Origin: an uncultured Candidatus Saccharibacteria bacterium
GTDB lineage: Bacteria > Patescibacteriota > Minisyncoccia > UBA6257
NCBI GenBank assembly: GCA_964479005.1
Contig: CAYZJA010000001.1
Coordinates: 96,001 to 160,000, forward strand
Reading direction: 5' to 3'
Length of the DNA: 64,000 nucleotides
Shown: one piece after another, positions 1 to 64,000 of the stretch
How the letters are laid out: each line of letters opens with the position of its first letter
How positions within the stretch are numbered: the first letter of the stretch is position 1
Notes under the pieces: model-generated
What the model saw: the letters and a program-made list of their open reading frames with translations, nothing else
Databases searched by the model: none
Told to the model about the DNA's origin: nothing
Position numbers and translations under genes: made by a program

Positions 1-1429
1 TGAAAAAGATGGTCGGCGTTTTGGCATTAGGCCAGGCGATGAATTAGTTGTTAAATGGGAAGAAAAGCAAACAGAAATCGCAGTAGATACTACAGAATCT
101 TTGGTAAAAAAGGGAGAAATTGGAGTTTTTCGAGATATAACAAACAGGTACAAAATTAAACAAGGGGAATTTTTGGAATTAAAACTCGCAGGCCATGCGC
201 CTTCTCTTAAAATTATTCACAAAAAGCTAAATAGAAAGAAATTGTCTTATAAGGAAATGCATTCCTTGGTTTCAGATATAGCTAAGCATAGAATTAATGA
301 TTTAGAATTATCTTTTTTTATTGCTTCTGCTTTTGATGAAAAAAACTTTTCAAAAGAGGAGATTTATTATTTAACCAAAGCTATTAGTGAAACAGGGGAA
401 ATGATGAAATTTGGAAAAGTTGCGGCTGATAAACATTCTATCGGAGGAATTCCAGGTAATCGCGTAAGCCCCATAATAGTTGCCATTGTGGCAAGTCATG
501 GAATTACAATCCCAAAGACTTCTTCCAGAGCAATAACTTCCGCAGCAGGGACGGCAGATACAATGGAAGTGTTGGCGCCAGTGAGTTTTTCTTTAGATAA
601 AATAAAAAAGATTGTTAAAAAAACGAATGCTTGTTTAATTTGGGGAGGGGCTTTAAAATTAGCTCCTGCTGATGATAGGTTTATTAAAATTACTCGTCGA
701 TTAGGATTAGAACCTTATTCTAAAATGGTTGCTAGTATTATGTCTAAACAAGTAGCCACTGGAATTAATCATTTGGTTATAGATATGCCGATTGGCCCCA
801 CCGCAAAAATTTCAAGTGTAAAAGATATTCAGTTTGTTAAAAATTTATTCTTGTATTTAGCAAAAAGATTTAATATTAAAATTAAAATTGTTTCTCAAAA
901 AACGATGGGCCCTATAGGAAAAGGTGTTGGTCCTTGTTTGGAAGCAAGAGATGTATTGAGAGTTTTGCAACAAAAAGAAAACAGGCCAAAAGATTTAGAG
1001 AAAAAGGCCATATTATTATCAGGATATTTATTAGAATTAGTTGGGAAAGCAAAAAAAAGAAATGGGAAAAAATTAGCCGAGGAGAGTTTGCGATCAAAGA
1101 ATGCTTTTAAAAAAATGCAAGAGATTATAAAAGAACAGGGAGGGAATTCAAATATTGATTCTGAAGAGCTTCCTTTGGGTAAAGTCACTTATGAATTGAA
1201 ATCTTCTCAAAATGGTTTAGTTAAGTCTATTCATAATAAAAATCTGAACAAGATTTGTGGATTATTAGGTACGCCTTTGACTCAAGAGGCAGGGATTTAT
1301 TTAAATAAATCTATTGGAGAAAAAGTAAAAAAGAAAGATACTCTTTGTATTTTTTATACTGATAGCGAACAAAGGTTAATTTTAGCTAAGCACGCTTTGC
1401 AAAAATTGGAATTGTATAACATATCATAA
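1..1429 (+). CDS. AMP phosphorylase / thymidine phosphorylase family (glycosyltransferase family 3), 5' partial; the frame is open back to the window start, so the real N-terminus lies upstream
   Basis: Motifs HSIGGIPGNRVSPIIVAIVASHGITIPKTSSRAITSAAGTADTMEVL typical of the pyrimidine-nucleoside/AMP phosphorylase family. No in-frame stop between positions 2 and 101. The ORF tool start at 101 is a TTG. Confidence 0.6.
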   Translation, partial: EKDGRRFGIRPGDELVVKWEEKQTEIAVDTTESLVKKGEIGVFRDITNRYKIKQGEFLELKLAGHAPSLKIIHKKLNRKKLSYKEMHSLVSDIAKHRINDLELSFFIASAFDEKNFSKEEIYYLTKAISETGEMMKFGKVAADKHSIGGIPGNRVSPIIVAIVASHGITIPKTSSRAITSAAGTADTMEVLAPVSFSLDKIKKIVKKTNACLIWGGALKLAPADDRFIKITRRLGLEPYSKMVASIMSKQVATGINHLVIDMPIGPTAKISSVKDIQFVKNLFLYLAKRFNIKIKIVSQKTMGPIGKGVGPCLEARDVLRVLQQKENRPKDLEKKAILLSGYLLELVGKAKKRNGKKLAEESLRSKNAFKKMQEIIKEQGGNSNIDSEELPLGKVTYELKSSQNGLVKSIHNKNLNKICGLLGTPLTQEAGIYLNKSIGEKVKKKDTLCIFYTDSEQRLILAKHALQKLELYNIS

Positions 1430-1478
1430 GGTAGTATAATAATATATAGAAGGTCGATAATTTTAAAAAAATAAAAAT

Positions 1479-1844
1479 ATGATTTGGATACTTTATTTTC
1501 TTGTGGCTGTATGGGGAATTTTTGGGATTCTTATGCTTTTTGCTCCTAGAAAAGCAATAGGTTTAGCCTTAAAGTTTACTCATAGCGGTCCTTATTGGGT
1601 ATGGGGAATAATAGCTCTAATAATTGCTGTTTTGCTTTGGCAGTCTGCGAATTCACTAAGCACTCCTTTACCTATTCAGATTTTAGCAGTTTGGGCAGGT
1701 ATTAAAGGATTATTTACGTTACTTTTGCCAAAAAGCAAAATGAATCGCATGTTAAATTATTTCACTAGTATCTCAGATGTTTTTTTAAGAGTATTTGGTG
1801 TAGTTTTGTTGGTTTTAACTTACTACATCTTCATGCTGATTTAG
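1479..1844 (+). CDS. small hypothetical membrane protein (3-4 TM helices)
   Basis: Hydrophobic 121-aa ORF followed by an intrinsic terminator. Confidence 0.4.
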   Translation: MIWILYFLVAVWGIFGILMLFAPRKAIGLALKFTHSGPYWVWGIIALIIAVLLWQSANSLSTPLPIQILAVWAGIKGLFTLLLPKSKMNRMLNYFTSISDVFLRVFGVVLLVLTYYIFMLI

Positions 1845-1870
1845 GAAATTAATCATTAATAGAAATAAAG

Positions 1871-1906
1871 ATAGCAGGTATGTTTATCATGCCTGCTATT
1901 GTTTTT
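1871..1906 (+). terminator. rho-independent terminator
   Basis: Hairpin atagcagg...cctgctat followed by gttttt. Confidence 0.55.
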
Positions 1907-1960
1907 AAAAAAGATAAAAGAATGATACAATAAAATAAGTATATTTTAATTATTAAATTT

Positions 1961-2581
1961 ATGTTTGCAGAAGTTCCTTTGATTTTTCAGCTTATAATTC
2001 TTTTATTTTCTGTTGTTGTTCATGAAGTTTCTCATGGATTGGCTGCTTTACGTTTGGGCGACGACACAGCAGAAAAAATGGGACGTTTAACATTAAACCC
2101 ATTAAAACATTTAGATCCGATTGGGTCTGTTCTTGTTCCTTTGATGCTAGTTTTAATGAAATCAGGATTTATATTTGGTTGGGCTAAACCTGTTCCTTAT
2201 AATCCATTGAATCTTAAAATGCCGCGTCGTGATTCAGCTATATTGGCTTTTGCCGGACCAATGTCCAATTTTTGCTTGGCTCTTATTTTTGGATTGATTA
2301 TTAGAATAATAATTATAACTTCTTCGTTTGTATCGCTTTTGCCGTTTTTGATAGTTATAGTAAAGATTAATTTAATTTTAGGTATATTTAATTTACTACC
2401 GATCCCTCCATTAGATGGTTCAAAAATATTATTTTATTTTTTTCCATCCCGTGAATTAGAAATCTTTCTTCACCGATATGGCATCATTGTTTTGTTTCTT
2501 TTTATTATGTTTGCAGGGGCGATTATCTTTCCCATTATTAAGTTATTATTCTTGATTTTAACTGGAATCCCATTGGGCTGA
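1961..2581 (+). CDS. peptidase M50 / site-2 protease family zinc metalloprotease (membrane)
   Basis: HEVSH (HExxH) in a TM helix, polytopic membrane protein, LDG motif in a later TM segment. Confidence 0.6.
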   Translation: MFAEVPLIFQLIILLFSVVVHEVSHGLAALRLGDDTAEKMGRLTLNPLKHLDPIGSVLVPLMLVLMKSGFIFGWAKPVPYNPLNLKMPRRDSAILAFAGPMSNFCLALIFGLIIRIIIITSSFVSLLPFLIVIVKINLILGIFNLLPIPPLDGSKILFYFFPSRELEIFLHRYGIIVLFLFIMFAGAIIFPIIKLLFLILTGIPLG

Positions 2582-2610
2582 TTGACATAAAATGCCTTAT
2601 TTGCTAAACT
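2582..2610 (+). promoter_or_regulatory. sigma70-type promoter of the str operon (TTGACA-17-TAAACT)
   Basis: TTGACA at 2582, 17-bp spacer containing TTTGCTA, -10 TAAACT, immediately upstream of rpsL. Confidence 0.4.
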
Positions 2611-2620
2611 ATTTTTTGTT

Positions 2621-3034
2621 ATGCCTACTTTACATCAATTAATTAAAAAAGGGAGAAAATCAATTGTGAAGAAGAGCAAATCAGTTGCTCTGTCTTTTTC
2701 TTTTGATACTATAAAAAATAGGCCAAGCAATCATCCATCTTCTTTTAAAAAAGGTGTTTGCTTAAAAGTTTTTACAGCAACTCCAAAAAAGCCAAACTCC
2801 GCTTTACGAAAAGTAGCTAGAGTGAAATTAAGCAATGGCATGGAAGTTACCGCATATATTCCAGGAATAGGGCATAATTTACAGGAGCACTCAATAGTCT
2901 TAGTAAGAGGTGGAAGAGTAAAAGATTTGCCAGGAGTTCGTTATCATGTAGTTCGTGGCAAACATGATATTTCTGGAGTAGATGGAAGAAAACAGCAAAG
3001 AAGTAAATATGGAACAAAAAAAGCAAAAGAATAA
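2621..3034 (+). CDS. rpsL: 30S ribosomal protein S12, with a ~15-aa internal insertion relative to E. coli
   Basis: [11 protein letters not shown]...[15 protein letters not shown]...[29 protein letters not shown]. Confidence 0.95.
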
Positions 3035-3043
3035 GCATCTATT

Positions 3044-3511
3044 ATGAGGAGAAAACATAGACAAGAAAAAGAATATGAACCAGATTTAATTTATAAAAGC
3101 GCTTTAGCGACGCGTTTTATTAATTATTTAATGAAAGATGGAAAAAAGTCAGTGGCGCAGAGAGTTCTTTATAACACAATGGAAAATATTAAAAAACAAA
3201 CTAAGCAAGATCCATTGAGTATTTTTGATTTAGCTATTAAAAATGTTTCACCAGAATTAGAAGTTAAAAGCAGAAGAATAGGAGGCGCTAATTATCAAGT
3301 TCCTCAAGCGGTTCCTGAATATAGAAAAACCACATTAGCTTGCCGTTGGATTATTAATATGGCCCGGGCTAAAAAAGGAAAAACAATGGCAGAAAGATTA
3401 GCAGAAGAATTAATTCTGGCTTCGAAAAACGAGGGAGCAGCTATAAAGAAAAAATTAGATATTCATCGTATGGCTGAGGCAAATCGCGCTTTTGCTCGTT
3501 TTCGTTTCTAA
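3044..3511 (+). CDS. rpsG: 30S ribosomal protein S7
   Basis: Conserved S7 sequence; position after rpsL. Confidence 0.95.
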
Positions 3512-3521
3512 ATTTAATATC

Positions 3522-5630
3522 ATGACTAAAATATATCCTATAGATAAAATAAGGGACATTGGTTTTATAGCTCACATTGACGCTGGTAAGACTACCACTA
3601 CTGAGCGCGTTTTATTTTATACTGGAATATCCCATAAAATAGGAAATATAGATGACGGAGATACTGTGATGGATTGGATGGACCAAGAGAGAGAAAGAGG
3701 CATTACCATTACTTCTGCCGCCACTACTTGTTTTTGGATTCCTTCATATAGAAATCAAGATTCTAATTATGAACATCGAATAAATATTATTGATACTCCA
3801 GGGCATATTGATTTTACTGCTGAAGTGCAGCGATCTTTAAGGGTGCTTGATGGCGCAGTAGTCATTTTTGATGGAGTAGCTGGTGTGGAATCTCAATCTG
3901 AAACAGTTTGGCATCAAGCTGATAAATATAATGTTCCGAGGATGTGTTTTATTAATAAAATGGATAGAATAGGCGCTGATTTTTATAAAGGACTAAAATC
4001 TATTTATGAAAGATTAACTCCAAATGCCCAACCAATTAATATACCTATTGGAGCTGAAGATAAATTTGAAGGGATTGCTGATTTAATTACAATGAAAGCT
4101 GTGTATTTTGAAGGTGAAAAAGGTGAGAATATAATCACAAAAGAAATCCCTTCAGATTTACTGGATAAAGCCAAAGAATATAGAAAATTATTGATAGAAA
4201 AAGTAGTGGAGCAGGACGAAAAATTATTAGGCGAATATTTAGAAGGCAAAGAGCCAACAGAGGAAAAGATAAGAGAGATATTGAGAAAGATTACTATTAA
4301 AGGGGATATAGTTCCTGTTCTTTGCGGCGCTTCTTTTAAAAACAAAGGAGTGCAGCTTCTTATTGACGCGATTGTAGAATATTTGCCTTCTCCTAAAGAT
4401 GTTCCAGCTGTTGAAGGAATTCATCCTAAAACCGGAGAAAAAGTCATTTGTCCTCCAGATGATAAAAAACCTTTTGCTGCTTTGGTATTTAAGGTAGCGA
4501 ATGATCCTTATGTTGGTACATTAAGTTTTTTCCGGGTTTATTCTGGAGTGTTTAAAAAAGGCAATTATGTTCTTAATGCCACTAAATCAAGCCAAGAAAG
4601 GATTGGAAGATTATTGCAAATGCATTCTAATCGCCGTGAAGAATTAGATGTGATACGAGCAGGTGACATAGCGGCTACAGTTGGATTAAAAGATACAGGA
4701 ACAGGTGACACTTTGTGTGATATTAATTCACCTGTCATTTTAGAAAAGATTTTTTTCCCAGAACCTGTTATTTCAATAAAAGTAGAGCCACAGACAAAAT
4801 CTGACCAGGAAAAAATGTCTTTGGTATTAAAAAAATTAGCTGAAGAAGATCCAACTTTTCAAGTAAAAACTGATGAAGAAACTTCAGAAACAATCATATC
4901 GGGAATGGGTGAACTTCATTTGGAAATCTTGGTAGATAGAATGAAAAGAGAGTTTAATCTTAAAGTGGACACTGGAAAGCCTCAAGTGGCTTATAGAGAA
5001 ACAATTAAGAAAATTGTTGAAAGTGAAGGTAAGTATATTCGGCAATCTGGGGGACGCGGCCAATATGGCCATGTTGTATTGAGATTAGAGCCATTAGAAA
5101 GAGGAAAGGGGTTTGAATTTGTTGATAGTATTAAAGGTGGAGATATTCCTAAAGAATTTATTCCTGCAGTACGAAAGGGAATAGAACAAGCTTTGGAAAA
5201 AGGTATTTTAGCGGGTTATCCAATGTCTGATGTAAGAGTTGCGCTTTATGATGGATCTTTCCATGATGTGGATTCTTCAGATTTTGCTTTCAAGATTGCT
5301 GGTTCTATGGCTTTTCAAGATGGAGCAAAAAGAGCTAATCCCGTTCTTTTAGAGCCAATAATGAAATTAGAAGTTGTGGTGCCTGAAAAATTCTTAGGTG
5401 ATGTTGTGGGTGATTTGAGTTCTAAAAGAGGCCTTGTAGAAAGCATGCATGATAGAGGGGTCATGAAAGTAATTGACGCTAAAGTTCCTTTAGCTGAAAT
5501 GTTTGGTTTTGCTACAAAATTACGTTCTATGACTGAAGGCAGAGGTACGTTTACCATGGAGTTCTTCTGCTATAAAGAAGTTCCTTCTAATATAACCGAG
5601 GAGATAATGGGTAAACAGTCTGCGGCTTGA
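3522..5630 (+). CDS. fusA: elongation factor G (start moved to [25 protein letters not shown]; the ORF tool start at 3492 overlaps rpsG)
   Basis: G-domain [17 protein letters not shown]; ~700 aa; str operon context. Confidence 0.95.
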
Positions 5631-5749
5631 CAATGAATTAGTTATGCCTTAATATTGTAGATACAAAGGTAATCCGCCATTTACCAGTCAGTGAAGGCGG
5701 AGAAAAATAAAAAAAACAATAAAAATAATAAAAATTAAAATTAAAAAAC

Positions 5750-6949
5750 ATGGCAGAAAAAGAGAAATTTGTTCGTGGAAAAACACATATGAATGTAGGA
5801 ACCATTGGTCATATTGATCATGGTAAAACTACCTTAACAGCAGCTATTTCACATGCGCTTCACCTGAAAGGTTTAGCGAAGAAGGCCCTTAATGTTGCTG
5901 AAATTGATAAGGCTCCTGAAGAAAAAGCCCGTGGTATTACCATTAACGTTCATCATTCCGAGTATGAAACTGAAAAAAGGCATTATGCTCATATCGATTG
6001 TCCAGGACATATTGATTATATTAAAAATATGGTCACTGGATCAGCGCAAATGGATGGCGCCATCCTAGTAGTTTCTGCTCCTGATGGCCCTATGCCGCAA
6101 ACATTTGAGCATATTCTTTTAGCTCGTCAAGTTGGAGTTCCTGCAATGGTAGTCTTTTTGAATAAAACAGACATGGTTCAGGATAAAGAATTATTGGAAT
6201 TAGTGGAAACTGAGATAAGGGAACTTTTAACTAAGAATGGTTATCCTGGAAATGATGTTCCTATAATAAAGGGATCATCTTTAAAAGCATTGGATGCTAA
6301 ATCTGTTGATGATACTGAAATAAAGCCAATATTTGAATTAATAGATGCGCTTGATTCTTATTTCCCTGATCCAGTAAGGGATACAGATAAACCATTTCTT
6401 ATGCCTATTGAAGATATATTCTCTATAGAAGGACGTGGTACTGTAGCTACTGGAAGAGTTGAAAGAGGAAGAATTAATATCAATGATGAAGTAGAAATTA
6501 TAGGATATCATCCAACAGTAAAAACTGTTGTGACTGGCCTTGAAATGTTTAATAAATCTCTTGATGAAAGCCAAGCTGGAGATAACGTAGGCGTTCTATT
6601 AAGAGGAACTAAGAAAGAAGAAATAAGGAGAGGCCAAGTATTAGCTAAGCCAGGTTCTATTACTCCTCATACAGAGTTTGAAGCAGAGGTTTATATCTTA
6701 GCCAAAGAAGAAGGCGGAAGGCATACGCCGTTCTTTAGTGGCTATAAGCCCCAATTCTTTATTCGCACAGCTGATGTTACAGGAGAAGTTACTCTTCCTG
6801 AAGGAGTAGAAATGGTTATGCCTGGCGATAATGTAAAGTTTAAAGTTAAATTAATTGCTCCAGTTGCGTTAGACGATACTTCTCGTTTTGCCATTAGAGA
6901 AGGTGGACGAACTGTAGGTGCTGGAGTTGTTACAAAAATTATAAAGTAA
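5750..6949 (+). CDS. tuf: elongation factor Tu
   Basis: [26 protein letters not shown]; 399 aa. Confidence 0.97.
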
Positions 6950-6959
6950 AGAATTTATC

Positions 6960-7286
6960 GTGCCTACTTCTAAGACCGAGATTCAACAGAAGATTAGAAT
7001 TAAAATAAAGGGCTATGATCATCGGATCCTTGACAACTCTTGTCAGCAAATTATTGAGACTGTAATGAGATATGGCAGCGAAGCTATTGGTCCAATCCCT
7101 TTGCCAACCGAAATTCATCGTTATACAGTGAATAGGGCTACTTTTGTTAAAAAGGATGCCAGGGAGCAGTTTGAAATCAGGATTCATAAAAGATTGATAG
7201 AAATTCCTAATCCTAATCAGAAAATTATTGAAGCCCTTACAAGTTTAGATTTGCCGGCAGGAGTAGATATAGAAATAAAGATGTAA
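6960..7286 (+). CDS. rpsJ: 30S ribosomal protein S10 (GTG start)
   Basis: [16 protein letters not shown]... S10 signature. Confidence 0.95.
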
Positions 7287-7299
7287 AATCAGCACAGCT

Positions 7300-7345
7300 A
7301 GTCTATAGCGGTAACCTTGAGGAAAACTGGGCTAGTGCCCAGTTT
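7300..7345 (+). promoter_or_regulatory. stable hairpin between rpsJ and rplC (AACTGGGC-tagt-GCCCAGTT followed by TTTT); possible attenuator or processing site
   Basis: 8-bp GC-rich perfect stem then U-run, inside the operon. Confidence 0.3.
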
Positions 7346-7360
7346 TTCAATGTCAAATTT

Positions 7361-7960
7361 ATGAAATTTATATTAGCTAAAAAATTGAAAATGTCGCAGG
7401 TTTTTGATAGCGAAGAAAAAGTTATTCCAGTAACTATTTTAGAGGCTGGTCCTGTTAAAATTACACAAATAAAAACCGAAGATAAAGATGGTTATGAAGC
7501 TATTCAGATTGGCTATGGGCATAAAAAAAATCAAACAAAAGCTTTGGCCGGGCACTTAAAGGATTTAGGAAAGTTTTCTTGGCTAGCAGAAATTCATGGA
7601 AAGGTTTCTGATTACAAAGTTGGTGATGAAATTAAGGTAGATATTTTTAAAGAAGGGGATAAAGTAATAGTAATAGGAAAAAGTAAGGGAAAGGGCTTTC
7701 AGGGCGTGGTTAAAAGACATGGATTTAGAGGTTCTCCTGCAAGCCACGGAACAAAAGATAGATTGAGAGCGCCTGGATCAATTGGCGCTACTGGGCTTCA
7801 TCGTGTAGTAAAGGGCAAAAAAATGGCGGGCAGAATGGGCCAGGATCAGTTGACATTAAAAAAAATAGAGGTTATAAAAGTTGATTCAGAAAAAGGTCTT
7901 CTTTATTTGAAAGGAGCTATTCCCGGCAGAAGAGGTTCATTAATAAAAGTTATGGGATAA
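7361..7960 (+). CDS. rplC: 50S ribosomal protein L3
   Basis: Sequence similarity to L3; S10 operon order. Confidence 0.95.
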   Translation: MKFILAKKLKMSQVFDSEEKVIPVTILEAGPVKITQIKTEDKDGYEAIQIGYGHKKNQTKALAGHLKDLGKFSWLAEIHGKVSDYKVGDEIKVDIFKEGDKVIVIGKSKGKGFQGVVKRHGFRGSPASHGTKDRLRAPGSIGATGLHRVVKGKKMAGRMGQDQLTLKKIEVIKVDSEKGLLYLKGAIPGRRGSLIKVMG

Positions 7961-7965
7961 AAGAT

Positions 7966-8598
7966 ATGAAAGCGCCTATTTACAATTTAAAAGGAAAGAC
8001 ATTAAAAAAGATTGAGTTATCTGAGGATATTTTTGGTAAGAAGATTAATAATAATCTTGTTCACCAGGTTTATACAAGCCTTTTAAGCAATCGACGAAAA
8101 CCATTAGCTTTTAGTAAAGACAGGTCAGAAGTGAGAGGTGGAGGAAAAAAGCCATGGAGGCAAAAAGGGACAGGAAGGGCCAGGCATGGCTCTATTCGTT
8201 CTCCTTTATGGAAAGGAGGTGGGGTGACATTTGGTCCGAGAGCAAAAGAAAGAGATTTTAAAAAGAAGATAAATAAAAAGATAAAAAAGGACGCTATTAA
8301 AATGGTTCTTTCCCAGAAGTTTAGAGATGGGGAGATTAAAATAATTGAGGATATCGATTTAAAGGAACATAAAACCAGCCAAATGGATAAATTTTTTAGA
8401 AGCCTTTTAAAAATAGAAAAGAAATTTCCAAAAGTTTTGTTTTTAATTGACTCAAAAAATGAGGTATTACGAAAGAGTGCGAAAAATCTACCCTATATTA
8501 AAATTATGAATGCTGAGAATATTGATTTGATAGAAATATTAAATAATAAATATTTGGTGATATCAAAAAATATTTTGCCAATGATAGAGATTAAGTAA
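7966..8598 (+). CDS. rplD: 50S ribosomal protein L4
   Basis: S10 operon order; L4-like sequence. Confidence 0.9.
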   Translation: MKAPIYNLKGKTLKKIELSEDIFGKKINNNLVHQVYTSLLSNRRKPLAFSKDRSEVRGGGKKPWRQKGTGRARHGSIRSPLWKGGGVTFGPRAKERDFKKKINKKIKKDAIKMVLSQKFRDGEIKIIEDIDLKEHKTSQMDKFFRSLLKIEKKFPKVLFLIDSKNEVLRKSAKNLPYIKIMNAENIDLIEILNNKYLVISKNILPMIEIK

Positions 8599-8606
8599 AT
8601 AAATTT

Positions 8607-9065
8607 ATGGGTATTTTGAATATTTTTAAAAATAAGAACCTTTTTCGTTCTACTCAAAAGAACCTTGTTTCTCGTGATGCTCGAAATAAGAAAATCGAAG
8701 AAAAAAAGGTTGAGAAAGAGAAAACCAAAAAGCCAGTAGCAGAAGAAAAGAAAGTTGAAATAAAAGGGAAGATTGTTTTAGAAGGATCCTCTTCGGCATT
8801 GTTGATTAATCCTTATTTGAGCGAAAAGTCTACTAGTTTAAGAGAGCAAGAAAATAAATATATTTTTAAAGTTAGCCCTAGAGCGACAAAAAACGAAATA
8901 AAAAAACTTTTAGAAAATATTTACAATGTGGAGGTAACCAAGATTAATGTAATAAATACCCCTGCTAAGCCTAAAAGATGGAGACAGAAAAAAAGATATT
9001 TTAACAGGAGTAAAAAAATGATGGTTACCATAAAGAAAGGCCAAAAAATAGAATTAGGAATATGA
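8607..9065 (+). CDS. rplW: 50S ribosomal protein L23 with a ~55-aa Lys-rich N-terminal extension
   Basis: C-terminal half matches L23; the extension carries two copies of the aagaacctt(gtt) motif (see findings). Confidence 0.85.
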   Translation: MGILNIFKNKNLFRSTQKNLVSRDARNKKIEEKKVEKEKTKKPVAEEKKVEIKGKIVLEGSSSALLINPYLSEKSTSLREQENKYIFKVSPRATKNEIKKLLENIYNVEVTKINVINTPAKPKRWRQKKRYFNRSKKMMVTIKKGQKIELGI

Positions 9066-9898
9066 TAAAAAGATATAAACCAACAACACCATCTCGTCGC
9101 CACTATACTGTTTCTGATTATTCAGTTTTAACTAGTGAAAAGCCTTTTAAAAGACTAACTTCTTCTAAAAAAAGAAGCGTTGGGAGATCTAAAGGAAGAA
9201 TAACGGTTCGGCATAAAGGTGGCGGCAACAAGAAACTGCATAGAGAGATTGTTTTTGGCGAGCAAAAAAAAGGAGTTCCGGGAATAATAAAGACCATAGA
9301 ATATGATCCTTACCGCTCTGCATTTATCTCATTGGTATCTTATAAAGACGGCGATTGGCGCTATATTTTATCTCCACATAATTTGAAAGTTGGGGATGAA
9401 ATTATTTGTGATGAAAAAACGCCTTTTAAGAAAGGAAATAGATTGCAATTAAAAAATATTCCAGTCGGAAGCTTGATACATAATATAGAAATTAGAGTAG
9501 GCGCTGGAGGAAGACTAGCTAAGTCAGCAGGATCTTCTGCGCAAGTTATAACCCAAGATGGAAAACATACCCATCTTAAAATGCCTTCATCAGAAATAAG
9601 GAAGATATTGGATGTTTGCTATGCGTCAATTGGGCAACTTTCTAATGTTGAACATGGAATGGTAAGCATTGGAAAAGCAGGAAGGGCGCGTCATATGGGA
9701 AGAAGGCCCAAAGTAAGAGGAACGGCAATGAATCCTGTAGATCATCCATATGGTGGCGGAGAAGGAAAAACGCAAAGAGGAACAAAAAGGCCAAAAAGCA
9801 TTTATGGTAAAGTTACTGGTGGCGTAAAAACAAGAAAGAAGAAAAAATATTCTAATAAGTTTATTATAAAAAAGCGAAAGAAAAAACGTAAAAAATAA
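9062..9898 (+). CDS. rplB: 50S ribosomal protein L2 (poly-Lys C-terminal tail)
   Basis: L2 signature; ATGA overlap with rplW. Confidence 0.95.
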
Positions 9899-9902
9899 TA
9901 TT

Positions 9903-10232
9903 ATGTCTCGTTCACTAAAAAAAGGCCCATACGTTCATCCAAAATTGTTAAAGAAACTCTCCAAGATAAAGATAGGAGATAAAACTCCTATTAAAACTTG
10001 GTCTAGAGATTCAATAATTACACCAGAAATGGTTGGTTTTGTTTTCGCCGTGCATAATGGTAAAGATTTTATTGAGGTAGAAACAAGAGAAGAAATGGTT
10101 GGGCATCATTTAGGGGAATTTTCTTTAACAAGAAAGTTTTTTAAACATGGTGGAAAAATGCAAAAAGAATTGGAAGCAAAAGCAAGGGTTTCAGAAAAAA
10201 CATCAGCGTCTGCGCAAAGTGAAAAAAAATAA
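9903..10232 (+). CDS. rpsS: 30S ribosomal protein S19
   Basis: [10 protein letters not shown]... S19 signature. Confidence 0.95.
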
Positions 10233-10251
10233 ATATTTAGCAGAATAAATT

Positions 10252-10764
10252 ATGGAAGTTAAAGCCTCTTTAAAATATTTAAGAATTAGTCCTCGGAAAG
10301 TCCGATTACTCACAAATTTAATAAAAGGGCTATCTGTTAAAAGCGCAGAAGCTAATTTGCTTCATATTTCTAAGAAAAGCAGCAAGCCTTTGTTAAAATT
10401 ATTAAGATCTGCTATAGCTAATGCTAAACATAATTTTGATTTAGATAAAGACAATCTTTTTATTAGGGCTATTAGAGTAGATGAAGGGCCGGCTTTTAAG
10501 AGGTTCCGTCCTAGAGCGCGTGGAGCAGCTTATCCAATAAGAAAAAGAACCTCACATATCTTTCTTACCTTAAAGGAAATAAAAGAAAAGGAAACTAAAA
10601 CAAAAAAAGAAGTTAAAGATGTTAAACATGAGAAGGAGATAAAAGAGAAAAAAGCTCGAGTAAAAAGTTCCGCTTTTGTAAAAAAACCAGAGTTTAAAAA
10701 AGAAGAAAAAATAATAAAGAGATCTGCTCAAAAACAAAGAATATTTCGTCGTAAAGCAATTTAA
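10252..10764 (+). CDS. rplV: 50S ribosomal protein L22 with a Lys/Glu-rich C-terminal extension
   Basis: L22 core plus ~55-aa charged tail. Confidence 0.9.
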   Translation: MEVKASLKYLRISPRKVRLLTNLIKGLSVKSAEANLLHISKKSSKPLLKLLRSAIANAKHNFDLDKDNLFIRAIRVDEGPAFKRFRPRARGAAYPIRKRTSHIFLTLKEIKEKETKTKKEVKDVKHEKEIKEKKARVKSSAFVKKPEFKKEEKIIKRSAQKQRIFRRKAI

Positions 10765-10772
10765 ATATTGAT

Positions 10773-11420
10773 ATGGGTCAAAAAATTAATCCAAAATCTT
10801 TTAGGATAGGTATTAACAAGGGATGGCATTCCCGTTGGTTTAATTTAAAAGAATCCCCAAAATTATTGGAACAGGATTATAAAATTCGTGAATTTATTTA
10901 TAAAAAAGCTAAAACATGCAGGATAGAAAGCGTGGATATTGAAAGAAAAGCCGGTGATATTAAAATTATTATTAAAACTGCTCGTCCCGGATTATTGATT
11001 GGCCGTCAGGGTAAAGGCATAGAAGATATTCAAAAAGGATTAGCAAAGTTATTAAAGATCAAATCGCGTATTGATATTTCAATTGAAGAAGTTAAACATC
11101 CGGAAATATCTGGGGAGATTGTAGCTCAAAGCATTGCTGAAGATATAGAAAAGAGAATGCCATACAGAAGAGTCCTAAAGCAATATATAACCAAAGTAAT
11201 ACAGCGTAAAGAGGTCTTGGGTGTGAAAATTATGCTTTCAGGCAGGTTAGACGGAACAGAGATTGCACGTAATGAATGGCTAAAAGAAGGAAAATTGCCC
11301 TTATCAACTATTAGGGCAGATATTGATTATGGTTTTACTGAAGCGCGTTGTACTTATGGAACAATAGGAATAAAAGTATGGATTTATAAAGGAGAAAAGT
11401 TTTCAGATATTAATAAATAG
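10773..11420 (+). CDS. rpsC: 30S ribosomal protein S3
   Basis: MGQKINP... KH domain. Confidence 0.95.
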   Translation: MGQKINPKSFRIGINKGWHSRWFNLKESPKLLEQDYKIREFIYKKAKTCRIESVDIERKAGDIKIIIKTARPGLLIGRQGKGIEDIQKGLAKLLKIKSRIDISIEEVKHPEISGEIVAQSIAEDIEKRMPYRRVLKQYITKVIQRKEVLGVKIMLSGRLDGTEIARNEWLKEGKLPLSTIRADIDYGFTEARCTYGTIGIKVWIYKGEKFSDINK

Positions 11421-11428
11421 TAATTCTT

Positions 11429-11842
11429 ATGTTATTGCCAAAAAAAGTAAAACATAGAAAAATGCATAAAGGTCGGAAGAGATTTCGCCAAGTAGAAACC
11501 AGGGGAATTGAACTTTCTTTTGGTAGTTTTGGATTAAAGGCCATGGAAGAATCCTGGTTAACATCCCAACAGATTGAATCAGCTTATCGGGCAATAGCCC
11601 GTTCCTTGCGAAAAGAAGGAAAAATCTGGATGAGGGTATTTCCTGATAAACCTATTACTAAAAAAGCGGCAGAAACTAAAATGGGCAAAGGAAAGGGTTC
11701 TGTGGATCATTACGTTTTTCCAGTAAGGCCCGGAAGAATTCTTTTTGAATTAGACGGAATCTCTTATGAAAAAGTGAAAGAAGCTTTTCGTTTGGCTAAT
11801 TCAAAATTACCAATTAAAACTTTAATTATTAGAAAACAATAA
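11429..11842 (+). CDS. rplP: 50S ribosomal protein L16
   Basis: MLLPKKVKHRK... L16 signature. Confidence 0.95.
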   Translation: MLLPKKVKHRKMHKGRKRFRQVETRGIELSFGSFGLKAMEESWLTSQQIESAYRAIARSLRKEGKIWMRVFPDKPITKKAAETKMGKGKGSVDHYVFPVRPGRILFELDGISYEKVKEAFRLANSKLPIKTLIIRKQ

Positions 11843-11844
11843 TT

Positions 11845-12045
11845 ATGGTAAAAGCAAAAGAATTACGATTAAAACCCGAAGAGGAATTAAATCAATTACT
11901 GTCTGAATCCCAAAAGAAATTACGGGAATTGAGGTTTAATTTGGCTAGCGGAAAAGTTAAAAACGTACGCACCATTCGTGTTTTGAAAAAGAACATTGCG
12001 AGAATTTTAACTATTTTAAATGAAGAAAATGAAAATCAACTCTAA
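11845..12045 (+). CDS. rpmC: 50S ribosomal protein L29
   Basis: Size, coiled-coil character and operon position. Confidence 0.85.
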   Translation: MVKAKELRLKPEEELNQLLSESQKKLRELRFNLASGKVKNVRTIRVLKKNIARILTILNEENENQL

Positions 12046-12168
12046 TTATGAGCCAAAGGCGAATAACAAGGTTCTTATTATGAGCAAAGCAAATAACAAG
12101 GTTCTTATTATGAGCCAAAGGCGAATAACAAGGTTCTTATTATGAGCAAAGCAAATAACAAGGTTCTT
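12045..12168 (+). repeat. four tandem ~31-bp units (A-B-A-B; A=attatgagccaaaggcgaataacaaggttctt, B=attatgagcaaagcaaataacaaggttctt) filling the rpmC-rpsQ spacer; each unit duplicates the rpsQ translation-initiation context aacaaggttcttat-ATG
   Basis: Direct reading of the sequence; the real rpsQ start at 12171 is preceded by the same 14-nt context. Confidence 0.9.
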
Positions 12169-12170
12169 AT

Positions 12171-12479
12171 ATGGAAAAACAAATTAAAAAACAAAAAAGG
12201 ATATTAAAAGGAGAAGTTATATCAGACAAGATGGATAAAACTGTTGTAGTTAAGGTTTCCAGATTGAAAGTGCATCCGAAATATAAGAAGCGCTATAAAA
12301 TTACCAAGCGTTTTAAAGCCCATGATGAGAAGAATGAGTGTCGTGTAGGCGATAAAGTAATGATTGAAGAAACAAGGCCTCTATCTAAAGGGAAAAGATG
12401 GAAAGTGAAACATAAAGAACAAATAACAAATAATAAGAAAGAAGATGATTCAACCGCAGACAATATTAAAAGTAATTGA
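12171..12479 (+). CDS. rpsQ: 30S ribosomal protein S17
   Basis: S17 OB-fold signature [15 protein letters not shown]... Confidence 0.9.
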
Positions 12480-12813
12480 TAATAGTGGCGCGAAAGTAAT
12501 CCGTTGTTTTCGAGTATTAGGCGGAACGAAAAGAAGATATGCTGAGATTGGCGATATTGTTGTTGCTTCTGTTCAAATAGCTGAGCCTCGTAGAGAAGTG
12601 AAGAAAAAAGCGGTAGTAAAAGCCATAATCGTGCGTCAGAAAAAGGCTTTTAGGAGAAAAGACGGAAGCTATATTCGTTTTAATGAAAACGCTGCGGTTC
12701 TTGTTAATGATAAAAAAGAACCTTTGGGTAATCGTATTTTTGGTCCTGTGCCGCGCGAAATAAAAGAAAGAGGGTATAGTAAAATAGCGGGTTTAGCCCC
12801 AGAATTAGTATAA
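12445..12813 (+). CDS. rplN: 50S ribosomal protein L14
   Basis: [17 protein letters not shown]... Confidence 0.95.
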
Positions 12814-12822
12814 TTTATATTT

Positions 12823-13131
12823 ATGAATATTAAAAAAGGCGATACAGTTTTAATGAAAAAAGGCAAAGATAAAGGAAAGACAGGTAAAGTGATAAAGGTT
12901 TTGCCAAAAGATGGCAAGGTGGTTGTTGAAGCTTTAAATTTAATAAAAAAGATTCAAAAAGCCAAAAAGGCAGGTGAAAAAGGGCAAATGATTTCAGTTC
13001 CGAGACCTGTTTATAGAGCTAATGTTATGCTAATTTGTCCTAATTGTAAGCGACCTACAAGAATTAGTTATACTAAAGATGATGGCGCTAAATACAGAGT
13101 TTGTAAAAAATGCGGTTCAAAGATTTCCTAA
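12823..13131 (+). CDS. rplX: 50S ribosomal protein L24 (KOW) with an unusual C-terminal CxxC-x17-CxxC zinc ribbon
   Basis: N-terminal KOW region; C-terminus CPNCKRP...CKKCGS. Confidence 0.85.
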   Translation: MNIKKGDTVLMKKGKDKGKTGKVIKVLPKDGKVVVEALNLIKKIQKAKKAGEKGQMISVPRPVYRANVMLICPNCKRPTRISYTKDDGAKYRVCKKCGSKIS

Positions 13132-13137
13132 GTATTA

Positions 13138-13710
13138 ATGACGTTTATGAAATTTTCTTACAAAGAACAATTTAAAAAAATAGTAATTCCAGAAATGAAA
13201 AAAGAATATCATATTGATAATGATTTGAGAGTACCAAGAATTATAAAGGTGGTGGTTAATATAGGCATAGGTCGATTAACTACTGGTTCTAAGAATAACA
13301 AAGAATTAATTAAAAGGGTTTCAGATGCTTTGGCAATAATTACCGGCCAAAAACCATCTGTAAGGGCGGCAAAAAAATCTATTGCAAGCTTTAAAACAAG
13401 AGAAGGAATGCCGATTGGTTTGAAAGTTACTTTAAGAGGCAAGAGGATGGAGGATTTTATTTATAAATTTGTTAGTTTGACCATTCCAAGGATTAGAGAT
13501 TTTTGGGGAATCCCTTTAAAGAATATTGACGAGACTGGAAATTTAAATTATGGTATTAAAGAATGTAATGTTTTTCCGGAGACAGAAAGCATACAAAATA
13601 TTCCTTCATTTGGCTTGGAAATTACCTTTGTTACAAGCACAAAAAATAGAGAGCAGTCAATGAAATTATATAAACTATTAGGTTTTCCTTTATGGCAAAA
13701 AAATCAGTAA
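13138..13710 (+). CDS. rplE: 50S ribosomal protein L5
   Basis: L5 signature; spc operon order. Confidence 0.95.
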
Positions 13711-13877
13711 TAGCAAGATCTAAAAAGAAACCCAAGTTCTCTTCACGAATAGTGCGGCGTTGTTGGCGTTGCGGAAGAAAAAAAGGCTATATTAGAGATT
13801 TTGGCCTTTGCCGTATATGTTTTAGGGAGTTAGCTTCAGAAGGAAAAATACCTGGAATAAAAAAAGCAAGCTGGTAA
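13692..13877 (+). CDS. rpsZ: 30S ribosomal protein S14 type Z (zinc-binding, 61 aa)
   Basis: [20 protein letters not shown]. Confidence 0.9.
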
Positions 13878-13931
13878 AAGGTAAATAACAAATAACAATA
13901 AACAATAGAACAATTTAGTAATTTATATCTT

Positions 13932-14324
13932 ATGACCGATCCTATAGCAGACATGTTAACAAGAATACGTAATGCTCAAGCAGTTAAAAAAGAAACCGTT
14001 GTTTTCCCTTATTCAAAAATAAAATGGGAGATTTTAAATGTTTTATCAAAAAGTGATTATATCAAGGGGTTAGATAAAACAAACAAAAAAAATAAAAAGT
14101 TTATTGAAATAATTCTAAAATATGATGAAGAGAAAACTCCAAAGATTTCTGAATTAAAGAGAGTTTCTAAGCCATCAAGACGCGTATATGTTCACGCAAA
14201 AGATATTTGGTTTTTTAAAAAAGGTTTAGGCATAAAAGTTTTGTCAACTCCAAAAGGAGTTCTTTCTGATAAAGAATCAAAGAAATTAAATGTCGGCGGG
14301 GAGATTTTATTAGAAATATGGTAA
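13932..14324 (+). CDS. rpsH: 30S ribosomal protein S8
   Basis: MTDPIADMLTRIRNA... Confidence 0.95.
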   Translation: MTDPIADMLTRIRNAQAVKKETVVFPYSKIKWEILNVLSKSDYIKGLDKTNKKNKKFIEIILKYDEEKTPKISELKRVSKPSRRVYVHAKDIWFFKKGLGIKVLSTPKGVLSDKESKKLNVGGEILLEIW

Positions 14325-14334
14325 TTTATATATT

Positions 14335-14877
14335 ATGTCTCGTATAGGTAAAAAAGAAATTAATATTCCAGATTCAGTTGAAGTAGTATTGGAAGAAAAC
14401 AAATTAAAAGCCAAGGGTCCTAAGGGTGAGGATTTTTTAATTATCAAAAATGGTTTTAAAATTAATATTAAAGATAATGCCTTATTAGTTATTCCTTTAG
14501 AGCAAAAAAAAGATACTTCTGCCCAATGGGGGACTTTAAGAGCATTAATTAATAATCTTATAATAGGGGTAGATAAAGGATTTGAAAAACAATTGGAGAT
14601 TAATGGAGTAGGTTATCGCGCTGATATGGATGGAGCTAATTTGAATCTTAAATTAGGATATAGTCATCCAATTATACTTTCTGTTCCCGAAGGACTGGAT
14701 GTAAAAGTGGAAAAAAATATAATCACTATTAATGGTATTTCAAAAGAAAAAGTTGGACAATTTGCCGCGCTAATAAAGTTTCAAAGGCCTGTGGAACCTT
14801 ATAAAGGAAAAGGTGTTCGTTATGTTGGGGAAAAAGTTTTACGAAAAGCGGGTAAGAAGGTGGTAACCACTGCTTAA
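14335..14877 (+). CDS. rplF: 50S ribosomal protein L6
   Basis: L6 two-domain sequence. Confidence 0.95.
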   Translation: MSRIGKKEINIPDSVEVVLEENKLKAKGPKGEDFLIIKNGFKINIKDNALLVIPLEQKKDTSAQWGTLRALINNLIIGVDKGFEKQLEINGVGYRADMDGANLNLKLGYSHPIILSVPEGLDVKVEKNIITINGISKEKVGQFAALIKFQRPVEPYKGKGVRYVGEKVLRKAGKKVVTTA

Positions 14878-14894
14878 ATTAATTAAAAGAGTAA

Positions 14895-15299
14895 ATGAAT
14901 AAAAATAGCAAAAGAGAGCAAAGAGAAAAAAGGCATAGAAGAGTAAGGGCAAAGATCCATGGAACAAAAGATAGGCCCCGTCTTTGTATTTTTAAATCCA
15001 ATAAGCATATTTACGCTCAAATTATTAATGATGATAAGGGATTTACACTCGTTTTTGCTTCAGATTTAGAAATCAAAGATTCAAAAAAAGATAAGAACCT
15101 TGCTTCGCAAGAACCTTGTTATTCGCCTTTGGCTCATAATAAAAAAATTAATTTAGCTCAAAAAGTTGGGGAATTAATAGCTAAGAGGGCAAAAGATAAA
15201 AAAATAACGAAAATTCTTTTTGACAGAGGTGGATTTAAATATCACGGTCAAGTGAAAACTTTAGCTGATGAAGCCAGAAAACACGGATTACAGTTTTAA
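14895..15299 (+). CDS. rplR: 50S ribosomal protein L18, with a ~14-aa in-frame insertion encoded by an inverted copy of the S17-leader repeat
   Basis: Core and C-terminus [26 protein letters not shown] match L18; ~13-15 aa longer than E. coli L18 in the middle. Confidence 0.9.
15094..15140 (-). repeat. inverted copy of the S17-leader repeat inside rplR: 15109-15140 is the exact reverse complement of unit A (32/32), preceded by a partial copy aagaaccttgcttcgc
   Basis: Reverse complement of attatgagccaaaggcgaataacaaggttctt = aagaaccttgttattcgcctttggctcataat, found verbatim. Confidence 0.85.
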
Positions 15300-15312
15300 T
15301 TTTTAAACCATT

Positions 15313-15867
15313 ATGGCTTTTAATAGAAGATCGAAGGTAAATAAAAGTGAATTTGAAGAGAGTCTTTTAGATATTGCGCGTGTAACTCGAGTAGTAGCAG
15401 GAGGAAAACGTTTAAGTTTTCGAGCTACGTTGGTAATTGGCAATAAATCCAAGCATCAAGTTGGTGTCGGGATAAGTAAAGGAAAAGATGTGGCTCAGGC
15501 GATTCAAAAAGCAAATAATAATGCAAAAAAGAATCTCATTATTGTTCCAATTATTAATGAAACAATTCCACATGAAGTAAAAGCGAAATATAAAGCCTCA
15601 AGAGTAATCATAAAGCCAGCCAAAAAAGGAAGAGGAATAAGAGCTGGCGGAGCAGTGCGAACTGTATTAAAATTAGCTAATGTCCCAAATGCTAATGCTA
15701 AAATTTTAAGTTCCAGCACTAATGCTATTAATAATGCCAGAGTAACTATTCTTGCTCTTTCTAAATTAAAGAGTTTTGTCAGTAAAGAAAAATCTAATGA
15801 AGAAAAATCCATTGATAAAAAACAACAAACAAAGAATTATGCAAATTCATCAGATAAGATCAAATAA
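15313..15867 (+). CDS. rpsE: 30S ribosomal protein S5 with a C-terminal extension
   Basis: S5 dsRBD and S5 domain-2 signature. Confidence 0.9.
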   Translation: MAFNRRSKVNKSEFEESLLDIARVTRVVAGGKRLSFRATLVIGNKSKHQVGVGISKGKDVAQAIQKANNNAKKNLIIVPIINETIPHEVKAKYKASRVIIKPAKKGRGIRAGGAVRTVLKLANVPNANAKILSSSTNAINNARVTILALSKLKSFVSKEKSNEEKSIDKKQQTKNYANSSDKIK

Positions 15868-16282
15868 TAAATCATCAAAAAAAAGGAAAGTCGGCAGAGG
15901 CGGTAAGAGAGGGACTTATTCTGGGCGAGGAATTAAAGGTCAGAAATCCCGGGCTGGATCAAAGATAAAACCTCAAATAAGAGAGATGATATTAAGGTTT
16001 CCTAAAAGACGCGGGGTGTCTTTTAATCCTTTAAAAAAGAAATCTTTAGCCATAAAATTGAATGATATAGTAAAAGCTTTTCCTGAAGGTGGCGTTATTA
16101 ACCTTAATAAATTAAAGAAAGCAGGCTTGATAAAAAAAATAAAAGGTGAAATTCGTCCAATTAAAATTTTAGGTGCAATACCTTTATCCAAAAAATATAT
16201 TATTAAAAATTGTTTAGTTTCTGAAAAAGTAAAGGAGGTAATTATAAAAGCCGGAGGAAAAATAGATTTTAAAATTAAATAA
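15836..16282 (+). CDS. rplO: 50S ribosomal protein L15 (start chosen at MQIHQIRS; the ORF tool start at 15776 is also possible). It directly follows rpsE with no L30 gene between.
   Basis: KVGRGGKRGTYSGRGIKGQKSRAG matches the L15 glycine-rich N-terminus. Confidence 0.8.
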   Translation: MMQIHQIRSNNKSSKKRKVGRGGKRGTYSGRGIKGQKSRAGSKIKPQIREMILRFPKRRGVSFNPLKKKSLAIKLNDIVKAFPEGGVINLNKLKKAGLIKKIKGEIRPIKILGAIPLSKKYIIKNCLVSEKVKEVIIKAGGKIDFKIK

Positions 16283-16289
16283 ATTTAAT

Positions 16290-17561
16290 ATGTTCAAAAA
16301 TCTTTTAGCTCTATTACGAACGCCTGATTTAAGAAAAAAAGTAATTATAATTTTACTGCTCTTGGTGATTTTTCGGATAATGGCTACCATTCCATTGCCT
16401 AATGTTGACAGAGAGCAATTACAGGTTTTCCTCAGCGCTAATCAGATATTCGGGCTTTTTAACGTTTTTACAGGAGGCGCTTTTAAAAATATTTCAATTG
16501 CTTTACTCGGTGTCGGGCCTTTTATTACAGCTTCTATTATAATGCAGCTTCTTACCATGGTTTTTCCTGCCTTAAAAGAGATGCTTAGCCAAGGTACTGA
16601 TAAAGAAAGAGCAAAATTTATGCAATATTCCCGTTTATTGACGATTCCTTTAGCTGCTTTGCAGGGATTTGGTTTTTTAAATTTATTAAGCAGGCAGGGT
16701 GTTATTGTTTTTGCTAATCCTATTGATTTGATAAGAAGTGTTATTATAGTTACTACGGCTTCAATATTTTTGATGTGGATTGGTGAATTGATAACAGAAC
16801 AAAAATTGGGAAATGGAATTTCTTTAATAATTTTTACAGGTATTGTTATAGGTTTTCCACGTGAAATTATGCAAACAATAATAAGCACAGACCCAACAAG
16901 GCTTCCTAATATGATAGCGTTTTTTGCTATTGCGCTTTTGATGATTGTAGGAGTGGTATTTATTTCAAGGGGAGAAAGAAGGATTCCTGTGAGTTATGCA
17001 AAGCAAGTGCGTGGAACAAAAATTTATGGGGGGGCTTCTACATATTTACCATTGAAAATCAATCAAGCTGGCGTAATTCCTATTATTTTTGCTCTTTCTA
17101 TTTTAATGTTTCCTCAAATGATTAGTCAGTTTTTAGCAAATTCACAAAGTCCGTTTATGCTTAAAATGGCTCTCTTTTTGCAAGGATTTAATCAACAATC
17201 ATTAATTTATCTTGCTTGTTATTTTGGTTTGGTTGTTCTATTTACGTTTTTTTATACAACCATTACTTTTAATCCTGAAACTATTGCTGAAAACTTACAA
17301 AAAAGAGGCGGTTTTGTTCCTGGTTATCGGCCTGGCAAAATAACTTCACAATACCTTGTCAACACCAGCCATAAGGTTACTTTTTTTGGAGCTATATTCT
17401 TGGGCATGATCGCTATTCTTCCAATAATTATGCAGCAGACTACCGGTGTTACCACTTTTGCTATTGGAGGTACTTCAATCTTAATTATGGTAAGTGTAGC
17501 TATAGAAGTCATGGATACAATAGAAGCTCAATTAATAATGCGTGAATATGAAATCTCATAA
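16290..17561 (+). CDS. secY: preprotein translocase SecY
   Basis: 10-TM protein with SecY signatures, follows rplO. Confidence 0.95.
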   Translation: MFKNLLALLRTPDLRKKVIIILLLLVIFRIMATIPLPNVDREQLQVFLSANQIFGLFNVFTGGAFKNISIALLGVGPFITASIIMQLLTMVFPALKEMLSQGTDKERAKFMQYSRLLTIPLAALQGFGFLNLLSRQGVIVFANPIDLIRSVIIVTTASIFLMWIGELITEQKLGNGISLIIFTGIVIGFPREIMQTIISTDPTRLPNMIAFFAIALLMIVGVVFISRGERRIPVSYAKQVRGTKIYGGASTYLPLKINQAGVIPIIFALSILMFPQMISQFLANSQSPFMLKMALFLQGFNQQSLIYLACYFGLVVLFTFFYTTITFNPETIAENLQKRGGFVPGYRPGKITSQYLVNTSHKVTFFGAIFLGMIAILPIIMQQTTGVTTFAIGGTSILIMVSVAIEVMDTIEAQLIMREYEIS

Positions 17562-18192
17562 TATCATTTTTTTAGGACGCTCTGGTTCGGGAAAAGGCAC
17601 ACAGGCAGAATTATTAATGAAAAAATTCGCCTTAGTGAATATAGATACAGGTGATATTTTAAGAAAGTTGGCAAGAAGAAAAGATAAATTTGGAAAAACG
17701 ATTTTAGAAATCATGGACCAGGGGAAATTAGTTCCAATTTGGTTAGTACTTTATTGTTGGGTGGATAAACTTCTTAAAATTTCTTCCAAAAAAGGAATAA
17801 TGATGGAAGGAAATCCTCGTCAGCTGGAAGAGGCAAAGATTTTAGAGGAAGTCTTTTCCTGGCTTGGGCGTGAAAATTTTAAAGTAGTTTATTTACGAAC
17901 ATCAGCAAAAGAAGTGATGCAGAGATTATTAATGAGGCGAATTTGTTCTAAATGCGGCAGAGAATTTTCTTTGAATTTCACTCCAAATTTAAAAGAATGT
18001 TCTCATTGTAAAGGAAAATTGATTCGGCGATCTGATGATTATCCAAAAGCTATCAAAAATAGAATGTTATTTTTTCAAAAAAAGATTTTACCTGTAATTA
18101 ATTATTTTCGAAAGAAAAAAATTGTAATTGAGGTTAATGGAGAGGGTTCTATTGAAGAAATCCATAAAGGGATTCTTAAAAAATTATTGTGA
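17542..18192 (+). CDS. adk: adenylate kinase with a zinc-binding LID (CxxC...CxxC)
   Basis: GRSGSGKGTQ P-loop; CSKCGREF...CSHCKGKL. Confidence 0.9.
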   Translation: MNMKSHNIIFLGRSGSGKGTQAELLMKKFALVNIDTGDILRKLARRKDKFGKTILEIMDQGKLVPIWLVLYCWVDKLLKISSKKGIMMEGNPRQLEEAKILEEVFSWLGRENFKVVYLRTSAKEVMQRLLMRRICSKCGREFSLNFTPNLKECSHCKGKLIRRSDDYPKAIKNRMLFFQKKILPVINYFRKKKIVIEVNGEGSIEEIHKGILKKLL

Positions 18193-18950
18193 TATATTTT
18201 AAAACTTCTCAAGATATCAGTATTCTACGTGAAGGCGGAAAAAAATTGGCATTAGTTTTAAAAAAAGTAACGCAGGCTGTTCAGCCAGGAATATCTACTG
18301 CTGATTTGGATAAATTGGCTTTTAATCTTATTTGTGAATACGGGGGTAAACCCTCGTTTTTAAATTATCAACCAAGTTTTGCTAATAAGCCATTTCCATC
18401 AAGTTTATGTACTTCAATAAATGAAACTGTGGTTCATGGCCTTCCTTCAGAGAAAAAGATCTTAAAGCAAGGTGATGTGATTTCATTAGATTTAGGAATG
18501 GAGTATAAAGGATTATTTACTGATATGGCAGCAACAGTAGGCGTAGGAGAAATAAAGCCAATATATGAAAAATTGATAAAAATAACGAATGAGTCTTTAT
18601 TACAAGCAATAAAAACGTCAAAGGTAGATAATACTTTGGGTGATATAGGTTATGCTATTCAAAAATGTGTAGAAAAAGAGGGATTTGTTGTTGTAAAAGG
18701 TTTAGTGGGGCATGGAGTTGGTTATTCTCCGCATGAAGATCCTGTTGTTTTTAATTATGGAACCCCGCATCAGGGGTTAAAATTGGAAGAGGGTATGGTT
18801 ATAGCAATAGAGCCAATGGTGACTTTTGATGATGGAACTGTAAAAGAAGAAAAAGATGGCAGTTTTGTGACTCTCAATGGAAGAGTATCGGGTCATTTTG
18901 AACATACAGTGGCTATTACAAAAAAGGGACCAATAGTAATTACGGAGTAA
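18189..18950 (+). CDS. map: methionine aminopeptidase type I
   Basis: Pita-bread fold metal ligands; follows adk. Confidence 0.95.
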   Translation: MIYFKTSQDISILREGGKKLALVLKKVTQAVQPGISTADLDKLAFNLICEYGGKPSFLNYQPSFANKPFPSSLCTSINETVVHGLPSEKKILKQGDVISLDLGMEYKGLFTDMAATVGVGEIKPIYEKLIKITNESLLQAIKTSKVDNTLGDIGYAIQKCVEKEGFVVVKGLVGHGVGYSPHEDPVVFNYGTPHQGLKLEEGMVIAIEPMVTFDDGTVKEEKDGSFVTLNGRVSGHFEHTVAITKKGPIVITE

Positions 18951-18969
18951 CAAAGGCGAGGAGATATAT

Positions 18970-19161
18970 AAGCAAGTATTTCTCTTTCACTCCTACATTC
19001 CAGCAGAGACAAACAATACTCACTCACTCGGGAACACCTTCCGAAATTCCGCTTCGCCACGTTAAACGTGGCTTCGCTCCAGTTTCGGCTTTCCTTTTCG
19101 TTCGTTTCATTTGTTTGTATCTCTGCTTCCATTAATGTCGTTCAGGAGCAAATACTTGCTT
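18970..19161. repeat. ~190-nt imperfect palindrome / long hairpin in a non-coding, GC-richer gap after map
   Basis: aagcaagtattt (18970) is the reverse complement of aaatacttgctt (19150); agcagagacaaacaa pairs with ttgtttgtatctctgct; centre ccacgtt-a-aacgtgg. Confidence 0.5.
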
Positions 19162-19605
19162 TAATATTTTTTCAACAGCCTCTTCTTGCATTAAACTTTT
19201 ATACATTCACACTTTGTTAATTGTTATTTGTTTTTTGTTTATATCCTGGAGGTTGACCTTCGAGCAATAATGTGGTAGCATATAAATGTCCAAAAATGGA
19301 CATTGTTTTTTTGACAAAAGAATAAAAATATAGAAAATAAAAATATAGAAATTATAGAAAAGGAGATTAAGAAATGAAAAAAAAGAAAGGAAAAAAGGAA
19401 AAAAGAATCAAAGAATCAAAGAATCAAAGAATCAAAGAAAATGATACCGTCTGATGAGGAGATTGGAAAAATGCTGGATATGTCTGAGTTTGTACAAGTA
19501 ATGTATATCGATTGGGGAAATCCACTGGGCACAAAGCCCATCAAATCAAAGTCAAAATAAAAGCCAGAGGAGATAAAAAAATATAGAAAAAGGAGGTGAA
19601 ATGTA

Positions 19606-19866
19606 ATGTTAAAAGTTGTAATAAAGGTTTTGTCTTTATTTGTTTTTATAGTTTTATGTTCATTATTTGCTGATAAAGCTTTATCTCAAATGATAAGTCT
19701 TTATGATAAATTTGGAACGAGATATATCATTGCAATTAATGGATTTGAATTTCTGAGTTTTATCTTTTGGACGGGGTTTATAGTCATGACTTTAATTATA
19801 TTAAAGATAATTATATTGGTTGCTACAGAAAAGAAAGAAGAAAAGCAAGAAGAAGTAGAAGAATAA
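19606..19866 (+). CDS. small membrane protein (86 aa, 2 TM, acidic tail) with a strong SD; preceded by two tiny strong-SD ORFs
   Basis: aaaaggaggtgaaatgtaATG; hydrophobic core. Confidence 0.4.
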   Translation: MLKVVIKVLSLFVFIVLCSLFADKALSQMISLYDKFGTRYIIAINGFEFLSFIFWTGFIVMTLIILKIIILVATEKKEEKQEEVEE

Positions 19867-19873
19867 AAAATGA

Positions 19874-19915
19874 CCCTCGCATCTATGGAGAGATAGGTGT
19901 GAGGGTTTTTTATTT
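19874..19915 (+). terminator. rho-independent terminator
   Basis: ccctcgca...tgtgaggg stem (one G-U wobble) then ttttttatttt. Confidence 0.65.
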
Positions 19916-19951
19916 TCTTAAATTTTTGGTATACTACAGTATATATAGAAG

Positions 19952-20410
19952 ATGAATGAACTTTGGACTATTATTATTGCTGGTTCTCCGATAGTTGAAT
20001 TGCGAGGGGCGATTCCTGTGGCTATGGGAATTTTTAATTTTGCTTGGCCTAAAGCGTTAATTTTAAGTTTAATTGGGAATATTTTACCAATTATTCCTAT
20101 AATTTGGTTTTTAGACAAATTATCTGATTATTTGAGTAAACAATTTGATATTTTTAATCGTTTTTTTAATTGGCTTTTTGAAAGAACTAGGAAAAAGACA
20201 GAAAACAGCTTTAATAAATGGGGAAAATGGGCCTTAGTGGCATTTGTTGCGATTCCTTTGCCTTTTACAGGGGTTTGGACTGGTTCAATAGCGGCATTTT
20301 TGTTTGGTGTTAAGTACAGAAACGCTTTTTGGCTTATTAGTTTGGGAGCGCTTTTTGCCGGGATATTAGTTACGATTTTAACTCTTTTAGGCACAAATAT
20401 ATTTTCATGA
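19952..20410 (+). CDS. small integral membrane protein, possibly of the putative small multidrug export protein family (COG2426-like)
   Basis: 152 aa, 4 TM helices, ELRGAIP motif near the N-terminus. Confidence 0.35.
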   Translation: MNELWTIIIAGSPIVELRGAIPVAMGIFNFAWPKALILSLIGNILPIIPIIWFLDKLSDYLSKQFDIFNRFFNWLFERTRKKTENSFNKWGKWALVAFVAIPLPFTGVWTGSIAAFLFGVKYRNAFWLISLGALFAGILVTILTLLGTNIFS

Positions 20411-21183
20411 ATAAATTTATTGTTTTTAATTTTAAAATGGCCCCAGCATCTCTTGTAGAAGCAAAAGAAATTTTTCAAATTTTTAAAAAGTTTGCGCAAA
20501 AAACTAAGCCGAACAAAATAATTATAGCGCCGCCTTCTATCTATTTAGCAGAAGCGTCAGATGTTTTTCAAAAAGAATGCATCTTAGGGGCTCAAGATGT
20601 TTTTTGGTTTAATCGTAATTCTGCTACGGGAGAGATTTCACCTAAGATGTTAAAATCATTGGGTGTAGAATATATTATTGTTGGGCATTCTGAAAGACGA
20701 GAATATTTTAATGAAACTAACGAAATAATTAATTCTAAAATAAAAGCCTGTCTAAGTAATGATTTAACTCCGATTCTCTGTATTGGAGAAAAAGAGAGAA
20801 AAAAAGGGGATTGTTCTTTATCTTTCCGGATAAAAAAGATTCTTTTTGAACAATTAAATTATGCTCTAAGAGGCATTATTCTCGAGAAATCCACAGATTT
20901 AGTCATTACTTATGAGCCAGTTTGGGCTATTAGCGCTAATCAACCAAAAGAATTGGAAGATCCAGAAGAAATTGAAAAAACAATTAGTCTTATTCGTTTT
21001 TGGCTTGCCAGACGATTTTCAGAAAATATAGCAAAAAATATACATATTCTTTATGGCGGTTCAGTAGACTCACAGAATATTTCTTCTTTTTTGTCTTTGA
21101 AAGAAATTAACGGAGTTTTAGTTGGTCGAATGAGTACAAATAAAATAGGCCTTAAAAAACTTTTTAAAAAAATAATAAAATAA
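20407..21183 (+). CDS. tpiA: triosephosphate isomerase
   Basis: IVGHSERR, CIGE, YEPVWAIS motifs. Confidence 0.9.
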   Translation: MNKFIVFNFKMAPASLVEAKEIFQIFKKFAQKTKPNKIIIAPPSIYLAEASDVFQKECILGAQDVFWFNRNSATGEISPKMLKSLGVEYIIVGHSERREYFNETNEIINSKIKACLSNDLTPILCIGEKERKKGDCSLSFRIKKILFEQLNYALRGIILEKSTDLVITYEPVWAISANQPKELEDPEEIEKTISLIRFWLARRFSENIAKNIHILYGGSVDSQNISSFLSLKEINGVLVGRMSTNKIGLKKLFKKIIK

Positions 21184-21191
21184 ATAAAATT

Positions 21192-21761
21192 ATGGATAAG
21201 AAGTATATTATAATTATAGCTATCTTAATTATTGTTAGTGGAATTTTTGCTTCGCTTATGATTTATGAAAAATTGACAGGAGTAAACAAAATTGAACCAT
21301 TAGGGATAGCATCGGAAAATATTATAGTGGCAGGAGATGAAGAAGAAATAGTTCAGGTTATTACGCCAGCGACTGTAGATCAGGAGATAGAATTAGCAGC
21401 TAATTGTGATGCTTTTCCTGATATGTTAACATCTTGTACAAAATATAAATGTCAATTTATTCATCCATTTACTGGCGAGGATATGAAGAGAGAAATTTTG
21501 GGAATAATTGATGGAAAATGTAATTATATTGAGCAGATGCCTAATAGTGGGCAAATGGAATGTAAATATACAGAAAGTTTTAGAAAAGTTGTCGCTCAAT
21601 ATTATAGGGATATTGAATATGCAGAATCTATTGGATTTGAAATAGATATAGATTTAGGAAGTGAAGAGCAAGTAACAAAATATACTATAGACGGCAAAGA
21701 GGTAGCAAATCCTCTGCAAGAAGCGACAGACACTGGAATTTGTATTATCTCAGGCTATTAA
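21192..21761 (+). CDS. hypothetical secreted/membrane-anchored Cys-rich protein
   Basis: N-terminal TM helix, 8 Cys, no recognisable family. Confidence 0.4.
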   Translation: MDKKYIIIIAILIIVSGIFASLMIYEKLTGVNKIEPLGIASENIIVAGDEEEIVQVITPATVDQEIELAANCDAFPDMLTSCTKYKCQFIHPFTGEDMKREILGIIDGKCNYIEQMPNSGQMECKYTESFRKVVAQYYRDIEYAESIGFEIDIDLGSEEQVTKYTIDGKEVANPLQEATDTGICIISGY

Positions 21762-21863
21762 AGGATAAATTTTGACCAGATATATTTTGAGAGCAAGTGA
21801 TATTAATAAAATCCATAGAAGTTAAAAATAATAAAACAAAAATATAATAAAATAAATAAAATT

Positions 21864-22646
21864 ATGAATGAAAAAAAACAAAAACAGTTAATTGATACTT
21901 TAATAGTCTTCTTGGTAATTTTAGGTTTAGGTGTTTTGAGCTGGGGTTATTATAATTATCATCAAGCGCAAAGTATTATCAATGAAGGCGAGCATACGAT
22001 TTCTTTTACTGCCGAGGGAAAAGTTTTGGCTAAACCTGATATTGCGAAAATTACTTTTTATGTAATAAATCAAGGAGAAAAAGCTGAAACAGTGCAGAAA
22101 GAGAATAATGAAAGGATGCAAGAAGCTGTTACTTTTGTTAAAAATCAAGGAGTTGAAGATGACGATATTAGAACAGTTAGGTATAATTTAAACCCTGAAT
22201 ATGATTATACCTGGTGTAAAAAACCTGGTGAAAAACCTTATCCCTCTTGTCCTCCAAAAATTATTGGTTATAAATTAGATCAGGGTGTAGAAGTTAAAAT
22301 TAGAGATTTTGATAAAATTGATACAATTGTAGGAGGATTGTCTGAAAAAGGAGTGAATCAGATTTCCAATGTGAGTTTTGTTATTGATGATACTGAAAAC
22401 TACAAAAATGAGGCTCGTATTTTGGCATTGGACAAGGTAGAAAAAAGAGCTAAATTATTAGCGCAAAAAAGCTCAATTAAATTAGGAAAGATTATTGATA
22501 TTTCAGAAGGACAGGGCATTTACCCTGTTTATAGGGCTGCAACAATGGAAGCAGTGCCTGGTTCTTCCGATGAAATAACAGCTCCAATTGAACCTGGCAC
22601 AGAGGAAATTACTGTAACATTGACTGTTACCTACAAACTACGTTAA
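21864..22646 (+). CDS. SIMPL-domain (DUF541, BP26/YggE-like) periplasmic protein
   Basis: N-terminal TM; pattern ISFTAEGKV...PDIAKITF...RTVRYNLNPEY fits SIMPL. Confidence 0.5.
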   Translation: MNEKKQKQLIDTLIVFLVILGLGVLSWGYYNYHQAQSIINEGEHTISFTAEGKVLAKPDIAKITFYVINQGEKAETVQKENNERMQEAVTFVKNQGVEDDDIRTVRYNLNPEYDYTWCKKPGEKPYPSCPPKIIGYKLDQGVEVKIRDFDKIDTIVGGLSEKGVNQISNVSFVIDDTENYKNEARILALDKVEKRAKLLAQKSSIKLGKIIDISEGQGIYPVYRAATMEAVPGSSDEITAPIEPGTEEITVTLTVTYKLR

Positions 22647-22651
22647 GGGCA

Positions 22652-23836
22652 TTGAAGATATTTATGAAGTCCATTAGATCTGCAAATATTTTGGGTCAGC
22701 TTGTTTTAATGAGAGTGGATTTTAATATTCCTGTTAAAAATGGCAAGGTTTTAGATGATTTTCGTATTCAGCGCGTTTTACCGACCATTCAATTCTTAAG
22801 AGATAAAAAAGCGAAAAAGATTATCTTAATTTCTCATTTAGGTCAGCCAGATGCTAAAGACAGAGATAAACCAGAATTTAGTTTAGCTCCAATCGCGAGT
22901 CATTTAGAAAAATTAATTGGGGAAAGTGTATATTTTACAGCAATGTTAATTGGAAAAGGTCTAAAACAAGAAATTGAAAATCTACCAGATGGTTCCATAA
23001 TTCTTTTAGAGAACATTCGCTTTTATAAAGAAGAGAATCAGAATAATAAAAATTTTGCTAAACAATTAGCAAAAATAGCTGATATTTTTATTAATGAAGC
23101 TTTTTCAGTTTGTCATCGCAAGATAGCTTCTTTATGCGCAATAACAGAGTTCCTGCCTTCTTATGCAGGAATTTTGCTTGGAGAAGAGTTGGTTAATTTA
23201 AATAAACTTATTCAAAAACCGCAACATCCTTTAGTTGTAATTTTGGGCGGAGTTAAAATAAAAGACAAAATATCTGTTATAGAGAAATTTAAGAATAAAG
23301 CTGATTTCATTTTATTAGGCGGAGTTATGGCTAATACGTTTTTAAAGGCAAATGATTTTTCTATTGGTAAGTCACTTCATGATGAAGAATCTTTTACACA
23401 AGTGAAAGATTTAAACATTGGAAAAACAGAGTTGATTTTACCTGGTGACTTTGTGGTTTTAGATAAAAATAATCAAAAACAAATAAGAGAATTGGGGAAA
23501 ATAGCTGAAAATGATAAAATTCTTGATATTGGGCCAATAGCTTGTGATACTTTTTCTAAAATTATTTCTAAAGCAAAAACAGTATTTTTTAATGGTCCTA
23601 TGGGGAAATTTGAAGATAAAAGATTTTCTGATGGAACCAATAAGATTATTAATGCAGTTATTGAAAATAAATTAGCTTTTTCAGCAATAGGCGGAGGAGA
23701 AACTATTGCCTGTTTTAGATTTTTTAATTCCAAATTCCAAATTCCAAATTCTATATTCTTATCAACGGGCGGTGGGGCAATGCTTAAATATCTTGCTGGC
23801 GAATCTTTACCCGGCTTAGTAGCACTAAATAAATAA
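22652..23836 (+). CDS. pgk: phosphoglycerate kinase; carries an internal ccaaatt x3 microsatellite between the two GGG motifs
   Basis: RVDFNIP, SHLGQP, GGGE...STGGGAMLKYL motifs. Confidence 0.9.
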   Translation: MKIFMKSIRSANILGQLVLMRVDFNIPVKNGKVLDDFRIQRVLPTIQFLRDKKAKKIILISHLGQPDAKDRDKPEFSLAPIASHLEKLIGESVYFTAMLIGKGLKQEIENLPDGSIILLENIRFYKEENQNNKNFAKQLAKIADIFINEAFSVCHRKIASLCAITEFLPSYAGILLGEELVNLNKLIQKPQHPLVVILGGVKIKDKISVIEKFKNKADFILLGGVMANTFLKANDFSIGKSLHDEESFTQVKDLNIGKTELILPGDFVVLDKNNQKQIRELGKIAENDKILDIGPIACDTFSKIISKAKTVFFNGPMGKFEDKRFSDGTNKIINAVIENKLAFSAIGGGETIACFRFFNSKFQIPNSIFLSTGGGAMLKYLAGESLPGLVALNK

Positions 23837-23844
23837 CAATAAAA

Positions 23845-24684
23845 ATGTCTGATATTATAGTTTTTTATCATAAAAATTGTCAAGATGGACTTGCTTCTGC
23901 TTGGGTGGCTTGGAAAAAATTTAAAAATAAAGCAGAATACATAGCATTAAATTATCAAGATCCTTTTGATTATAATGTTAAAGGAAAAAAGATTTATTTT
24001 CTGGATGTAATTCCGAATAGAAAGATTTTAGAAAAACTGAAAAAAAGTGGTTGTGAAATTGTTATTATAGATCATCATTTAAGCGCTAAAAAGAACTTAG
24101 ATTTAGCATCTCCTGGTTCGTTTATTATTAGGCTTGATATGAGGCGTTCGGCAGCGGTTTTAACTTGGAAATACTTCTTTCCAAGGAAGAAAATTCCGAA
24201 GATATTGCTTTATGTAGAAGATATGGATTTATGGAACAATAAAAAGCGATTTAGCCGTGAAATTGTAGCATCTATAAGTTTATCAGACTTTGATTCTAAA
24301 AAGTGGGATAAATTAGTTGATGATATTGAGGATAATAAAAAAAGAAAAAAATACATATTAAGAGGAAAAGAGATTGTTAAACATGAAGATGAAATGATAA
24401 AAGAGATTGTGCAAAAGGCAAAAAAGATTAAAATGGGGAAAATAAAAACCTTAGTCGTTAATTCTTCAGTCTTAATTTCTCAGATAGGGGGTGTTTTAAT
24501 AAAACAATTGCCTCCAATGGCAATAATATGGTTTGAGGCAGGAGATTTTAAAAGAATATCTTTGCGCTCTAATGGGGAGGTCGATGTTTCAAAAATAGCA
24601 GAAAAATATGGCGGCGGAGGGCATAAACGTGCAGCAGGTTTTGCTATTAAATCAAAAGATCCTTTTCCGTGGGAAAAGAATTAA
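23845..24684 (+). CDS. DHH/DHHA1 family phosphoesterase (NrnA-like nanoRNase / pAp phosphatase)
   Basis: IIDHH motif; GGGGH of the DHHA1 domain. Confidence 0.7.
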   Translation: MSDIIVFYHKNCQDGLASAWVAWKKFKNKAEYIALNYQDPFDYNVKGKKIYFLDVIPNRKILEKLKKSGCEIVIIDHHLSAKKNLDLASPGSFIIRLDMRRSAAVLTWKYFFPRKKIPKILLYVEDMDLWNNKKRFSREIVASISLSDFDSKKWDKLVDDIEDNKKRKKYILRGKEIVKHEDEMIKEIVQKAKKIKMGKIKTLVVNSSVLISQIGGVLIKQLPPMAIIWFEAGDFKRISLRSNGEVDVSKIAEKYGGGGHKRAAGFAIKSKDPFPWEKN

Positions 24685-24688
24685 TTTT

Positions 24689-25126
24689 ATGAAAGAAAAA
24701 ATAGATAATAAATTGGAAGTTTATACTGATGGAGGAGCAAGAAATAATCCCGGACCAGCAGGAATCGGGGTTGTTATTGGTGATAAAGAATACGCTGAAT
24801 ATATAGGCAAAGCGACTAATAATATAGCTGAGTATAAGGCGGTTATTTTTGCTTTAAAAAAAACCAAACATTTATTAGGAAAATCAAAGCTTAAAAACAC
24901 CGAGGTAATTGTTAATATTGATTCGTTATTAGTAGTAAACCAACTAAATGGGGAATATAAGATTTTAGAAAAAGAACTTCAACTGCTTTTTATGGAAATA
25001 TGGAATTTAAAATTTAATTTCCCCTATTTAAGATTCAATTATATACCAAGAGAAGAAAACAAAAAGGCTGATCATTTAGTTAATCAGGCTATTGATACAC
25101 GCAGCCAAAACACATTAAATTTGTAA
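24689..25126 (+). CDS. rnhA: ribonuclease HI
   Basis: VYTDGGARNNPGPAGIGVV...NNIAEYKAVIFAL...ADHLVNQAI. Confidence 0.85.
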   Translation: MKEKIDNKLEVYTDGGARNNPGPAGIGVVIGDKEYAEYIGKATNNIAEYKAVIFALKKTKHLLGKSKLKNTEVIVNIDSLLVVNQLNGEYKILEKELQLLFMEIWNLKFNFPYLRFNYIPREENKKADHLVNQAIDTRSQNTLNL

Positions 25127-25160
25127 AAAAAATCGTCCCGTTTAGCGAGACGATTTTTAT
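25125..25160. terminator. bidirectional intrinsic terminator shared by rnhA (+) and rnpB (-)
   Basis: A-run, hairpin atcgtcccg...cgagacgat, T-run. Confidence 0.6.
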
Positions 25161-25167
25161 CTATTGA

Positions 25168-25586
25168 CGATTGAACCTATAAGCCGAATTCTGTATCCTG
25201 TTAAACAGGACGATAGTCATTTATCTAGCCCTGAAATTACTCTCAGGGTCAAGCGGCCACTTTCTGACAAATGTCAGAACACGAGCCTTGCACCCAGTAA
25301 GGATTTAGCCGTTTCATTCTTGAAATTGCTTTCAAGACTCACCCTAATTAAAAAATAATTAGGGTGTTTTGAACTTTTCAGTTCAAAACGTCTCTGTTCG
25401 CACCTCTATTCCAGTTGTAAATCCGTCATTAGCGTTACCGCTAAGAGGCAAAAACTGGAGCGATAGCTGTTAGCTATTACCTTTTACCAACTTTGTTTTA
25501 GGCAAAATTGGTGGTGTTCGGACTTTCCTCCCCGCCTAAGTTTTGCGAACAAAATTTTGGCGGGGTAACTACCCAGTTCAATCGAG
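25168..25586 (-). ncRNA. rnpB: RNase P RNA (bacterial type)
   Basis: Minus strand reads ...GGGGAGGAAAGTCCGAACACC (P4 5' strand) and ...ACAGAATTCGGCTTATAGGTTCAATCG (P4 3' strand + P1); P1 pairing CGATTGAAC/GTTCAATCG; P3 hairpin ACCCCGCC...GGCGGGG; ~420 nt. Confidence 0.85.
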
Positions 25587-25652
25587 AATTATTATACACC
25601 TTTTTTTTGATTAATTCAAGGATTTATAGTAAGATAAAAAAAACAAGGAATA

Positions 25653-27344
25653 ATGATGAAAAATAAAAAAGTTCTGTTTATTTTTATATTAAGCTTATCA
25701 CTTGTAGGTTTAATTTTTTTTGCCGGGCAGAAAATAGTTAAATATAACAATACCAGTAAACAAATTATCAGTTTTTTAAGAGAAAATAATCTAGAAAAAG
25801 CAGTTAATTTAATTAACAATAAACCAGTTCTTAATGAAAACTTTTCTTTTTTGCCTGTAATTGGGCAGGGGATTGAATTAAGACGATGCTTAGAAAGGAT
25901 TGATAATAATTTAAAAGAAATAAATAGCGGATTTTTACTTGCTTCAATGTTCCAACAAGATAAAGATTCATTGTTTTTTCTGCAAGGAATCTATAAAGAT
26001 TTAGATTATTTGAATAGATACAATATAGATTATATAAACAACCAAAAACACTATTTAGAAAATTGGCTTTTGTTTTTTGGAGATAATAAGCCAAAGAATT
26101 ATCTTGTTTTATTTCAGGAAACAGCGATACCAAGGCCTACAGGTGGTTTCATTGGGGCTTATGTGATTTTATCTTTTAATGAAGGAAAGATAGAATTTTC
26201 AGGAAATAATATTTTTGCTTTGGAGGAAACTTTTTTAGAGAAGATTATTCCGCCTGACCCCTTGCAATCTATTAGTGATAAATGGTTTTTTCATGACAGC
26301 AATTGGTTTTTTGATTATCCTTCCAGCGGACAAAAAATATTAAATTTTTATTCAAATACAGGAAATAAGCCCTTATTGGACGGAGTGATAGTTGTTAATT
26401 CTTCTGTCTTAAACAATCTTTTAGAAGTTATTGGACCAATAAGAGTTGATAATTACGATTCAATTATTGATCAAAGTAATTTTTATTCTTTTTTTAAAGA
26501 CCAAATTCAAGAAGGAGCTAAACCTGCTCCTATGCGCGAACAATCGGAGTTTTTTTCAGTATTTTTTCAAGCTTTGCAAACAAAATTGAGAAAGGTTTCT
26601 CCTCAAGTGCTTTCCCAGATTCCAGATATTTTAACAAATAATTTTACAAAAAAGGAGATTCAACTTTATGTTATTGATGACAAATTGGAATATTTTTTCG
26701 ATTCTTTAAATTGGACGGGGAAAATAGAAGAAAGCAAAGATGATTACCTGGGAGTTTCTTTTAATCTTCTTAATCAGAATTTTTCTGAGGATATAAGAGG
26801 CAAAACAATAGAGTTAAAAACCGAGTTTGTTTCTAATGGGCAAATAATAAATACTTTAATAATCGATGTTCCTTCCCATTATTCTATGGATAGAACTCAG
26901 GAAACTTATCTAAAAATTTATCTTCCTAAAGGAATAATAATTGAAAAGGCAGAAAACGGTTATTTAAAAAATAATAAAGATATTTCCTCGTATTATAAAA
27001 AATTAGGATACAAAGAGGACGATGATTTGTTTTTAATAGAGAAAACGAAAATAAGAAATGATAGTCTCGGAATTGAAATTTATGAGGAAGGAGGAAAAAC
27101 AGTGGTTGGTACTTGGACAAAATTATCAATAAAACCTTTTAGGCTGGTTTATAAATTGCCTTTTGATTGGACTGATTTTTCGTCATGGGAATTAAAAATC
27201 CAAAAACAAAGTGGGCAGAATGTAAAATTTTCTTATCAATTTGCTATGCCTGATAATGTGAAAATTATTCCCACCCTTTTCCCTTTTAATAAATTTGTTT
27301 CATTGGAAAAAGATATGGTTCTTGAATTTGAAAGAGAATATTAA
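25653..27344 (+). CDS. large membrane-anchored extracytoplasmic protein, possibly DUF4012 family
   Basis: N-terminal TM; the PRPTGGFIGAYVIL motif resembles the DUF4012 signature (from memory only). Confidence 0.4.
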   Translation: MMKNKKVLFIFILSLSLVGLIFFAGQKIVKYNNTSKQIISFLRENNLEKAVNLINNKPVLNENFSFLPVIGQGIELRRCLERIDNNLKEINSGFLLASMFQQDKDSLFFLQGIYKDLDYLNRYNIDYINNQKHYLENWLLFFGDNKPKNYLVLFQETAIPRPTGGFIGAYVILSFNEGKIEFSGNNIFALEETFLEKIIPPDPLQSISDKWFFHDSNWFFDYPSSGQKILNFYSNTGNKPLLDGVIVVNSSVLNNLLEVIGPIRVDNYDSIIDQSNFYSFFKDQIQEGAKPAPMREQSEFFSVFFQALQTKLRKVSPQVLSQIPDILTNNFTKKEIQLYVIDDKLEYFFDSLNWTGKIEESKDDYLGVSFNLLNQNFSEDIRGKTIELKTEFVSNGQIINTLIIDVPSHYSMDRTQETYLKIYLPKGIIIEKAENGYLKNNKDISSYYKKLGYKEDDDLFLIEKTKIRNDSLGIEIYEEGGKTVVGTWTKLSIKPFRLVYKLPFDWTDFSSWELKIQKQSGQNVKFSYQFAMPDNVKIIPTLFPFNKFVSLEKDMVLEFEREY

Positions 27345-27355
27345 TTAAATTTACA

Positions 27356-28951
27356 ATGGCTAGTTTTAGAAAAATATTAAACCATAAATCTGAAACAATT
27401 TTTGGTGCTGCAATGCTAATGAGCAGTTTGACATTGTTTGGCGCTTTTTTGGGTATTTTGAGAAACGCACTTTTGGCTAGCCGCTTTGGAGCTTCTGGAA
27501 ATTTAGATATCTATTATGCTTCTTTCCGTTTGCCTGATATGATCTATAATATTTTTATTATGGGCGCTATTTCTGCTGCTTTCATTCCTGTTTTTAGCCA
27601 GTACTGGGCAAAAGATGAAAAAAAAGCATGGCAATTTTCTAATGCCATCCTTTTAATTATTGGTTCTTTTGTTGGGACATTAGCTCTATTAGTCGCGATA
27701 TTTACAAAGCCTCTTTTATCCCGCCTTTTAGTGGGCTTTAGTCCTGATCAATTAGCAATAGCTGTTACCTTGACAAGAATTATGATGATTCAGCCTATCT
27801 TAATGGGAATTTCTTCTGTTGCTGCGAGTATTTTAAAAATATTTAAATTATTTTTAGCCAGCGCCTTGGCGCCCTTAGTTTATAATTTAGGAATAATAAT
27901 CGGCATTCTTTTTTTAGTTCCATCAATGGGCTTAAAAGGATTAGCATGGGGAGTGGTTTTAGGGGCTTTATTGCATGTTTTAGTCCAAATTCCAGTCCTT
28001 TTTGGAACAGGTTATAAATTTACTTTTAATTTCTCTATTTTTAGGGAGTTAGATAATGGTCTAAAAAAAGTGGTTTTAATGATGGTTCCTCGTTCCTTAG
28101 GGATTATTGCTTATCAGGTTTTTCTTTTGGGTATTACTGCCATAGCCAGTATGTTAAGAGAGGGAAGTATTGCTGTATTTAATTTTGCTAACGATATTCA
28201 GAATTTGCCTCAAACAGTTTTTGCATTGTCTTTTGCTGTTGCCGCTTTTCCAAGTTTATCAAAGTTAAACGTTGAAAAAAGATATAAAGATTTTGTTAAA
28301 ACTTCTTTTGATACTCTTCTACAAATTTTCTTTTTCCTTATCCCTATAGCTGTTTGGTTTTTCATTTTCCGCGAACCTATTATTCGATTTTTATTGGGGT
28401 ATGGAAAATTTGATTGGACTTCTACGGTGAAAACGATACAAGTTTTTTCGGTTCTTTCTTTTGGAATGATTTTTCAAGGTGTTAACGCTTTTCTCTTGAG
28501 AGTATTTTTTGCAAAAGGAGATGCTTTAAAGCCATTTATTGCCAGTGTGATTTCTTATTCAACAGGATTCTTTTTGTGCTATAAATTAGGAATATCTTTT
28601 GGAGTAGTTGGTCTAGCCATTGCAGTAGCAATTACCTATCTTTTTTATTTTCTTATTCTTTTTCTTTTATTAAAAGCATATGTTCCTATTTCTTTATTGA
28701 AAAAGTTTTATTATTCTTTAGGGAAAATAACCATTGTTTCTCTATCAAGCGGAATAGTGGCTTATTTATTCTTTGCTTTTCTTAAGGGAATCTTTTCTAT
28801 AGATAAAGTAATCAATTTGGCATTGTGCGCTTGCGTCGCTTTTATAATTTCTTTTGCCGTGTTTGTAGTTCTTTGTAATTGGTTTAAGATTAAAGAAATA
28901 GATGAATTAAAAAGAGTTGTTCTTCAAAAAATATATGGAGCAAAAGAATAA
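27356..28951 (+). CDS. murJ: lipid II flippase MurJ (MviN)
   Basis: 14-TM protein with the MurJ N-terminal signature SRFGASGNLDIYYASFRLPD. Confidence 0.85.
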   Translation: MASFRKILNHKSETIFGAAMLMSSLTLFGAFLGILRNALLASRFGASGNLDIYYASFRLPDMIYNIFIMGAISAAFIPVFSQYWAKDEKKAWQFSNAILLIIGSFVGTLALLVAIFTKPLLSRLLVGFSPDQLAIAVTLTRIMMIQPILMGISSVAASILKIFKLFLASALAPLVYNLGIIIGILFLVPSMGLKGLAWGVVLGALLHVLVQIPVLFGTGYKFTFNFSIFRELDNGLKKVVLMMVPRSLGIIAYQVFLLGITAIASMLREGSIAVFNFANDIQNLPQTVFALSFAVAAFPSLSKLNVEKRYKDFVKTSFDTLLQIFFFLIPIAVWFFIFREPIIRFLLGYGKFDWTSTVKTIQVFSVLSFGMIFQGVNAFLLRVFFAKGDALKPFIASVISYSTGFFLCYKLGISFGVVGLAIAVAITYLFYFLILFLLLKAYVPISLLKKFYYSLGKITIVSLSSGIVAYLFFAFLKGIFSIDKVINLALCACVAFIISFAVFVVLCNWFKIKEIDELKRVVLQKIYGAKE

Positions 28952-30722
28952 GAATATTAGAAATTTTGTTATAATTGCGCATATAGATCATGGTAAGTCT
29001 ACTTTGGCTGATAGATTTTTGGAAATAACAAATACTATTTCCCAGAATAAACTAACACCACAATACTTGGATGGGATGGCTTTAGAAAAAGAACACGGGA
29101 TTACTATTAAAATGCATCCTGTTCAGATGAATTATAATGGTTTTATTTTAAATCTTATCGATACTCCCGGTCATGTAGATTTTACTTATGAAGTTTCCCG
29201 CGCTTTAGCTGCTGTAGAAGGGGCTATATTATTAGTTGATGGTATTCAAGGGATTCAAGCGCAGACACTTTCTAATCTCCAATTAGCTAAGGAGCAAAAA
29301 TTGAAAATTATTGGCGCTATTAATAAGATTGATTTAGATATTCATGATTTAGAAAACAGGAAAAAAGAACTAGCAGATTTATTAAATATAACAAGTGATG
29401 ATATTATTCTTGTTTCTGCTAAGACAGGTGAAAATGTGGATTTATTATTGAAAAAAATCATTTCTGAGATTCCTGAACCAGTTATTAATGAAAAATTACC
29501 TTTTCGCGCTTTAATTTTTGATTCCCATTATGATTATTATAAAGGAGTAATAGCTTATGTTCGCGTTGTAGAAGGTGAAATTAAAAAAAGGGAAAAGATT
29601 ATTTTTGCTGCAAGTAAAACAAAAGGTGATATTGTAGATTTGGGTTATTTTGCTCCAGAATTAAGACCAAAGGAAAGCTTGAAATCTGGAGAAATAGGAT
29701 GGATAGCCACTGGTTTAAAAAATCCAGGATTAGTGAGAGTGGGTGATACAATAACCAAAAAACTGCCAATAGAGATTTTGCCAGGATATAAAGAACCAAA
29801 ACCAATGGTATTTGCCGGTTTCTATTTGGCTAAAGGTGGTCAGGATTTTGAGAATTTTCGTTATTCTTTATCCCAATTAAAATTAAATGATTCTGCTATC
29901 TATTTTATTCCCGAAAATTCGGAAGTATTGGGAAGAGGTTATCGTTTAGGATTTTTAGGAATGTTGCACTTAAAAATTACACAAGAGCGGCTTAAAGATG
30001 AATATGGGTTAGATTTGATTATTACTCATCCCACTGTACCGTACAAAGTTTTGTTAAAAGGCGATAAGGCGCCAAAGATTATTACTAATCCAAGTAAATG
30101 GCCACTTTCAGATGAAATTCTTTATTGTGAAGAACCTTGGGCAAAAATGGAAATTATCACACCTTTAGAATATTTATCAGTAATTTTGAAACTTATTAAC
30201 GACTCTCGTGGTCAGGATATAAATACGCTTAGTCTTTCAGATAGGCTGATAATTACTTGCCAGATTCCTTTAGAAGAGGTCATCAAAGATTTTTATGATA
30301 ATTTAAAATCTATCTCTTCGGGATATGCTTCTTTAAATTATGAAATATCTGGATATAAAAAGACTCAATTAGAAAAATTGGAAGTAATTTTAGCGGGAAA
30401 AACATTCCAAAGTTTGTCTAGAATAATTTTTGAAAAAAAGGCAGAAAAGGAAGCTAGGAGTTTGGCCTTAAAACTTAAAAAGATTCTATTACGCCAGAAT
30501 TATCCAGTTTCTATTCAGGTAAGAGCGTTTGGGAGAATTGTTGCCAGGGAAACTTTATCAGCGTTAAAAAAGGATGTGACGGCAGGCCTTTATGGAGGCG
30601 ATAGAACAAGAAAGATAAAAGTTTTGAAAAGACAACAAAAAGGAAAAAAAAGATTGTTGGATAAAGCTAATCTTCAGGTTCCCCCAGAAGTTTTTCTTAA
30701 GATTTTTTCTAAATCCGATTAA
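28935..30722 (+). CDS. lepA: elongation factor 4 (LepA); start chosen at MEQKNKNIRNF
   Basis: IIAHIDHGKSTLADRFL; DTPGHVDF; conserved LepA C-terminal domain. Confidence 0.95.
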   Translation: MEQKNKNIRNFVIIAHIDHGKSTLADRFLEITNTISQNKLTPQYLDGMALEKEHGITIKMHPVQMNYNGFILNLIDTPGHVDFTYEVSRALAAVEGAILLVDGIQGIQAQTLSNLQLAKEQKLKIIGAINKIDLDIHDLENRKKELADLLNITSDDIILVSAKTGENVDLLLKKIISEIPEPVINEKLPFRALIFDSHYDYYKGVIAYVRVVEGEIKKREKIIFAASKTKGDIVDLGYFAPELRPKESLKSGEIGWIATGLKNPGLVRVGDTITKKLPIEILPGYKEPKPMVFAGFYLAKGGQDFENFRYSLSQLKLNDSAIYFIPENSEVLGRGYRLGFLGMLHLKITQERLKDEYGLDLIITHPTVPYKVLLKGDKAPKIITNPSKWPLSDEILYCEEPWAKMEIITPLEYLSVILKLINDSRGQDINTLSLSDRLIITCQIPLEEVIKDFYDNLKSISSGYASLNYEISGYKKTQLEKLEVILAGKTFQSLSRIIFEKKAEKEARSLALKLKKILLRQNYPVSIQVRAFGRIVARETLSALKKDVTAGLYGGDRTRKIKVLKRQQKGKKRLLDKANLQVPPEVFLKIFSKSD

Positions 30723-30731
30723 AATTAAAAT

Positions 30732-31124
30732 ATGAAAAAATTATTATTGATTATAATTAGTTTAGCTCTTATTCTTCTCTTTTCATCAAGGATTAGGGAG
30801 GATTTGCAGACATATCGATTATTAACTGATGAAGTAAAAAGCCTAGAGCAAACAAAAGGCAATATTGAAAAAGAGAGGGAAAAGACTGAGCAACTTTTGG
30901 AAAAGGAAAAGCAAGAAGAGACACTTGAGCAGGCAGCGCGTTTAATGTTAGGACTTAAAAAAAGCGGGGAAGAAGTTATAATGATTTTACCTCCTAAAAA
31001 TTCTTCTGATTCCGAACTTCAAATTAGTACTTCTTCTGATGTTTTACCTGAAAAATCTTTTAATTCCTTTTTTTCCAAAATTTCTCAAATTTGGTATAAT
31101 TTAATAAGAAAATTAAAAAAATAG
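30732..31124 (+). CDS. FtsB/DivIC-like septum formation initiator (TM + coiled coil)
   Basis: N-terminal TM, Glu/Lys coiled coil, C-terminal LGLKKSGEEVIMI resembling the FtsB/DivIC motif. Confidence 0.4.
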   Translation: MKKLLLIIISLALILLFSSRIREDLQTYRLLTDEVKSLEQTKGNIEKEREKTEQLLEKEKQEETLEQAARLMLGLKKSGEEVIMILPPKNSSDSELQISTSSDVLPEKSFNSFFSKISQIWYNLIRKLKK

Positions 31125-31129
31125 ACGTT

Positions 31130-31336
31130 GCGGGCATCGTATAGTGGCAGTACGTAACCTTCCCAAGCCCCCACACCAAACGAGTATCATTGCGAGATTA
31201 GTATAGTGGTAGTACATCACCTTCCCAAGGTGAAGGTGCCGGTCCGATTCCGGTATCTCGCTCCGTTTAAAATTTAAAATACTCGTTGTGGTGTGGGGGC
31301 AAGGTTAAAGTGTGGGTTCGATTCCCATTGTCCGCT
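31130..31336 (+). tRNA. tRNA-Gly(CCC) gene interrupted in the anticodon loop (5' half 31130-31166, 3' half ~31302-31336) by a ~135-bp insert
   Basis: GCGGGCA acceptor pairs with TGTCCGC (one G-U); D arm GTAT/AGTGGCA/GTAC; anticodon stem TAACC...GGTTA split by the insert; loop TTCCCAA; T arm GTGGG-TTCGATT-CCCAT. Confidence 0.55.
31192..31262 (+). tRNA. tRNA-Gly(CCC), complete, nested inside the insert of the outer tRNA
   Basis: Acceptor GCGAGAT/ATCTCGC; D arm GTAT-AGTGGTA-GTAC; anticodon stem TCACC/GGTGA; loop TTCCCAA; T arm GCCGG-TCCGATT-CCGGT; discriminator T. Confidence 0.8.
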
Positions 31337-31419
31337 CAAATTATTTTTTCGTTACTATCCAAAAAGATTGACGAAGTTTCAAGTGCAATATGGTTTTGTA
31401 TAATCTTTTTACATTGCTC

Positions 31420-31448
31420 TTGACAAATAGTTTTACATCGCATATACT
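31420..31448 (+). promoter_or_regulatory. promoter TTGACA-17-TATACT upstream of the GIY-YIG gene
   Basis: Matches the recurring local consensus cTTGACAa-N16/17-TATACT. Confidence 0.4.
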
Positions 31449-31489
31449 GGAGTTAGGTCGTAATAATTAACTATTTCATCACCAAAGCT

Positions 31490-31777
31490 ATGGCTACAAA
31501 AAAATTTAGTCCAACAAGAACAATAACGCAAAAAAACCTCGAAAATGTACCTGGCGACAAGCCAGGTGTCTATCGCATCAAAAACGCGTCAAATGATATT
31601 CTTTACATAGGTAAAGCAAAAGGAGGTAGATTAGATGACAGAATCGCTGAACATAAAGGACAATTCCAAGGTGGAACGAAATTCCAGTATAGATTAACTC
31701 ACAGCAAAGATGCCGCCGAGCGATTAGAGCGTAAAGAAATTCGTGAATGGAAACCGCCTAGAAATAAAGATAAATAA
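31490..31777 (+). CDS. GIY-YIG domain nuclease-like small protein
   Basis: PGVYRIKN...ILYIGKAK; conserved R and E downstream. Confidence 0.6.
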   Translation: MATKKFSPTRTITQKNLENVPGDKPGVYRIKNASNDILYIGKAKGGRLDDRIAEHKGQFQGGTKFQYRLTHSKDAAERLERKEIREWKPPRNKDK

Positions 31778-31780
31778 TTT

Positions 31781-32266
31781 ATGCCCTCTTCGTTAAAAAC
31801 ATACGCGAGCATAGAAGACATCAATAGAATTTATATGAGGGCTAATGCGCATAGTCTTACCGAAAGAATTAATAAGGATAGTGGTCTTGAACAAGATGTT
31901 TTATACATAGAAGCCTTTTTATTGCAAGCAACGTTATTGGAAGGCGTTCTTGTTAATCTTGGTCTAAGATTATTAGAAAGCAAAAAAGAATTAACTGGGC
32001 TTAAAGGTAAAAGATACGTTAAATATGGTTATGATAATGCGATCAATGATTTATATTTAATGAATGCGATAAAAACAAAAGAGTTTAATTTATTAGAGAA
32101 ATATAAATCAAAAAGAAATAAGTATATTCATAATCTATTGTCAAAAAATACGGAGTGTATAGAAAATGAGGTTTTGGATATTCATAATCAGTATAAAGAT
32201 TTTGTTTGGAAAATGATAAAAAAATTGGGGAGATTAGAGAAAAAAAGATTAAGTAAAAAAAAATAA
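31781..32266 (+). CDS. hypothetical all-alpha protein with a C-terminal RNxxxH motif (HEPN-like?)
   Basis: KRNKYIHNL resembles the HEPN/HepT Rx4-6H motif. Confidence 0.25.
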   Translation: MPSSLKTYASIEDINRIYMRANAHSLTERINKDSGLEQDVLYIEAFLLQATLLEGVLVNLGLRLLESKKELTGLKGKRYVKYGYDNAINDLYLMNAIKTKEFNLLEKYKSKRNKYIHNLLSKNTECIENEVLDIHNQYKDFVWKMIKKLGRLEKKRLSKKK

Positions 32267-32270
32267 AACT

Positions 32271-33047
32271 GTGCTTACAAAATTTATTCAAAAATTGCGA
32301 AAAAAGAATAATATGACGCAGGAATTTTTGGCGTCCGAGTTGAATATCTCTCGTCCTACTTATGTTCAAATAGAACAAGGCGAACGGGATTTAACTATCA
32401 CCGAAGCGGAAAAACTAGCTTCTATTTTTGGAATTTCTTTTGAAGATTTTAGACATGGAAAAGATTCTTCAATTACCGCAAAAATTGAAAAGAATAAAAT
32501 CAAACCAAAAATAGGAAAACAAGAGATAAGAATTAACGTCCCGCAAAAAAATCTTAAAAAATTTAAGGAAGTTTTACTTTATGTTTTGTCAAAAGTCGGC
32601 GGTAAATCAAATGTCGGCGAAGCGGTATTATATAAACTGCTTTATTTTATTGATTTTGATTTTTACGAAAAATTTGAGGAACAATTGATTGGCGCGACAT
32701 ATATTAAAAATCATTATGGGCCAACTCCTGTTGAGTTTAAAGCTATTATTGGCAATATGATTCAAAACGATGAAGTCGTAAAAGTTGAGGGAAAATATTT
32801 TAATTATCCACAAAGAAAATATCTGCCAGTTAGACGGCCAGATCTTAATGTTTTATCTGGACGAGAGATAGAACATATTGATGATGTTTTGGCGCGTCTT
32901 GCTGATAAAAATGCTAAAGAAATGGAAAATTACTCCCATGAAGATATTCCGTGGAAAACGGCGGAAAATGGCAAACCACTTTCCTACGAAAGTGTTTTTT
33001 ATCGTGACGAACGTTATTCTGTAAGAAATTATGAAGACGAACTTTAA
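32271..33047 (+). CDS. XRE-family HTH fused to a Panacea (DUF4065/SocA-like) domain; candidate PanA-type antitoxin
   Basis: N-terminal HTH_3 (TQEFLASELNISRPTYVQIEQGER); C-terminal KLLYFIDFDFYEKF...HYGP resembling DUF4065. Confidence 0.5.
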   Translation: MLTKFIQKLRKKNNMTQEFLASELNISRPTYVQIEQGERDLTITEAEKLASIFGISFEDFRHGKDSSITAKIEKNKIKPKIGKQEIRINVPQKNLKKFKEVLLYVLSKVGGKSNVGEAVLYKLLYFIDFDFYEKFEEQLIGATYIKNHYGPTPVEFKAIIGNMIQNDEVVKVEGKYFNYPQRKYLPVRRPDLNVLSGREIEHIDDVLARLADKNAKEMENYSHEDIPWKTAENGKPLSYESVFYRDERYSVRNYEDEL

Positions 33048-33366
33048 TGAACTATCTGAATTTTCTAAGGAATTTAAGCGGTTTTCAAAAAAATATAAAT
33101 CGTTATATGATGACTTAGAAGAGTTTAAGCGCATCGTTGATGTTGTACCATTAGGAAATAGCAAGCATTTTAATATTATTACACAAAACGAGCAATGCAC
33201 CGTTATTAAGGCTCGTTTCTTTTGTCGTTATTTAAAACACTCTTCTTTAAGGATTATCTACGCTTTTTACAGCCAAAATTGTAAAATTGAGTTTATTGAG
33301 ATATATTTTAAAGGCGAAAAAAATAATGAGGATCGCGAGAGAATCAAAGATTACTTGAAAGATTAA
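33031..33366 (+). CDS. RelE/ParE-fold toxin-like protein, overlaps the antitoxin by 17 nt
   Basis: 111 aa; LRIIYAF...IEFIEIYFKG pattern typical of RelE/ParE; translationally coupled arrangement. Confidence 0.4.
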   Translation: MKTNFNELSEFSKEFKRFSKKYKSLYDDLEEFKRIVDVVPLGNSKHFNIITQNEQCTVIKARFFCRYLKHSSLRIIYAFYSQNCKIEFIEIYFKGEKNNEDRERIKDYLKD

Positions 33367-33375
33367 AAATAGATT

Positions 33376-33843
33376 TTGTTATTCTCTCACAGAAAATTTA
33401 TGGATAAAAGAATAATCAGGGAAAAATTGGATTTAATCAGAGGAGAAGTTATCTCATCCGCCACAAGAGTTGAGTTCGTTCTCGGCTATCGCTTAAGAAG
33501 GTATTTTTTTCCTAAAAGTAATAATAAAGCAACAATTCTTTTTTGGAATGTTATGAATACTCCTTACCTTACTTTTGATAATAAAATTAGTATTTATGAA
33601 TCAATACCTTATTTTAAAAAATTGAAAGGTTATCCTACTATTAAAAAATCTTTGAGATTTGTTCAGAGGTTGAGAAATACAATGGCTCATTGGGATTTAG
33701 ATGAAAAGAAAAGCGATCTTAAAAATATTTTTATGTTCACATTAGTTGGGAAATATAGAAAAATAACAATTAACGATAACTTGATTGAAAATTATAGAAA
33801 ACAGATTACTTTTCTTCTAAAAAAATTTGGTTATAGTAGATGA
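33376..33843 (+). CDS. hypothetical protein with an RNxxAHW motif (HEPN-like?)
   Basis: FVQRLRNTMAHWDLD resembles HepT-type Rx4HxY. Confidence 0.25.
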   Translation: MLFSHRKFMDKRIIREKLDLIRGEVISSATRVEFVLGYRLRRYFFPKSNNKATILFWNVMNTPYLTFDNKISIYESIPYFKKLKGYPTIKKSLRFVQRLRNTMAHWDLDEKKSDLKNIFMFTLVGKYRKITINDNLIENYRKQITFLLKKFGYSR

Positions 33844-33917
33844 AGCTTGACGAGGGATTATCTATTTAGATGAAATCTTTTTTGTTTTCTCACTCTTATC
33901 TTAAAAAGATAATATAC

Positions 33918-35000
33918 TCAAATTATTCTTCCGCCGCCTAAGCATTTATCCTTTTGATAAAATACAGCAAATTGACCTGGGCAGGGAGCAAAGACGCCTT
34001 TTTTAAAGATAATCTTTAATTTTCTTTTTTCTGGAATTAAACAAGCTTGCGATAGTTTTTGTTGATAGCGGGTTTTAACTTGCGCATGAATAGATTTTAT
34101 CATTCTTTTTCCTGAAATCAAATGATATGGAAAAACAAACAGCTCTTTTTTATAAAGAGTTTTCTTATTTTTAGTAACAAAAAGTGTGTTTTTATTCTTA
34201 TCCCAGCCTGCTACAAAATATGGACCCCCAGATAATTTTATACCTTTTCGTTGGCCTAAAGTAAAAAAATGTAGCCCTTGATGTTTAGTCAGTATATTTC
34301 CTTTTAAATCTAAAACTGGTCCTTGTTTTTCACCAACCTTTTCTTTAAGAAAGGGACAAACTGATTGGCCAGCAACAAAGCAGAAATCTTGGCTTTGTTT
34401 TTTCTTAATAAAAAATTTGAAACCTTGCTTTTTAGCAATTTTATATATGTCTTTTTTTATATAATTTGCTAATGGAAAAATAATATGAGCAAGATATTTT
34501 TGTGGTAATAAGCATAAATTATATGATTGGTCTTTATTTTTATCTCGCGCTTTTAAAAGCTCATATTTTTTGGTTCTATTGTTTAATCTGAGTCGCGCAT
34601 AGTGGCCAGTGGCGATATATTGAATCTTGTGTTTTCTTGCCCATTGCAATAACTGTTTAAATTTAAAATTAGGGTTACAAATAACGCAGGGGTTTGGAGT
34701 TCTTAGATTTTTCCATTCGGAAATAAAATAATCAACAACTTCTTTTTGAAAATCTTTTCTGGCATCTATAATATAGTAGGGGACATCTAGTTTTTTGCAA
34801 ATGTTCTTGGCGATTTTCAAAGACTCCTTAGTGCAAAAAGGGTTTTCTTTAAAAGGATTTAATTTGTTTTGCCAGATAGGTAGTTTTAAAGAAACGCCAA
34901 TTGGGTTCCACCCTTGCTTTTTTAATAATATTAAAGCCATGGAAGAATCTATTCCACCTGACATTCCAACAACAATTTTTTTACCCTTACCTAATTCCAT
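33918..35000 (-). CDS. mnmA: tRNA-specific 2-thiouridylase MnmA
   Basis: PP-loop VVGMSGGIDSS; catalytic Cys region. Confidence 0.9.
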   Translation of the reverse strand: MELGKGKKIVVGMSGGIDSSMALILLKKQGWNPIGVSLKLPIWQNKLNPFKENPFCTKESLKIAKNICKKLDVPYYIIDARKDFQKEVVDYFISEWKNLRTPNPCVICNPNFKFKQLLQWARKHKIQYIATGHYARLRLNNRTKKYELLKARDKNKDQSYNLCLLPQKYLAHIIFPLANYIKKDIYKIAKKQGFKFFIKKKQSQDFCFVAGQSVCPFLKEKVGEKQGPVLDLKGNILTKHQGLHFFTLGQRKGIKLSGGPYFVAGWDKNKNTLFVTKNKKTLYKKELFVFPYHLISGKRMIKSIHAQVKTRYQQKLSQACLIPEKRKLKIIFKKGVFAPCPGQFAVFYQKDKCLGGGRII

Positions 35001-35470
35001 TCCTTATACTTTTCTTCAATTATCTTTTTTTCTTTTTCTACTCTTTTATGATGTTTTTCCAATTCTTCTGATATTTCAATTTTGTTTTTTAAAAAATAAT
35101 TATAAATCGCCTCTTTTAGGGAATCGGCAGCTAAAATCGAACAATGGAGCTTAAAAGGTGGCAAAGGTTTACCCAATTTGTTTATTAAGTCTTCTTTTGC
35201 TATCTTTAATACTTTTTCAATTTTCTTGCCCTTTACTAAGGTAGTAAGTAAACTGGTATTGGCGATAGCAACAACGCAACCTAAGGTTTCGAATTTTATA
35301 TCTTTGATAATCTTTCCGCCTTTTTTATTTTCTCCGATTTTCAAATAAATATTCATTATATCACCACAAAGAAAATTACCAGCACTACCTGCGCCGTCGG
35401 GATTTTTAATTTTACCCACATTCCTCGGTTTTTTAAAATGTTTAATTATTTCTTTTGAATAAATTGCCAT
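34991..35470 (-). CDS. IscU/NifU/SufU-like Fe-S scaffold or sulfur acceptor
   Basis: HFKKPRNVG...CGD...LGC...HCS conserved Cys triad. Confidence 0.8.
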   Translation of the reverse strand: MAIYSKEIIKHFKKPRNVGKIKNPDGAGSAGNFLCGDIMNIYLKIGENKKGGKIIKDIKFETLGCVVAIANTSLLTTLVKGKKIEKVLKIAKEDLINKLGKPLPPFKLHCSILAADSLKEAIYNYFLKNKIEISEELEKHHKRVEKEKKIIEEKYKEWN

Positions 35471-35474
35471 GAAT

Positions 35475-36641
35475 TTATTTTTTAAATGGAGATATTTTTC
35501 TTAATTTTTTTATGGCTTTTGACAGTATTTTAAGCAGATAATTAATATCTTGTTCTGTAGTCCATCTTCCTATTGTTAATCTCAAAGAACTATGTGCTTG
35601 TTCTGGTCGTAATCCGCATGCCAAAAGAATATGGCTAGGTTCTAATTTTTCAGAAGAACAGGCAGAACCAGTAGAAGCGGCAATTCCATAGGAGTTTAAA
35701 TTCATTACAATAGATTCACCTTCAACATAAGAAAACCAAAAATTAGCATTATTAGGCAATCGTTTTTTGCCATGGCCATTAAGATGAGAATCTGGTATTT
35801 TCTTCAAAACTTCATTAATTAGCTTATCTCTTAACTTGATTTGTCTTTTTGATTCTTTTTTCATTTCTTTTTCACAGATTTCTATTGCTTTTCCAAACCC
35901 TACAATTGCCGGAACATTAACAGTTGATGCTCTTAATCCAAATTCATGGCCTCCGCCGTGAATTAATGGTTCTATTTTTGTTCCTTTTTTAACATATAAC
36001 AAAGCCGCGCCTTTTGGCCCATAGATTTTATGTGAAGAAGCAGTTAATAAATTAACTTTCATTTTCTGTACATCAAGAGGCATTTTTCCAAAACTTTGGA
36101 CTGCGTCAGTATGAAAATATACTTTTTTCTTTTCACAGATTTTTCCTATTTTTTCAATTGGTTCAATAGTTCCTATCTCATTGCTCCCATGAATAATTGA
36201 TACTAATATTGTATCTTTTCTTATGGCTTTTTCTATTTCTTTTGGATCGATCATGCCATATTTATTGACTTTTATTTTTGTAAGCTCAAAACCTTGTTTT
36301 TCTAACCATTCAGCGCTGTTTAAAACGCAGCTATGTTCAATAGAGGAAATAATAATGTGTTTGCCCTTGTTTTGGTTAGCAAAAGCTATTCCCTTAATAG
36401 CAAGATTATTACTTTCTGTTGCTGAGCTTGTAAAGATTATTTCATTTTTATTTTTCGCATTAAGGACTTTTGACATTATTGAGCGGCTTTTTTCCAGAGC
36501 TTTTTTTGCTTCTTCACCAAAACTATGCAAAGAAACAGAATTCCCAAATTTTTCTGTAAAATAAGGAAGCATCGCCTTTAATACGCGAGAATCAACAGGA
36601 GTAGTAGCAGCATAATCCAAATATGTTTTTGTAATTTTCAT
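35475..36641 (-). CDS. iscS: cysteine desulfurase (IscS/NifS, class V aminotransferase)
   Basis: SSHKIYGPKG PLP-lysine motif; C-terminal SGSACSS active-site Cys loop. Confidence 0.9.
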   Translation of the reverse strand: MKITKTYLDYAATTPVDSRVLKAMLPYFTEKFGNSVSLHSFGEEAKKALEKSRSIMSKVLNAKNKNEIIFTSSATESNNLAIKGIAFANQNKGKHIIISSIEHSCVLNSAEWLEKQGFELTKIKVNKYGMIDPKEIEKAIRKDTILVSIIHGSNEIGTIEPIEKIGKICEKKKVYFHTDAVQSFGKMPLDVQKMKVNLLTASSHKIYGPKGAALLYVKKGTKIEPLIHGGGHEFGLRASTVNVPAIVGFGKAIEICEKEMKKESKRQIKLRDKLINEVLKKIPDSHLNGHGKKRLPNNANFWFSYVEGESIVMNLNSYGIAASTGSACSSEKLEPSHILLACGLRPEQAHSSLRLTIGRWTTEQDINYLLKILSKAIKKLRKISPFKK

Positions 36642-36713
36642 AATTCAATCAATTTTAGCACAAAGAAAATGAGTTTACAATTCTTATAATTTCTGTTAAT
36701 TTATATAAAGAAC

Positions 36714-36785
36714 GCCGGGGTAACTCAGTGGTAGAGTAGCTGTTTCGTAAACAGCAAGTCGCGAGTTCGAATCTCGCCTCCGGCT
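36714..36785 (+). tRNA. tRNA-Thr(CGU)
   Basis: Acceptor GCCGGGG/CTCCGGC; anticodon stem GCTGT/ACAGC; loop TTCGTAA; T arm GCGAG-TTCGAAT-CTCGC. Confidence 0.9.
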
Positions 36786-36843
36786 CAGTAATTTTTATTC
36801 CTTGACTTGATTTTACTTTGCTCTATAATTATGCATTAGGGTA

Positions 36844-37212
36844 ATGGCAGGAAAAAAGGAGGTGTTTGTTATGAGAATTAAAAGAACAATCTCTGGACCA
36901 AAAAGAAACACCCCCTCTACTTATGGACAGGAACTTTCTATGGCCAAAAACGTTGTGGAAAGTACATTAAGTAGTAAAAATAAGCAACTGATAGAATATA
37001 TTTTATCAGTTGCTAAATTGAAAATTAGAGGCGATAATTTTTTCGCTACTAAGATAAAAAAACTTTCAGATAGGGTAATGATAAACGGGGGTGTTTTAAT
37101 GAAAAAAACCAGGAGAATCAATCTTTACATTTACAACATGGATTTAAGGTCAACGCAAGAATTGATTGATAAAGCCCGAAGTATTTTAGAGGTAAATAAA
37201 AATGCAGCTTAA
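36844..37212 (+). CDS. hypothetical protein
   Basis: 122-aa ORF with SD-like GGAGGTG upstream; no recognisable family. Confidence 0.3.
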   Translation: MAGKKEVFVMRIKRTISGPKRNTPSTYGQELSMAKNVVESTLSSKNKQLIEYILSVAKLKIRGDNFFATKIKKLSDRVMINGGVLMKKTRRINLYIYNMDLRSTQELIDKARSILEVNKNAA

Positions 37213-37267
37213 TAAATTAACAAACAAAGTAAAACAATACATCCTGCCATTGCCTTACCCTACTTAC

Positions 37268-37359
37268 TTGACAAAAAAATTAGATTCTATATACTTAAGT
37301 AAAGTTTCCCAAGACATCAGGCAGCGATTAAGCATAAGGCCTGGTAAGGAATAAATTTA
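37268..37359 (+). promoter_or_regulatory. promoter (TTGACA-16-TATACT) plus structured leader upstream of rplJ (candidate L10 leader)
   Basis: Consensus promoter at 37268-37295; ~65-nt leader with GC-rich hairpin GGCAGCG...GGCCUGG. Confidence 0.35.
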
Positions 37360-37410
37360 ATGTTTTTATATTCTATCTGTGGGAAACCACAGATTTTTAA
37401 TTATTTTTTT

Positions 37411-37929
37411 ATGATTTCTAAAGAAAAAAAGGAACAAATTATTAAAGAATTATCAGAACAGATAAAAAAAGCCAAGGCAATTTATTTTGCCAAATTTTTA
37501 GGACTAAAAGTTTCTGAAATGAATGAATTACGCCAAGAATTGAAAAAAGATAATGCTAAAGCGAGAGTAGTAAAAAAGAACCTGGCTAAAATTGTTTTTT
37601 CTCAGAAAGGTTATAAAGACGAGATTTCTAATGATGAAGCAAATTCTTTTATGGTTAATTTTGCTTTTGATGATCCGATTAGCACAGCTAAAGTACTTTG
37701 GAATTTTTCCAAAAAGAATGATAAATTTCAAATTTTGGGAGGAGTAACAGACGGAGTGTTCTTAGACGCAGAAAAAGTAATAAGATTAGCAAAGATACCA
37801 TCAAAAGATATACTTTTAGGTCGATTAGTTGGTTCAATAGCTTCTCCAATACAACGATTATTATATGTCTTAAATGGAAATATTCAGAAATTAGTTGTGG
37901 TATTGGAAGGCATAAAAGCAACAAAATAA
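37411..37929 (+). CDS. rplJ: 50S ribosomal protein L10 (start chosen at MISKEKKEQ)
   Basis: L10 N-terminal pattern; followed by rplL. Confidence 0.9.
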   Translation: MISKEKKEQIIKELSEQIKKAKAIYFAKFLGLKVSEMNELRQELKKDNAKARVVKKNLAKIVFSQKGYKDEISNDEANSFMVNFAFDDPISTAKVLWNFSKKNDKFQILGGVTDGVFLDAEKVIRLAKIPSKDILLGRLVGSIASPIQRLLYVLNGNIQKLVVVLEGIKATK

Positions 37930-37959
37930 TTCATTTAATAATTTAGTAATATAATTATC

Positions 37960-38394
37960 ATGGCAGAAAAAAAAGAAGAAAAAAAAGAGGAAAAGAAAGA
38001 AAAAAAAGTTTCTGAAAAATTACAGGAAATAATGAAAAAAGTTGAGGAATTGACCGTTATAGAATTGGCAGATTTAGTTAAGGCATTAGAAGATAAATTC
38101 GGTGTTTCTGCTGCTCCTCAAGCAGTAGCCTCAGCTGGCGCAGCTGGCGTTGGCGAAGGTGAAGAGAGAGCTGAAGAAAAAAAAGAAACAGTTTCTGTAA
38201 TTCTTAAAGATGCTGGTCAGGCAAAAGTGCAAATAATCAAGGAAATAAAGGAAATTATGGGTTTGGGGCTGAAAGAAGCAAAAGATTTAGTAGATGCTGC
38301 TCCAAAAGCGTTAAAAGAGAATATTTCTGTGTCTGAAGCAGAAGAAATTAAGAAAAAATTAGAAGAAGCTGGCGCTACAGTAGAGATAAAATAA
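37960..38394 (+). CDS. rplL: 50S ribosomal protein L7/L12
   Basis: Ala-rich hinge and C-terminal domain ...[12 protein letters not shown]...[11 protein letters not shown]. Confidence 0.95.
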
Positions 38395-38418
38395 TACGAA
38401 AGTGTAAAAGCGAAAAGT

Positions 38419-38493
38419 GCGCGTGTAGCTCAGTTGGTTAGAGCGTACGATTCACATTCGTAAGGTCTCTGGTTCGAATCCAGACACGCGCAC
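38419..38493 (+). tRNA. tRNA-Val(CAC)
   Basis: Acceptor GCGCGTG/CACGCGC; D arm GCTC-AGTTGGTTA-GAGC; anticodon stem TACGA/TCGTA; loop TTCACAT; T arm TCTGG-TTCGAAT-CCAGA. Confidence 0.9.
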
Positions 38494-38610
38494 TGGTAAT
38501 TTCAAGTTCTTGACTAATAGTTAAAGGTTGTTATACTTTAAATGTAGAAGAAAATTAAATAAAAAAGGTCGATAAAACTTTAAAATAATTATAATTGGAA
38601 TTTTAAAAAT

Positions 38611-38811
38611 ATGAATAAAACCTGGTTAATCATAGCACTTGCAGTATTAGTAGTGGTTATTATTATGATCGTTCGTAGTGCAGGAGCGCCAACTGATGTT
38701 CCTGAAACAACAACTACTACTGAGGCAGTTGTAGATGAAGTTTTGCCTTTAGAAGGTGAAACAGTCGAAGATGAAGTTTCAGAAGATGAAGCAGTGGTTC
38801 CTGTTGAATAG
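38611..38811 (+). CDS. small membrane-anchored protein with a Thr-rich, acidic tail
   Basis: 66 aa; TM helix; followed by an intrinsic terminator. Confidence 0.35.
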   Translation: MNKTWLIIALAVLVVVIIMIVRSAGAPTDVPETTTTTEAVVDEVLPLEGETVEDEVSEDEAVVPVE

Positions 38812-38825
38812 ACGATTTTTAAAAA

Positions 38826-38860
38826 GACCTGTTATATTTGATATAGCAGGTCTTTTTCTT
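38826..38860 (+). terminator. rho-independent terminator
   Basis: agacctg...caggtct hairpin then ttttt. Confidence 0.6.
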
Positions 38861-38871
38861 TATACATAAAG

Positions 38872-38984
38872 TTATCCACAATGGGACTTGACAAGATTTA
38901 AATGTTTGCTATACTACGGATGCTGTCGTTTGGAAGTATTTGTTAGCTTGCTAATGGATATGGAAGAGTGGCAGCATTTTTTTA
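38872..38984 (+). ncRNA. candidate small RNA module, copy 1: TTATCCACA box, promoter TTGACA-16-TATACT (38888-38915), ~60-nt hairpin transcript ending in an intrinsic terminator
   Basis: No ORF; stem ATGCTG...CAGCAT then T7; a paralogous module sits in inverted orientation at 61018-61140. Confidence 0.45.
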
Positions 38985-39065
38985 TACTTACATAATAACA
39001 AAAGATACGAAGAATTGTCCTTCATATTTTTGATTGACTTTATTAATAAGACGTGATATAGTAAA

Positions 39066-39091
39066 AATGCTCTTAATTGAGCATTTTTTTG
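39066..39091 (+). terminator. intrinsic terminator hairpin in the 5' region upstream of the EPS module
   Basis: aatgctc-ttaatt-gagcatt then ttttttt. Confidence 0.5.
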
Positions 39092-39212
39092 TACTTTGAC
39101 ATTTAAAATATATAGCCGTAACAGGGAAAATTCTTTGTTATTGGAGATAAAAGATAGATTATTAAATGATTTGATTAGTAAAAAATAAATTTAAATAAAG
39201 GAGGAAAGAAAG

Positions 39213-39926
39213 ATGAAAAGGAAGTTAGTTATAGTTTTTGTTTTGTTTATTTTAGTGCTGAGTTTTACTCCAATTTTGAAACACTGGTCTTCAGAATGGG
39301 AATTGAATGCCCCAGTGTTATTGGATAGCGTTCAATTATCGAATGATTGCCGTATATTGTTGGGATCGTATTATTCAAGCGGGGTGATTTATCAGGATAA
39401 TTCTTTTGAATTTATTACTCATTCATCTGATGTGTTTTCTGATGTAAATGGTTTTAGGCCCTATCCTTGGGGAGGAGAAGTGTTTTCAGGAGAAATATCT
39501 TTTTTATGTTCCCTTGATAATTATACAGGATTCAGATCATTTATGATCCAGGGGAAACAGAAAGATGATCATGGCGCCATTGCTGTTCCTGGTTTACTGT
39601 CAAAACCAAATGTAGAATCAGGAGAATTATATTATCTATCGTTTTGGGTGAAATATGATATTCAAGAAGGAGGATTTAGGCTTACACAACAATTCTTTCG
39701 TAAGCAAGACAGCGAATATCCTCATTATGCTTGCTATGGTTCTTTGATTAAAGGTAATAGTAATAAACGCTGGGAGTATGTAGGTTTAATTGTTCAGGCA
39801 CCAATTGATGCTTGGAAAGGAGATCCAGTATTAGAATTGAAAGGCAAGGGATTTGTTTTAGTTGATGATGTTTATTTCGGAAAGATAGAAATAATAAAGG
39901 AGGTGAATAAAGGTGAGATTCTTTAG
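39213..39926 (+). CDS. secreted/membrane-anchored hypothetical protein, first gene of the EPS module
   Basis: Strong SD aaggagg; signal anchor; beta-rich composition. Confidence 0.4.
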   Translation: MKRKLVIVFVLFILVLSFTPILKHWSSEWELNAPVLLDSVQLSNDCRILLGSYYSSGVIYQDNSFEFITHSSDVFSDVNGFRPYPWGGEVFSGEISFLCSLDNYTGFRSFMIQGKQKDDHGAIAVPGLLSKPNVESGELYYLSFWVKYDIQEGGFRLTQQFFRKQDSEYPHYACYGSLIKGNSNKRWEYVGLIVQAPIDAWKGDPVLELKGKGFVLVDDVYFGKIEIIKEVNKGEIL

Positions 39927-41196
39927 AAAATTAGGTATTTTTTCTTTTGAGGATTTTGTCTATGCCGGTTCTACTTTTGTGCTCGCGATGTATGTCATTT
40001 GTATTCTTGTAATTACTCTTTTCCAAATAACAGGGCAATCAGTAATTTTTAGCAGCCGTTTTTCACTCTGTTCTTTGGACATTCAATTTCCTTTTTTCTT
40101 AATTATTTGCATCATCCTGATGTATTTGAGTATGTTTATCTGGATTTTTATGGGATTTGCAGGTATATTTTATAGAAAAAAGGTAGATTTGAAGCAAGAA
40201 GATGATTCTACTCTAATATCAGTTCTTATCCCTGCGCATAATGAAGAAGATGTTATAGAAGGTATTTTGGGAGATTTAGTAGCGCAAGAATATAAGAACT
40301 TAGAGATTATCGTATTAGCTCATAATTGTACTGATTCCACAATATCCAGAGCGCAATCAGTAGATGATTCAAGGATTCAAATATTGGATATAAGAACTCG
40401 TAAGTCAGGAAAAGCATTAGCCCTTAACAGAGGATTAGAAGAAGTAAAAGGAGAAATTATTGCTCTATTTGATACTGACAACAGGATAAAAGATAAAAAA
40501 TTCTTTAATCGAGCAATAGTATATTTCAGAGACGAAACCATTGATGCTATCCAAACCGAACTTGCTACAAGTAACAGATCTGCTTCTTTGTTGACTTTTC
40601 TTCAGGAAGTAGAATATGATACTTTCTCTTCAATATCCTGGCGTGGTAGGGATGTTCTAGGTCTTCCTTGTTTTTTAGCAGGAACAGGTATTTTTATCCG
40701 AACAAAAACCTTAAGAGAGATGGGTGGATGGAAAAATTCCTTGGTGGAAGATTTTGAACTTTTTACTAGATTGACTTTGGAAAAGAAGAAGATAGTTTTT
40801 GCTGATAATCTTGTTGTTTATGATGAAAAACCGCCATCTTGGAGTGGAATAATGAAACAAAGATCACGTTGGATAAAAGGTCATTTGAAGGTTACTTGGG
40901 ATAATCTAGATAAGTTTGGAAATTGGTTGGACTATATTTATCGCTTGACTCCTTTAGCTGTTTTTGCATGGTGGGCATCAAATTTCCTATACTGGTTTTA
41001 CTATCTAACTGGCCAAATTTCTATTTTTAATGTAACAGGATGGATTTGGTTAAGTTGGACTTTTGCCTTCTTTGCTCTTCCTACTTATAATAGTATAAAA
41101 AAACGCAGTTGGAAAGGGGTTTTATTTTTGCCTGTTTATTGGTTCTTTGTTTTTCACTTGCTGTGGGCAAGTTTATACAGTTTAGGAGTGAAATGA
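39913..41196 (+). CDS. processive family-2 glycosyltransferase (polysaccharide synthase; cellulose/chitin/PNAG-synthase-like) with flanking TM helices
   Basis: GT-A fold motifs LISVLIPAHNEE and DTD (LFDTDNR), processivity motif QRSRW, multiple C-terminal TM helices. Confidence 0.8.
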   Translation: MRFFRKLGIFSFEDFVYAGSTFVLAMYVICILVITLFQITGQSVIFSSRFSLCSLDIQFPFFLIICIILMYLSMFIWIFMGFAGIFYRKKVDLKQEDDSTLISVLIPAHNEEDVIEGILGDLVAQEYKNLEIIVLAHNCTDSTISRAQSVDDSRIQILDIRTRKSGKALALNRGLEEVKGEIIALFDTDNRIKDKKFFNRAIVYFRDETIDAIQTELATSNRSASLLTFLQEVEYDTFSSISWRGRDVLGLPCFLAGTGIFIRTKTLREMGGWKNSLVEDFELFTRLTLEKKKIVFADNLVVYDEKPPSWSGIMKQRSRWIKGHLKVTWDNLDKFGNWLDYIYRLTPLAVFAWWASNFLYWFYYLTGQISIFNVTGWIWLSWTFAFFALPTYNSIKKRSWKGVLFLPVYWFFVFHLLWASLYSLGVK

Positions 41197-42353
41197 AACT
41201 TAGTAGGGAAATTGTAATAACGATTATAATTTTAATCTTTTTATTGGTATCTTTATCCGAATTTGGAGCAACTTTTTATTCTTCTATATCTCAAAAGCAG
41301 AAAAGTAGTAATTATATTTACGATGAGAAAATTATAGTTATAGATGAGAAAGTTATAGAAGATGAAAGACAGGAGATAGAGAATATTCAAATCAGTTTTA
41401 GAGGAATAGATTTCTATCCTGATCCTTATCCTTATTCTACTTCAGAAGCTTTTGATGCCTTAGAACAGCTCCTTAATTTTCAGGGAATGAATTATGTCCA
41501 ATTACGTTTTTTCCTAACTCAAGATTCTCTTACTTCCAACAAAGTGGTTTATGATGAAAAACAAGATATTACTCTAGAAAGCATGATTGTTATGATTCAT
41601 CAAGCAGGAAAGAGAGTATCATTACTGCCTGATATTATCATTAAAACAGGGGATTATGTAGCTAGTCTTAGTCCTGAAGATATTGAACAATGGTTTGCTT
41701 CTTATTATGATGCTTTAATGCACTATGCTATTTTGGCGCAGACATATGATGTAGAATTATACTGTATCGGTAATGAGCTTCATTCTTTATGGATAGAGGA
41801 TCAAAAATGGAGATACATTATTGATAAACTGAGAGAGCAATACAAAGGTTTAGTCACTACTAAACTTAACTGTTGGTGGCAGGAAAAAACATTCCAAAAA
41901 GTATTAACTTATGGTTGGCTGGAAAAACTTGATTATATTGCCATTGCTCCATATTTTGATCTAACGTGGGAAAATGATCTTTCTTTAGAAGAAATAAAGA
42001 GCAGCTGGCAGAATAGTCGTCATGGACTTAATATAGTAGCAGAATTGGAAGAAATCGCTAAAAAATATAAAAAAAAGATGATTTTTTCAGAGATTGGTTA
42101 TAGAAGCATTGATGGAACTACTATTGAACCTTGGAATAGTGATTCTATAGTACCTCGTTCAGGAGGAAGTGGTAAGATTGATTTAGAAGAACAATCCTTA
42201 GCTACTCAAGCTTTATTTGATGTTTTCAAAGATAAAGATTGGTGGGGAGGAGTATTCTGGTTCTATTGGCCGACTGTTAAACCAAATGAACAAGATAAAA
42301 CATGGGCTATATGGAATAAACCAGTACAGCTGGTTATTCAAAATAATTTTTGA
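41193..42353 (+). CDS. membrane-anchored clan GH-A-like glycoside hydrolase (TIM barrel; GH5/GH113-like)
   Basis: ATGA overlap with the GT2 gene; candidate catalytic pair IGNE ... FSEIG about 140 aa apart. Confidence 0.45.
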   Translation: MKLSREIVITIIILIFLLVSLSEFGATFYSSISQKQKSSNYIYDEKIIVIDEKVIEDERQEIENIQISFRGIDFYPDPYPYSTSEAFDALEQLLNFQGMNYVQLRFFLTQDSLTSNKVVYDEKQDITLESMIVMIHQAGKRVSLLPDIIIKTGDYVASLSPEDIEQWFASYYDALMHYAILAQTYDVELYCIGNELHSLWIEDQKWRYIIDKLREQYKGLVTTKLNCWWQEKTFQKVLTYGWLEKLDYIAIAPYFDLTWENDLSLEEIKSSWQNSRHGLNIVAELEEIAKKYKKKMIFSEIGYRSIDGTTIEPWNSDSIVPRSGGSGKIDLEEQSLATQALFDVFKDKDWWGGVFWFYWPTVKPNEQDKTWAIWNKPVQLVIQNNF

Positions 42354-42355
42354 AA

Positions 42356-42390
42356 CAAAGGGGAAGATTAATCTTCCCCTTTTATTTTTT
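42356..42390 (+). terminator. rho-independent terminator
   Basis: aaaggggaaga-ttaa-tcttcccctttt then T-run. Confidence 0.65.
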
Positions 42391-42486
42391 ATAAATATAA
42401 AATATTTTTATCATTTAATTTATAAAGCCAATGAAAGAGTTGGCAAATCATTATTAATATCATATTTTACTTAATTAAGAGTGGAC

Positions 42487-42680
42487 TTGACAAGAAAAAA
42501 AAAGTTTGCTATTGTGTTTTCACGGTGGGGCTTTTATTTTAGCCCCGCAGTGGGGCTTATGAATAATATTCAAAAAAGGGGATTTCATAATTTAAACAAA
42601 ATTTCTTTTCGATTTCTTGCGTTTAGTAAAATTGAAAAAGAAGTTTTTTGAGGTTGGCGTTTTTGCGCCAACTTTTTAAT
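42487..42680 (+). ncRNA. candidate promoter-to-terminator non-coding unit (~160 nt): promoter TTGACA-17-TATTGT at 42487-42515, terminator 42653-42680
   Basis: Same gGACTTGACAAG...GTTTGCTAT promoter architecture as the sRNA modules; hairpin GGGGCT...AGCCCC; only a weak 29-aa ORF inside. Confidence 0.3.
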
Positions 42681-42735
42681 ATTAAAATTAATAAAAAAAA
42701 TAAATAAAAAAATAAAAATTAATAAAATAAAAAAA

Positions 42736-43998
42736 ATGAAAAAAATAATAACAATTTTAAGTACTTCCCTTTTGATGTTTGCTTTTGTAACTTCAGTTTC
42801 CGCAGCAGCTCCGAATTGGAATGTCAGTGGAACATGGATGGCAGAGCATGAGTTCGGGGGGAATACTTACTCTCATGTAAACAACATTGTTCAAGCACTA
42901 GACGGTTCCCTGACGGGGACCGGAGGATGGGATGGTACGCAAAACGGCATCCCCGTTGGTACTCCTAATACATGGGAGATAACCAACGGTTCGGTTTCTG
43001 GTAACAACATTCAATTTAACTACCAATACAATACCGTCGAGTTATGCGCCAAGGATGGAGGTATTGATGCAGTAATTAATGCTGACGGTTCTATGACTGG
43101 AACATGGCATGATGATTGTGGTACTGGACGAACTGGCGCATGGACAGTCCCAGCAGGTTCCGCAGTCTATTTAAGAACTGCAGAAATTACTTCTCCAACA
43201 TCAGGAGAAGAAGTTTCGGGAATGGTTTCATTTGATGCAATACTAACTGACAAAGATGGTGATGATAGTGTTCAATGGGCAGTTCGTCAGGGTACTTGCA
43301 CTGCAGGAATAGGAACAGTGTTTGGTAATGTAGATGGTAAATCAGATATCTACACTTGGGATCATGTCAATTTCCATGCATCAGCCGATACTTCTTCCTG
43401 GGCTCCTGGAAATTACTGTTTTGTCTTTAATCCCACAGAGAGTGCTGGAGATATAGCTATTAGAGAGACACGAGAGTTTATCCTAAAAGACACTGTAGCA
43501 CCATTGGTAACGATAGAAAGTCCTAGTGAGGGTGATGTTGTTTCTGGTACAGTTGAAATTTATGGAACTGTTGTAGAATACTATATGCTAAGTCACTACA
43601 ATATCTCGGTTTATCCAGGTGATGCCGACTTTAATGATTTCAGCAAAAGAATAGCTCAAGCAACTATTTATCGCACTACGGGTTTTAGTAATGAATTAAT
43701 TTTCGCATGGGATTCAACTGGATTTGAAGATGGCGAGTATCTAATTAGATTAGCTGCTAGAGACGCTGCTGGTAATCGTAGTTATGATGGCGATGCATAT
43801 CTAGGTGGTGATGATTCACAGCATGTGATTAGAGTAACTGTGAATAATATACCAGACCTAATTGGTCCACCGATTAATAAAGATCAATGTAAAAAAGATG
43901 GTTGGAAGATATTTGATAATCCAAGTTTTAAGAATCAGGGAGATTGTGTAAGTTATGTCCAGAGTAATGAAAATGCAAAAGGAAATAAAAATAAATAA
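42736..43998 (+). CDS. secreted protein with Ig-like beta-sandwich domains (GC-richer composition)
   Basis: Signal peptide ...SVSAAAP; TVAPLVTIESPSEGDVVSGTVEIYG is Big-like; Lys-rich tail. Confidence 0.45.
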   Translation: MKKIITILSTSLLMFAFVTSVSAAAPNWNVSGTWMAEHEFGGNTYSHVNNIVQALDGSLTGTGGWDGTQNGIPVGTPNTWEITNGSVSGNNIQFNYQYNTVELCAKDGGIDAVINADGSMTGTWHDDCGTGRTGAWTVPAGSAVYLRTAEITSPTSGEEVSGMVSFDAILTDKDGDDSVQWAVRQGTCTAGIGTVFGNVDGKSDIYTWDHVNFHASADTSSWAPGNYCFVFNPTESAGDIAIRETREFILKDTVAPLVTIESPSEGDVVSGTVEIYGTVVEYYMLSHYNISVYPGDADFNDFSKRIAQATIYRTTGFSNELIFAWDSTGFEDGEYLIRLAARDAAGNRSYDGDAYLGGDDSQHVIRVTVNNIPDLIGPPINKDQCKKDGWKIFDNPSFKNQGDCVSYVQSNENAKGNKNK

Positions 43999-44023
43999 AA
44001 AATAAATAAAAAAAATAAAAAAT

Positions 44024-45772
44024 ATGAATAAACAATTATTCTCTAAAACGATTTCACTTTTCTTAGTTTTTTCTTTGGTGTTCGTAGGTGTTTCAATATT
44101 TTCACCAAATAATATTGAAGCTAAAGGACAGAAACCAAATAACAAAATATCAATTTGTCATAGAACTAGTTCTGCTACTAATCCTTGGAATGTAATTAAT
44201 GTTAGTGTTAATGCTCAAGATGCTCACTTAGCTCATGGAGATTTTCTTTATGAAGGTAGTTATCCAGTGAATTCTAAAGAAGCAGAGGAATGGTGTGGCA
44301 TGACTAGATATACTTGTAATGAAAGTACTTGGCAATGTGTAATTGATAACCAAGGTCAATATTCAAGTTATGATGATTGTTCAACTGTTTGTCAGGAACC
44401 AATGGCAACTGTAACAATTTGTAAATATGACGAAGAAAGGAATCCTTTAAGTGGATGGAAAATGATTTTGAAAGGGGATTTGCAAGACCAAGTAACTGTT
44501 TTTCCTGATGGGTCAGCATATTTGTCAGGAGATTTACCATTAGAAGATTATTTATTAATGGCTTCTGGTCAATATGTTTATAGGCCTGGAACTTTAGGGG
44601 CTGAATATTCTGATGCTGGCTATACTAAGAGGAATTGTCCAGGAGATGCTACTTATTTATGTAGTGGTCCCTATACCCCATGGTTTAATGTTTTTGATAT
44701 TATAGGTATTCATAAAGGATGGTTGGGGATTATGGTTAATGACGCCGCAACTAATTGGGGTTCTTACTTTAACTCTGCTCATACTTATGCTCTGGGATAT
44801 CCTAATTATAGTGGTTCATTATCTTTTACAATTAAAGATGATGTGTATAGTGATAATTCAGGACAATTAAATGTTGATATTTATAAAGGATATACTGGGG
44901 AGACAGATGAAAATGGTTGTATAACCTTTAATGATGTTCCTTTGGAAACTTATTCTCTTGAGGAAATTCTTAAAGATGGATGGCAAAATGTTAGTGGTTT
45001 AGGACAGATTGTTATTGATGAATCTCAAGAAACTTTTGATGTGATTAATAGTGAAATTAAAAGCGAAAAAGAACTAGCATGCATAAATTCAGGTGGCACA
45101 GTTGGAACAGGTATATGCTGCAAAAGTGTAGAAGGTTTTCCAAATGATTGTGCTACAGGAGCCTGCGGTTGTTCTGCAGGAGATAGCCATGAAGTTCAGG
45201 TTTGTAATTGTCCAGCAGGCAAATGTTTTGATGGAAATTCCTGCGTAACAAAATGTGAAGAAGGAATTAATCTTCTTAAAAACGGTAGTTTCGAATATCC
45301 GGAAGTAACTAATACAAGCAAATGGCAGTTATTTCCATCAGGGACAGCTCTACTTGAATGGGTAGTTGGATGGGTTAGCGCTGCTCCATCAGACCCTCCA
45401 ACAATTGAAATACAGAAAGGCGTAGTAGTTTCTCCTAGTAATGGACTTCAAAGCATTGAATTAGATTCAGAAGCTCCAACCTATATTTCTCAAGCAGTTA
45501 ATACAGAATCTGGCTATGGATATAAATTAAGCTTTGATTTTGCAGCCAGGCCTAATACTTCAGAAGAAGATAATAAATTAGAGGTTTGGGCTGATAGTAT
45601 TCTTAAAGATAGTATTAGCAGCAATACATCTTGGCAAACAAAAACATATAATTTTAATGCTACTTCTAACCTTACGGAAATCAAATTCGTGGATATAGGA
45701 ATTCCTAATACCGATTCAATGGGTACATTATTAGATAATGTTAAATTAGAATGTGTTCCGCCGGTTCTGTAA
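44024..45772 (+). CDS. secreted multidomain protein, shorter paralogue of the 1440-aa giant: Cys-knot module, ~210-aa prealbumin/CnaB-like tandem domain, C-terminal jelly-roll-like domain
   Basis: Signal peptide MNKQLFSKTISLFL...; the TVTICKYDEER...ETFDVIN block is >60% identical to 1440-aa residues ~810-1020; C-terminal NGSFEYPEVT...LDNVKLECVP matches NGDFESPEVT...LDNVSVRCVP. Confidence 0.5.
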   Translation: MNKQLFSKTISLFLVFSLVFVGVSIFSPNNIEAKGQKPNNKISICHRTSSATNPWNVINVSVNAQDAHLAHGDFLYEGSYPVNSKEAEEWCGMTRYTCNESTWQCVIDNQGQYSSYDDCSTVCQEPMATVTICKYDEERNPLSGWKMILKGDLQDQVTVFPDGSAYLSGDLPLEDYLLMASGQYVYRPGTLGAEYSDAGYTKRNCPGDATYLCSGPYTPWFNVFDIIGIHKGWLGIMVNDAATNWGSYFNSAHTYALGYPNYSGSLSFTIKDDVYSDNSGQLNVDIYKGYTGETDENGCITFNDVPLETYSLEEILKDGWQNVSGLGQIVIDESQETFDVINSEIKSEKELACINSGGTVGTGICCKSVEGFPNDCATGACGCSAGDSHEVQVCNCPAGKCFDGNSCVTKCEEGINLLKNGSFEYPEVTNTSKWQLFPSGTALLEWVVGWVSAAPSDPPTIEIQKGVVVSPSNGLQSIELDSEAPTYISQAVNTESGYGYKLSFDFAARPNTSEEDNKLEVWADSILKDSISSNTSWQTKTYNFNATSNLTEIKFVDIGIPNTDSMGTLLDNVKLECVPPVL

Positions 45773-45878
45773 GTTATAAATAATATCCGGCAATTACAAA
45801 AGAAAAAGTTGATAGGATTTAATGGCGAATTAACCGTTCATTTTAAATAAAAGATTAAAAAGTTAAATATATAAAAAA

Positions 45879-48800
45879 ATGAAAAAACAATTTTTCTCTA
45901 AAACATTTTCAATTTTCTTGGCACTTTCTTTTGTACTTTCTAATAGCGCAATGTTAGTGCCATTACAAGCTGAAGCTTGTGAGGAAGAAATATGCGAAGA
46001 CGTTATTGTGGTAAGTAATATAGAAGATAAGGTTTTTGATATTGCAGAAACTCTTCCCGGTGAAGCAGCTGTTCTTGCTTGGGATGATCATCCGGCATGG
46101 ACAGCGTATATTGAAGGCGCAAATTGGATTTGGAAGACAGAATATGTAGAAAATCCTGATCAAGACGAAACATATATATTTAAAAAAGATTTTGATATTG
46201 TTGGCATTCCAGATTCTGCAACATTAAAAGTTGCAACTGATAATTCGTATAGTGTTTGGGTTAACAATGTTTTGATTGGAGAAGTTATAACTGAAGATAA
46301 TCACAGTTCAACAACCCAAGATCAATATAATAATATCGTTGACTTTCATACCGGTTCAAATGAAATTAAATTTGAAGTTAAAAACTGGGCAGGAAATGCG
46401 TCACCGAAATTAAATCCTGCAGGTCTTTTGTATAGACTTGAGATTGTAAGATCTTCTTGTGAACCTCAATGTATACCTCAATCTTCTATAGAAACAGACT
46501 GTACTAATGGTTTAGATGATGACTGCGATGGTTTTATTGATAGTGAAGATTCTGATTGTCAGATGTTAATAATGGCTTCTAAAGTAATTTGTGATAATGA
46601 ATCAGATTTACCTAATTGGGGGACAGGATCTGGAGTTGACTATCCTTCATATAACATTGATCAAAACACAGCTTCGGATTATGTAGCTGAACATTCTGGT
46701 TGTTATTTAGCTTCTAATTGGTTTTTTCAATGGGGACAACAAGGTTCTGATGATTTTGGAAAAGACTTTTATGGAGAAGCTGGCAATGGCTACACTACTT
46801 TTGGGCCAACAAATGAAAATGGAGTAGCTAGTACAACAGTGGATTCTGTTACCGGTAGTTATTTGGAATTAAGGGAAGTTCTGCAGCAAGGTTATATTCC
46901 TTTTACGTATGACCAATCACATAAATCTAATGATAATAATATTTCTGCAGAATTTTATTGCCACAATGATATTCTCAATTATGATAACTGGGATTATATA
47001 AAAAATCCTCAATTAGGAATTACTCATTATTGCGTTGGATTTAATGCATTAATCGAACAAGAAGAACCAGAACCTGTTTGTGGAAATGAAATTATAGAAA
47101 CTGGTGAACAATGTGATCCACCTTCAACCACTGCTCCTAATTCTACTGATGAATATTTCTGTGACCAAAATTGTAATTTAGTTCCTATCTATCATTCTCT
47201 GGATGGTTGTCCAAAAAATCAAATCCTAGAATTTATTCAGTCTTATCAAATTCATTCAACTAGTACGACAGAAGTTATTATTCCTGTGAGTGGTAGCGAT
47301 ACATATAAGTTTGAAGTTAAAGGAACTTTTTATCCTACTCAAAATGGAAAAAATGAGAATTTCCTATCAGATGCCGCCTATACGACTGAAGATGGCTGGG
47401 TTTCAACTTCTACAAAATACGGAATTAAAGGCATACCACCTGATTATGCTGCCCATGCTTTATTAGGTGATTTAGGATTAGGGGCTGGAGTAATTAATTG
47501 GGGAGATTATGATTCTTCTCATGAATATGATTTCTCTTACACAATTCCTTCAGGCGCTACTTCTACTCAATTTGTGATAGGTGATAGATGGGATAATTGG
47601 TTTATACCAGATGATATTAGTTGGAATAATCAAGGCGGAATGAAAGATAATCTTGGAAATTTGACTTTAGATGTTTATGAGTGTAAGCCAATCCAAGCTA
47701 GATGTGATCCTAAGTTAGAATTAGTTATGAATGGCGATTTTGAGAGTCCTGAAGTGACTGATCTAGTAAAAAAATGGGGTATTTTTCCATCAGGGACAAC
47801 CGATTTAGAATGGTTAATTAATTGGAGAGAAATTTGGCCTTCAGCACCAAAAATAGCAAATCTTGAAATTCAGAAAAGTTATTATACTCCAGTAATAGCT
47901 CCTGTAGTTCCTGGAGATCCAGATCAATATGCTGAGTTAGATACTGATTGGCATGGTCCAGGTGGACCTTCTGGTGAACCAGCCTCAGTAGCTATTTCTC
48001 AAGATATTCCAACAATTATAGGGGAAACTTATAGATTAAGTTTTGATTTTTCACCACGACCATATACTGATTTAGAACAGAATCATTTAAAGGGTTTTGT
48101 TGATAGCGCTGAATTATTTGATATTTCTGCTGATGGTTCTGGTTTAACAGATACTTTATGGAATCAATATTCTGATAATTTTGTTGCTACAAGTTCAATA
48201 ACAAACATTAAATTTACTGATTATGGTACACCAGACTCTTTAGGCACTTTCTTAGATAATGTTAGCGTAAGATGTGTTCCTCAGGACGAACCTACTATGT
48301 ATCATTGTAATGAGGAATGGCAATGTATAGCAGATCCTGAAGGTGAATATAATACTGATAATTGTGACAATCAATGTATTAAACCTGGAACATCCACAGT
48401 TACTATTTGTAAATATAATGAACAAGAAGAACCTTTAAGAGGTTGGAAGATGATACTTAAAGGTGATAGGTATGATACAGTGCCTGTTTTTCCAGATGGG
48501 CAAAATTATTCTTCAAATCCTTTGCTATTAGGTGATTACTTAATTCAGGCTTCTGGTCAATATTTATATAGACCAGGAACACCTGGCGCTGAGTATTCTG
48601 ATGCTGGCTATACTAAGAGGAATTGTCCAGGAGATGCTGATTATTTATGCAGTGGAGATTATACCCCATGGTTTAATGTTTTTGATATTATAGGTATTCA
48701 TCAAGGATGGTTGGGGATTATGGTTAATGATAATCTTACTGATTGGGGGTATTTTACTTCTGACCATACTTATACTCTTGGCTATCCTGGTTATAGTGGT

Positions 48801-50201
48801 TCGTTCACTTTTACTATAAAGGATGATGTATATTCAGATAATAGTGGATCATTAACAGTTAAAATCTATAAAGGCTATGTAGGGGAAACTGGAGAAAAAG
48901 GATGTGTTACATTTAATGGTGTTCCTTATGGCGAGTATATAGTTGATGAAGATCTTCAAAGTGGTTGGATAAATCAAGATGGTTTAGGAAATGTTACAGT
49001 AGATGACCTAGAAGAAACATTTGATGTTGTCAATATTCCACCAGAAGGACAGATAGGTTCTTTAACTGTTTGTAAATATAGAGATCACGAACCATTTGGG
49101 GAATACAATACAGGTATTGATACACCTCTAACTTGGGAGATGAGAATTATTGGACCTAATAGTTATGATCAATTGTACGAAACTGATCCTCAGAATGGAT
49201 GCAAAACAATAAATAATTTAGAATATGGCCAATATGTAGTTTCTGAAGAATTGAAGATTGGTTGGGATCAAACTTATCCTCTTGATCCTAATACCCATAC
49301 CATTGATATAAATGGCGGTAATTCTAATCCATCAGTATATTTCTTGAATTATAAAACAATTGATAATGGTGGAACAAAATATGCTTGTAATGCAGAAGGG
49401 CAATGTATAGAAAATGAAGGGGGTAATTATACCACTTCTAATTGTGATGAAGAATGTAGACCATATCCATATACTTGTAATTCATCTACCTCAGAATGTG
49501 TACGTGATGTTCATGGCCAATTTGGTTTATTGCAAGGTTGTGAGGATGCTTGTAGGGTATCTACTCCATTAGGAGGTCAATATGCAATATTGGGAACAGT
49601 TTTGGGTGCTGCTACTGAAAAGGAAGAAGAACCTTGCGGTCTTTATCTTTTGGAATACATAAAGCTTGGAGGTGATAATAATCCTGAGGAAGTGAAGAAA
49701 TTACAATATTTCTTAAATGAATATCTTGGCATTAATTTAGAGATAACAGGAGTTTATAATCAAGCTACTTATCAAGAAGTTATGAGATTCCAGCTTCTTT
49801 TGAACGATGAAATTTTGGCTCCTTGGGTTGAAGTTAATTGTCTTCCATCTAGTAATATAGCTACTGGTTATGTTTATCGAACAACACAATGGAAAATAAA
49901 TATGATTGTTTGTCCAGAATTGAACCTTCCAGTACCGAATTTATATGATGAAACTTGTAAATATATTAGTCTATATCCAGGAGAAGGTGTAGTTGCTGGA
50001 GCAGCTACTTCTACAGTGGGTGGAACTAATGGAACTACCACAACTACCTCAACTACAACTCCTGAAACAATAGGAGATACTACAACAACTGTTCCTCAAG
50101 ATACTGGGGATGAGCAGTCACAAAATTGGATTTGGGTTTTGATTGGACTTTTAGTGATTGGCGGCGCAGCTTATTTGGTTTATCAAACTAGACAAGTATA
50201 A
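45879..50201 (+). CDS. giant (1440 aa) cell-surface protein: signal peptide, Cys-rich Myxococcus-type repeats (CGNEIIETGEQCD), a metal-binding-like CTNGLDDDCDGFIDSEDSDC, two prealbumin/CnaB-like blocks, a jelly-roll-like domain, a PG_binding_1-like domain, a Thr-rich linker and a C-terminal TM anchor
   Basis: Motifs read directly; C-terminus ...TTTTSTTTPETIGDTTTT...NWIWVLIGLLVIGGAAYLVYQTRQV. Confidence 0.55.
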   Translation: MKKQFFSKTFSIFLALSFVLSNSAMLVPLQAEACEEEICEDVIVVSNIEDKVFDIAETLPGEAAVLAWDDHPAWTAYIEGANWIWKTEYVENPDQDETYIFKKDFDIVGIPDSATLKVATDNSYSVWVNNVLIGEVITEDNHSSTTQDQYNNIVDFHTGSNEIKFEVKNWAGNASPKLNPAGLLYRLEIVRSSCEPQCIPQSSIETDCTNGLDDDCDGFIDSEDSDCQMLIMASKVICDNESDLPNWGTGSGVDYPSYNIDQNTASDYVAEHSGCYLASNWFFQWGQQGSDDFGKDFYGEAGNGYTTFGPTNENGVASTTVDSVTGSYLELREVLQQGYIPFTYDQSHKSNDNNISAEFYCHNDILNYDNWDYIKNPQLGITHYCVGFNALIEQEEPEPVCGNEIIETGEQCDPPSTTAPNSTDEYFCDQNCNLVPIYHSLDGCPKNQILEFIQSYQIHSTSTTEVIIPVSGSDTYKFEVKGTFYPTQNGKNENFLSDAAYTTEDGWVSTSTKYGIKGIPPDYAAHALLGDLGLGAGVINWGDYDSSHEYDFSYTIPSGATSTQFVIGDRWDNWFIPDDISWNNQGGMKDNLGNLTLDVYECKPIQARCDPKLELVMNGDFESPEVTDLVKKWGIFPSGTTDLEWLINWREIWPSAPKIANLEIQKSYYTPVIAPVVPGDPDQYAELDTDWHGPGGPSGEPASVAISQDIPTIIGETYRLSFDFSPRPYTDLEQNHLKGFVDSAELFDISADGSGLTDTLWNQYSDNFVATSSITNIKFTDYGTPDSLGTFLDNVSVRCVPQDEPTMYHCNEEWQCIADPEGEYNTDNCDNQCIKPGTSTVTICKYNEQEEPLRGWKMILKGDRYDTVPVFPDGQNYSSNPLLLGDYLIQASGQYLYRPGTPGAEYSDAGYTKRNCPGDADYLCSGDYTPWFNVFDIIGIHQGWLGIMVNDNLTDWGYFTSDHTYTLGYPGYSGSFTFTIKDDVYSDNSGSLTVKIYKGYVGETGEKGCVTFNGVPYGEYIVDEDLQSGWINQDGLGNVTVDDLEETFDVVNIPPEGQIGSLTVCKYRDHEPFGEYNTGIDTPLTWEMRIIGPNSYDQLYETDPQNGCKTINNLEYGQYVVSEELKIGWDQTYPLDPNTHTIDINGGNSNPSVYFLNYKTIDNGGTKYACNAEGQCIENEGGNYTTSNCDEECRPYPYTCNSSTSECVRDVHGQFGLLQGCEDACRVSTPLGGQYAILGTVLGAATEKEEEPCGLYLLEYIKLGGDNNPEEVKKLQYFLNEYLGINLEITGVYNQATYQEVMRFQLLLNDEILAPWVEVNCLPSSNIATGYVYRTTQWKINMIVCPELNLPVPNLYDETCKYISLYPGEGVVAGAATSTVGGTNGTTTTTSTTTPETIGDTTTTVPQDTGDEQSQNWIWVLIGLLVIGGAAYLVYQTRQV

Positions 50202-50373
50202 ATATCAGACAAGATTGAATCAAAAAACAGTGCTGATTTAGCATTTTTTGCGTCAATTTTTAGTAGTTGGACCTAAATATGAAATTTAGGTAGTAAAAAC
50301 TAATAGGTCGATCTTTGGTAAAAACCAAAGTAAAAAAATCAAAAATAACAAATTAAATTAATTAAAAATTAAA

Positions 50374-50889
50374 ATGAAAAAGATATTAATTGGTTTAACG
50401 ATCATTACATTGGCTGCAATGGTTGCTAGTCCTGCTATGGCTTACTACTGGCCAATGCCAATGGAATCCAGTGACGTAACAGTCAATAATGATAGTTACT
50501 CGAGGATTCGCAATAACGTAACAGTTGTTGCTAAAACCGGCGATAACACTGCTAATACTGGCTCGGCAAGTTTCGGTGGTTTGGGTAGTACAATTCAGAC
50601 TGGTAATGCTGTCGCTGAAGCGACAGTAGTAACTGTTGCCAACACAAATTACACCAGAATTAAGGCTCCTTGCACTAATTGCGACGGCGATGTCACTGTT
50701 AACAATGATGATAGTGACGCTTTTGTCAGGAATAGAGTTAGGGTTATTGCCGACACCGGCGATAACACTGCTAATACTGGCTCGGCATGTTTAGGTGGTG
50801 AGGGTAGTTTGATTGTAACAGGCAGTGCATGGGCTGAAGGAAATGTTGTTACTGTTACTAACACTAACATAACCAGAATTCGCAGATAG
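50374..50889 (+). CDS. secreted protein made of two ~62-aa copies of a novel TGDNTANTG/NTN repeat
   Basis: Signal peptide; VTVNNDSYSRIRNNVTVVAKTGDNTANTGSA...VANTNYTRI repeated as VTVNNDDSDAFVRNRVRVIADTGDNTANTGSA...VTNTNITRI. Confidence 0.5.
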   Translation: MKKILIGLTIITLAAMVASPAMAYYWPMPMESSDVTVNNDSYSRIRNNVTVVAKTGDNTANTGSASFGGLGSTIQTGNAVAEATVVTVANTNYTRIKAPCTNCDGDVTVNNDDSDAFVRNRVRVIADTGDNTANTGSACLGGEGSLIVTGSAWAEGNVVTVTNTNITRIRR

Positions 50890-50958
50890 TAATTGATTGT
50901 TATGAACAGGAAGGGGGTTCTTTGTCCTCTTCCTTGCATAAGCCCTTAAAAGATTATT

Positions 50959-51549
50959 TTGAGGGCTTATGCAAGGGATATTAAAAAATCAAATATGAAA
51001 AATCAAATATCAAAAATTCCGGTTTTAGTTGCTTTTCTGACAATTATTCCGTTAGTTTGCGGGGCTTTTTCCTTTGAAGAACCTTTTGATGATTTTGAAG
51101 AATGGATTTCGGATCTTAGTGATGGAATGAGTAGTACTCATATAATAAATGAAGTTAAGGTTTTAACAAATACTGGCAATAATGTAATTAATGGCGAAAT
51201 AACAGAAGGTGAAGCAAAAAGCCGGATTTTTATTAAAAACGTTATTAATGGAAAAGAAATAGACCCAATTGAGATTGAATCTGATAAAAACGAAATTAAA
51301 GTGGAAAGCCAAATTAAAACAGAAAATGGCAAAGTTATTATTCAGAGAGAAATTCAAATTGATTCTGAAAAAAGCACTGAAAATTATGAGGTTGATTTGG
51401 AAAATTCAGAAACTGAGACAGAAAGTGAAGGAATATTGAAAGACGGTTTAGATTCCTTTCAAGAAGGATGGTTAGATTTTATCGAAGATTTAAGGTCTTT
51501 TTTTGACGATATCTTTAATATTTTTAAATTAAATGCAAGAATCAAATAG
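50959..51549 (+). CDS. secreted acidic protein with one degenerate TNTGNN repeat (true start probably MKNQISK at 50995)
   Basis: Signal peptide IPVLVAFLTIIPLVCGA; VKVLTNTGNNVINGEITEGEA; 17-nt overlap with the next gene. Confidence 0.4.
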   Translation: MRAYARDIKKSNMKNQISKIPVLVAFLTIIPLVCGAFSFEEPFDDFEEWISDLSDGMSSTHIINEVKVLTNTGNNVINGEITEGEAKSRIFIKNVINGKEIDPIEIESDKNEIKVESQIKTENGKVIIQREIQIDSEKSTENYEVDLENSETETESEGILKDGLDSFQEGWLDFIEDLRSFFDDIFNIFKLNARIK

Positions 51550-54163
51550 ATTAAAAAACTTTATTTTAATTCCTTTGCTAATCATAAGTTTGGTAGGTTT
51601 TAATTTTTATCCCTTTTTGGTTTTTGCAGAAGGAGATGGAGTTGTCACCGAAGGAGTAGTAATTGAGAATAATGAAGACACGCAGATTGTTACTGGAGAT
51701 TCTAATACTGAAGTTAATCTTGAAAACACTGTAAATTCTAATCTTACCGAATTAAACGGGGATGATTCTTCAGACGGAGAATCAGAACCTCTTGAGAATT
51801 TAGAATGTGAGGAAATTGATGTTACTACTTCAAGCACTGATGTTGTTTTTAATATTGCCAATGATAATGAGGCAGAAGTAGAGAATAATATCGAGACTGA
51901 GGAAGAAACTGGAGATAATGAAATTGATCAAAGTGAAGGAGATGCCATCATTGACACCGGAGATATAAATTTAGTCGTTGGCGTAGTTAATACAGTCAAC
52001 ACTAATGTTACTGGTTCTGATTTTTCTCAGCTTTTGTTAAACGTTTTTGAAAATTTAGAAGAAGATATTGATTTATCTGACCAATTAATGGGAATTTCTT
52101 CTTTGGAAAATTGTTATTCACCAATGGAATGTTTTGATCTTAATATTGTTAATGATAACCAAGGAAGTATTGAAAATAATATTTTAGTTGATGCATCAAC
52201 TGGCGAAAATACTGCCCAGAGTATTGATGGAGACGCAATCATTAAGACCGGTAACGCTAATGTTGCAGTTAATGCTTTAAATATTCTCAATACCGATATT
52301 ATCGGCTCAAACTGGACTCAGCTTATTATCAATGTATTTGATAATTGGACTGGCGATTTAGTTTTTCCCGGAAAAGGAAAAATGCAAGGATTTTTAAATC
52401 AAAAACCGCGCTCCTGTGAAGGAGATTGTGGAGATACTAATATAGTTAATTCTAATGAAGGCGAGATTGAAAATAAAGTCCATGTTCAGGCTAATACTGG
52501 CGAAAATCAATCTAATGGAAATTCAAGTATTATCCGCACTGGCCAAGCTAATGCTGAAGTTAATCTTTTAAATATTGCCAATACTAATTTATATGATAAG
52601 AATTGGTTTTTTGTAGGAATTAATAATTTTGGCAACTGGAAAGGAAATGTATTTAGTTTGCCTCCTGGTTTGGAAATGTCAGGAGATTCTAATAGTGTTC
52701 AAATTTATAATCTTGAACTAGAAGATGTTAATAATCCAACAGAAGATTTTGATAATAACACCAGTGGTAATTCTTTGAATATAGTCAATGAAAATACCGG
52801 GATTATTAAAAATAATATTATAGTTAATCTTTCGACTGGCGAGAACTCAGCTATTTCTTCTAACGGTCAGACAACGATAGAGACCGGAGATGCCAATACC
52901 CTAACTAACATTGCCAATCTTTTAAATTCAAATATTGTCGGCAGTAATTGGCTTTTGGGAACTGTAAATATTTTAGGAGATTGGAATGGAGATTTGGCTT
53001 TTGGCCGTCCTGATAATTGGATTGGTGGGAGTGTTGCCTCTTCTCATAATCCGGTTTCTCCTGGAGAAACTATAACTTATACTTTGACATATATTAACAA
53101 TGGGGATGCTGATGCTACACAAGTAATGATTATTGATGATTACGATGAGGCGCATCTTTCTATTATAGATACAGGTGGTGGAATTATCATTGATAATCCT
53201 GGCGAGATTCAGTGGGACATTGGAACAATTGCAGTAGGCGGTTCCGGTTCAGTTTCTTATTCTGCTGTAATTGATCCAGAAGTACCTTATGGTACTACCT
53301 ATCTTACTAATCAGGCGACAATTGATAGTTTTGAAGAAGATTTTAATAATGAAGATAACATTGAAATTTTATCAATTGAAGTGTATAGACCTTTGCCAGT
53401 TGCTTCAGTTATGTTGGGTTTTTCTTCTCCCTCGTCTTCGCCAAAATTGGAAATTAGCAAAACTCACAATGTAGATGATTTCGTTTATTCAGGAAGCGAT
53501 GTTGATTTTAAGATAGTGCTATATAATGATAGCGATAGTTCTGCTTATGATGTTGTCGTTTATGATACTTTACGGAACGATGCATCTGAAGCGATCAGTA
53601 CTTCCCATTGGGATTTGGGAGAAGTTTTCCCTCACGAAGAAATAATTATTGACTATACGGCAGCCATAGGTTCTGAGTTTCCAGCCGGCTTTTATACTAA
53701 TATAGCTGAGGCTCTAGGTTTTGATAGCCAGGGAAATCCAGTTAGTTCTCCTGAGGCCTCTAGCACAATTGAGGTTAGGGCGGCAGAAGTTCCTCCTGAT
53801 GAAACAGAGGAAGTGGAGGAAATTTCTCTTGAGGAGATAGAAAAGGAATTAAAAGAAATGAAAGACAAGATAAGAAAAATAAGAGAAGAGATAGAAAGAC
53901 TTTCTCATCCGTCTCCAGTCGAAGAATTTACAAGTTCTCTTCCAAAACAATTAATATCAGAGGTTTTGGCTGCTGAAGAACCTTTTGTTCCCAAAGAAAA
54001 AATTAATTTGCCTGAAAGAGGTTTGGCTCCGTTGCTTTTGGCTAGCTTAAGAGAGATAGGGGGAACGGATTGGATGATGATTTTGGCCATTTTTTGCCTT
54101 ATTGGGTTAATTATAATTGGAATTAGAGAGTGGGAATTAATTCGAAAAAAGAAAAAGAGATAA
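51533..54163 (+). CDS. large (876 aa) surface protein: N-terminal TM/signal, four or five copies of the ~75-aa TGEN/NTN repeat, two DUF11-type domains, a Glu/Lys coiled coil and a C-terminal TM anchor with KKKKR tail
   Basis: Repeats NIVNDNQGSIENNILVDASTGENTAQS...TGNANVAVNALNILNTDI and variants; DUF11-like PVSPGETITYTLTYINNGDADATQV...WDIGTIAVGGSGSVSY. Confidence 0.55.
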   Translation: MQESNRLKNFILIPLLIISLVGFNFYPFLVFAEGDGVVTEGVVIENNEDTQIVTGDSNTEVNLENTVNSNLTELNGDDSSDGESEPLENLECEEIDVTTSSTDVVFNIANDNEAEVENNIETEEETGDNEIDQSEGDAIIDTGDINLVVGVVNTVNTNVTGSDFSQLLLNVFENLEEDIDLSDQLMGISSLENCYSPMECFDLNIVNDNQGSIENNILVDASTGENTAQSIDGDAIIKTGNANVAVNALNILNTDIIGSNWTQLIINVFDNWTGDLVFPGKGKMQGFLNQKPRSCEGDCGDTNIVNSNEGEIENKVHVQANTGENQSNGNSSIIRTGQANAEVNLLNIANTNLYDKNWFFVGINNFGNWKGNVFSLPPGLEMSGDSNSVQIYNLELEDVNNPTEDFDNNTSGNSLNIVNENTGIIKNNIIVNLSTGENSAISSNGQTTIETGDANTLTNIANLLNSNIVGSNWLLGTVNILGDWNGDLAFGRPDNWIGGSVASSHNPVSPGETITYTLTYINNGDADATQVMIIDDYDEAHLSIIDTGGGIIIDNPGEIQWDIGTIAVGGSGSVSYSAVIDPEVPYGTTYLTNQATIDSFEEDFNNEDNIEILSIEVYRPLPVASVMLGFSSPSSSPKLEISKTHNVDDFVYSGSDVDFKIVLYNDSDSSAYDVVVYDTLRNDASEAISTSHWDLGEVFPHEEIIIDYTAAIGSEFPAGFYTNIAEALGFDSQGNPVSSPEASSTIEVRAAEVPPDETEEVEEISLEEIEKELKEMKDKIRKIREEIERLSHPSPVEEFTSSLPKQLISEVLAAEEPFVPKEKINLPERGLAPLLLASLREIGGTDWMMILAIFCLIGLIIIGIREWELIRKKKKR

Positions 54164-54185
54164 AAGAATTGAATTAGAAATAAAA

Positions 54186-54222
54186 CAGGACTGATAACAA
54201 TATTAGCCCTGTTTTGTTTTAC
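54186..54222 (+). repeat. dispersed ~30-bp palindromic repeat, copy 1 (aaaacaggactgataacaatat...cctgtttt)
   Basis: Copies at 55197-55231 and 56610-56640 are in reverse orientation; core aaaacaggactgataacaatat matches exactly. Confidence 0.7.
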
Positions 54223-54329
54223 GATAATTGACTATTGACTCTTGGCCTATAATCTGTTATCATTTTAGAGCAATTAAAGAAGATTATTTTATAGCATTTT
54301 GAAAATTTTATAAAAAGAGGTGAAATATA

Positions 54330-54578
54330 GTGGATAAGAAAGAAAAGATAGATGTATTGGTTTTATGTTGTATGATGATAGTTTTTGTTACTTTGTCGAA
54401 ATTGACGTATAATTTTTGCATGTCTAAAGGAGTAGAATATATATCAAAATATATCGCTGCTTCTTTAACACCTTTAGAATCCATATTAGCTTTAGTTTGC
54501 TGGATTATTTTTTCTTGTCTTATGTTTCTTCTGACGCTTTACTTGTTTTGTCTTTGGAAAGATGATTTTTGCGAATGA
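54330..54578 (+). CDS. small 2-TM membrane protein (GTG start)
   Basis: SD aaagaggtg; hydrophobic 82-aa ORF. Confidence 0.3.
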   Translation: MDKKEKIDVLVLCCMMIVFVTLSKLTYNFCMSKGVEYISKYIAASLTPLESILALVCWIIFSCLMFLLTLYLFCLWKDDFCE

Positions 54579-54606
54579 TGAAAATTATATTAAGGAGGTA
54601 ATTAAT

Positions 54607-54849
54607 ATGTCAAGGGAATTAACAAATCTCGAGATAAGAGCATTGAATTTCAAAGTAGGAGAAAAAGTCAAGGAGTTTTTAGTGTGCGCGGTATGCAAAG
54701 GCAATCCCGGTATAGAATATGGGAATATTGACAATGTCAAATTTTGCGGTGATAAAGATTTTGCTAAAGAAAAAAAGAAGAAATTAAAAAAGAAATTTTC
54801 TAAAGATAATGTAAGCATTTTAGAAATTCAAGTTAGAAAAATAGAATAA
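54607..54849 (+). CDS. small Cys-containing protein (80 aa) with a Lys-rich tail
   Basis: Strong SD taaggaggtaattaatATG; CAVCKGNPG...FCGD. Confidence 0.35.
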   Translation: MSRELTNLEIRALNFKVGEKVKEFLVCAVCKGNPGIEYGNIDNVKFCGDKDFAKEKKKKLKKKFSKDNVSILEIQVRKIE

Positions 54850-54882
54850 TAAAATTAATTAATAAAAAAGGAGGTAATTATA

Positions 54883-55083
54883 ATGATACATATTTTAGAC
54901 ACTGAAGAAACACCTAATATTGGAAACCAAGTGTTTGCAAACTGCGGAGAGAAATTAGATTTTCGTCCTATATGCGCAGATATTTATGGCCGAAAAACTT
55001 GTCCCGAGTGTTTGAAAAAACATGATTTATTATCAAAATCGAAAACACCATCAATGTACATGTTTATACTAGAAGAAAAGTAA
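54883..55083 (+). CDS. small zinc-ribbon-like protein (66 aa)
   Basis: Near-identical SD context aaaaggaggtaattataATG; NCGEK...CPEC. Confidence 0.35.
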   Translation: MIHILDTEETPNIGNQVFANCGEKLDFRPICADIYGRKTCPECLKKHDLLSKSKTPSMYMFILEEK

Positions 55084-55196
55084 ATTTAAATTGGTGTGAG
55101 AGCCCTCTTAAAGGTACGTAAAACTATCTTAAGGGGGTTTTTATTTTGATATAGCTAAGTTGCTAAAGTTAATTTATTGTAATGATTTATTTAGAG

Positions 55197-55231
55197 CTGA
55201 TATATTGTTATCAGTCCTGTTTTGTTTTATA
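55197..55231 (-). repeat. dispersed ~30-bp palindromic repeat, copy 2 (reverse orientation)
   Basis: gagctgatatattgttatcagtcctgttttgtttt. Confidence 0.7.
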
Positions 55232-55253
55232 ATTTGTATTAAGTTTATTAAAT

Positions 55254-56606
55254 ATGTCTTATACGGTTGACACATTATTAATTATATCTTATTTCGTAAT
55301 AATAATTCTTGTAGGTTTATTTGCAGCGAGAAAACAAACTAAAGAAGGTTTTCTTATTTCTAATAGAAAGCTTTCTTCATTTCCATTGATATCTACGATC
55401 GTAGCTTCGCTTATTGGAGGAAATGCTATTGTTGTTTTTACAACAGCTATTTTCCTATATGGAATTTCTGCTTTTTGGGGTTTTATAGGGCTTGCCTGTG
55501 GTTGTTTATGCCTTATTTTTGTTACAAAAAAGGTAAAATCAATAGCTGATGAAAAGAAGTTCTATACTCTTAGTGATTTCTTTTATGAAAAATATGGTAA
55601 AAGCGTTGGTTTATTAATAGCTTTTACTATTACATTAACCTTTTTTATTCTCTTACTTATTCAGATAATCGCTGGCAGCATTCTACTAAGTAAAATAATC
55701 GGTTTAAGCTATGTATTATCTGTTTTAATTGTAACCACAGTTGTTTTCCTTTATCTACTCGCAGCAGGCTTTAAAGCGGTTGTTAGAACAGATATTTTTC
55801 AATGTTTTGCTATTTTGATACCGCTTTTAATAATTGCTATTTTTTTATCCACTGGGAAAGGTATTAGTATTTCAGAGTTTAATCCATTTAGAAGTGGCTT
55901 TATGTCCATATCATTTTTTCTATTTGGGTTAATTACTGTGATAATTGGTGCGGATATGTGGCAACGTATTTACGCAGGGGAAAATTTCAAGACAATTAAA
56001 AAATCTTTGATTATTTCAGCTATTACTATTCCAATTATTGGTCTTGGAGTATCTATGATTGGTTTTGCAGCTAAATCAAATTTTCCAAATATTCTATCTG
56101 AAGAAGCGCTTATTTATGGTATCTCATATTTATTACCTGCTGGATTGTCTGGTTTAGCACTTGTTGTTTTATTTGCAGCAATTATGTCTACCATAGATAC
56201 GATAACATTTGTTCTGGCTACTAATTTTTCCAAAGATTTTATTTCTAGATTAAAAAACGAAGAAACTAGTAAAAAAGACCTTGTGTCTTTAACTCGTTTA
56301 GGAATATTTTTATTTATTGCCCTCGCTTTAGTTATAGCTTTATTTTATTCAAATATAATAAATGTAGCTTTATCATTAGCTAGTATGACTTTTATCTTGG
56401 CCCCAACGATAATTGGCTCCTTGTATATTAAATTAAAAAGGAGGGCAATATTATTAAGTATTTTGTCAGGATTATTCTATACCTTTTTGATGGTATTATT
56501 AGGACTTATAAAACCAGAAACCATTACCGTATCTTTGTTTATTTCTCTGGGATCTCTTTTTATAGGTCAAAAAATTTTTAAATATAAAGAGGTTAAATCT
56601 GATTAA
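55254..56606 (+). CDS. sodium:solute symporter family (SSS) transporter
   Basis: 12-13 TM helices; N-terminal region typical of PutP/PanF-like SSS proteins. Confidence 0.65.
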   Translation: MSYTVDTLLIISYFVIIILVGLFAARKQTKEGFLISNRKLSSFPLISTIVASLIGGNAIVVFTTAIFLYGISAFWGFIGLACGCLCLIFVTKKVKSIADEKKFYTLSDFFYEKYGKSVGLLIAFTITLTFFILLLIQIIAGSILLSKIIGLSYVLSVLIVTTVVFLYLLAAGFKAVVRTDIFQCFAILIPLLIIAIFLSTGKGISISEFNPFRSGFMSISFFLFGLITVIIGADMWQRIYAGENFKTIKKSLIISAITIPIIGLGVSMIGFAAKSNFPNILSEEALIYGISYLLPAGLSGLALVVLFAAIMSTIDTITFVLATNFSKDFISRLKNEETSKKDLVSLTRLGIFLFIALALVIALFYSNIINVALSLASMTFILAPTIIGSLYIKLKRRAILLSILSGLFYTFLMVLLGLIKPETITVSLFISLGSLFIGQKIFKYKEVKSD

Positions 56607-56609
56607 AAA

Positions 56610-56640
56610 TAGAGCTGATATATTGTTATCAGTCCTGTTT
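56610..56640 (-). repeat. dispersed ~30-bp palindromic repeat, copy 3 (reverse orientation)
   Basis: agagctgatatattgttatcagtcctgtttt. Confidence 0.7.
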
Positions 56641-56681
56641 TAATATAATAATAGCCAGAGATTTCCAATTCTATTAGGTTC

Positions 56682-56709
56682 TTGACTTCCTTAATAGATT
56701 GGCTATAAT
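56682..56709 (+). promoter_or_regulatory. promoter TTGACT-16-TATAAT for the Fic gene
   Basis: Near-consensus -35/-10; the ORF tool start (TTG at 56709) overlaps the -10, so the true start is probably ATG 56739. Confidence 0.45.
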
Positions 56710-56738
56710 TGGATATAGCTAATATAGCCAATAATCAT

Positions 56739-57800
56739 ATGGCAAGAAATAAACAATTTGATCAGAGAATAGAAAATATTCCTACAGAAATTTGGTCAAA
56801 GCTTATACAAATTGATGAATTAAAGGGGCAATGGATTGCCGGCGCTCGGTTGAGCCCACAAGTTTTAAACCACCTTAAGCGGTCTGTTTTGATTACTTCT
56901 ACTGGTGCCTCAACTCGTATTGAGGGAGCTCGGCTTTCTGACGAAGATGTTGAGAAATTAATGCGTGGTATTGATATTCAGAAGTTTACTGACCGTGATA
57001 AGCAGGAAGTAAAGGGATATTTTGAATTACTAGAAAATATTTTTGATTCTTGGAGATCGATTAAGCTTTCAGAAAGCGCTATCAAGCATTTTCACAAAGA
57101 GCTTTTGAAGTATGTAAAAAAGGATGAACTCCACAGAGGTGATTATAAGAAAACCGAGAATAAAGTTGAGATGATTGATGCAGCTGGTAAATCCATCGGA
57201 ACTCTTTTTGACACTACACCGGTATATCTTACCCCGAAAGAAATGCAGGAATTAGTAGAGTGGACCCGAGAATCTTTGGCTGAAAAAAAATCTCATCCAC
57301 TTTTGATTGTTGGTAATTTTCTTGTTGAGTTTTTACAGATTCATCCATTCCAAGATGGCAATGGCCGGCTTAGCCGTGTTCTTACAAATCTTCTTTTATT
57401 GAAAGAGGGATATTTATATATGCCCTATATTTCTCATGAGAAGCTGGTTGAAGACAATAAGCCGGATTACTATATGGCCTTACGCAGAAGTCAAAAGACT
57501 TTTAAGACAGATCACGAAGACATCACTTCGTGGTTGGATTTCTTTTTGACTATTTTATTGAAGCAGTCAAAGATGGCCGTTGAGCTACTCTCAAAAGAGA
57601 ACATTGAAAAACTTCTTTCAATGAAGCAACTTGCTGTTTGGGAGTATTTGCAAAAGGCAAAAGAAACTACTACCGGCGAGATTATCAGAGGAACCAAGAT
57701 TACACGGCCTACTGTAAAACAGGCTCTTAACAAATTATTGCGTCTCAAAAAAATTGAACGCATTGGGCTCGGTAGAAGCACAAGATATAGAAAATTATGA
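56739..57800 (+). CDS. Fic family protein (AMPylator type) with a class II N-terminal inhibitory motif and a C-terminal winged HTH
   Basis: Fic motif HPFQDGNGRLSR; STRIEGA fits (S/T)xxxE(G/N); C-terminal wHTH-like ...LLRLKKIERIGLGRSTRYRKL. Confidence 0.85.
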   Translation: MARNKQFDQRIENIPTEIWSKLIQIDELKGQWIAGARLSPQVLNHLKRSVLITSTGASTRIEGARLSDEDVEKLMRGIDIQKFTDRDKQEVKGYFELLENIFDSWRSIKLSESAIKHFHKELLKYVKKDELHRGDYKKTENKVEMIDAAGKSIGTLFDTTPVYLTPKEMQELVEWTRESLAEKKSHPLLIVGNFLVEFLQIHPFQDGNGRLSRVLTNLLLLKEGYLYMPYISHEKLVEDNKPDYYMALRRSQKTFKTDHEDITSWLDFFLTILLKQSKMAVELLSKENIEKLLSMKQLAVWEYLQKAKETTTGEIIRGTKITRPTVKQALNKLLRLKKIERIGLGRSTRYRKL

Positions 57801-57830
57801 TAATTTAATAAAAGTGATAAATCTAAAAGT

Positions 57831-58847
57831 ATGAGTTTATCAATTGGAATTGTCGGTTTACCTAATGTGGGAAAATCCACTCTTTTTAAACTTTTAACAA
57901 AGCAGGAAGTTAATATTGCTAATTATCCATTTACTACCATTGATCCTAATGTGGCTGTTGTTTCAGTGGCTGATGAGAGATTAGAAAAAATAGCTGAGAT
58001 AAGCAAACCGGAAAAAGTAATTCCTGCCGCAATTGAATTTTTTGATATTGCAGGGTTAGTAAAAGGAGCTAATAAGGGAGAAGGGTTAGGAAATCAATTT
58101 TTAGCCCAGATTCGCGAAACCAATGCTATAGTACAAGTAGTTCGATGTTTTTCTGAAGAAACAGTAGCTCATATAGATGGCAGTATAGATCCTTTAAGAG
58201 ATATTAAAGTAGTTAATACCGAGTTAATCTTAAAAGATTTAGAAACTACAGAAAAGAGAATTAGTAAAATAGAAGGGGAAGCTCATGCTGGAAATAAAGA
58301 CATTGTTAAAGAATTAGAAATATTAAATCAGATAAAAAATTTACTAACAGAAGACAATCTTTTGATAAATTTTTTGAACGAAGAGTTATTAAATAATCCA
58401 GCAGTGAAAGATTTAAATTTTTTAACGGCAAAAAAACAAATCTACTTGTTTAATGGCAGAGACGAGGATACTCCAAAAGAAGTTATTAATTTTATTCAGC
58501 AATTAAAAAGTGAATATATTATTACTGGTTTAGAAACAAATCCTGATTTATTAGAGCTTATTAAAAAAGCCTATCAGGTTTTGGGGCTTATTAGCTTTTT
58601 TACTATTGTAGGTGAAAAAGAGGCGCGCGCTTGGCCTGTAAAAAAAGGTATTAAAGCTCAGGAAGCGGCAGGGATGATTCACAGTGATTTTGCCGATAAA
58701 TTTATTAAAGCTGAAGTTATTGATTGGAAGAAATTATTAGAAGCAGGCAAGTGGAGTGTTGCCCGCCAAAAAGGATGGATTCAATTAGAAGGAAAAGAGT
58801 ATGAGGTACAGGATGGAGATGTTATAATATTTAAACACGGGGGATGA
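57831..58847 (+). CDS. ychF: ribosome-binding ATPase YchF (Obg family)
   Basis: IGIVGLPNVGKSTLF; NYPFTTIDPN; C-terminal TGS-like. Confidence 0.9.
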   Translation: MSLSIGIVGLPNVGKSTLFKLLTKQEVNIANYPFTTIDPNVAVVSVADERLEKIAEISKPEKVIPAAIEFFDIAGLVKGANKGEGLGNQFLAQIRETNAIVQVVRCFSEETVAHIDGSIDPLRDIKVVNTELILKDLETTEKRISKIEGEAHAGNKDIVKELEILNQIKNLLTEDNLLINFLNEELLNNPAVKDLNFLTAKKQIYLFNGRDEDTPKEVINFIQQLKSEYIITGLETNPDLLELIKKAYQVLGLISFFTIVGEKEARAWPVKKGIKAQEAAGMIHSDFADKFIKAEVIDWKKLLEAGKWSVARQKGWIQLEGKEYEVQDGDVIIFKHGG

Positions 58848-59104
58848 AAAAGAAATTTATATTTTATGGTCGGGTCCAAGGTATAGGGTTTCGTTTTAGA
58901 GCCGAAATGTTAGCTAAAAAATTTAATATATTTGGTTGGGTGGAGAATAATGATGATGGAGGTGTTACTTTAATAGCAGAAGGGGCAGAAGAAAACATAG
59001 AAAGTTTAATAAATAATTTAAAAGATTATTTTCAAGATAATATTGAAAATATAAAAGAAAGTATAGAAAAAGGCGAGGGGTTAATTGATTTCAAAATAAA
59101 ATGA
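58844..59104 (+). CDS. acyP: acylphosphatase-like protein
   Basis: YGRVQGIGFRFRAEMLAKK...GWVENNDDG. Confidence 0.7.
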   Translation: MKKKFIFYGRVQGIGFRFRAEMLAKKFNIFGWVENNDDGGVTLIAEGAEENIESLINNLKDYFQDNIENIKESIEKGEGLIDFKIK

Positions 59105-59451
59105 GTTTTATTAAGCATAAAGAGAGTAAAGAAAGCTTATTTGTTTGGACTAAGCATTCGCAAGCAAAGATGCGTCAATATATGCTTTCTGAAAGTAGAG
59201 TAAAGCGGGTGATAAGAAATCCTAAAAGAGTGGAAGAGGGTATTGCTCCAAAGACTTTAGCTTCAATGCAAAAGGCGGGTTCTAAAAAGCATCCTTATGA
59301 GATTTGGGTAATGTATCAACTTGTTAGTGAGCGAGGCCGTAGAATAAAAGTTATTAGCGCGTGGAAATATCCTGGTACTACTCATCCCGGAGATCCAATT
59401 CCTATTCCACCAGATATTTTTGAGGAAATTATTAAAGACCTTGGAACATAA
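59101..59451 (+). CDS. hypothetical protein
   Basis: 116-aa ORF translationally coupled to acyP; no recognised motif. Confidence 0.35.
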   Translation: MSFIKHKESKESLFVWTKHSQAKMRQYMLSESRVKRVIRNPKRVEEGIAPKTLASMQKAGSKKHPYEIWVMYQLVSERGRRIKVISAWKYPGTTHPGDPIPIPPDIFEEIIKDLGT

Positions 59452-59453
59452 AT

Positions 59454-60164
59454 ATGGAGAAAGAAAAGTTTGAAGATTTAATAAGCCAGTCCTTAAAAAA
59501 ACTTCCTTATCGGTTCTTAAATAAATTAAAAAATATCGCTATTATAGCGCAAGATAAGCCAAGTGAATTCCAGAGACAACAATTAGGTTATTCTTCCGGC
59601 GGCTCTATTTTGGGCTTGTATGAAGGAGTTCCTCAAATTAAAAGGGGATACTATTATAGAGCAGCGCCAGACAAAATAACTTTATTTCAAAAAAACATTG
59701 AAAGAGCGGCAGGTAATAATGAAGAAAGAATTAAGGAAATTGTGCAAGGAACAGTTTGGCACGAAATAGCTCATCATTTTGGAATGAATGAAGAGGAGAT
59801 TCAAAAGCGAGTTCAAGACAATAAACCATTTTCTCGAAAAAATATGATTACTTTTGACCAATTTGAACAATTAGATTTACGCGTAGCTAAAATTTTAAAA
59901 GCGGAAAAAATAGAAGAAGCAGACGAGCTTCTTATTTTGCATATTGACTTGGGTGCAGAAAAAAGGCAATTAGTTGCCGGTATTGCTAAGGATTATTCTT
60001 TAGAGGAATTAGAGGGCAAAAAAATTATTATTGTGGCTAATTTAGAGCCAAAAAAAATAAAGGGTTATATAAGTCAGGGCATGCTTTTAGCAGTTGATTC
60101 TCCGCAAGGGCCCGTTTTATTAGTTCCAGAAGGTGAAGTATCACCTGGTAGTAAAGTAAGATAA
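59454..60164 (+). CDS. fusion of a zincin-like putative metallopeptidase (DUF1025-like, HExxH) and a C-terminal tRNA-binding OB-fold domain (CsaA/Trbp111/EMAP-like)
   Basis: VWHEIAHHFG; C-terminal LDLRVAKILKAEKIEEADELLILHIDLG...VANLEPKKIKGYISQGMLLAV. Confidence 0.5.
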   Translation: MEKEKFEDLISQSLKKLPYRFLNKLKNIAIIAQDKPSEFQRQQLGYSSGGSILGLYEGVPQIKRGYYYRAAPDKITLFQKNIERAAGNNEERIKEIVQGTVWHEIAHHFGMNEEEIQKRVQDNKPFSRKNMITFDQFEQLDLRVAKILKAEKIEEADELLILHIDLGAEKRQLVAGIAKDYSLEELEGKKIIIVANLEPKKIKGYISQGMLLAVDSPQGPVLLVPEGEVSPGSKVR

Positions 60165-60168
60165 AAAT

Positions 60169-61017
60169 ATGAAAAAACTATATGTTATCAACAGTTTAGG
60201 TATGAAGGAGCCTTTTTCATGGAGAAAGATTTGTAATGGCGCTGAACGAGTTGGCGCTTCAAAAGCATTAGCAAAAGAAATTGCCACTATTATTGAAAGA
60301 GAAGCATATCCTGGAATAACCACAAAAGAGATTTTTCAACGAGTGGAACAAATTTTATCAAAAGAGTGTCCTCGCGGCAGAATTCGTTTTAGATTAAAAG
60401 AAGCAATGAGACGTTTAGGCCCCAGTGGTTTTCCATTTGAAAAATATGTTGGAGGGATTTTAATGCAATTAGGTTTTTCCATTGAACTTAATCGATATGT
60501 TAAAGGGCAATGTGTTCGTCACGAAATTGATTTTTTAGCCAAAGAGGAAAAATATTTTTTAATTGGAGAATGTAAATATCATAGTTTGCCAGGGGGAAGG
60601 GTGGATTTAAAAGTTGGTTTGATTCATTGTGCCCGTTTTTTAGATTTGAAATCAGGTGATTTTTTTGGAAAGATTAAATCAGAAAAACTAAAAATACGAC
60701 CGATTATTGTCACCAATACTAAATTTACAAGCAAAATAATTAAATATGCTGAGTGTGCTGGCATAGATTTATTAGGATGGAAATATCCAGAGCTGAGAGG
60801 ATTAGAGTATGTGATTGAATCAGAAAGATTTTACCCAATTACTATTCTTCCGTCTTTAACTAATAATTTATTAGAAATATTTTATCAGCAAAAATTAATG
60901 TTGGTTCAGGATTTATTAAAGTTAGATGTAATAAAATTTTCAAAAAAGACAAGAATTCCAGAAAAAAAGATATCTGCCATTAAAAGGGAGGCAGAGATAT
61001 TGTTATTAGAAGAGTAG
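60169..61017 (+). CDS. ATP-cone domain fused to an Mrr-like (PD-(D/E)xK) restriction-endonuclease domain
   Basis: N-terminal LYVINSLGMKEPFSWRKI...EIFQRVEQIL (ATP-cone pattern); C-terminal FEKYVGGILMQLGF...HEIDFLA...GECKYH. Confidence 0.45.
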   Translation: MKKLYVINSLGMKEPFSWRKICNGAERVGASKALAKEIATIIEREAYPGITTKEIFQRVEQILSKECPRGRIRFRLKEAMRRLGPSGFPFEKYVGGILMQLGFSIELNRYVKGQCVRHEIDFLAKEEKYFLIGECKYHSLPGGRVDLKVGLIHCARFLDLKSGDFFGKIKSEKLKIRPIIVTNTKFTSKIIKYAECAGIDLLGWKYPELRGLEYVIESERFYPITILPSLTNNLLEIFYQQKLMLVQDLLKLDVIKFSKKTRIPEKKISAIKREAEILLLEE

Positions 61018-61140
61018 TAAAAAAATGCTACTGCCCTTTGAAACTAAATAGCAAGCTATTCAATCTCTCTAGACAGTAGCATTGGTAGTATAGCAAACAT
61101 TTAAGTCTTGTCAAGTCCCATTGTGGATAACTTAAAATTA
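61018..61140 (-). ncRNA. candidate small RNA module, copy 2 (minus strand): TTATCCACA box 61132-61140, -35 TTGACA 61119-61124, -10 TATACT 61097-61102, ~65-nt hairpin RNA ending in a terminator at ~61018-61033
   Basis: 48/49-nt identity of the promoter region with copy 1; stem ATGCTACTG...CAGTAGCAT then T8. Confidence 0.45.
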
Positions 61141-63548
61141 TGATAATTATGAAGAAAAAATATATTTTGTGGTTTAAGGAAATAAATATTAAAGATGTTC
61201 CTATTGTTGGCGGGAAAAATGCTTCATTAGGGGAGATGTATAGGAATTTATCAAAAAAAGGAGTAAATATCCCAAATGGTTTTGCTATTTCTGCTCAGTC
61301 ATATTTCTATTTTTTGAAAAAAGGAAAAATAAAAAAAAGAATTCAAGAGATTTTGTCTGAGTTTAATCCGAAGAGCATTAAGAGTCTTCAAGAAACAGGA
61401 AAGAAAATAAGAAAATTAATTTTAGATATACCATTACCAAAAGATTTGGAAAAAGATATTATTAAAAATTATCAAAAGCTTTGCAAGATGTATAAGCAAG
61501 ATGATTTAGATGTGGCAGTTCGTTCTTCTGCCACAGCCGAGGATCTTCCCTCAGCCAGTTTTGCAGGTCAACATGAAACCTATCTTAATGTAAGAGGAGA
61601 AGAAGAATTACTGAAAGCGGTTAAAAACAGTTATGCGTCTTTATTTACAGATAGGGCAATAATGTATCGTGAGGAAAAAGGATTTAAACACATGGATATT
61701 GGGCTTTCCACTGGAGTCCAAAAAATGGTGCGTTCTGATTTAGCATCTTCTGGAGTTATGTTTACTTTAGATACAGAGACAGGATTTGCTAATGTAGTTT
61801 TAATTAATTCTATTTTTGGAATAGGAGAGATGATAGTAAAAGGGTTGATTACTCCTGACGAATTTTATGTTTTTAAACCAACACTTAAACAAGGATATAA
61901 AGCGATTATTAGAAAAGATTTAGGAAGAAAGACAAAAAAATATATTTATAACAAAAAAGCTGGGCTCAAGGAAATTGCGGTTTCTAAAAAAGATCAATTA
62001 AAATTTTCTCTTTCTGATGACGAAATTCTTACTTTGGCAAAATGGGGAATTATTATTGAAGAGCACTACTCAAAAATTCAAAAAAAATGGATGCCTCAGG
62101 ATATAGAATGGGCAAAAGATGGAAAAACAGGCGAATTATTTATTGTTCAATCAAGGCCAGAAACTGTTCATTCAATTGAAACAAATATTTATAAGGAATA
62201 TAAAATAAAAACCGCTAAAAGACCAATTTTAAATGGCATTGCTATTGGTAATAAAATAGGCGCAGGTAAGATTCATATTATAAAAAACGCTTCAAAACTT
62301 TCAGAATTTAAAAAGGGAGAGATTTTAGTCACCAAGATGACTGATCCTGACTGGACTTCAGTTTTCCCTATGGCTTCAGCTATTATTACTGATGAAGGTG
62401 GTAAAACCTGCCATAGCGCAATAATTTCCAGAGAATTAGGCGTGCCTTGTATTGTAGGGACAAGAAACGCGACAAAAATTCTTAAAAATGGACAGGAAGT
62501 AACTGTAGATTGTACTCAAGGCCTTGATGGAAAGATCTTTAATGGAAAAGTTCCTTTTAAAATTAAAGAATATAATTTTAAAAAATTTCCAAAAATAAAG
62601 ACCAAGATCATGATTAATATCGGCGCTCCTGAAATAGCTTTTGCAACATCATTTCTTCCTAATGATGGAGTAGGTTTAGCCAGAGAGGAATTTATTATTG
62701 CGGAGAAAATCAGGATTCATCCGTTGGCGTTATATCACTACAAAAAACTTAAGTCAAAAGAGGTTATTAAAAAGATTGACGAGATGACTGTGGAACATAA
62801 GGATAAGAAAGAATATTTTATAAAAGAATTAGCAGAAGGAATTGCTCAGATAGCTGCTGCTTTTTATCCAAAAGAAGTAATTGTAAGATTTTCTGATTTT
62901 AAAACCAATGAATATCGCAATCTGATTGGAGGAGAACTTTTTGAACAGGAAGATGAAGCCAATCCAATGCTTGGATTCAGGGGTGCTTCAAGGTATTATG
63001 ATGAAAAATTTAAACCAGCTTTTTTGATGGAGTGTGAAGCGATAAAGCGAACTCGCGATGTTTTTGGTTTAAAGAATATTAAAGTAATGATTCCTTTTTG
63101 TCGGACAGTCGATGAGGGAAAAAAAGTGATTGAATTAATGAAAAAGGCAGGTTTACAAAGAGGGAAAGATGGTTTGAAAATTTATGTAATGTGCGAAATT
63201 CCGTCAAATGTAATTTTAGTAGATCGTTTCAGTGAAATTTTTGATTTTTACTCAATTGGGAGCAACGATCTAACACAACTCATATTAGGAGTTGATCGAG
63301 ATAATGCACATTTAACACAAGTTTTTAATGAAAATGATGATGCAGTAAAAAGAGCTATAGAGGAGTTTATTAAAAAAGTTCATCAATATAAAAAGAAAGT
63401 GAGTATTTGTGGTGAAGCTCCAGCGAGCGTTGAAGGATTTGTAGAATTTCTTATTAAGTGTGGGATAGATTCTATTTCAATAAACCCTGGCTCTGTTATA
63501 AAGACGATGCTTTTAGTAAGTAAAATAGAGAAAAAATTACAAAAATGA
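61140..63548 (+). CDS. ppsA: phosphoenolpyruvate synthase (pyruvate, water dikinase)
   Basis: N-terminal ATP-grasp (VPIVGGKNASLGEM); phospho-His domain GGKTCHSAIISRELGVPCIVG; C-terminal PEP-utilising TIM barrel; 802 aa. Confidence 0.85.
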   Translation: MIIMKKKYILWFKEINIKDVPIVGGKNASLGEMYRNLSKKGVNIPNGFAISAQSYFYFLKKGKIKKRIQEILSEFNPKSIKSLQETGKKIRKLILDIPLPKDLEKDIIKNYQKLCKMYKQDDLDVAVRSSATAEDLPSASFAGQHETYLNVRGEEELLKAVKNSYASLFTDRAIMYREEKGFKHMDIGLSTGVQKMVRSDLASSGVMFTLDTETGFANVVLINSIFGIGEMIVKGLITPDEFYVFKPTLKQGYKAIIRKDLGRKTKKYIYNKKAGLKEIAVSKKDQLKFSLSDDEILTLAKWGIIIEEHYSKIQKKWMPQDIEWAKDGKTGELFIVQSRPETVHSIETNIYKEYKIKTAKRPILNGIAIGNKIGAGKIHIIKNASKLSEFKKGEILVTKMTDPDWTSVFPMASAIITDEGGKTCHSAIISRELGVPCIVGTRNATKILKNGQEVTVDCTQGLDGKIFNGKVPFKIKEYNFKKFPKIKTKIMINIGAPEIAFATSFLPNDGVGLAREEFIIAEKIRIHPLALYHYKKLKSKEVIKKIDEMTVEHKDKKEYFIKELAEGIAQIAAAFYPKEVIVRFSDFKTNEYRNLIGGELFEQEDEANPMLGFRGASRYYDEKFKPAFLMECEAIKRTRDVFGLKNIKVMIPFCRTVDEGKKVIELMKKAGLQRGKDGLKIYVMCEIPSNVILVDRFSEIFDFYSIGSNDLTQLILGVDRDNAHLTQVFNENDDAVKRAIEEFIKKVHQYKKKVSICGEAPASVEGFVEFLIKCGIDSISINPGSVIKTMLLVSKIEKKLQK

Positions 63549-64000
63549 GACACTTTCATTTAATAGATTTACCTTCGGATTTAGTTTTTGTTTATTTAGA
63601 AGATGAATTTCGGAAACAATTTTTGGAAACAGCCAGGCAAGCTTTTAGAAGTTTTAAAAAATTAGGAGAGTTTGTTGGTTATACAAGGACAGGGATTATA
63701 GAAACTTTTAGAGTTAAAAATAGATTTACAAAATTATCAACCGTAATAAAATTAGCAAATTTTCTTTCTCGAGAAGGGTTTCAAGGCTTTAGCCTTAATG
63801 AAGTGGAAAAGAAAATCATTGCTTATCGAGGAATTGGAACGAGTTTAATTATCAAAAATTCATATTTTTCTCTGAAAGAAGATGAAAGAATGATTAGAAT
63901 ATTTTTTCATTTATTAGGTGATGGATATGGTGGAAAATATGGTGCAGGTAAACCTTTTTATCGAAACTACGCGAAAGAATTGTTGAATGAATTTGGGGAA
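63545..64000 (+). CDS. hypothetical protein, 3' partial (open to the window end); ATGA overlap with the ppsA stop
   Basis: Frame open from ATG 63545 to position 64000; contains FFHLLGDGYGG, faintly LAGLIDADG-like. Confidence 0.35.
   Translation, partial: MRHFHLIDLPSDLVFVYLEDEFRKQFLETARQAFRSFKKLGEFVGYTRTGIIETFRVKNRFTKLSTVIKLANFLSREGFQGFSLNEVEKKIIAYRGIGTSLIIKNSYFSLKEDERMIRIFFHLLGDGYGGKYGAGKPFYRNYAKELLNEFGE

Follow-up and report, generated by a model that had tools for sequence, protein, structure and literature searches.

In the ribosomal protein operon of an uncultured Candidatus Saccharibacteria bacterium, the spacer between rpmC and rpsQ consists of short repeats whose reverse complements recur in rplR and rplW. 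Are these segments parts of a control device that acts over a long range within one polycistronic mRNA, or traces left by a small mobile repeat that ribosomal protein genes have tolerated in frame? Both readings had been offered by a first-pass annotation of a 64,000-nucleotide stretch of this genome (GCA_964479005.1 CAYZJA010000001.1:96001-160000), which is analysed here as a whole and referred to as the window. The features concerned, numbered from the first nucleotide of the window, are as follows.

8607..9065, plus strand: rplW (L23), 152 aa, host of a diverged element; the Pfam L23 domain begins only at residue 66
8631..8688, minus strand: diverged element of a sister subfamily, in frame in rplW, adding 18 aa (54 nt)
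11845..12045, plus strand: rpmC (L29), stop codon at 12043-12045; the array starts 2 nt later
12046..12170, plus strand: array of element units filling the whole rpmC-rpsQ spacer, 125 nt, two tandem 62-nt composite units
12045-12076 (A1) and 12107-12138 (A2), plus strand: unit A of the leader array, 32 nt
12077-12106 (B1) and 12139-12168 (B2, followed by AT), plus strand: unit B of the leader array, 30 nt
12048-12083, 12080-12145 and 12142-12207, plus strand: three chained short ORFs made by the array, 11, 21 and 21 aa by translation of the sequence
12171..12479, plus strand: rpsQ (S17), ATG at 12171 immediately after the last element unit (..AAGGTTCTTAT-ATG)
14895..15299, plus strand: rplR (L18), 134 aa, host of a canonical element
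15091..15140, minus strand: complete canonical 48-nt element, in frame in rplR, encoding a 16-aa peptide (L18 residues 67-82)

A repeated hairpin element in the leader, rplR and rplW

The repeat exceeds what chance would produce in the window. With up to one mismatch allowed, its 12-mer core has 9 matches against 0.62 expected, a number that none of 100 shuffled sequences reached, and the 9-mer box AAGGTTCTT has 14 matches against 1.46 expected. Eight of these boxes fall within the three sites, and the six lone boxes outside them show no further element features. The window, taken from a genome of 551 kb, thus contains three element sites, all within 6.5 kb of one operon. The complete element is about 48 nt (16 codons) long and is built in the order hairpin 1, box, hairpin 2, box AAGGTTCTTAT, with the family consensus TATTATGAGCCGAAGGCGAATAACAAGGTTCTTGCGAAGCAAGGTTCTTATT. 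Hairpin 1 has an outer stem, a nearly invariant tandem G·A/A·G, an inner stem and a GAA or AAA triloop, and is followed by the invariant box CAAGGTTCTT; hairpin 2 has a covarying stem of 5-6 bp and a GAA loop.

In the leader, TRF applied to positions 12041-12170 yielded a period of 62 with 2.1 copies and 98% matches, or alternatively a period of 30 with 4.7 copies. Together with the A-B-A-B coordinates this bears out the earlier view that the spacer is composed of four alternating units. Each 62-nt composite joins a type A hairpin 1 and its box AAGGTTCTT to a type B hairpin 1 and its box, so that every unit carries hairpin 1 plus a single box, and the canonical hairpin 2 is missing or replaced. 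Correspondingly, the leader gives four matches to model positions 1-33 of the family nhmmer profile; it scores 66.3 bits (E=9e-15) against the family covariance model. The context AACAAGGTTCTTATT-ATG-AGC stands at three unit junctions, and that of the true rpsQ start is AACAAGGTTCTTAT-ATG-GAA. The annotation had regarded the former as a duplication of the rpsQ start context, a description that we replace: this context is the 3' end of an inserted element, and a copied ancestral rpsQ leader is ruled out by a relative whose empty site has no leader at all. The short upstream ORFs at 12048 and 12080 do translate as had been stated, and a third was added at 12142. At the first two junctions neighboring ORFs overlap by ATGA, the last ORF overruns the rpsQ start out of frame, and every element ATG in the leader sits within the 5' arm of hairpin 1 in the predicted fold. 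Two other interpretations of the array were discarded. The AAGG of the element was dropped as a Shine-Dalgarno sequence for rpsQ, because no such sequence precedes any of the 26 gene starts that were checked in the window, their upstream regions being simply A/T-rich. A CRISPR-like array, prompted by the periodic matches, was rejected because conserved hairpins take the place of the "spacers" and the units recur every 48 nt.

The copy in rplR is complete, with both hairpins, the tandem G·A and two direct AAGGTTCTT boxes. Both parts of the match reported earlier were located: an exact 32-nt reverse complement of leader unit A at 15109-15140, which reaches 37 nt at 97% identity, and a partial second box at 15091-15104. 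Against an nhmmer profile built only from other loci, without the copies of the window, the rplR copy scores 63.2 bits across model positions 1-48. Against the covariance model, which was built from 16 sequences including the rplR copy itself, it scores 84.1 bits (E=1e-19) and ranks 4th of 85 matches. Alignment with the relatives L003 and L004 shows a clean 48-nt in-frame insertion. L18 therefore does carry the extra residues noticed in the first-pass annotation, but their number relative to the closest relatives is 16 aa and not about 14 aa. L18 is 118 aa long in 11 of 14 aligned proteins, the exceptions being the protein of the window (134 aa), P0016 (131 aa) and P0018 (144 aa), and most others among the matches listed at more than 60% identity to the L18 of the window also have 118 aa. 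Residues 63-84 are predicted as a low-confidence loop (pLDDT <50). An assembly artefact was rejected, since a separately assembled contig from another sample (L002) is 100% identical over 1240 nt spanning the rplR insertion.

The copy in rplW lies within a Lys/Glu-rich N-terminal extension and has the layout ATTTCGAGC..GAGAAAC AAGGTTCTT .. AAGGTTCTTAT. Complements of the repeat core had been noted in this extension and are indeed present, AAGAACCTT at 8634-8642 and AAGAACCTTGTT at 8658-8669. Both boxes, the outer stem and GA..GA are kept and the inner stem is degraded; the copy matches the covariance model over its full length (42.8 bits, E=2.7e-8) and aligns to the unit of a subfamily represented by the loci L134 and L154. 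The 54-nt in-frame segment is absent from L003 and L006, whose L23 has 134 aa, and from L004. Because the flanking T-runs have diverged, the insertion boundary is not resolvable to one base.

Distribution of the family and occupancy in relatives

Beyond the window, a scan of metagenome contigs with a 19-mer recovered 64 loci, about 48 of them with the full architecture, and a search of 420 kb with the covariance model yielded 85 matches, individual contigs having several separate sites. A genome scan detected the element in Berkelbacteria and Saccharibacteria MAGs. The host contigs of the other copies number in the dozens and are mostly Patescibacteria-like; the copies occur in both orientations, singly or in tandem arrays with periods of 48, 57-58 and more, and their positions include gene junctions as well as in-frame sites within unrelated genes. 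An amidohydrolase (L149) carries the same 16-aa peptide in the same frame as L18, and further in-frame hosts are a membrane protein (L176), an IscS-like protein (L194), a GT2 protein (L197) and L22, where the copy lies in a C-terminal extension (L137). Copies at the loci L167 and L179 are 98% identical to that in rplR, and between genomes with an overall identity of only about 87% the elements agree at about 98%. In 82 distinct copies, 97.5% of the alignment cells in the stems are paired, as compared with at most 61.6% in slid controls, and double-sided changes occur in 9 of 13 stem pairs (113 cells), figures to be read with the bias toward the structure that comes from fitting this large alignment to the covariance model. 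Across copies there is hardly any variation at the GA..GA positions or in either box. A known RNA family was rejected, as Rfam searches (E up to 1) of window positions 6000-18000 and six element-rich loci returned no family matching the element. No published description of the 48-nt family was found in the literature on CPR MITEs and on palindromic or interspersed repeats in Patescibacteria. A phage origin is unsupported, the sole match on a viral contig being a chance 19-mer without other element features.

The closest relatives show what the operon looks like without these copies. In blastn comparisons, L003 (96% identical) and L004 (92-94%) break against the window at 8632-8684, 12034-12165 and 15094-15139, and the segments are absent in L003, L004, L006 and L008. 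In L004, rpmC and rpsQ abut (TAA-T-ATG) without an array; another close relative has a spacer of only 46 nt that is unrelated and derives from a different insertion. The same rpmC|rpsQ site holds one canonical 48-nt element in L141 and a 52-nt variant in L200. In total the element is present at this junction in three relatives and absent there from the two closest, a pattern that could mean either that the junction is a hot spot or that an ancestral copy was later lost precisely. Junctions of the same operon are occupied in L003, L004, L137, L141 and L200. Outside the operon, L179 has an element exactly at the ATG of pgk, and pgk of the window has none. As evidence against its proposals, the first-pass annotation had named a motif as common as base composition predicts, or the same segments in the L18 and L23 of relatives that have no leader repeat. 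The outcome is mixed: within the window the motif is not common outside the operon, but the L18 and L23 of close relatives lack the segments altogether, which points to insertion and not to a conserved device. The suggestion of a small mobile repeat tolerated in frame gains support from the absence of all three segments in relatives of 92-96% identity and from the presence of the element at many unrelated loci.

Competing readings and possible mode of spread

We consider it very probable that a small, non-autonomous interspersed repeat inserted recently and independently at the three sites. Its insertions are polymorphic, match the family models, are dispersed and in places arrayed in tandem, covary in their hairpins and include in-frame copies. 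The alternative proposed in the annotation, an evolved RNA-RNA control in which base pairing of the rpsQ leader with the segments in rplR and rplW masks the rpsQ start, has in its favor that every partner is on one transcript of one operon, and that the predicted duplexes reach -74 kcal/mol (leader-rplR) and -53 kcal/mol (leader-rplW) as compared with -22 +/- 6 for 393 other operon segments. However, the partners are missing in the 92-96% identical relatives, one of which is without any rpsQ leader, and relatives with an element at the junction (L200) have no complementary copy in rplR, the L18 of L200 carrying a different palindrome. The complementarity arises because the copies were inserted in opposite orientations; an identity of 32/32 is expected of copies of one element, there is no compensatory variation, and the same element occurs in both orientations at dozens of unrelated loci. 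Moreover, the arms in rplR and rplW would be opened by ribosomes during translation. Control of translation through this pairing is thus not supported, and we regard its evolution as highly improbable. The strong leader-rplR duplex is thermodynamically possible, judging from the predicted energies, and may have an incidental effect.

A purely local event, in which template switching or gene conversion duplicated, inverted and copied a piece of the operon within the operon itself and no mobile family took part, would agree with the location of the three sites within 6.5 kb, with the 100% identity of leader unit A and the rplR copy over 32 nt, and with a leader array that amounts to a simple tandem duplication. 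Such a duplication explains how two leader units became four but not where the units came from. The rplR insert is a full canonical member of a family found on many unrelated contigs, the rplW copy belongs to a different subfamily known from L134 and L154, and the other loci of the family are not syntenic with this operon, so that an exclusively local origin is extremely unlikely. The near invariance of the boxes and G·A positions across divergent genomes, the frequent placement of copies exactly at gene starts and stops in operons, and the conservation of elements beyond that of their genomes could also point to a portable module that benefits the host, in place of a selfish repeat, for example as a candidate hairpin for mRNA stability or processing, a protein-binding site or a DNA-uptake signal. 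Against such a module stand the copies within coding sequences, in both orientations and different frames, the variable occupancy among close relatives, and a box that, as a word on its own outside the element, shows no enrichment. The last point makes a DNA-uptake sequence unlikely in particular, and a beneficial module of any kind appears very unlikely.

For the insertion of a mobile repeat, the presence and absence of copies suggests that the element spreads by transposition or similar copying into short (T/A)AT sites. The three filled/empty pairs (rplR, TTTTTAT|C; rpmC|rpsQ, TCTAAT|ATGG; pgk, TTTAT|G) are compatible with a 2-bp AT duplication as well as with insertion 3' of T(T/A)AT. Terminal inverted repeats are not convincing, the element termini, ATTATGAGCC and ATAAGAACC, matching at only about 7 of 10 positions. 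The strand asymmetry of the hairpins, with their G·A pairs, GAA triloops and a conserved T·G, suggests recognition of one single DNA strand, and a HUH/Y1-type enzyme (REP/RAYT or IS200/IS605-like) is a speculative candidate for the recogniser. A crude screen for HUH-Y1 motifs in 1094 ORFs of at least 90 aa from the window and the element loci, a small fraction of the genomes, revealed no transposase, neither RAYT nor TnpA. The element may persist at sites where the damage is small. When placed at a gene junction, it would rebuild with its ends the stop codon (TAA/TGA), the ATG and the A/T-rich context before the start. Inside genes, the reading frame would be kept because the length is divisible by three and four of six frames are stop-free, and the 16-18 added residues would be taken up by a flexible loop in L18 or a low-complexity extension in L23. 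Four open frames of six in an AT-rich sequence of 48 nt are marginally unusual (about 6% by our own estimate), and we do not count them as adaptation. A broader reading would join these elements into an undescribed, Patescibacteria-wide mobile hairpin, whose G·A hairpins are read by a putative single-strand DNA enzyme, which prefers junctions and surface loops in highly expressed ribosomal protein operons, which is a source of the lineage-specific ribosomal protein extensions in CPR bacteria, and whose facing copies form a 32-37-bp duplex that couples or processes rpsQ and rplR expression. Taken jointly, these propositions are unlikely to hold.

Related repeat systems and consequences

By analogy, the closest counterparts are Rickettsia palindromic elements (RPEs) and repeats of the REP and MITE types. 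RPEs are short, hairpin-forming repeats without a transposase of their own, found between genes and, unusually, in frame within functional protein genes, to which they contribute a conserved peptide (PMC10969869). The 48-nt family is likewise palindromic and interspersed, with in-frame copies in L18, L23, L22, the amidohydrolase, and the GT2, IscS-like and membrane proteins, and it also adds a conserved peptide to its hosts (16 aa in L18 and the amidohydrolase). RPEs are about 100-150 bp in size and, to our knowledge, restricted to Rickettsia (Alphaproteobacteria), whereas the 48-nt family occurs in Patescibacteria, forms tandem arrays and has two hairpins and two boxes, features that set it apart going by RPE descriptions. 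REP/BIME and IS200/IS605-derived elements are imperfect palindromes of 30-50 nt with unpaired conserved positions and asymmetric hairpins, often in arrays, and REP-type insertion takes place beside a short specific sequence without a clear target duplication. The short, imperfectly palindromic, often clustered copies with strand-asymmetric hairpins described here resemble them, and this mode of insertion also fits. REPs, however, are as far as we know strictly extragenic and have a conserved 5' GTAG, whereas the 48-nt family has copies in genes and a consensus without GTAG. MIRUs are tandem units of 40-100 bp in the intercistronic spacers of operons, with short ORFs that overlap the stop and start codons on either side. 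The leader array is similar in its ATGA overlaps and in extending from 2 nt past the rpmC stop to the rpsQ ATG, but its last upstream ORF is out of register with rpsQ, and MIRUs do not form hairpin elements and come from another phylum; we know of no MIRU in frame in a ribosomal protein gene. Operons and ORFs can survive the insertion of some MITEs intact (PMC10969869). MITEs such as Correia/NEMIS, ERIC and Chunjie share with the 48-nt family a small, non-autonomous nature and insertion polymorphism between strains. By definition MITEs have terminal inverted repeats and target-site duplications, and they usually exceed 100 bp; the termini of the 48-nt element match only at about 7 of 10 positions, and any target duplication comprises at most AT. 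Distant complementary segments near a start codon within one ribosomal protein mRNA, as observed here, are also known from the L20-controlled rpmI-rplT pseudoknot. Known long-range controls of this kind are conserved across relatives and bind a ribosomal protein by mimicking its rRNA site, whereas the segments in the window are lineage-specific insertions without conservation.

Patescibacteria genomes are regarded as extremely streamlined, and despite this streamlining a 48-nt family has repeatedly inserted into the most conserved operon of the cell. It parallels the in-frame palindromic elements of Rickettsia in a second lineage with reduced genomes. Residues are added in a lineage-dependent manner to L18, L23 and L22 and, provided that the reading frame called in L200 is genuine, to S17 as well. 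The family offers a concrete source of lineage-specific ribosomal protein extensions, and accounts for odd leaders, upstream ORFs and length variants in CPR ribosomal proteins that serve as phylogenetic markers. Complementarity of this type should accordingly be treated with caution and not be taken for regulation. The repeats may break metagenome assemblies, which could, as a guess, explain the few matches in binned genomes, and their insertion polymorphisms are usable as markers for strain tracking.

Three repeat sites in the S10-spc operon

The window DNA is AT-rich (32.7% GC) and derives from a Patescibacteria-type bacterium; the nearest named homologues of its L18 carry the labels Candidatus Pacebacteria or Patescibacteria. 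None of the 26 gene starts checked between 5750 and 22664 is preceded by a Shine-Dalgarno-like sequence; the bases before the starts are rich in A/T (..tt ATG), pointing to SD-independent initiation in this organism. GC skew is positive over the whole window (1-64000; +0.05 to +0.25, and above +0.14 in all 4-kb bins but one) and nearly all genes lie on the + strand, consistent with a single replichore in which the + strand is the leading strand. The ribosomal-protein operon carries repeat sequence at three sites:

6960-17561, + strand: complete S10-spc ribosomal-protein operon
8631-8692, - strand: two degenerate reverse copies in the 5' part of rplW
Between the rpmC stop (12043-12045) and the rpsQ ATG (12171), + strand: leader array in which a 32-nt unit A alternates with a 30-nt unit B
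15091-15104, - strand: partial extra box in rplR
15109-15140, - strand: exact 32-nt reverse complement of unit A within rplR, reaching 37 nt at 97%

The first-pass annotation had described all of these copies, and its descriptions were borne out. The array fills the rpmC-rpsQ spacer (TRF period 62 x 2.1 at 98% matches, or about 30 x 4.7), and the translations given for its short upstream ORFs agree; there is also a third such ORF, which overlaps the rpsQ start out of frame. In the window, the core 12-mer has 9 matches with at most one mismatch versus 0.62 expected, and the 9-mer box AAGGTTCTT has 14 versus 1.46. The annotation had asked whether the motif is simply common, or whether the L18 and L23 of relatives carry the same segments. 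Outside the operon, the window contains only isolated box words lacking the other features of the element, and the L18 and L23 of close relatives lack the segments.

The window's exact L18 protein was found on five contigs, among them a 1,240-nt one that was assembled independently from another sample and matches the window at 100% over the rplR segment. The next-closest L18 proteins have 118 aa versus 134 and are 97% identical outside a 16-residue gap. At the DNA level, the related contigs L003 and L004 are 96% and 92-94% identical to the window, and their blastn alignments break at exactly three places (8632-8684, 12034-12165, and 15094-15139). Base-level alignment resolves the rplR segment as a clean 48-nt in-frame insertion; L18 is thus enlarged as previously noted, by 16 residues rather than about 14. 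The rplW segment is a 54-nt in-frame insertion in a Lys/Glu-rich N-terminal extension (L23 of 152 aa versus 134), and the L004 rpmC/rpsQ junction is empty (..CTCTAA-T-ATG..). Judged by these alignments, all three segments are lineage-specific insertions. Because close relatives lack the insert and the L004 junction is empty, the start context was not copied from an ancestral leader; what had been taken for a duplicated rpsQ start is instead the end of the inserted sequence. The most plausible history of the leader array starts with two hairpin-box units derived from the element, one A-type and one B-type, which then underwent a recent tandem duplication of 62 nt. Units of both types are also present at the rpmC-rpsQ junctions of the contigs L141 and L200.

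The L18 insertion comprises residues 67-82, between a short helix and the start of the long helix. In the AlphaFold model, which is of moderate quality overall (mean pLDDT 66.7), residues 63-84 are predicted as coil with pLDDT <50. Two relatives carry other palindromes in this loop, likewise in frame, at a point six codons upstream of where the window has its insertion; both are perfect and unrelated to the element:

L200 8170-8225: 39 nt, 13-bp stem
L198 1165-1260: 78 nt, 21-bp stem

Since different palindromes sit in the same loop of relatives, the L18 loop repeatedly tolerates insertions. The L23 insertion lies within the N-terminal extension, before the Pfam domain that starts at residue 66. 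Lys-rich extensions occur also in L2, L22, S19, S5, and L23 of the window, the rpsQ C-terminal extension (12445-12479) overlaps the rplN start by 35 nt, and L24 ends in a zinc-ribbon-like CxxC..CxxC tail.

A structured repeat family

Searching metagenome contigs for the 19-mer RGCRAATAACAAGGTTCTT retrieved 64 loci, about 48 of which share the same extended architecture; the remainder look like chance matches. The canonical unit of 48 nt, TATGAGCC-GAA-GGCGAATAAC-AAGGTTCTT-GC-GAA-GC-AAGGTTCTTAT, occurs singly or in head-to-tail arrays with a period of 48, and in variants of 46, 52, 57-58, 62, and about 72 nt the hairpins are longer or different. Against a profile made solely from copies at other loci, the rplR segment scored 63.2 bits over all 48 positions and the four leader units matched positions 1-33. 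A covariance model recovered rplR (84.1 bits, E=1e-19), the leader array (66.3 bits), and, at full length, the rplW copy (42.8 bits, E=2.7e-8). The latter belongs to a sister subfamily (ATTTCGAGC..GAGAAAC) that is also found on the contigs L134 and L154. Several contigs carry multiple separate sites in both orientations (four in 13 kb on L134, more than one on L176, L170, L182, and L200). In a genome scan, the family was detected in MAGs labelled Berkelbacteria and Saccharibacteria, plus three with non-CPR labels taken as given. Copies lie on L194, L196, and L197, which are MAG contigs labelled Gammaproteobacteria and Eubacteriales. The reason is either misassigned bins or labels, or a family range that goes beyond Patescibacteria. 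Rfam contains no family matching the element, and viral contigs yielded no real copies.

Two hairpins in the element are supported by covariation. Among 16 near-canonical copies, 98.1% of the cells pair versus at most 49.5% in slid controls, with compensatory changes in three pairs. For 82 distinct copies the values are 97.5% versus at most 61.6%, with double-sided changes in 9 of 13 pairs (113 cells), although this alignment was fitted to the model and is thus biased towards the structure. Whole stems are swapped between subfamilies in hairpin 1 (TTAT/ATAA, TTTC/GAAA, TTTTAC/GTAAAA) and in hairpin 2 (CTTGC/GCAAG, CTTGT/ACAAG, CTTAC/GTAAG, CTTTC/GAAAG, CTTCT/AGAAG). Hardly any variation is seen in the box CAAGGTTCT, in the terminal GGTTCTTAT, or in a tandem G·A/A·G that hairpin 1 contains. 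The G·A pairs, a conserved T·G, and the GAA triloops, among them the mini-hairpin sequence GCGAAGC, greatly favor the hairpins of one strand over those of the other.

Placement, and possible pairing and movement

Many copies adjoin genes. Forward copies often end in ..TTCTTAT, which lies directly in front of the following gene's ATG or overlaps it (L141, L155, L179, L192, and L200), and in about a dozen arrays the terminal TTA of reverse copies forms the TAA stop of the preceding gene. Others lie in frame within genes: in an amidohydrolase-family protein (L149), where the frame matches that in L18; in a membrane protein (L176), in another frame giving ITTLLRKNVVIHPQLII; and in the C-terminal extension of L22 (forward copy, L137 4290-4338). 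Read in the forward frame, the element encodes ..ARNKVLAK.GSY.., which occurs within a GT2 domain (L197) and N-terminally in an IscS-like protein (L194). Junctions of the S10-spc operon are occupied in every relative examined, at differing places:

L003: rpmC 3' end
L004: L4/L23, L16/L29
L137: L2/S19, S19/L22, L24/L5
L141: S3/L16, L29/S17
L200: L16/L29, L29/S17, the latter in frame with rpsQ

With the in-frame element at L200 4996-5051, S17 is called as an N-terminally extended protein of 119 aa. In L137, the whole spacer between rpsS and rplV (3640-3880) is taken up by larger variants, arrayed in reverse orientation and repeating about every 72 nt.

L179, which is 87% identical to the window, has a canonical element (5248-5295) placed exactly on the pgk start codon; none is present at window 22640-22670. 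By this comparison, the pgk site is an insertion polymorphism in the opposite direction, with the relative filled and the window empty. Taken together, these data show a repeat that is dispersed, insertion-polymorphic, and structurally constrained.

The first-pass annotation had offered two explanations, long-range pairing of the rplR and rplW segments with the rpsQ leader in one mRNA, which would mask the rpsQ start, or a mobile repeat tolerated in frame inside ribosomal-protein genes. The cofolding it proposed, run in silico, does predict a very stable leader-rplR duplex (-74 kcal/mol versus -22 +/- 6 for other operon segments). However, the pairing partners are missing in close relatives, L200 has no rplR partner, the identity between leader and rplR is perfect and not compensatory, and the element is present at many unrelated loci. 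These observations argue against evolved long-range control, although an incidental effect of the predicted duplex, such as RNase III cleavage, is possible. The absence of the insertions in relatives and the occurrence of the family at unrelated loci instead favor the mobile repeat.

Three filled/empty comparisons are available for the insertion sites of the repeat: rplR (TTTTTAT/CTTTT, element orientation), rpmC-rpsQ (TCTAAT/ATGG), and pgk (..TTTAT/G). These sequences are compatible with a duplication of 2 bp (AT) or, alternatively, with insertion 3' of T(T/A)AT, the element itself ending in TTAT. Strand-asymmetric hairpins, a short specific target, self-adjacent arrays, and the lack of clear inverted termini together call to mind single-strand DNA transposition of the REP/RAYT and IS200/IS605 type. 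Movement by such a mechanism is a tentative candidate, to which we would assign perhaps a third of the probability; a crude motif screen of 1094 ORFs from the window (~12% of the source genome) and the other loci examined revealed no HUH/Y1-type enzyme. The element is probably retained by a survival filter. The element ends may rebuild the stop, the ATG, and the A/T-rich pre-start context in genes without a Shine-Dalgarno sequence, and the length of 16 codons would be part of the same filter. Four of the six frames are open, which might contribute but is just marginally unusual at such base composition.

Relation to known and other repeats

The nearest counterparts of the element in behavior are the Rickettsia palindromic elements, likewise found in frame inside functional genes (PMC10969869), but it differs from them in size, host, and layout. 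REP-like hairpin repeats come closest to it in anatomy, yet the GTAG of REPs is missing from it and its copies are not confined to extragenic DNA. Its operon-spacer arrays recall MIRUs. The inverted termini and clear duplication of MITEs are both missing, and no convincing terminal inverted repeats were found in the element. It is thus a member of none of these groups. A full-text search of a limited literature collection found no description of the sequence or of small Patescibacteria repeats. The colonization of core ribosomal-protein genes within a streamlined genome is striking, as is the use, again and again, of the same operon junctions and the same L18 loop.

Other repeats were noticed in passing. 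A second small intergenic repeat, AGAGCTGATATATTGTTATCAGTCCTGTTTT, occurs just past ORF ends at 54181-54203, 55202-55227, and 56620-56642 (two direct, one inverted), and its copies look like terminator hairpins. The 230-nt rplN-rplX spacer of L200 (5693-5923), which is missing in the window, contains GC-rich hairpins (..GCGAAGGCGAGC.., GGCGAAGCCGCC) that possibly represent another repeat family. A 116-nt inverted pair with 78% identity (window 38869-38984 and 61018-61133) and direct repeats of about 300 and 178 nt with 75-78% identity (window 44408-44942 and 48396-48927) are probably paralogous gene segments.

What the first reader, a model, noticed from the sequence alone, without database searches (positions are those of the whole stretch)
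18951..19950. Conserved ribosomal supercluster breaks off after map; a ~190-nt imperfect palindrome and three tiny strong-SD ORFs fill the gap
In almost all bacteria map is followed by infA-rpmJ-rpsM-rpsK-(rpsD)-rpoA-rplQ. Here the operon ends at 18950. A GC-richer non-coding stretch follows that folds into a long imperfect hairpin (12-bp perfect terminal inverted repeat aagcaagtattt/aaatacttgctt 168 nt apart, internal matched blocks, central ccacgtt-a-aacgtgg). Then come a promoter-like TTGACC...TAGCAT and a hairpin+U-run at 19297-19320. After that sit three short ORFs with near-perfect SDs: a 26-aa Lys-rich peptide carrying a 4x gaatcaaa tandem repeat (19374-19454), a 30-aa peptide (19461-19553), and an 86-aa 2-TM protein (19606-19866), closed by a strong terminator. 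Likewise rplJ-rplL (37411-38394) stand alone, without rplK-rplA upstream or rpoB-rpoC downstream. The palindrome could be a MITE-like relic, a recombination scar or a structured ncRNA.
Basis: partly seen in the sequence, partly recalled or inferred. Interest (0 to 1): 0.5.

Follow-up and report, generated by a model that had tools for sequence, protein, structure and literature searches.

The report
Conserved movable hairpin after map gene
A roughly 200-base non-coding element that folds into a long hairpin sits just after the ribosomal-protein operon of a tiny CPR (Patescibacteria) bacterium; it is strongly conserved yet lies at different intergenic sites in sister strains, while the "broken" operon itself is normal for this lineage.

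Summary
A 192-nt imperfect palindrome (18970-19161) follows map. After it come a promoter-like site, a small terminator hairpin, three short ORFs and a strong terminator.

The interpretation needs revision. The operon break after map is lineage-wide. None of 55 Patescibacteria-type loci has infA/rpmJ/rpsM/rpsK/rpoA/rplQ within 4 kb of map.

The palindrome is neither a misassembly nor a scar, and it matches no Rfam family. It is a structured element found so far in three intact versions, all in closely related species. Two lie after map (this genome and species C). One lies between rnj and tatD (species D). There is also one internally deleted relic. Orthologous sites in sister species or strains are empty, including a strain whose rnj is 99.3% identical to D's.

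Between this genome and C the element diverges 7.4%, against 11.9% for the map CDS and 24-31% at fourfold sites. 97.7% of helix cells stay paired, and seven pairs changed on both sides. The internal loops are almost invariant and the apical stem varies in length. No second copy, conserved terminal repeats or target duplication was found.

Most likely it is a portable RNA hairpin module in the operon's 3' UTR (auxiliary terminator or stabiliser). A minus-strand sRNA gene remains a serious rival. Only the 86-aa ORF is conserved.

The parts
18189..18950 (+). map (methionine aminopeptidase). It is the last gene of the S10-spc-secY-adk-map operon.
   Evidence: ORF; PF00557 on the identical protein.
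18951..18969 (+). 19-nt spacer CAAAGGCGAGGAGATATAT between the map stop codon and the element. It is absent in species C, where the element abuts the stop codon.
   Evidence: Alignments. It resembles AAGGCGAGAAGAGG in this genome's rnj-tatD spacer.
18970..19161 (.). The hairpin element (192 nt). Plus-strand coordinates of its parts:
- P1: 18970-18981 with 19150-19161
- P3: 19002-19016 with 19111-19127, with a TA bulge at 19118-19119
- large internal loop: 19017-19030 (14 nt) opposite 19095-19110 (16 nt)
- P4: 19031-19034 with 19091-19094
- P5: 19041-19046 with 19083-19088
- GAA/GAA (TTC/TTC) loop and apical stem: 19056-19072
   Evidence: Folds. Homologues in L103/L101 and L104. Covariation. 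CM score 162 bits on the minus strand, the only hit in the window.
19162..19215 (.). Tail that is gained or lost together with the element. It holds a T6 run at 19167-19172 directly after the hairpin on the plus strand. TTTTTTCAACAGCCTCTTCTTGCA (19167-19190) is homologous to this genome's rnj-tatD spacer. TATAAA lies on the minus strand at 19198-19203.
   Evidence: Absent in species B, present in species C. 21 of 24 match to the rnj-tatD spacer, with 0 expected by chance.
19253..19281 (+). Promoter-like site TTGACC-N17-TAGCAT with TG before the -10. It is conserved in species A, B and C.
   Evidence: alignments.
19285..19312 (+). 8-bp hairpin AATGTCC-AAAAA-GGACATT plus a T7 run, starting 4 nt after the -10. 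It is probably the shared terminator of the map operon. It keeps pairing through double changes in species C (ATGTCTT/AAGACAT).
   Evidence: alignment. The function is inferred.
19321..19351 (+). Tandem AATAAAAATATAGAA leader motif. Variants (…ATATAGAAAAGGAG…) precede each small ORF in species A, B and C.
   Evidence: TRF; sequences.
19374..19454 (+). 26-aa Lys-rich ORF that consists mostly of 8-nt tandem repeats. It has no orthologue in species B or C, so it is doubtful as a gene.
19441..19560 (+). 39-aa ORF (29 aa from the ATG at 19471). It has no orthologue in species B or C and its status is unknown.
   Evidence: It is called as a gene in public annotations and is absent from L091 and L103.
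19606..19866 (+). 86-aa predicted two-TM protein with an acidic/lysine tail. It is conserved in species B (82 aa, 92% identity) and replaced by a dissimilar 105-aa TM protein in species C.
   Evidence: 5 synonymous and 7 non-synonymous codon differences; an in-frame 12-nt indel. No Pfam hit.
19872..19914 (+). Strong intrinsic terminator (15-bp stem plus T-run) that closes the small-ORF unit.
19952..20410 (+). Sm_multidrug_ex (PF06695) gene. In the nearest GTDB relative it follows map after only 11 nt, which marks the roughly 1-kb gap as lineage-specific sequence.

Best explanation
The palindrome is a conserved, portable, non-coding hairpin module of about 190-205 nt, and it works at the RNA level.

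In this genome it was acquired, together with a roughly 50-nt tail, between the map stop codon and the next promoter. It therefore lies inside the 3' UTR of the long ribosomal-protein/secY/adk/map transcript. On that transcript it folds into an interrupted hairpin of about 65 bp followed by a U6 tract.

I infer that it acts as an auxiliary terminator and/or 3'-end barrier. That role would insulate the downstream promoter and small-ORF unit from read-through. The invariant internal loops probably bind a protein partner.

The element moves or is exchanged between two intergenic hot spots in sibling species: after map, and between rnj and tatD. The likely route is recombination of whole spacer blocks rather than transposase-mediated transposition.

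Shown:
- the structure
- its conservation
- its presence or absence at two loci
- the absence of other copies and of known-family matches

Inferred:
- which strand is active
- the terminator or stabiliser role
- the mode of relocation
For: Structure:
- MFE z -7.67 on the plus strand.
- It is the only hairpin of this scale in the 64 kb.

Homologues:
- Species C carries it at the same locus, directly after the map stop codon.
- Species D carries it 8 nt after the rnj stop codon.
- In both loci the pyrimidine-rich strand is the sense strand of the upstream gene, 0-19 nt from its stop codon. No extra promoter is therefore needed.
- A U-rich tract follows the hairpin on that strand: T6 in A, T8 in C, UUUGCUU in D and UUUCAUUAUU in E.
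- No sigma-70-like promoter is found on the opposite strand in A, C or D.

Constraint:
- A versus C: 14 substitutions in 189 positions (7.4%). The comparators are 11.9% in the map CDS, 15.6-16.4% in the neighbouring non-coding DNA and 24-31% at fourfold sites.
- 97.7% of helix cells are paired and 7 pairs changed on both sides. 0 of 500 shuffles reach this, and slid controls give about 40% paired.
- Indels of 1, 2, 13 and 33 nt exclude coding.

Portability:
- Absent at the map locus in species B, which is 89% identical in the flanking genes.
- Absent at rnj-tatD in this genome.
- Absent in L119, whose rnj is 99.3% identical to D's.
- A relic in L108 has lost the core but keeps a 16-18-bp basal stem followed by a U-rich tract.
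- The tail at 19167-19190 matches this genome's rnj-tatD spacer.
- An unrelated Parcubacterium (L017) has its own 115-nt palindrome directly after map.
Against: - A terminator or stabiliser does not need 200 nt, nor internal loops of 14 and 16 nt that are almost invariant across three species.
- The opposite, purine-rich strand folds more stably in all three copies: -66.8 against -60.6, -84.8 against -67.4, and -52.5 against -50.0 kcal/mol.
- RNAalifold gives -67.4 for that strand against -47.9.
- Wobble cells favour that strand 7 to 3. This is not significant.
- Its loops are A/G-rich, as is usual in functional RNAs.
- A conserved small terminator already exists about 120 nt downstream (19285-19312), so a termination role would be redundant.
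- The U-tract is weak in D and E.
- Species B manages without the element at this locus.
- Only three intact sequences from close relatives are available, and four of the seven double changes are in P1, which differs between loci rather than within a locus.
Confidence: 0.4

Rival explanations
1. It is an independent small-RNA gene on the minus (purine-rich) strand, about 200-240 nt, running from roughly 19190 to 18965. It would be a new structured RNA family of Patescibacteria. Its closing stem, 16x14-nt central bubble and apical stem recall 6S RNA. It would work by binding a protein, either RNA polymerase or another RNA-binding protein, through its invariant purine-rich loops.
For: - The minus strand is the more stable fold in all three copies.
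- The consensus fold is -67.4 against -47.9 kcal/mol.
- All five one-sided A/C changes in helices give G.U on this strand. The overall tally is 7 G.U cells against 3 A.C cells.
- On the minus strand it is the fourth most structured region of the window, after RNase P RNA and two others. It is not in the top 12 windows on the plus strand.
- Both arms of every large loop are purine-rich on the same strand. Decay of a perfect palindrome cannot produce that pattern.
- The loops are invariant and the apical stem has variable length: 0, 7-8 and 13-14 bp.
- The block gained or lost with the element includes an upstream TATAAA (A, C) or TATAAT (D) on this strand.
- One intact copy was seen in each genome where a copy was found. 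A decayed copy lies at rnj-tatD in L108, which comes from the same metagenome as species C.
Against: - No sigma-70-type promoter is found by the consensus scan on this strand in A, C or D.
- No U-tract or terminator follows the hairpin on this strand.
- There is no Rfam 6S or other hit, even at E <= 10 on 261 nt.
- The strand bias is not statistically significant.
- Strain-level presence and absence is unusual for a housekeeping RNA.
Confidence: 0.3
2. It is a selfish or neutral palindromic insertion, either MITE-like or generated by template switching. It spreads between strains by recombination and has no function of its own. Its apparent conservation would reflect recent spread.
For: - Insertion polymorphism at two loci, including between strains that are 99.3-99.7% identical in the flanks.
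- An internally deleted derivative exists (L108).
- The same junctions carry other hairpin-forming indels. L109 has a different AT-rich palindrome. A 43-nt unit is inverted between A and D. A hairpin was extended in A relative to L120.
- The apex grows as a perfect palindrome in species C.
- The imperfect extension of the terminal inverted repeat is visible.
Against: - No second copy in 64 kb by blastn, nhmmer or CM.
- None in 746 kb of related loci.
- The metagenome scan with the terminal repeats found only the orthologous locus.
- The terminal stems differ in sequence between the two loci, while the interior is more than 90% identical. This is the opposite of transposase-bound terminal inverted repeats.
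- No target-site duplication is seen.
- Orthologous copies in A and C diverge less than the adjacent CDS, and substitutions in helices keep pairing.
- The purine-purine loops are not decay products.
Confidence: 0.2
3. It is a DNA-level site, a cruciform or single-strand hairpin used for recombination or priming. Comparable known sites are a single-strand origin, a single-strand promoter or an attC-like site that serves the variable small-ORF cassette next to it.
For: - The adjacent cassette behind the conserved promoter differs completely among A, B and C.
- The motif GCGAAGC occurs twice in A and C and once in D. From my own knowledge, as DNA this motif forms an unusually stable mini-hairpin.
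- The two loci are hot spots of rearrangement.
Against: - No integrase, Rep or relaxase is nearby.
- No -35/-10 boxes lie inside the stem.
- No attC R''/R' core sites are seen at the ends (sequence).
- Species B has a variable cassette without the palindrome.
- There is no similarity to plasmids or phages.
Confidence: 0.05
4. It is an assembly artefact or a junction of misjoined contigs.
For: Logan contigs from five sequencing runs all stop inside the palindrome. Left contigs end at 19115 (four runs) or 19015 (one run). Right contigs start at 19128 (three runs).
Against: - A 551,616-bp JGI contig and an independent JGI assembly from another sample are 100% identical across 18396-20500.
- Homologous elements were assembled independently in species C (two metagenomes) and species D.
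- All the breaks fall in or at the edge of helix P3. This fits hairpin-induced coverage loss or a local polymorphism.
Confidence: 0.02

Closest known systems
Bacterial MITEs and palindromic intergenic repeats that are co-transcribed with neighbouring genes (Neisseria Correia elements, enterobacterial ERIC, pneumococcal RUP/BOX, Rickettsia palindromic elements)
   Same: - Size of 100-200 nt and a long imperfect hairpin as RNA.
- Intergenic position just after a stop codon.
- Presence or absence between close strains.
- Internally deleted derivatives.
- Possible terminator or RNA-stability effects.
   Different: - Only one copy has been seen per genome.
- The terminal stems are not conserved between loci and there is no target duplication.
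- The interior loops, not the ends, are the most conserved part.
- It diverges more slowly than the neighbouring CDS.
6S RNA (ssrS; Rfam RF00013)
   Same: - About 190-200 nt and largely double-stranded.
- A closing stem of about 50 nt per side, a large central bubble (16x14 nt) and an apical stem of variable length.
- GC-richer than the genome.
- One intact copy was seen in each genome where a copy was found.
- From my recollection, unverified: a 5' bubble strand containing ACGAAC that could template a G-initiated product RNA, similar to B. subtilis 6S-1.
   Different: - No covariance-model match even at lenient thresholds.
- No recognisable promoter or terminator on that strand.
- Strain-level insertion polymorphism.
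- RNA polymerase binding is untested.
Intrinsic terminators and REP/BIME-type 3' hairpins that protect operon 3' ends
   Same: - A hairpin directly after the last stop codon of an operon, followed by a U-rich tract on the sense strand.
- A second Parcubacterium has an unrelated long palindrome in the same place.
   Different: - It is ten times longer than a normal terminator stem.
- It is interrupted by large loops with conserved sequence.
- Its basal stem is AU-rich.
- A separate canonical terminator lies 120 nt further on.
Single-strand DNA hairpin sites (plasmid ssoA origins, F-plasmid Frpo-type single-strand promoters, integron attC sites)
   Same: - An imperfect palindrome of 100-300 nt with unpaired bases of conserved sequence.
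- Strand asymmetry.
- It lies next to a variable set of small ORFs.
   Different: - It is chromosomal, beside core genes.
- No recombinase or Rep protein is nearby.
- There are no promoter boxes in the stem and no attC core sites.
- There is no similarity to plasmid or phage DNA.

Membership tests
MITE (miniature inverted-repeat transposable element) | Terminal inverted repeats conserved among copies (the transposase binding sites) | tested here: not met
   Copies at the map locus end in AAGCAAGTATTT/AAATACTTGCTT. Copies at the rnj-tatD locus end in CTGAATATT/AATATTCAG. The interior is more than 90% identical.
MITE (miniature inverted-repeat transposable element) | Direct target-site duplication flanking the insertion | tested here: not met
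   Filled and empty sites were compared: A/C against B at map, and D against L119 at rnj-tatD. They show no direct duplication, and whole spacer blocks differ.
MITE (miniature inverted-repeat transposable element) | Multiple dispersed copies in a genome | tested here: inconclusive
   There is one copy in the 64-kb window by blastn, nhmmer and CM with filters off. None is at this genome's rnj-tatD site. The metagenome scan with the terminal repeats found only the orthologous locus. The other ~490 kb of the genome could not be read.
MITE (miniature inverted-repeat transposable element) | Insertion polymorphism between close relatives | tested here: met
   Empty sites are seen in species B (map locus) and in L119 (rnj 99.3% identical to D's).
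6S RNA | Match to the Rfam 6S covariance model (RF00013 or related models) | tested here: not met
   There is no 6S hit at E <= 10 in 261-266 nt searches of copies A and C, on either strand.
6S RNA | Closing stem, large central bubble and terminal stem architecture of about 150-200 nt | tested here: inconclusive
   The fold has a 16x14-nt internal loop flanked by helices of about 50 and 35 nt per side. The resemblance is generic and both strands fold.
6S RNA | Binds the RNA polymerase holoenzyme and templates product RNA from the bubble | not testable with these tools
   This needs biochemistry or small-RNA sequencing.
Intrinsic (Rho-independent) terminator | Stable hairpin immediately followed by a U-tract on the transcribed strand | tested here: inconclusive
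   On the plus strand the hairpin is followed by UAAUA-U6 in A and UA-U8 in C. In D and E it is followed only by UUUGCUU and UUUCAUUAUU. The standard scanner does not call it because the stem-loop exceeds its limits.
Any Rfam 15 family | Score at or above the family's gathering threshold | tested here: not met
   The window at gathering thresholds gives only RNase P RNA and three tRNAs. Lenient scans of the region give only noise, best E 0.23-1.3 to unrelated eukaryotic or viral families.
Integron attC site | Imperfect palindrome bounded by R'' (RYYYAAC) and R' (GTTRRRY) core sites, with an integron integrase in the genome | tested here: not met
   The ends of the element do not carry these cores (sequence). 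No integrase is among the annotated neighbours. The genome-wide integrase search was not possible.

The most novel reading that the evidence does not exclude
The element is the founding member of an undescribed structured-RNA family of Patescibacteria. It would be encoded on the minus strand, present once per genome, and would bind a conserved partner through its invariant purine-rich loops. That partner could be RNA polymerase in a 6S-like manner, or another global RNA-binding protein. Its gene would be carried on small intergenic blocks that are swapped between hot spots by recombination among co-occurring strains.
Probability: 0.25. Interest if true: 0.65.

Novelty: new member of a known kind. 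Interest (0 to 1): 0.4.

Why it matters
CPR/Patescibacteria have very small genomes. Beyond rRNA, tRNA, RNase P and tmRNA, almost nothing is known about their non-coding RNAs or about how they end and insulate transcription units.

This element is about 200 nt long and evolves more slowly than the neighbouring essential gene. It keeps its helices through compensatory change, and yet it is present or absent between strains at two hot spots. That makes it a concrete and cheaply testable candidate for one of two things:
- a new regulatory RNA
- a portable terminator or stabiliser module

The analysis also removes a false lead. The map/infA operon break is a lineage trait, not an event in this genome. 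The work also shows that these genomes have intergenic hot spots where hairpin-forming blocks and small-ORF cassettes turn over rapidly.

Tried and rejected
Searches that found nothing:
- Rfam at gathering and lenient thresholds on the window, the region, and copies A and C: no family.
- Self-similarity by blastn and nhmmer, and a covariance model of the conserved core (R1) with filters off on the window: one copy only.
- R1 over 746 kb of related loci: only the known copies plus the relic.
- Protein-level searches with translations of the element found only the spurious ORF P0002. One query was rejected as too short.
- Viral contig scans with two core 18-20-mers gave nothing. One chance hit lay in a coding region.
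- blastn against phage and plasmid collections: no match.
- Literature searches for 6S RNA or structured ncRNAs in CPR: nothing relevant.

Ideas rejected:
- The metagenome hit L102 was rejected as chance, because only the 12-mers match and it lies inside a coding region.
- A hidden protein gene in the palindrome was rejected. The frames are broken by stop codons and non-triplet indels in species C, and there is no Pfam hit.
- SRP RNA, K-turn and loop-E readings were considered by eye and dropped, because the motifs are incomplete or not conserved in D.
- The strand of action could not be settled from wobble counts: 7 against 3, or 4 against 2 without the ambiguous helix P1b.
- infA, rpsM, rpoA and rplK could not be located elsewhere in the genome, because only the window and 10-kb flanks of looked-up proteins are readable.
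Full report
**1. The observation**

- map ends at 18950.
- From 18970 to 19161 lies a 192-nt imperfect palindrome. Its perfect 12-bp ends, AAGCAAGTATTT and AAATACTTGCTT, are 168 nt apart. They extend to 18 nt at 89% complementarity. The centre is GCCACGT-TAA-ACGTGGC at 19056-19072.
- GC is 0.42-0.51 here, against 0.327 for the window.
- As RNA the plus strand folds to -71.1 kcal/mol (z -7.67) and the minus strand to -70.8 (z -4.97). No shuffle reaches either value.
- No other inverted repeat of this scale exists in the 64 kb.
- In a sliding 220-nt fold, the region is the fourth most structured locus on the minus strand, after RNase P RNA and two other regions.

Downstream features are also confirmed.
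- TTGACC-N17-TAGCAT lies at 19253-19281. An 8-bp hairpin plus T7 lies at 19285-19312.
- The ORFs are 26 aa (19374-19454, mostly an exact 8-nt repeat of 4.8 copies), 39 or 29 aa (19441 or 19471 to 19560) and 86 aa (19606-19866).
- A strong terminator lies at 19872-19907.
- rplJ-rplL stand between tRNA-Thr and tRNA-Val.
- tblastn with E. coli InfA, RpmJ, RpsM, RpsK, RpsD, RpoA, RplQ, RplK and RplA finds nothing in the window.

**2. Organism, and the operon break**

The window comes from a 551,616-bp JGI contig. Its Map protein is closest, at 57% identity or less, to MAGs labelled Paceibacterota, Parcubacteria or Patescibacteria. S5 is followed directly by L15 with no L30 between them. From my own knowledge, that is a CPR hallmark.

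Eighty map loci were fetched.
- In 25 of them, rpmJ-rpsM-rpsK-rpsD-rpoA-rplQ or infA follows map. In most, infA heads the full run. All 25 are non-CPR (Clostridia, Acidobacteriota and others).
- None of the other 55 has any of these genes within 4 kb.
- In the nearest relative (L011), map is followed after 11 nt by Sm_multidrug_ex and then TIM. These are the same genes that follow the 1-kb gap here.

The break after map is therefore a lineage trait. Only the 1-kb insert is special.

**3. It is not a misassembly**

A second JGI assembly from another sample is 100% identical over 18396-20500.

Logan contigs from five runs do stop inside the palindrome. They end at 19115 (four runs) or 19015 (one run), and restart at 19128 (three runs). 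All these positions lie in or at the edge of helix P3. I read this as hairpin-induced dropout or a local polymorphism. It remains unexplained.

**4. Sister species at the map locus**

Species B (L091-L100) is 89% identical in nucleotides over secY-adk-map.
- It lacks the palindrome. Only 54 nt separate the map stop codon from the same promoter and hairpin.
- After the promoter, B carries a 155-aa ORF (weak Peptidase_S24 match) and a 36-aa TM ORF instead of the 26-aa and 39-aa ORFs.
- It then has an 82-aa orthologue of the 86-aa ORF.

Species C was found by scanning metagenomes with the terminal 12-mers. It is L103, which is the same sequence as L101 reversed.
- It has the palindrome directly after the map stop codon, with the apical stem 13 nt longer.
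- It has the same tail and promoter.
- It has yet another cassette: a 46-aa ORF and a dissimilar 105-aa TM protein.

A, B and C are about equally distant from one another. Fourfold-site divergence is 0.18-0.39.

**5. Constraint**

| Segment, A versus C | Divergence |
|---|---|
| Element (14 substitutions in 189 positions) | 7.4% |
| map CDS | 11.9% |
| Tail | 15.6% |
| Promoter region | 16.4% |
| Further downstream | 25.8% |
| Fourfold sites | 24-31% |

In helices, two pairs changed on both sides. Five one-sided changes all keep pairing as G.U on the minus strand. Indels of 1, 2 and 13 nt, together with stop codons in every frame of C, exclude a coding function.

**6. A third copy, at another locus**

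I translated the spurious minus-strand ORF and searched 1.84 billion representative proteins. The single hit was P0002, itself a spurious ORF. It lies on L104 (species D), between the convergent genes tatD and rnj.

The DNA there is a homologue of the element.
- The interior is more than 90% identical to A.
- The apical stem is absent. One of two GCGAAGC repeats, and everything between them, is missing.
- The basal stem has a different sequence (CTGAATATT/AATATTCAG) but still pairs.

Scoring the helices on the three copies gives the following.
- 97.7% of 174 cells are paired. Controls with slid partners give about 40%.
- Seven pairs changed on both sides. 0 of 500 shuffles reach that number.

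Two caveats apply. There are only three sequences, all from close relatives. Four of the seven double changes lie in P1, which differs between loci.

**7. The rnj-tatD junction is a second hot spot**

The 90%-identity cluster of D's RNase J includes the protein of the 551,616-bp genome. D is therefore a congener of A; their rnj genes are 90.4% identical in nucleotides. States of the junction:

| Locus | State of the rnj-tatD junction |
|---|---|
| A (L106) | 131-nt spacer with a different hairpin; no element |
| D (L104) | Intact element |
| L119 (rnj 99.3% identical to D's; last 300 nt 99.7%) | No spacer; rnj and tatD overlap |
| L108 | Relic: core deleted, 16-18-bp basal stem kept |
| L109 (rnj 99.9% identical to L108's) | A different AT-rich palindrome with CAAGATT x3 |
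| L110, L111, L112-L118 | Empty |
| L120 | 88-nt spacer |

The tail beside the element in the window (19167-19190) matches A's own rnj-tatD spacer at 21 of 24 positions, with none expected by chance. Whole spacer blocks, not a sharply bounded transposon, seem to be what moves.

**8. What it is not**
- It matches no Rfam family at any threshold tried.
- No second copy was found by blastn, nhmmer or a covariance model, either in the window or in 746 kb of related loci.
- It has no similarity to phage, plasmid or viral-contig DNA.
- The classical MITE criteria fail. The terminal repeats are not conserved between loci, there is no target duplication, and there is no multiplicity in the DNA I could read. 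Insertion polymorphism is met.

**9. Which strand acts?**

For the plus (pyrimidine-rich) strand:
- In both loci it is the sense strand of the gene that ends 0-19 nt upstream (map or rnj), so it is transcribed without needing a promoter.
- A U-rich tract follows the hairpin: T6 in A, T8 in C, weaker in D and in the L108 relic.
- No sigma-70-like promoter is found on the other strand in A, C or D.
- An unrelated Parcubacterium (L017) has its own 115-nt palindrome right after map.

For the minus (purine-rich) strand:
- It gives the lower MFE in all three copies.
- The consensus fold is much better, -67.4 against -47.9 kcal/mol.
- G.U cells outnumber A.C cells 7 to 3. This is not significant.
- The loops are A/G-rich on both arms. 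Decay of a perfect palindrome cannot generate that.
- A TATAAA or TATAAT lies 36-105 nt upstream in all three copies.

I cannot settle the strand with these tools.

**10. Mechanism**

Most likely (0.4): it is a portable hairpin module in the 3' UTR of the ribosomal-protein operon. It would act as an auxiliary terminator or 3'-end barrier, with loops that bind a partner.

The small hairpin at 19285-19312 starts 4 nt after the -10 box. It is conserved in A, B and C, with compensatory changes in C. I infer that it is the shared operon terminator, and that transcripts started at the promoter would lack its full 5' arm.

Rivals:
- a minus-strand sRNA with a 6S-like architecture (0.3)
- a neutral MITE-like or template-switch palindrome (0.2)
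- a DNA-level hairpin site (0.05)
- an assembly artefact (0.02)

**11. The small ORFs**

The 86-aa ORF is probably real.
- Its orthologue in species B is 92% identical.
- It shows 5 synonymous and 7 non-synonymous codon differences, and an in-frame 12-nt indel.
- It has no Pfam hit.

The 26-aa and 39-aa ORFs lie in a cassette that is replaced wholesale in B and C. The 26-aa ORF is largely tandem repeat. I regard both as unproven.

**12. Verdict**

The finding is real, and more interesting than a scar. It is a conserved, relocatable, structured non-coding element with no known family. However, it rests on three close copies, and neither the active strand nor the function is settled. The operon break is ordinary for the lineage. 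Interest: 0.4.

Noticed in passing
L103 3722-3776 (adk) and L103 3867-3919 (map): Species C carries two homologous in-frame insertions of about 51-54 nt (90% identical to each other). One is near the 3' end of adk and one is at the 5' end of map. Each is bounded by TATTTT(C)-like repeats and adds 17-18 residues that share A[KE]R[TA]GSYF. Neither is present in the window. They look like a small element that inserts into coding sequence.
   Followed up: partly
window 19313-19605; L091 3300-4000; L103 5000-5220: Behind a conserved promoter, the small-ORF cassette is completely different in three sister species. A has the 26-aa and 39-aa ORFs. B has a 155-aa S24-like ORF and a 36-aa ORF. C has a 46-aa ORF. 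Each ORF is preceded by a similar ATATAGAAAAGGAG-type leader.
   Followed up: partly
window 19253-19312: The -10 box (ending at 19281) is followed after 4 nt by an 8-bp hairpin and a T7 run. Read-through transcripts would contain the full terminator hairpin. Transcripts started at the promoter probably would not. The hairpin keeps pairing through double changes in species C.
   Followed up: partly
window 19015, 19115 and 19128 (ends of L001-L005, L007, L009, L010): Logan contigs from five independent runs all break within helix P3 of the palindrome, although the JGI assemblies read through. The cause is either a local polymorphism or hairpin-induced dropout.
   Followed up: partly
L106 6705-6835; L104 6012-6110; L120 4205-4292; L109 3774-3938: The rnj-tatD junction is a hot spot.
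- A 43-nt unit (AAAAACACGCTAATCGCTATAGTTTTTTTCAAC...) is inverted between species A and D.
- In A it is inserted, relative to L120, with an inverted copy of the adjacent sequence. That lengthens a hairpin.
- A strain 99.9% identical in rnj to L108 carries a different AT-rich palindrome with CAAGATT x3.
   Followed up: partly
L017 4775-4890: Another Parcubacterium has an unrelated hairpin of about 115 nt, with a 28-bp perfect A/T-rich basal stem, directly after its map stop codon.
   Followed up: no
window 15313-16282: rpsE is followed directly by rplO, with no rpmD (L30) between them. From my own knowledge, this is typical of CPR bacteria.
   Followed up: no
window 25164-25584 (minus strand): RNase P RNA (class A) scores only 110 bits, just above the gathering score of 100. 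Large parts of the model are unaligned.
   Followed up: no
window 31285-31340: Just after tRNA-Gly there is a stretch resembling the 3' half of a tRNA (GGGUUCGAUUCCCAUUGUCCGCUCA). Neither ARAGORN nor Rfam calls it. It is followed by a GIY-YIG domain ORF at 31490-31777.
   Followed up: no
window 42350-42740: This is an AT-rich intergenic region of about 390 nt (GC 0.25-0.30) with several strong hairpins. MFE is -96.8 kcal/mol, z -5.9. It ranks among the most structured parts of the window.
   Followed up: no
window 36844-37212: A 122-aa ORF with no Pfam match sits between tRNA-Thr and rplJ, where rplK-rplA would be expected. It contains a 21-bp near-perfect palindrome at 36978-37019.
   Followed up: no

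Follow-up and report, generated by a model that had tools for sequence, protein, structure and literature searches.

What is a complete tRNA gene doing inside the anticodon loop of another tRNA gene? The question is raised by a locus in the genome of a low-GC (about 32%) Patescibacteria bacterium, from which we analyzed a stretch of 64,000 nucleotides (hereafter, the window). Here, a resident tRNA-Gly(CCC) gene is split by an insert that carries a second tRNA-Gly(CCC) between inverted repeats. A first-pass annotation of the sequence had left three explanations side by side: a novel tRNA-in-tRNA intron, a split tRNA, or the insertional inactivation of one paralog by another. We consider it likely, with a probability of roughly 0.8, that the resident gene was split by a 132-bp non-autonomous mobile element, that the resident gene is now dead, and that the tRNA carried by the element as cargo replaces it. 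The arrangement looks like a selfish tRNA gene that takes the place of the gene its own insertion has broken, and not like an intron.

The nested arrangement itself was confirmed by the sequence, by ARAGORN, and by Rfam (Table 1). Read directly, the outer 5' half GCGGGCATCGTATAGTGGCAGTACGTAACCTTCCCAA (31130-31166) ends in the loop TTCCCAA. When the outer halves are joined by deleting 31166-31301, ARAGORN reads the product as tRNA-Gly(ccc). This joined gene is the same as the intact tRNA gene of a related locus (L005), which scores 61.0 bits against the Rfam tRNA model (RF00005; gathering score 29). Thus, as the first-pass annotation proposed, the outer halves do form a tRNA once the insert is removed, and they carry no disabling mutations in the window. 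On the intact locus, both ARAGORN and Rfam call the inner gene alone, and ARAGORN does not call the outer gene when run with intron models. Rfam also places an RNase P RNA gene elsewhere in the window, at 25164-25584.

Table 1. Features of the nested tRNA-Gly(CCC) locus, in window coordinates.
Feature	Position	Strand	Description
Promoter-like site	31072..31100	+	TTTCCA and TATAAT 17 nt apart, with TG; precedes the outer tRNA; consensus match
Resident (outer) tRNA-Gly(CCC), 5' part	31130..31167	+	Acceptor, D arm, 5' strand of the anticodon stem, loop TTCCCAA, G39
Left copy of the CAAG target duplication	31164-31167	+	Within the outer 5' part
Inserted element proper, 132 bp	31168..31299	+	Non-autonomous; belongs to the CCCCCACACCA...TGGTGTGGGGG inverted-repeat family and carries tRNA cargo; not present in 11 related loci
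Left terminal inverted repeat CCCCCACACCAAACGAGTAT	31168..31187	+	Arm without the extra base
Cargo (inner) tRNA-Gly(CCC), complete	31192..31262	+	ARAGORN; Rfam tRNA, 64.6 bits
Spacer between cargo tRNA and right repeat, 16 nt	31263..31278	+	In reverse complement, similar to the nuclease ORF's 5' leader in full-length family members
Right terminal inverted repeat ATACTCGTTGTGGTGTGGGGG	31279..31299	+	Arm with one extra (bulged) base
Resident tRNA-Gly(CCC), 3' part	31300..31336	+	3' strand of the anticodon stem, variable loop, T arm, acceptor strand, discriminator T (31336)
Right copy of the CAAG target duplication	31300-31303	+	Start of the outer 3' part

The terminal inverted repeats of the element are arms of 20 and 21 nt that pair with one bulged base. 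In their extended form, GCCCCCACACCAAACGAGTAT (31167-31187) pairs with ATACTCGTTGTGGTGTGGGGGC (31279-31300) over 12 bp, one bulged G, and 9 bp; no match to the 21-mer repeat is expected in shuffled sequences. Folding, which had been proposed as a check, predicts that a 221-nt region around the locus forms a nested double cloverleaf joined by the repeat stem (-86 kcal/mol, z = -6.8). The GGTATAAT box of the promoter-like site upstream of the outer gene is kept in relatives, and there is no further promoter-like site on the + strand between it and the inner tRNA. It is therefore the only candidate promoter that the sequence offers for the whole nested unit.

The cargo tRNA has a bacterial-type U73 discriminator and its CCA end is not encoded. 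Its T-loop, TCCGATT, had been flagged as unusual. This feature is real, and is fixed in all assemblies with the identical locus. It places a C at position 55 (base 31244), where U is near-universal among tRNAs. Judged from this substitution, the cargo of the window may be a weak or poorly working tRNA, and a different tRNA-Gly may decode GGG codons.

A long inverted repeat combined with duplicated tRNA sequence could in principle mislead an assembler, and one contig with the arrangement (L016) ends inside the region. The 207 bp from 31130 to 31336, however, recur with 100% identity at 13 loci. These loci lie on 10 distinct contigs, three from JGI and seven from Logan assemblies; one of the contigs, Ga0309839_1000001, is 551 kb long. 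The contigs represent 10 samples and two assembly pipelines. Because the arrangement is the same base for base in all of them, it is not an assembly artefact, a reading to which we would assign practically no weight.

Relatives of the window's host preserve the site as it was before insertion. Using LepA, and then the DivIC-like protein encoded directly upstream, as anchors, we recovered 11 related loci with 10 distinct sequences (L001, L002, L003, L005, L153, L154, L156, L157, L158, and L159). They share the gene order of the window, with 82-94% identity in DivIC or 85-96% identity in LepA. All 11 hold a single, uninterrupted tRNA-Gly(CCC) gene between divIC and mnmA; the insert is absent from each. 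In L005 and L154, this gene is 100% identical to the joined outer halves of the window.

The comparison defines the ends of the insert. The empty site reads CTTCCCAAGGTTAAAG, while the window reads CTTCCCAAG, followed by the element (CCCCC...GGGGG) and then by CAAGGTTAAAG. In short, CCCAAGG in the empty site corresponds to CCCAAG, element, CAAGG in the window. There is a single CAAG in L005, L154, and others, and one CAAG on each side of the element in the window. The duplicated CAAG spans anticodon-loop positions 36-38 and stem base 39. It follows that the insert proper comprises 31168-31299 and that its CAAG target was duplicated. The insert of ~135 bp described by the first-pass annotation is thus present, but it resolves into an element of 132 bp plus the target duplication. 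On this comparison, the insertion is derived and apparently recent enough for the outer halves to have stayed unchanged.

The insert belongs to a large family. In one scan, the repeat motif (GCCCCCACACCA, 0-1 nt, AACGAG) matched at least 120 metagenome contigs, against a chance expectation that we roughly estimate at a few tens of matches. Pairing of left and right arms yielded 97 distinct elements among the matches listed. Their termini have the form CCCCCACACCA[N]AACGAG ... CTCGTT[N]TGGTGTGGGGG, in which one arm has an extra base, and their lengths fall into classes of about 70-76, 95-99, 134, and 305 nt. In 32 of the 97 elements, the 4 bp on either side repeat each other exactly in direct orientation; 15 more are one mismatch short of this, and an inverted match was seen once. 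Perfect direct repeats of 4-5 bp number 39 among the 97 copies, compared with about 4 in a control with shuffled flanks. The family target is YNNR, most commonly CAAG/CTTG or TCAA/TTGA. Target sites show no preference for hairpins (mean z 0.0 across 33 reconstructed sites).

Many copies lie within genes, and short members are often in frame within essential ones. We find that 29 of the 97 are located inside long open frames, including those of SecA, LeuRS, and peptidyl-tRNA hydrolase (Pth). In 23 of these 29, the element and its duplication together make a multiple of three, and the copies are mostly read in one orientation, as xPHTKR...RYGVG(A/V). At gathering scores, the element hairpins in 16 element-bearing loci match no Rfam family; only tRNAs and rRNAs were matched. 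Neither the full 21-mer nor a 28-mer of the cargo tRNA had a match in viral contigs, and a looser 17-mer gave 11 solitary, unpaired matches there, which look like chance matches. Taken together, the shared termini and target duplications indicate that the insert is a member of a widespread family of Patescibacteria mobile elements.

No DDE, HUH, or serine/tyrosine recombinase recurs beside the copies, and a search for a classical transposase partner by clustering ORFs within 1.5 kb of the repeats returned housekeeping genes only. A different enzyme is encoded by the longest members. In eight copies of about 305 bp, one ORF fills the element between the same repeats. Its product (82-86 aa, hereafter the 85-aa nuclease) consists of a single GIY-YIG domain (Pfam PF01541, 59 bits, residues 2-71 of 85) in which the catalytic positions Y...YxG...R...HN...E...RExNLK are conserved. 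A protein search recovered 370 clusters of homologs, nearly all of 82-86 aa, and those with names come from Patescibacteria MAGs. The closest solved structures are UPF0213 BH0048 (E 5e-8) and SLX1. When three homologs were picked by protein alone, all three genes proved to be bracketed by the same repeats, with a perfect TGAA duplication at two of the three loci.

The nuclease is, on this association, a candidate for the enzyme that mobilizes the family, and it would act in trans on elements such as that of the window. No hydrolytic nuclease consisting of a single GIY-YIG domain is known to transpose DNA, and we put forward as a hypothesis that a bare GIY-YIG domain can do so. Within the 64 kb of the window there is neither a second copy of the family nor a gene for the 85-aa nuclease. 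A neighboring ORF of 95 aa (31490-31777) also encodes a GIY-YIG protein, but we reject it as a partner of the element: it is UvrC-N-like, is not bracketed by the repeats, and shows no significant similarity to the element nuclease (BLASTP E 0.23). By the polarity of the element, the cargo tRNA lies antisense to the position of the nuclease ORF, and the spacer that follows it resembles the ORF leader in reverse complement. Both features suggest a full-length ancestor whose ORF was exchanged for the tRNA.

The window is not the only case of an element with tRNA cargo. We detected four further tRNA-carrying copies in three of the scanned loci (L062, L068, and L073). All tRNA-carrying insertions lie directly after CTTCCCAAG of a tRNA-Gly(CCC) gene, with the cargo always in sense orientation. 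The duplication is CAAG, or a version of it decayed by one base, in every case. No tRNA-carrying copy was found at any other site among the 97 elements.

These additional loci are at different stages of decay. L062 shares its synteny with the window. In its outer 5' half, however, it agrees with the uninterrupted L156 lineage, a sub-lineage different from that of the window. What remains of the nested unit in L062 is the 5' half of the outer gene, then the left repeat, then the cargo tRNA. The usual downstream flank comes right after the cargo, both the right repeat and the outer 3' half having been lost. L073 is a nest of three layers. The inner tRNA is intact. The inner element interrupts the middle tRNA, which ARAGORN accepts when joined. 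The outermost layer retains a 5' half with a degenerate repeat, the 3' half being missing. In L068, an extra 20-nt palindrome has been added to the anticodon arm of the outer gene, whose loop is mutated to TTCCTAAA. ARAGORN no longer reads this gene as tRNA-Gly after removal of the element. Comparison of these loci shows that, in lineages with an older insertion, decay or partial deletion has affected the outer gene and the cargo has remained intact.

The cargos resemble one another more than they resemble their hosts' genes. The acceptor stem of the window's cargo, GCGAGAT/ATCTCGC, is common to the cargo tRNAs of the other loci and not to the resident tRNAs; all cargos have GCGAGA(T/G)...(A/C)TCTCGC, whereas resident genes have GCGG(G/A). 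Thus, the cargo represents a lineage that travels with the element and is not a copy of the local gene. The cargos of L062, L068, and L073 have the canonical TTCGATT T-loop. We count at least four, and probably five, insertion events at the same site and in the same orientation (the window, L062, L068, and two layers of L073). The window and L062 insertions may, however, be one event spread by recombination and not two.

The same comparisons weigh on the idea that no mobile element was involved, and that paralogous or tandem tRNA-Gly genes were scrambled locally by illegitimate recombination or by a replication template switch that gave rise to the inverted repeat. The inner and outer tRNAs are indeed 81-83% alike across both halves, as such an origin would lead one to expect. 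But the cargo groups with the cargos of unrelated genomes and not with its own outer gene, and its repeats belong to a family with at least 120 occurrences elsewhere. Furthermore, the ordinary tandem pair of tRNA-Gly genes that the first-pass annotation had envisaged in relatives was not seen, although an ordinary gene was: relatives hold one uninterrupted tRNA-Gly at this place. We therefore regard local rearrangement as highly improbable. Of the three explanations considered at the outset, insertional inactivation comes closest to the evidence, with the difference that the agent is a member of a mobile element family and not a paralog.

Could the outer tRNA nevertheless be rescued at the RNA level? 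If the insert were an intron, or the locus a tRNA-in-tRNA precursor, RNase P and RNase Z would free the inner tRNA, the outer halves would be ligated, and the locus would yield two functional tRNA-Gly(CCC). The insert occupies an ambiguous 36/37/38 position in the anticodon loop, within the region of canonical tRNA introns; the intact outer halves show no difference from an ortholog considered functional; and the precursor is predicted to fold as a nested cloverleaf. Group I introns, however, have a conserved P3-P9 core and are usually over 200 nt long. The insert, at 132-136 nt, of which 71 are a tRNA, is too short for such a core, as the first-pass annotation correctly noted, and no intron family, indeed no Rfam family other than tRNA, matches 31050-31420 even at E<=10. 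The junctions of bulge-helix-bulge (BHB) introns consist of two 3-nt bulges separated by a 4-bp helix. No such motif is formed here. MFE and centroid structures alike place a 5-nt bulge at the 5' junction, and a continuous helix runs through the 3' junction.

Other evidence against splicing comes from the element itself. It bears the marks of a transposon, namely inverted repeats, a target duplication, and an empty site in relatives, and members of its family without a tRNA exist. The bias of in-gene copies toward lengths that keep the frame would have no reason in elements removed from RNA. Finally, the outer genes of L068, L062, and L073 are decayed or lack a 3' half. The proposal of a novel intron or split tRNA is thus not supported, and we consider splicing of the outer tRNA very unlikely. 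Comparative evidence points to gene death, not splicing, although the unmutated outer halves of the window, which fit a recent insertion, are not proof of a dead gene.

How might the inserted tRNA then be expressed? Since the cargo has no promoter-like site of its own, we infer that it is transcribed from the promoter of the resident tRNA, within one precursor. RNase P would release the cargo at its 5' end, and 3' trimming and CCA addition would follow. RNase III may assist by cutting the 21-bp stem of the paired repeats. With the anticodon buried, the outer halves would remain paired to the arms of the repeats and would not be rejoined. Loss of the element would then equal loss of tRNA-Gly(CCC), so that the host must keep the element.

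Given targets of 4 bp, chance is a poor explanation for four or more hits on one site. A plausible reason is selection for insertions that complement themselves. A hit on an essential single-copy tRNA gene would be tolerated only if the element supplied the same tRNA in sense orientation. Such a filter would account for the shared site and orientation, for the lack of cargo-less copies in tRNA genes, and for the re-invasion of earlier cargos.

Alternatively, the tRNA-carrying element may be directed to the anticodon arm of tRNA-Gly(CCC), with all else as in the reading preferred here. Targeting might be achieved by a trans-acting nuclease that recognizes sequence or structure, or by excision and insertion through matching CAAG overhangs. 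The recurrence of one site and orientation in at least four, probably five, events, the confinement of tRNA cargo to this site among the 97 copies, and the duplication of CAAG or its one-base decayed version every time would all be expected of homing. Nonetheless, the family overall uses many YNNR targets and shows no hairpin preference at them, which mildly favors the filter over targeting. CAAG at positions 36-39 is also present in other tRNAs with an anticodon ending in C, none of which has been hit; the lethality of uncomplemented hits explains these unhit tRNAs equally well. With only five cases to draw on, we find directed homing a rather doubtful explanation of the pattern.

A bolder version unites homing with the nuclease. 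In it, a homing tRNA would be a new kind of selfish gene that repeatedly and specifically invades the anticodon loop of its cognate tRNA gene, kills that gene, and takes over its promoter and function, with Russian-doll tRNA genes as the outcome. It would be moved in trans by what would be the smallest autonomous transposon yet seen, an element of ~300 bp encoding nothing but an 85-aa GIY-YIG nuclease, through cutting by the nuclease and ligation or repair by the host instead of a classical transposase. We offer this version tentatively, as a possibility that we do not favor.

Parts of the mechanism preferred here, self-complementing insertion of a mobile element, have known counterparts. Like MITEs, Rickettsia palindromic elements (RPE), and Neisseria Correia elements, the family consists of short, non-autonomous elements with terminal inverted repeats, short target duplications, and many copies. 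Both terminal inverted repeats and a target duplication verified against an empty site, by which MITEs are recognized, are present. Rickettsia palindromic elements are found in frame inside housekeeping genes (PMC10969869), and the family described here behaves alike. What sets the copy in the window apart from MITEs is the functional-looking tRNA that it carries as cargo inside the gene for the same tRNA. Such cargo is unmentioned in a review of MITEs (PMC10969869) and in a MITE census. In addition, the candidate autonomous partner is a GIY-YIG element of ~300 bp and not an insertion sequence with a DDE or HUH transposase.

The closest published counterpart of the nuclease system is the Ssn family, single-domain GIY-YIG nucleases that cut ssDNA site-specifically beside hairpin repeats; these repeats flank the nuclease genes themselves (Chenal et al. 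2025, PMC11893778). The authors of that work likened the Ssn/NTS layout to an insertion sequence (PMC11893778). Both systems have a GIY-YIG-only nuclease of ~90 aa, with its gene bracketed by repeats that are dispersed in the genome. Here, however, the flanks are the inverted arms of one pair and not self-contained hairpins, and the 4-bp target duplications and empty sites show actual insertion. Copies of our family also lie inside genes, compared with 2% of NTS (PMC11893778). Target duplications, insertions into genes, tRNA, and Patescibacteria are not reported in the Ssn paper (PMC11893778).

Integrative elements of the integrase type, such as pNOB8-type elements and the tRNA-Thr case of Caldiarchaeum (PMC3293823), likewise break a tRNA gene, supply a replacement, and leave orphan fragments. 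The state of L062, a 5' fragment beside a new tRNA, resembles their outcome. Yet those elements supply the 3' part of their tRNA, whereas the element here supplies a whole tRNA within 132 bp. They are also flanked by long direct att repeats, in contrast to the inverted repeats and 4-bp duplication of this family. No integrase is encoded in the 132-bp insert, which has no ORF, or is detected by Pfam in nine neighboring ORFs. With tRNA introns (group I introns of bacterial anticodon loops and archaeal BHB introns, some of the latter containing a C/D box RNA), the element has in common that it interrupts the anticodon loop and contains a structured RNA, but it has neither a ribozyme core nor a bulge-helix-bulge. 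A survey of tRNA introns in Patescibacteria describes group I introns only and leaves tRNA-Gly unmentioned (PMC13011429).

The class of mechanism is already known, both for small inverted-repeat elements and for the disruption of tRNA genes with replacement. We found no tRNA-cargo MITE or palindromic element, no nested bacterial tRNA genes, and no account of this Patescibacteria family in the searchable literature. The GIY-YIG element and its route into tRNA-Gly(CCC) nevertheless stand a real chance of proving new in kind.

Nested tRNA genes are a source of annotation errors, since standard tools call the inner gene only. The family uncovered here is widespread among Patescibacteria and is built, at ~300 bp, around a single-domain GIY-YIG nuclease. 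If this nuclease mobilizes the family, it would define a very small autonomous element with an unusual mechanism and would give Ssn-like nucleases a biological role. The locus also provides a bacterial case in which mobile DNA appears to have broken a tRNA gene, at the site typical of introns, while the function was retained, a case relevant to the old debate over the origin of tRNA introns and split tRNAs. By carrying a working gene as cargo, a miniature element would make its insertion harmless and its loss costly. This would be an addiction-like strategy that the searchable literature does not describe for MITEs.

The cargo tRNA of the window carries an unusual T-loop. Position 55 (31244) is C within the loop TCCGATT, and this C is fixed, being present in 10 of 10 contigs; U at this position is near-universal in tRNAs. 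Cargo tRNAs at three other loci with tRNA-carrying copies of the inverted-repeat family (L062, L068, and L073) have TTCGATT. Separately, a rough parser gave an apparent T-loop TGCAAAT, with G at position 55, for tRNA-Thr GGU and tRNA-Tyr GUA on contig L078, the stems of both being fully paired. The bacterial RNase P RNA gene of the window (25164-25584, minus strand) reaches just 110 bits where the gathering score is 100, and is therefore a divergent version.

Positions 6707-6990 of L073 hold a three-layer Russian-doll tRNA-Gly(CCC), in which an outermost 5' half with a degenerate repeat encloses a split middle tRNA and this in turn an intact inner tRNA (6836-6906). On the minus strand of L068 (~3175-3230), the anticodon arm of a dead outer tRNA holds an extra perfect 20-nt palindrome, CCTGCCTGCCGGCAGGCAGG, possibly a small insertion of another kind. 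In a relative (L159), a remnant of ~53 nt, ATGGTGTATGGGTGAAATTCTCGTATCTCAC, lies at ~1970-2023, downstream of the intact resident tRNA-Gly(CCC). Its sequence is similar to a degenerate right repeat followed by a cargo tRNA's 3' end, and after it TCAAA from the tRNA flank occurs a second time. This remnant may be the scar left by an earlier occupant, and a second hotspot seems to lie at the 3' end of the tRNA. Cargo-less family copies also directly adjoin the ends of other tRNA genes or lie no more than ~30 nt from them (see table).

The region 3' of the outer tRNA in the window holds an island with the 11-bp direct repeat CTCAAATTATT at either end (31335-31345 and 33917-33927). Comparison of relatives shows that it is missing in L002, L003, and L005, where mnmA adjoins the tRNA. 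There is no integrase among the island's genes, and the island appears to be unrelated to the tRNA insert.

Location of family copies, nuclease-bearing elements, and island genes
Contig	Positions	Feature
L072	421-480	cargo-less, by tRNA-Tyr
L141	4828-4887	cargo-less, by tRNA-Tyr
L094	1143-1233	cargo-less, by tRNA-Pro GGG
L123	8319-8409	cargo-less, by tRNA-Pro GGG
L084, L092		cargo-less, by tRNA-Arg CCG
L118	2565-2635	short in-frame, SecA
L040	7043-7116	short in-frame, LeuRS
L070	9378-9448	short in-frame, Pth
L061	5561-5628	short in-frame
L079	2119-2192	short in-frame
others		short in-frame
L040	918-987	family copy
L040	6154-6232	family copy
L040	7042-7117	family copy
L038	213-519	nuclease element
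L053	4961-5267	nuclease element
L069	4037-4337	nuclease element
L098	61-357	nuclease element
L105	7177-7485	nuclease element
L137	6831-7135	nuclease element
L142	3009-3314	nuclease element
L145	5126-5430	nuclease element
L147, L148, L151		nuclease element
window	31335-33927	island (2.58 kb), directly 3' of outer tRNA
window	31490-31777	95-aa UvrC-N-like GIY-YIG/DUF7508 protein
window		161-aa unknown protein
window	32271-33047	HTH plus SocA/Panacea antitoxin-like protein
window		111-aa and 155-aa unknown proteins

Essential protein genes hold short family members in frame, mainly in one orientation, adding to the host protein a peptide of the form xPHTKR...RYGVGA. Among the matches listed, the reading frame is kept in 23 of 29 intragenic copies.

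The same inverted repeats also enclose, in other copies, a single ORF for an 82-86-aa GIY-YIG nuclease, giving elements of ~300 bp, some with 4-bp duplications (e.g., TGAA). The protein family comprises at least 370 clusters, and its named members all come from Patescibacteria MAGs. The ~300-bp element is a candidate autonomous mobile element of very small size. On some contigs (L033, L036, L040, L061, L085, and L114), two or three copies of the family fall in a stretch of ~10 kb, which suggests bursts of proliferation in particular genomes.
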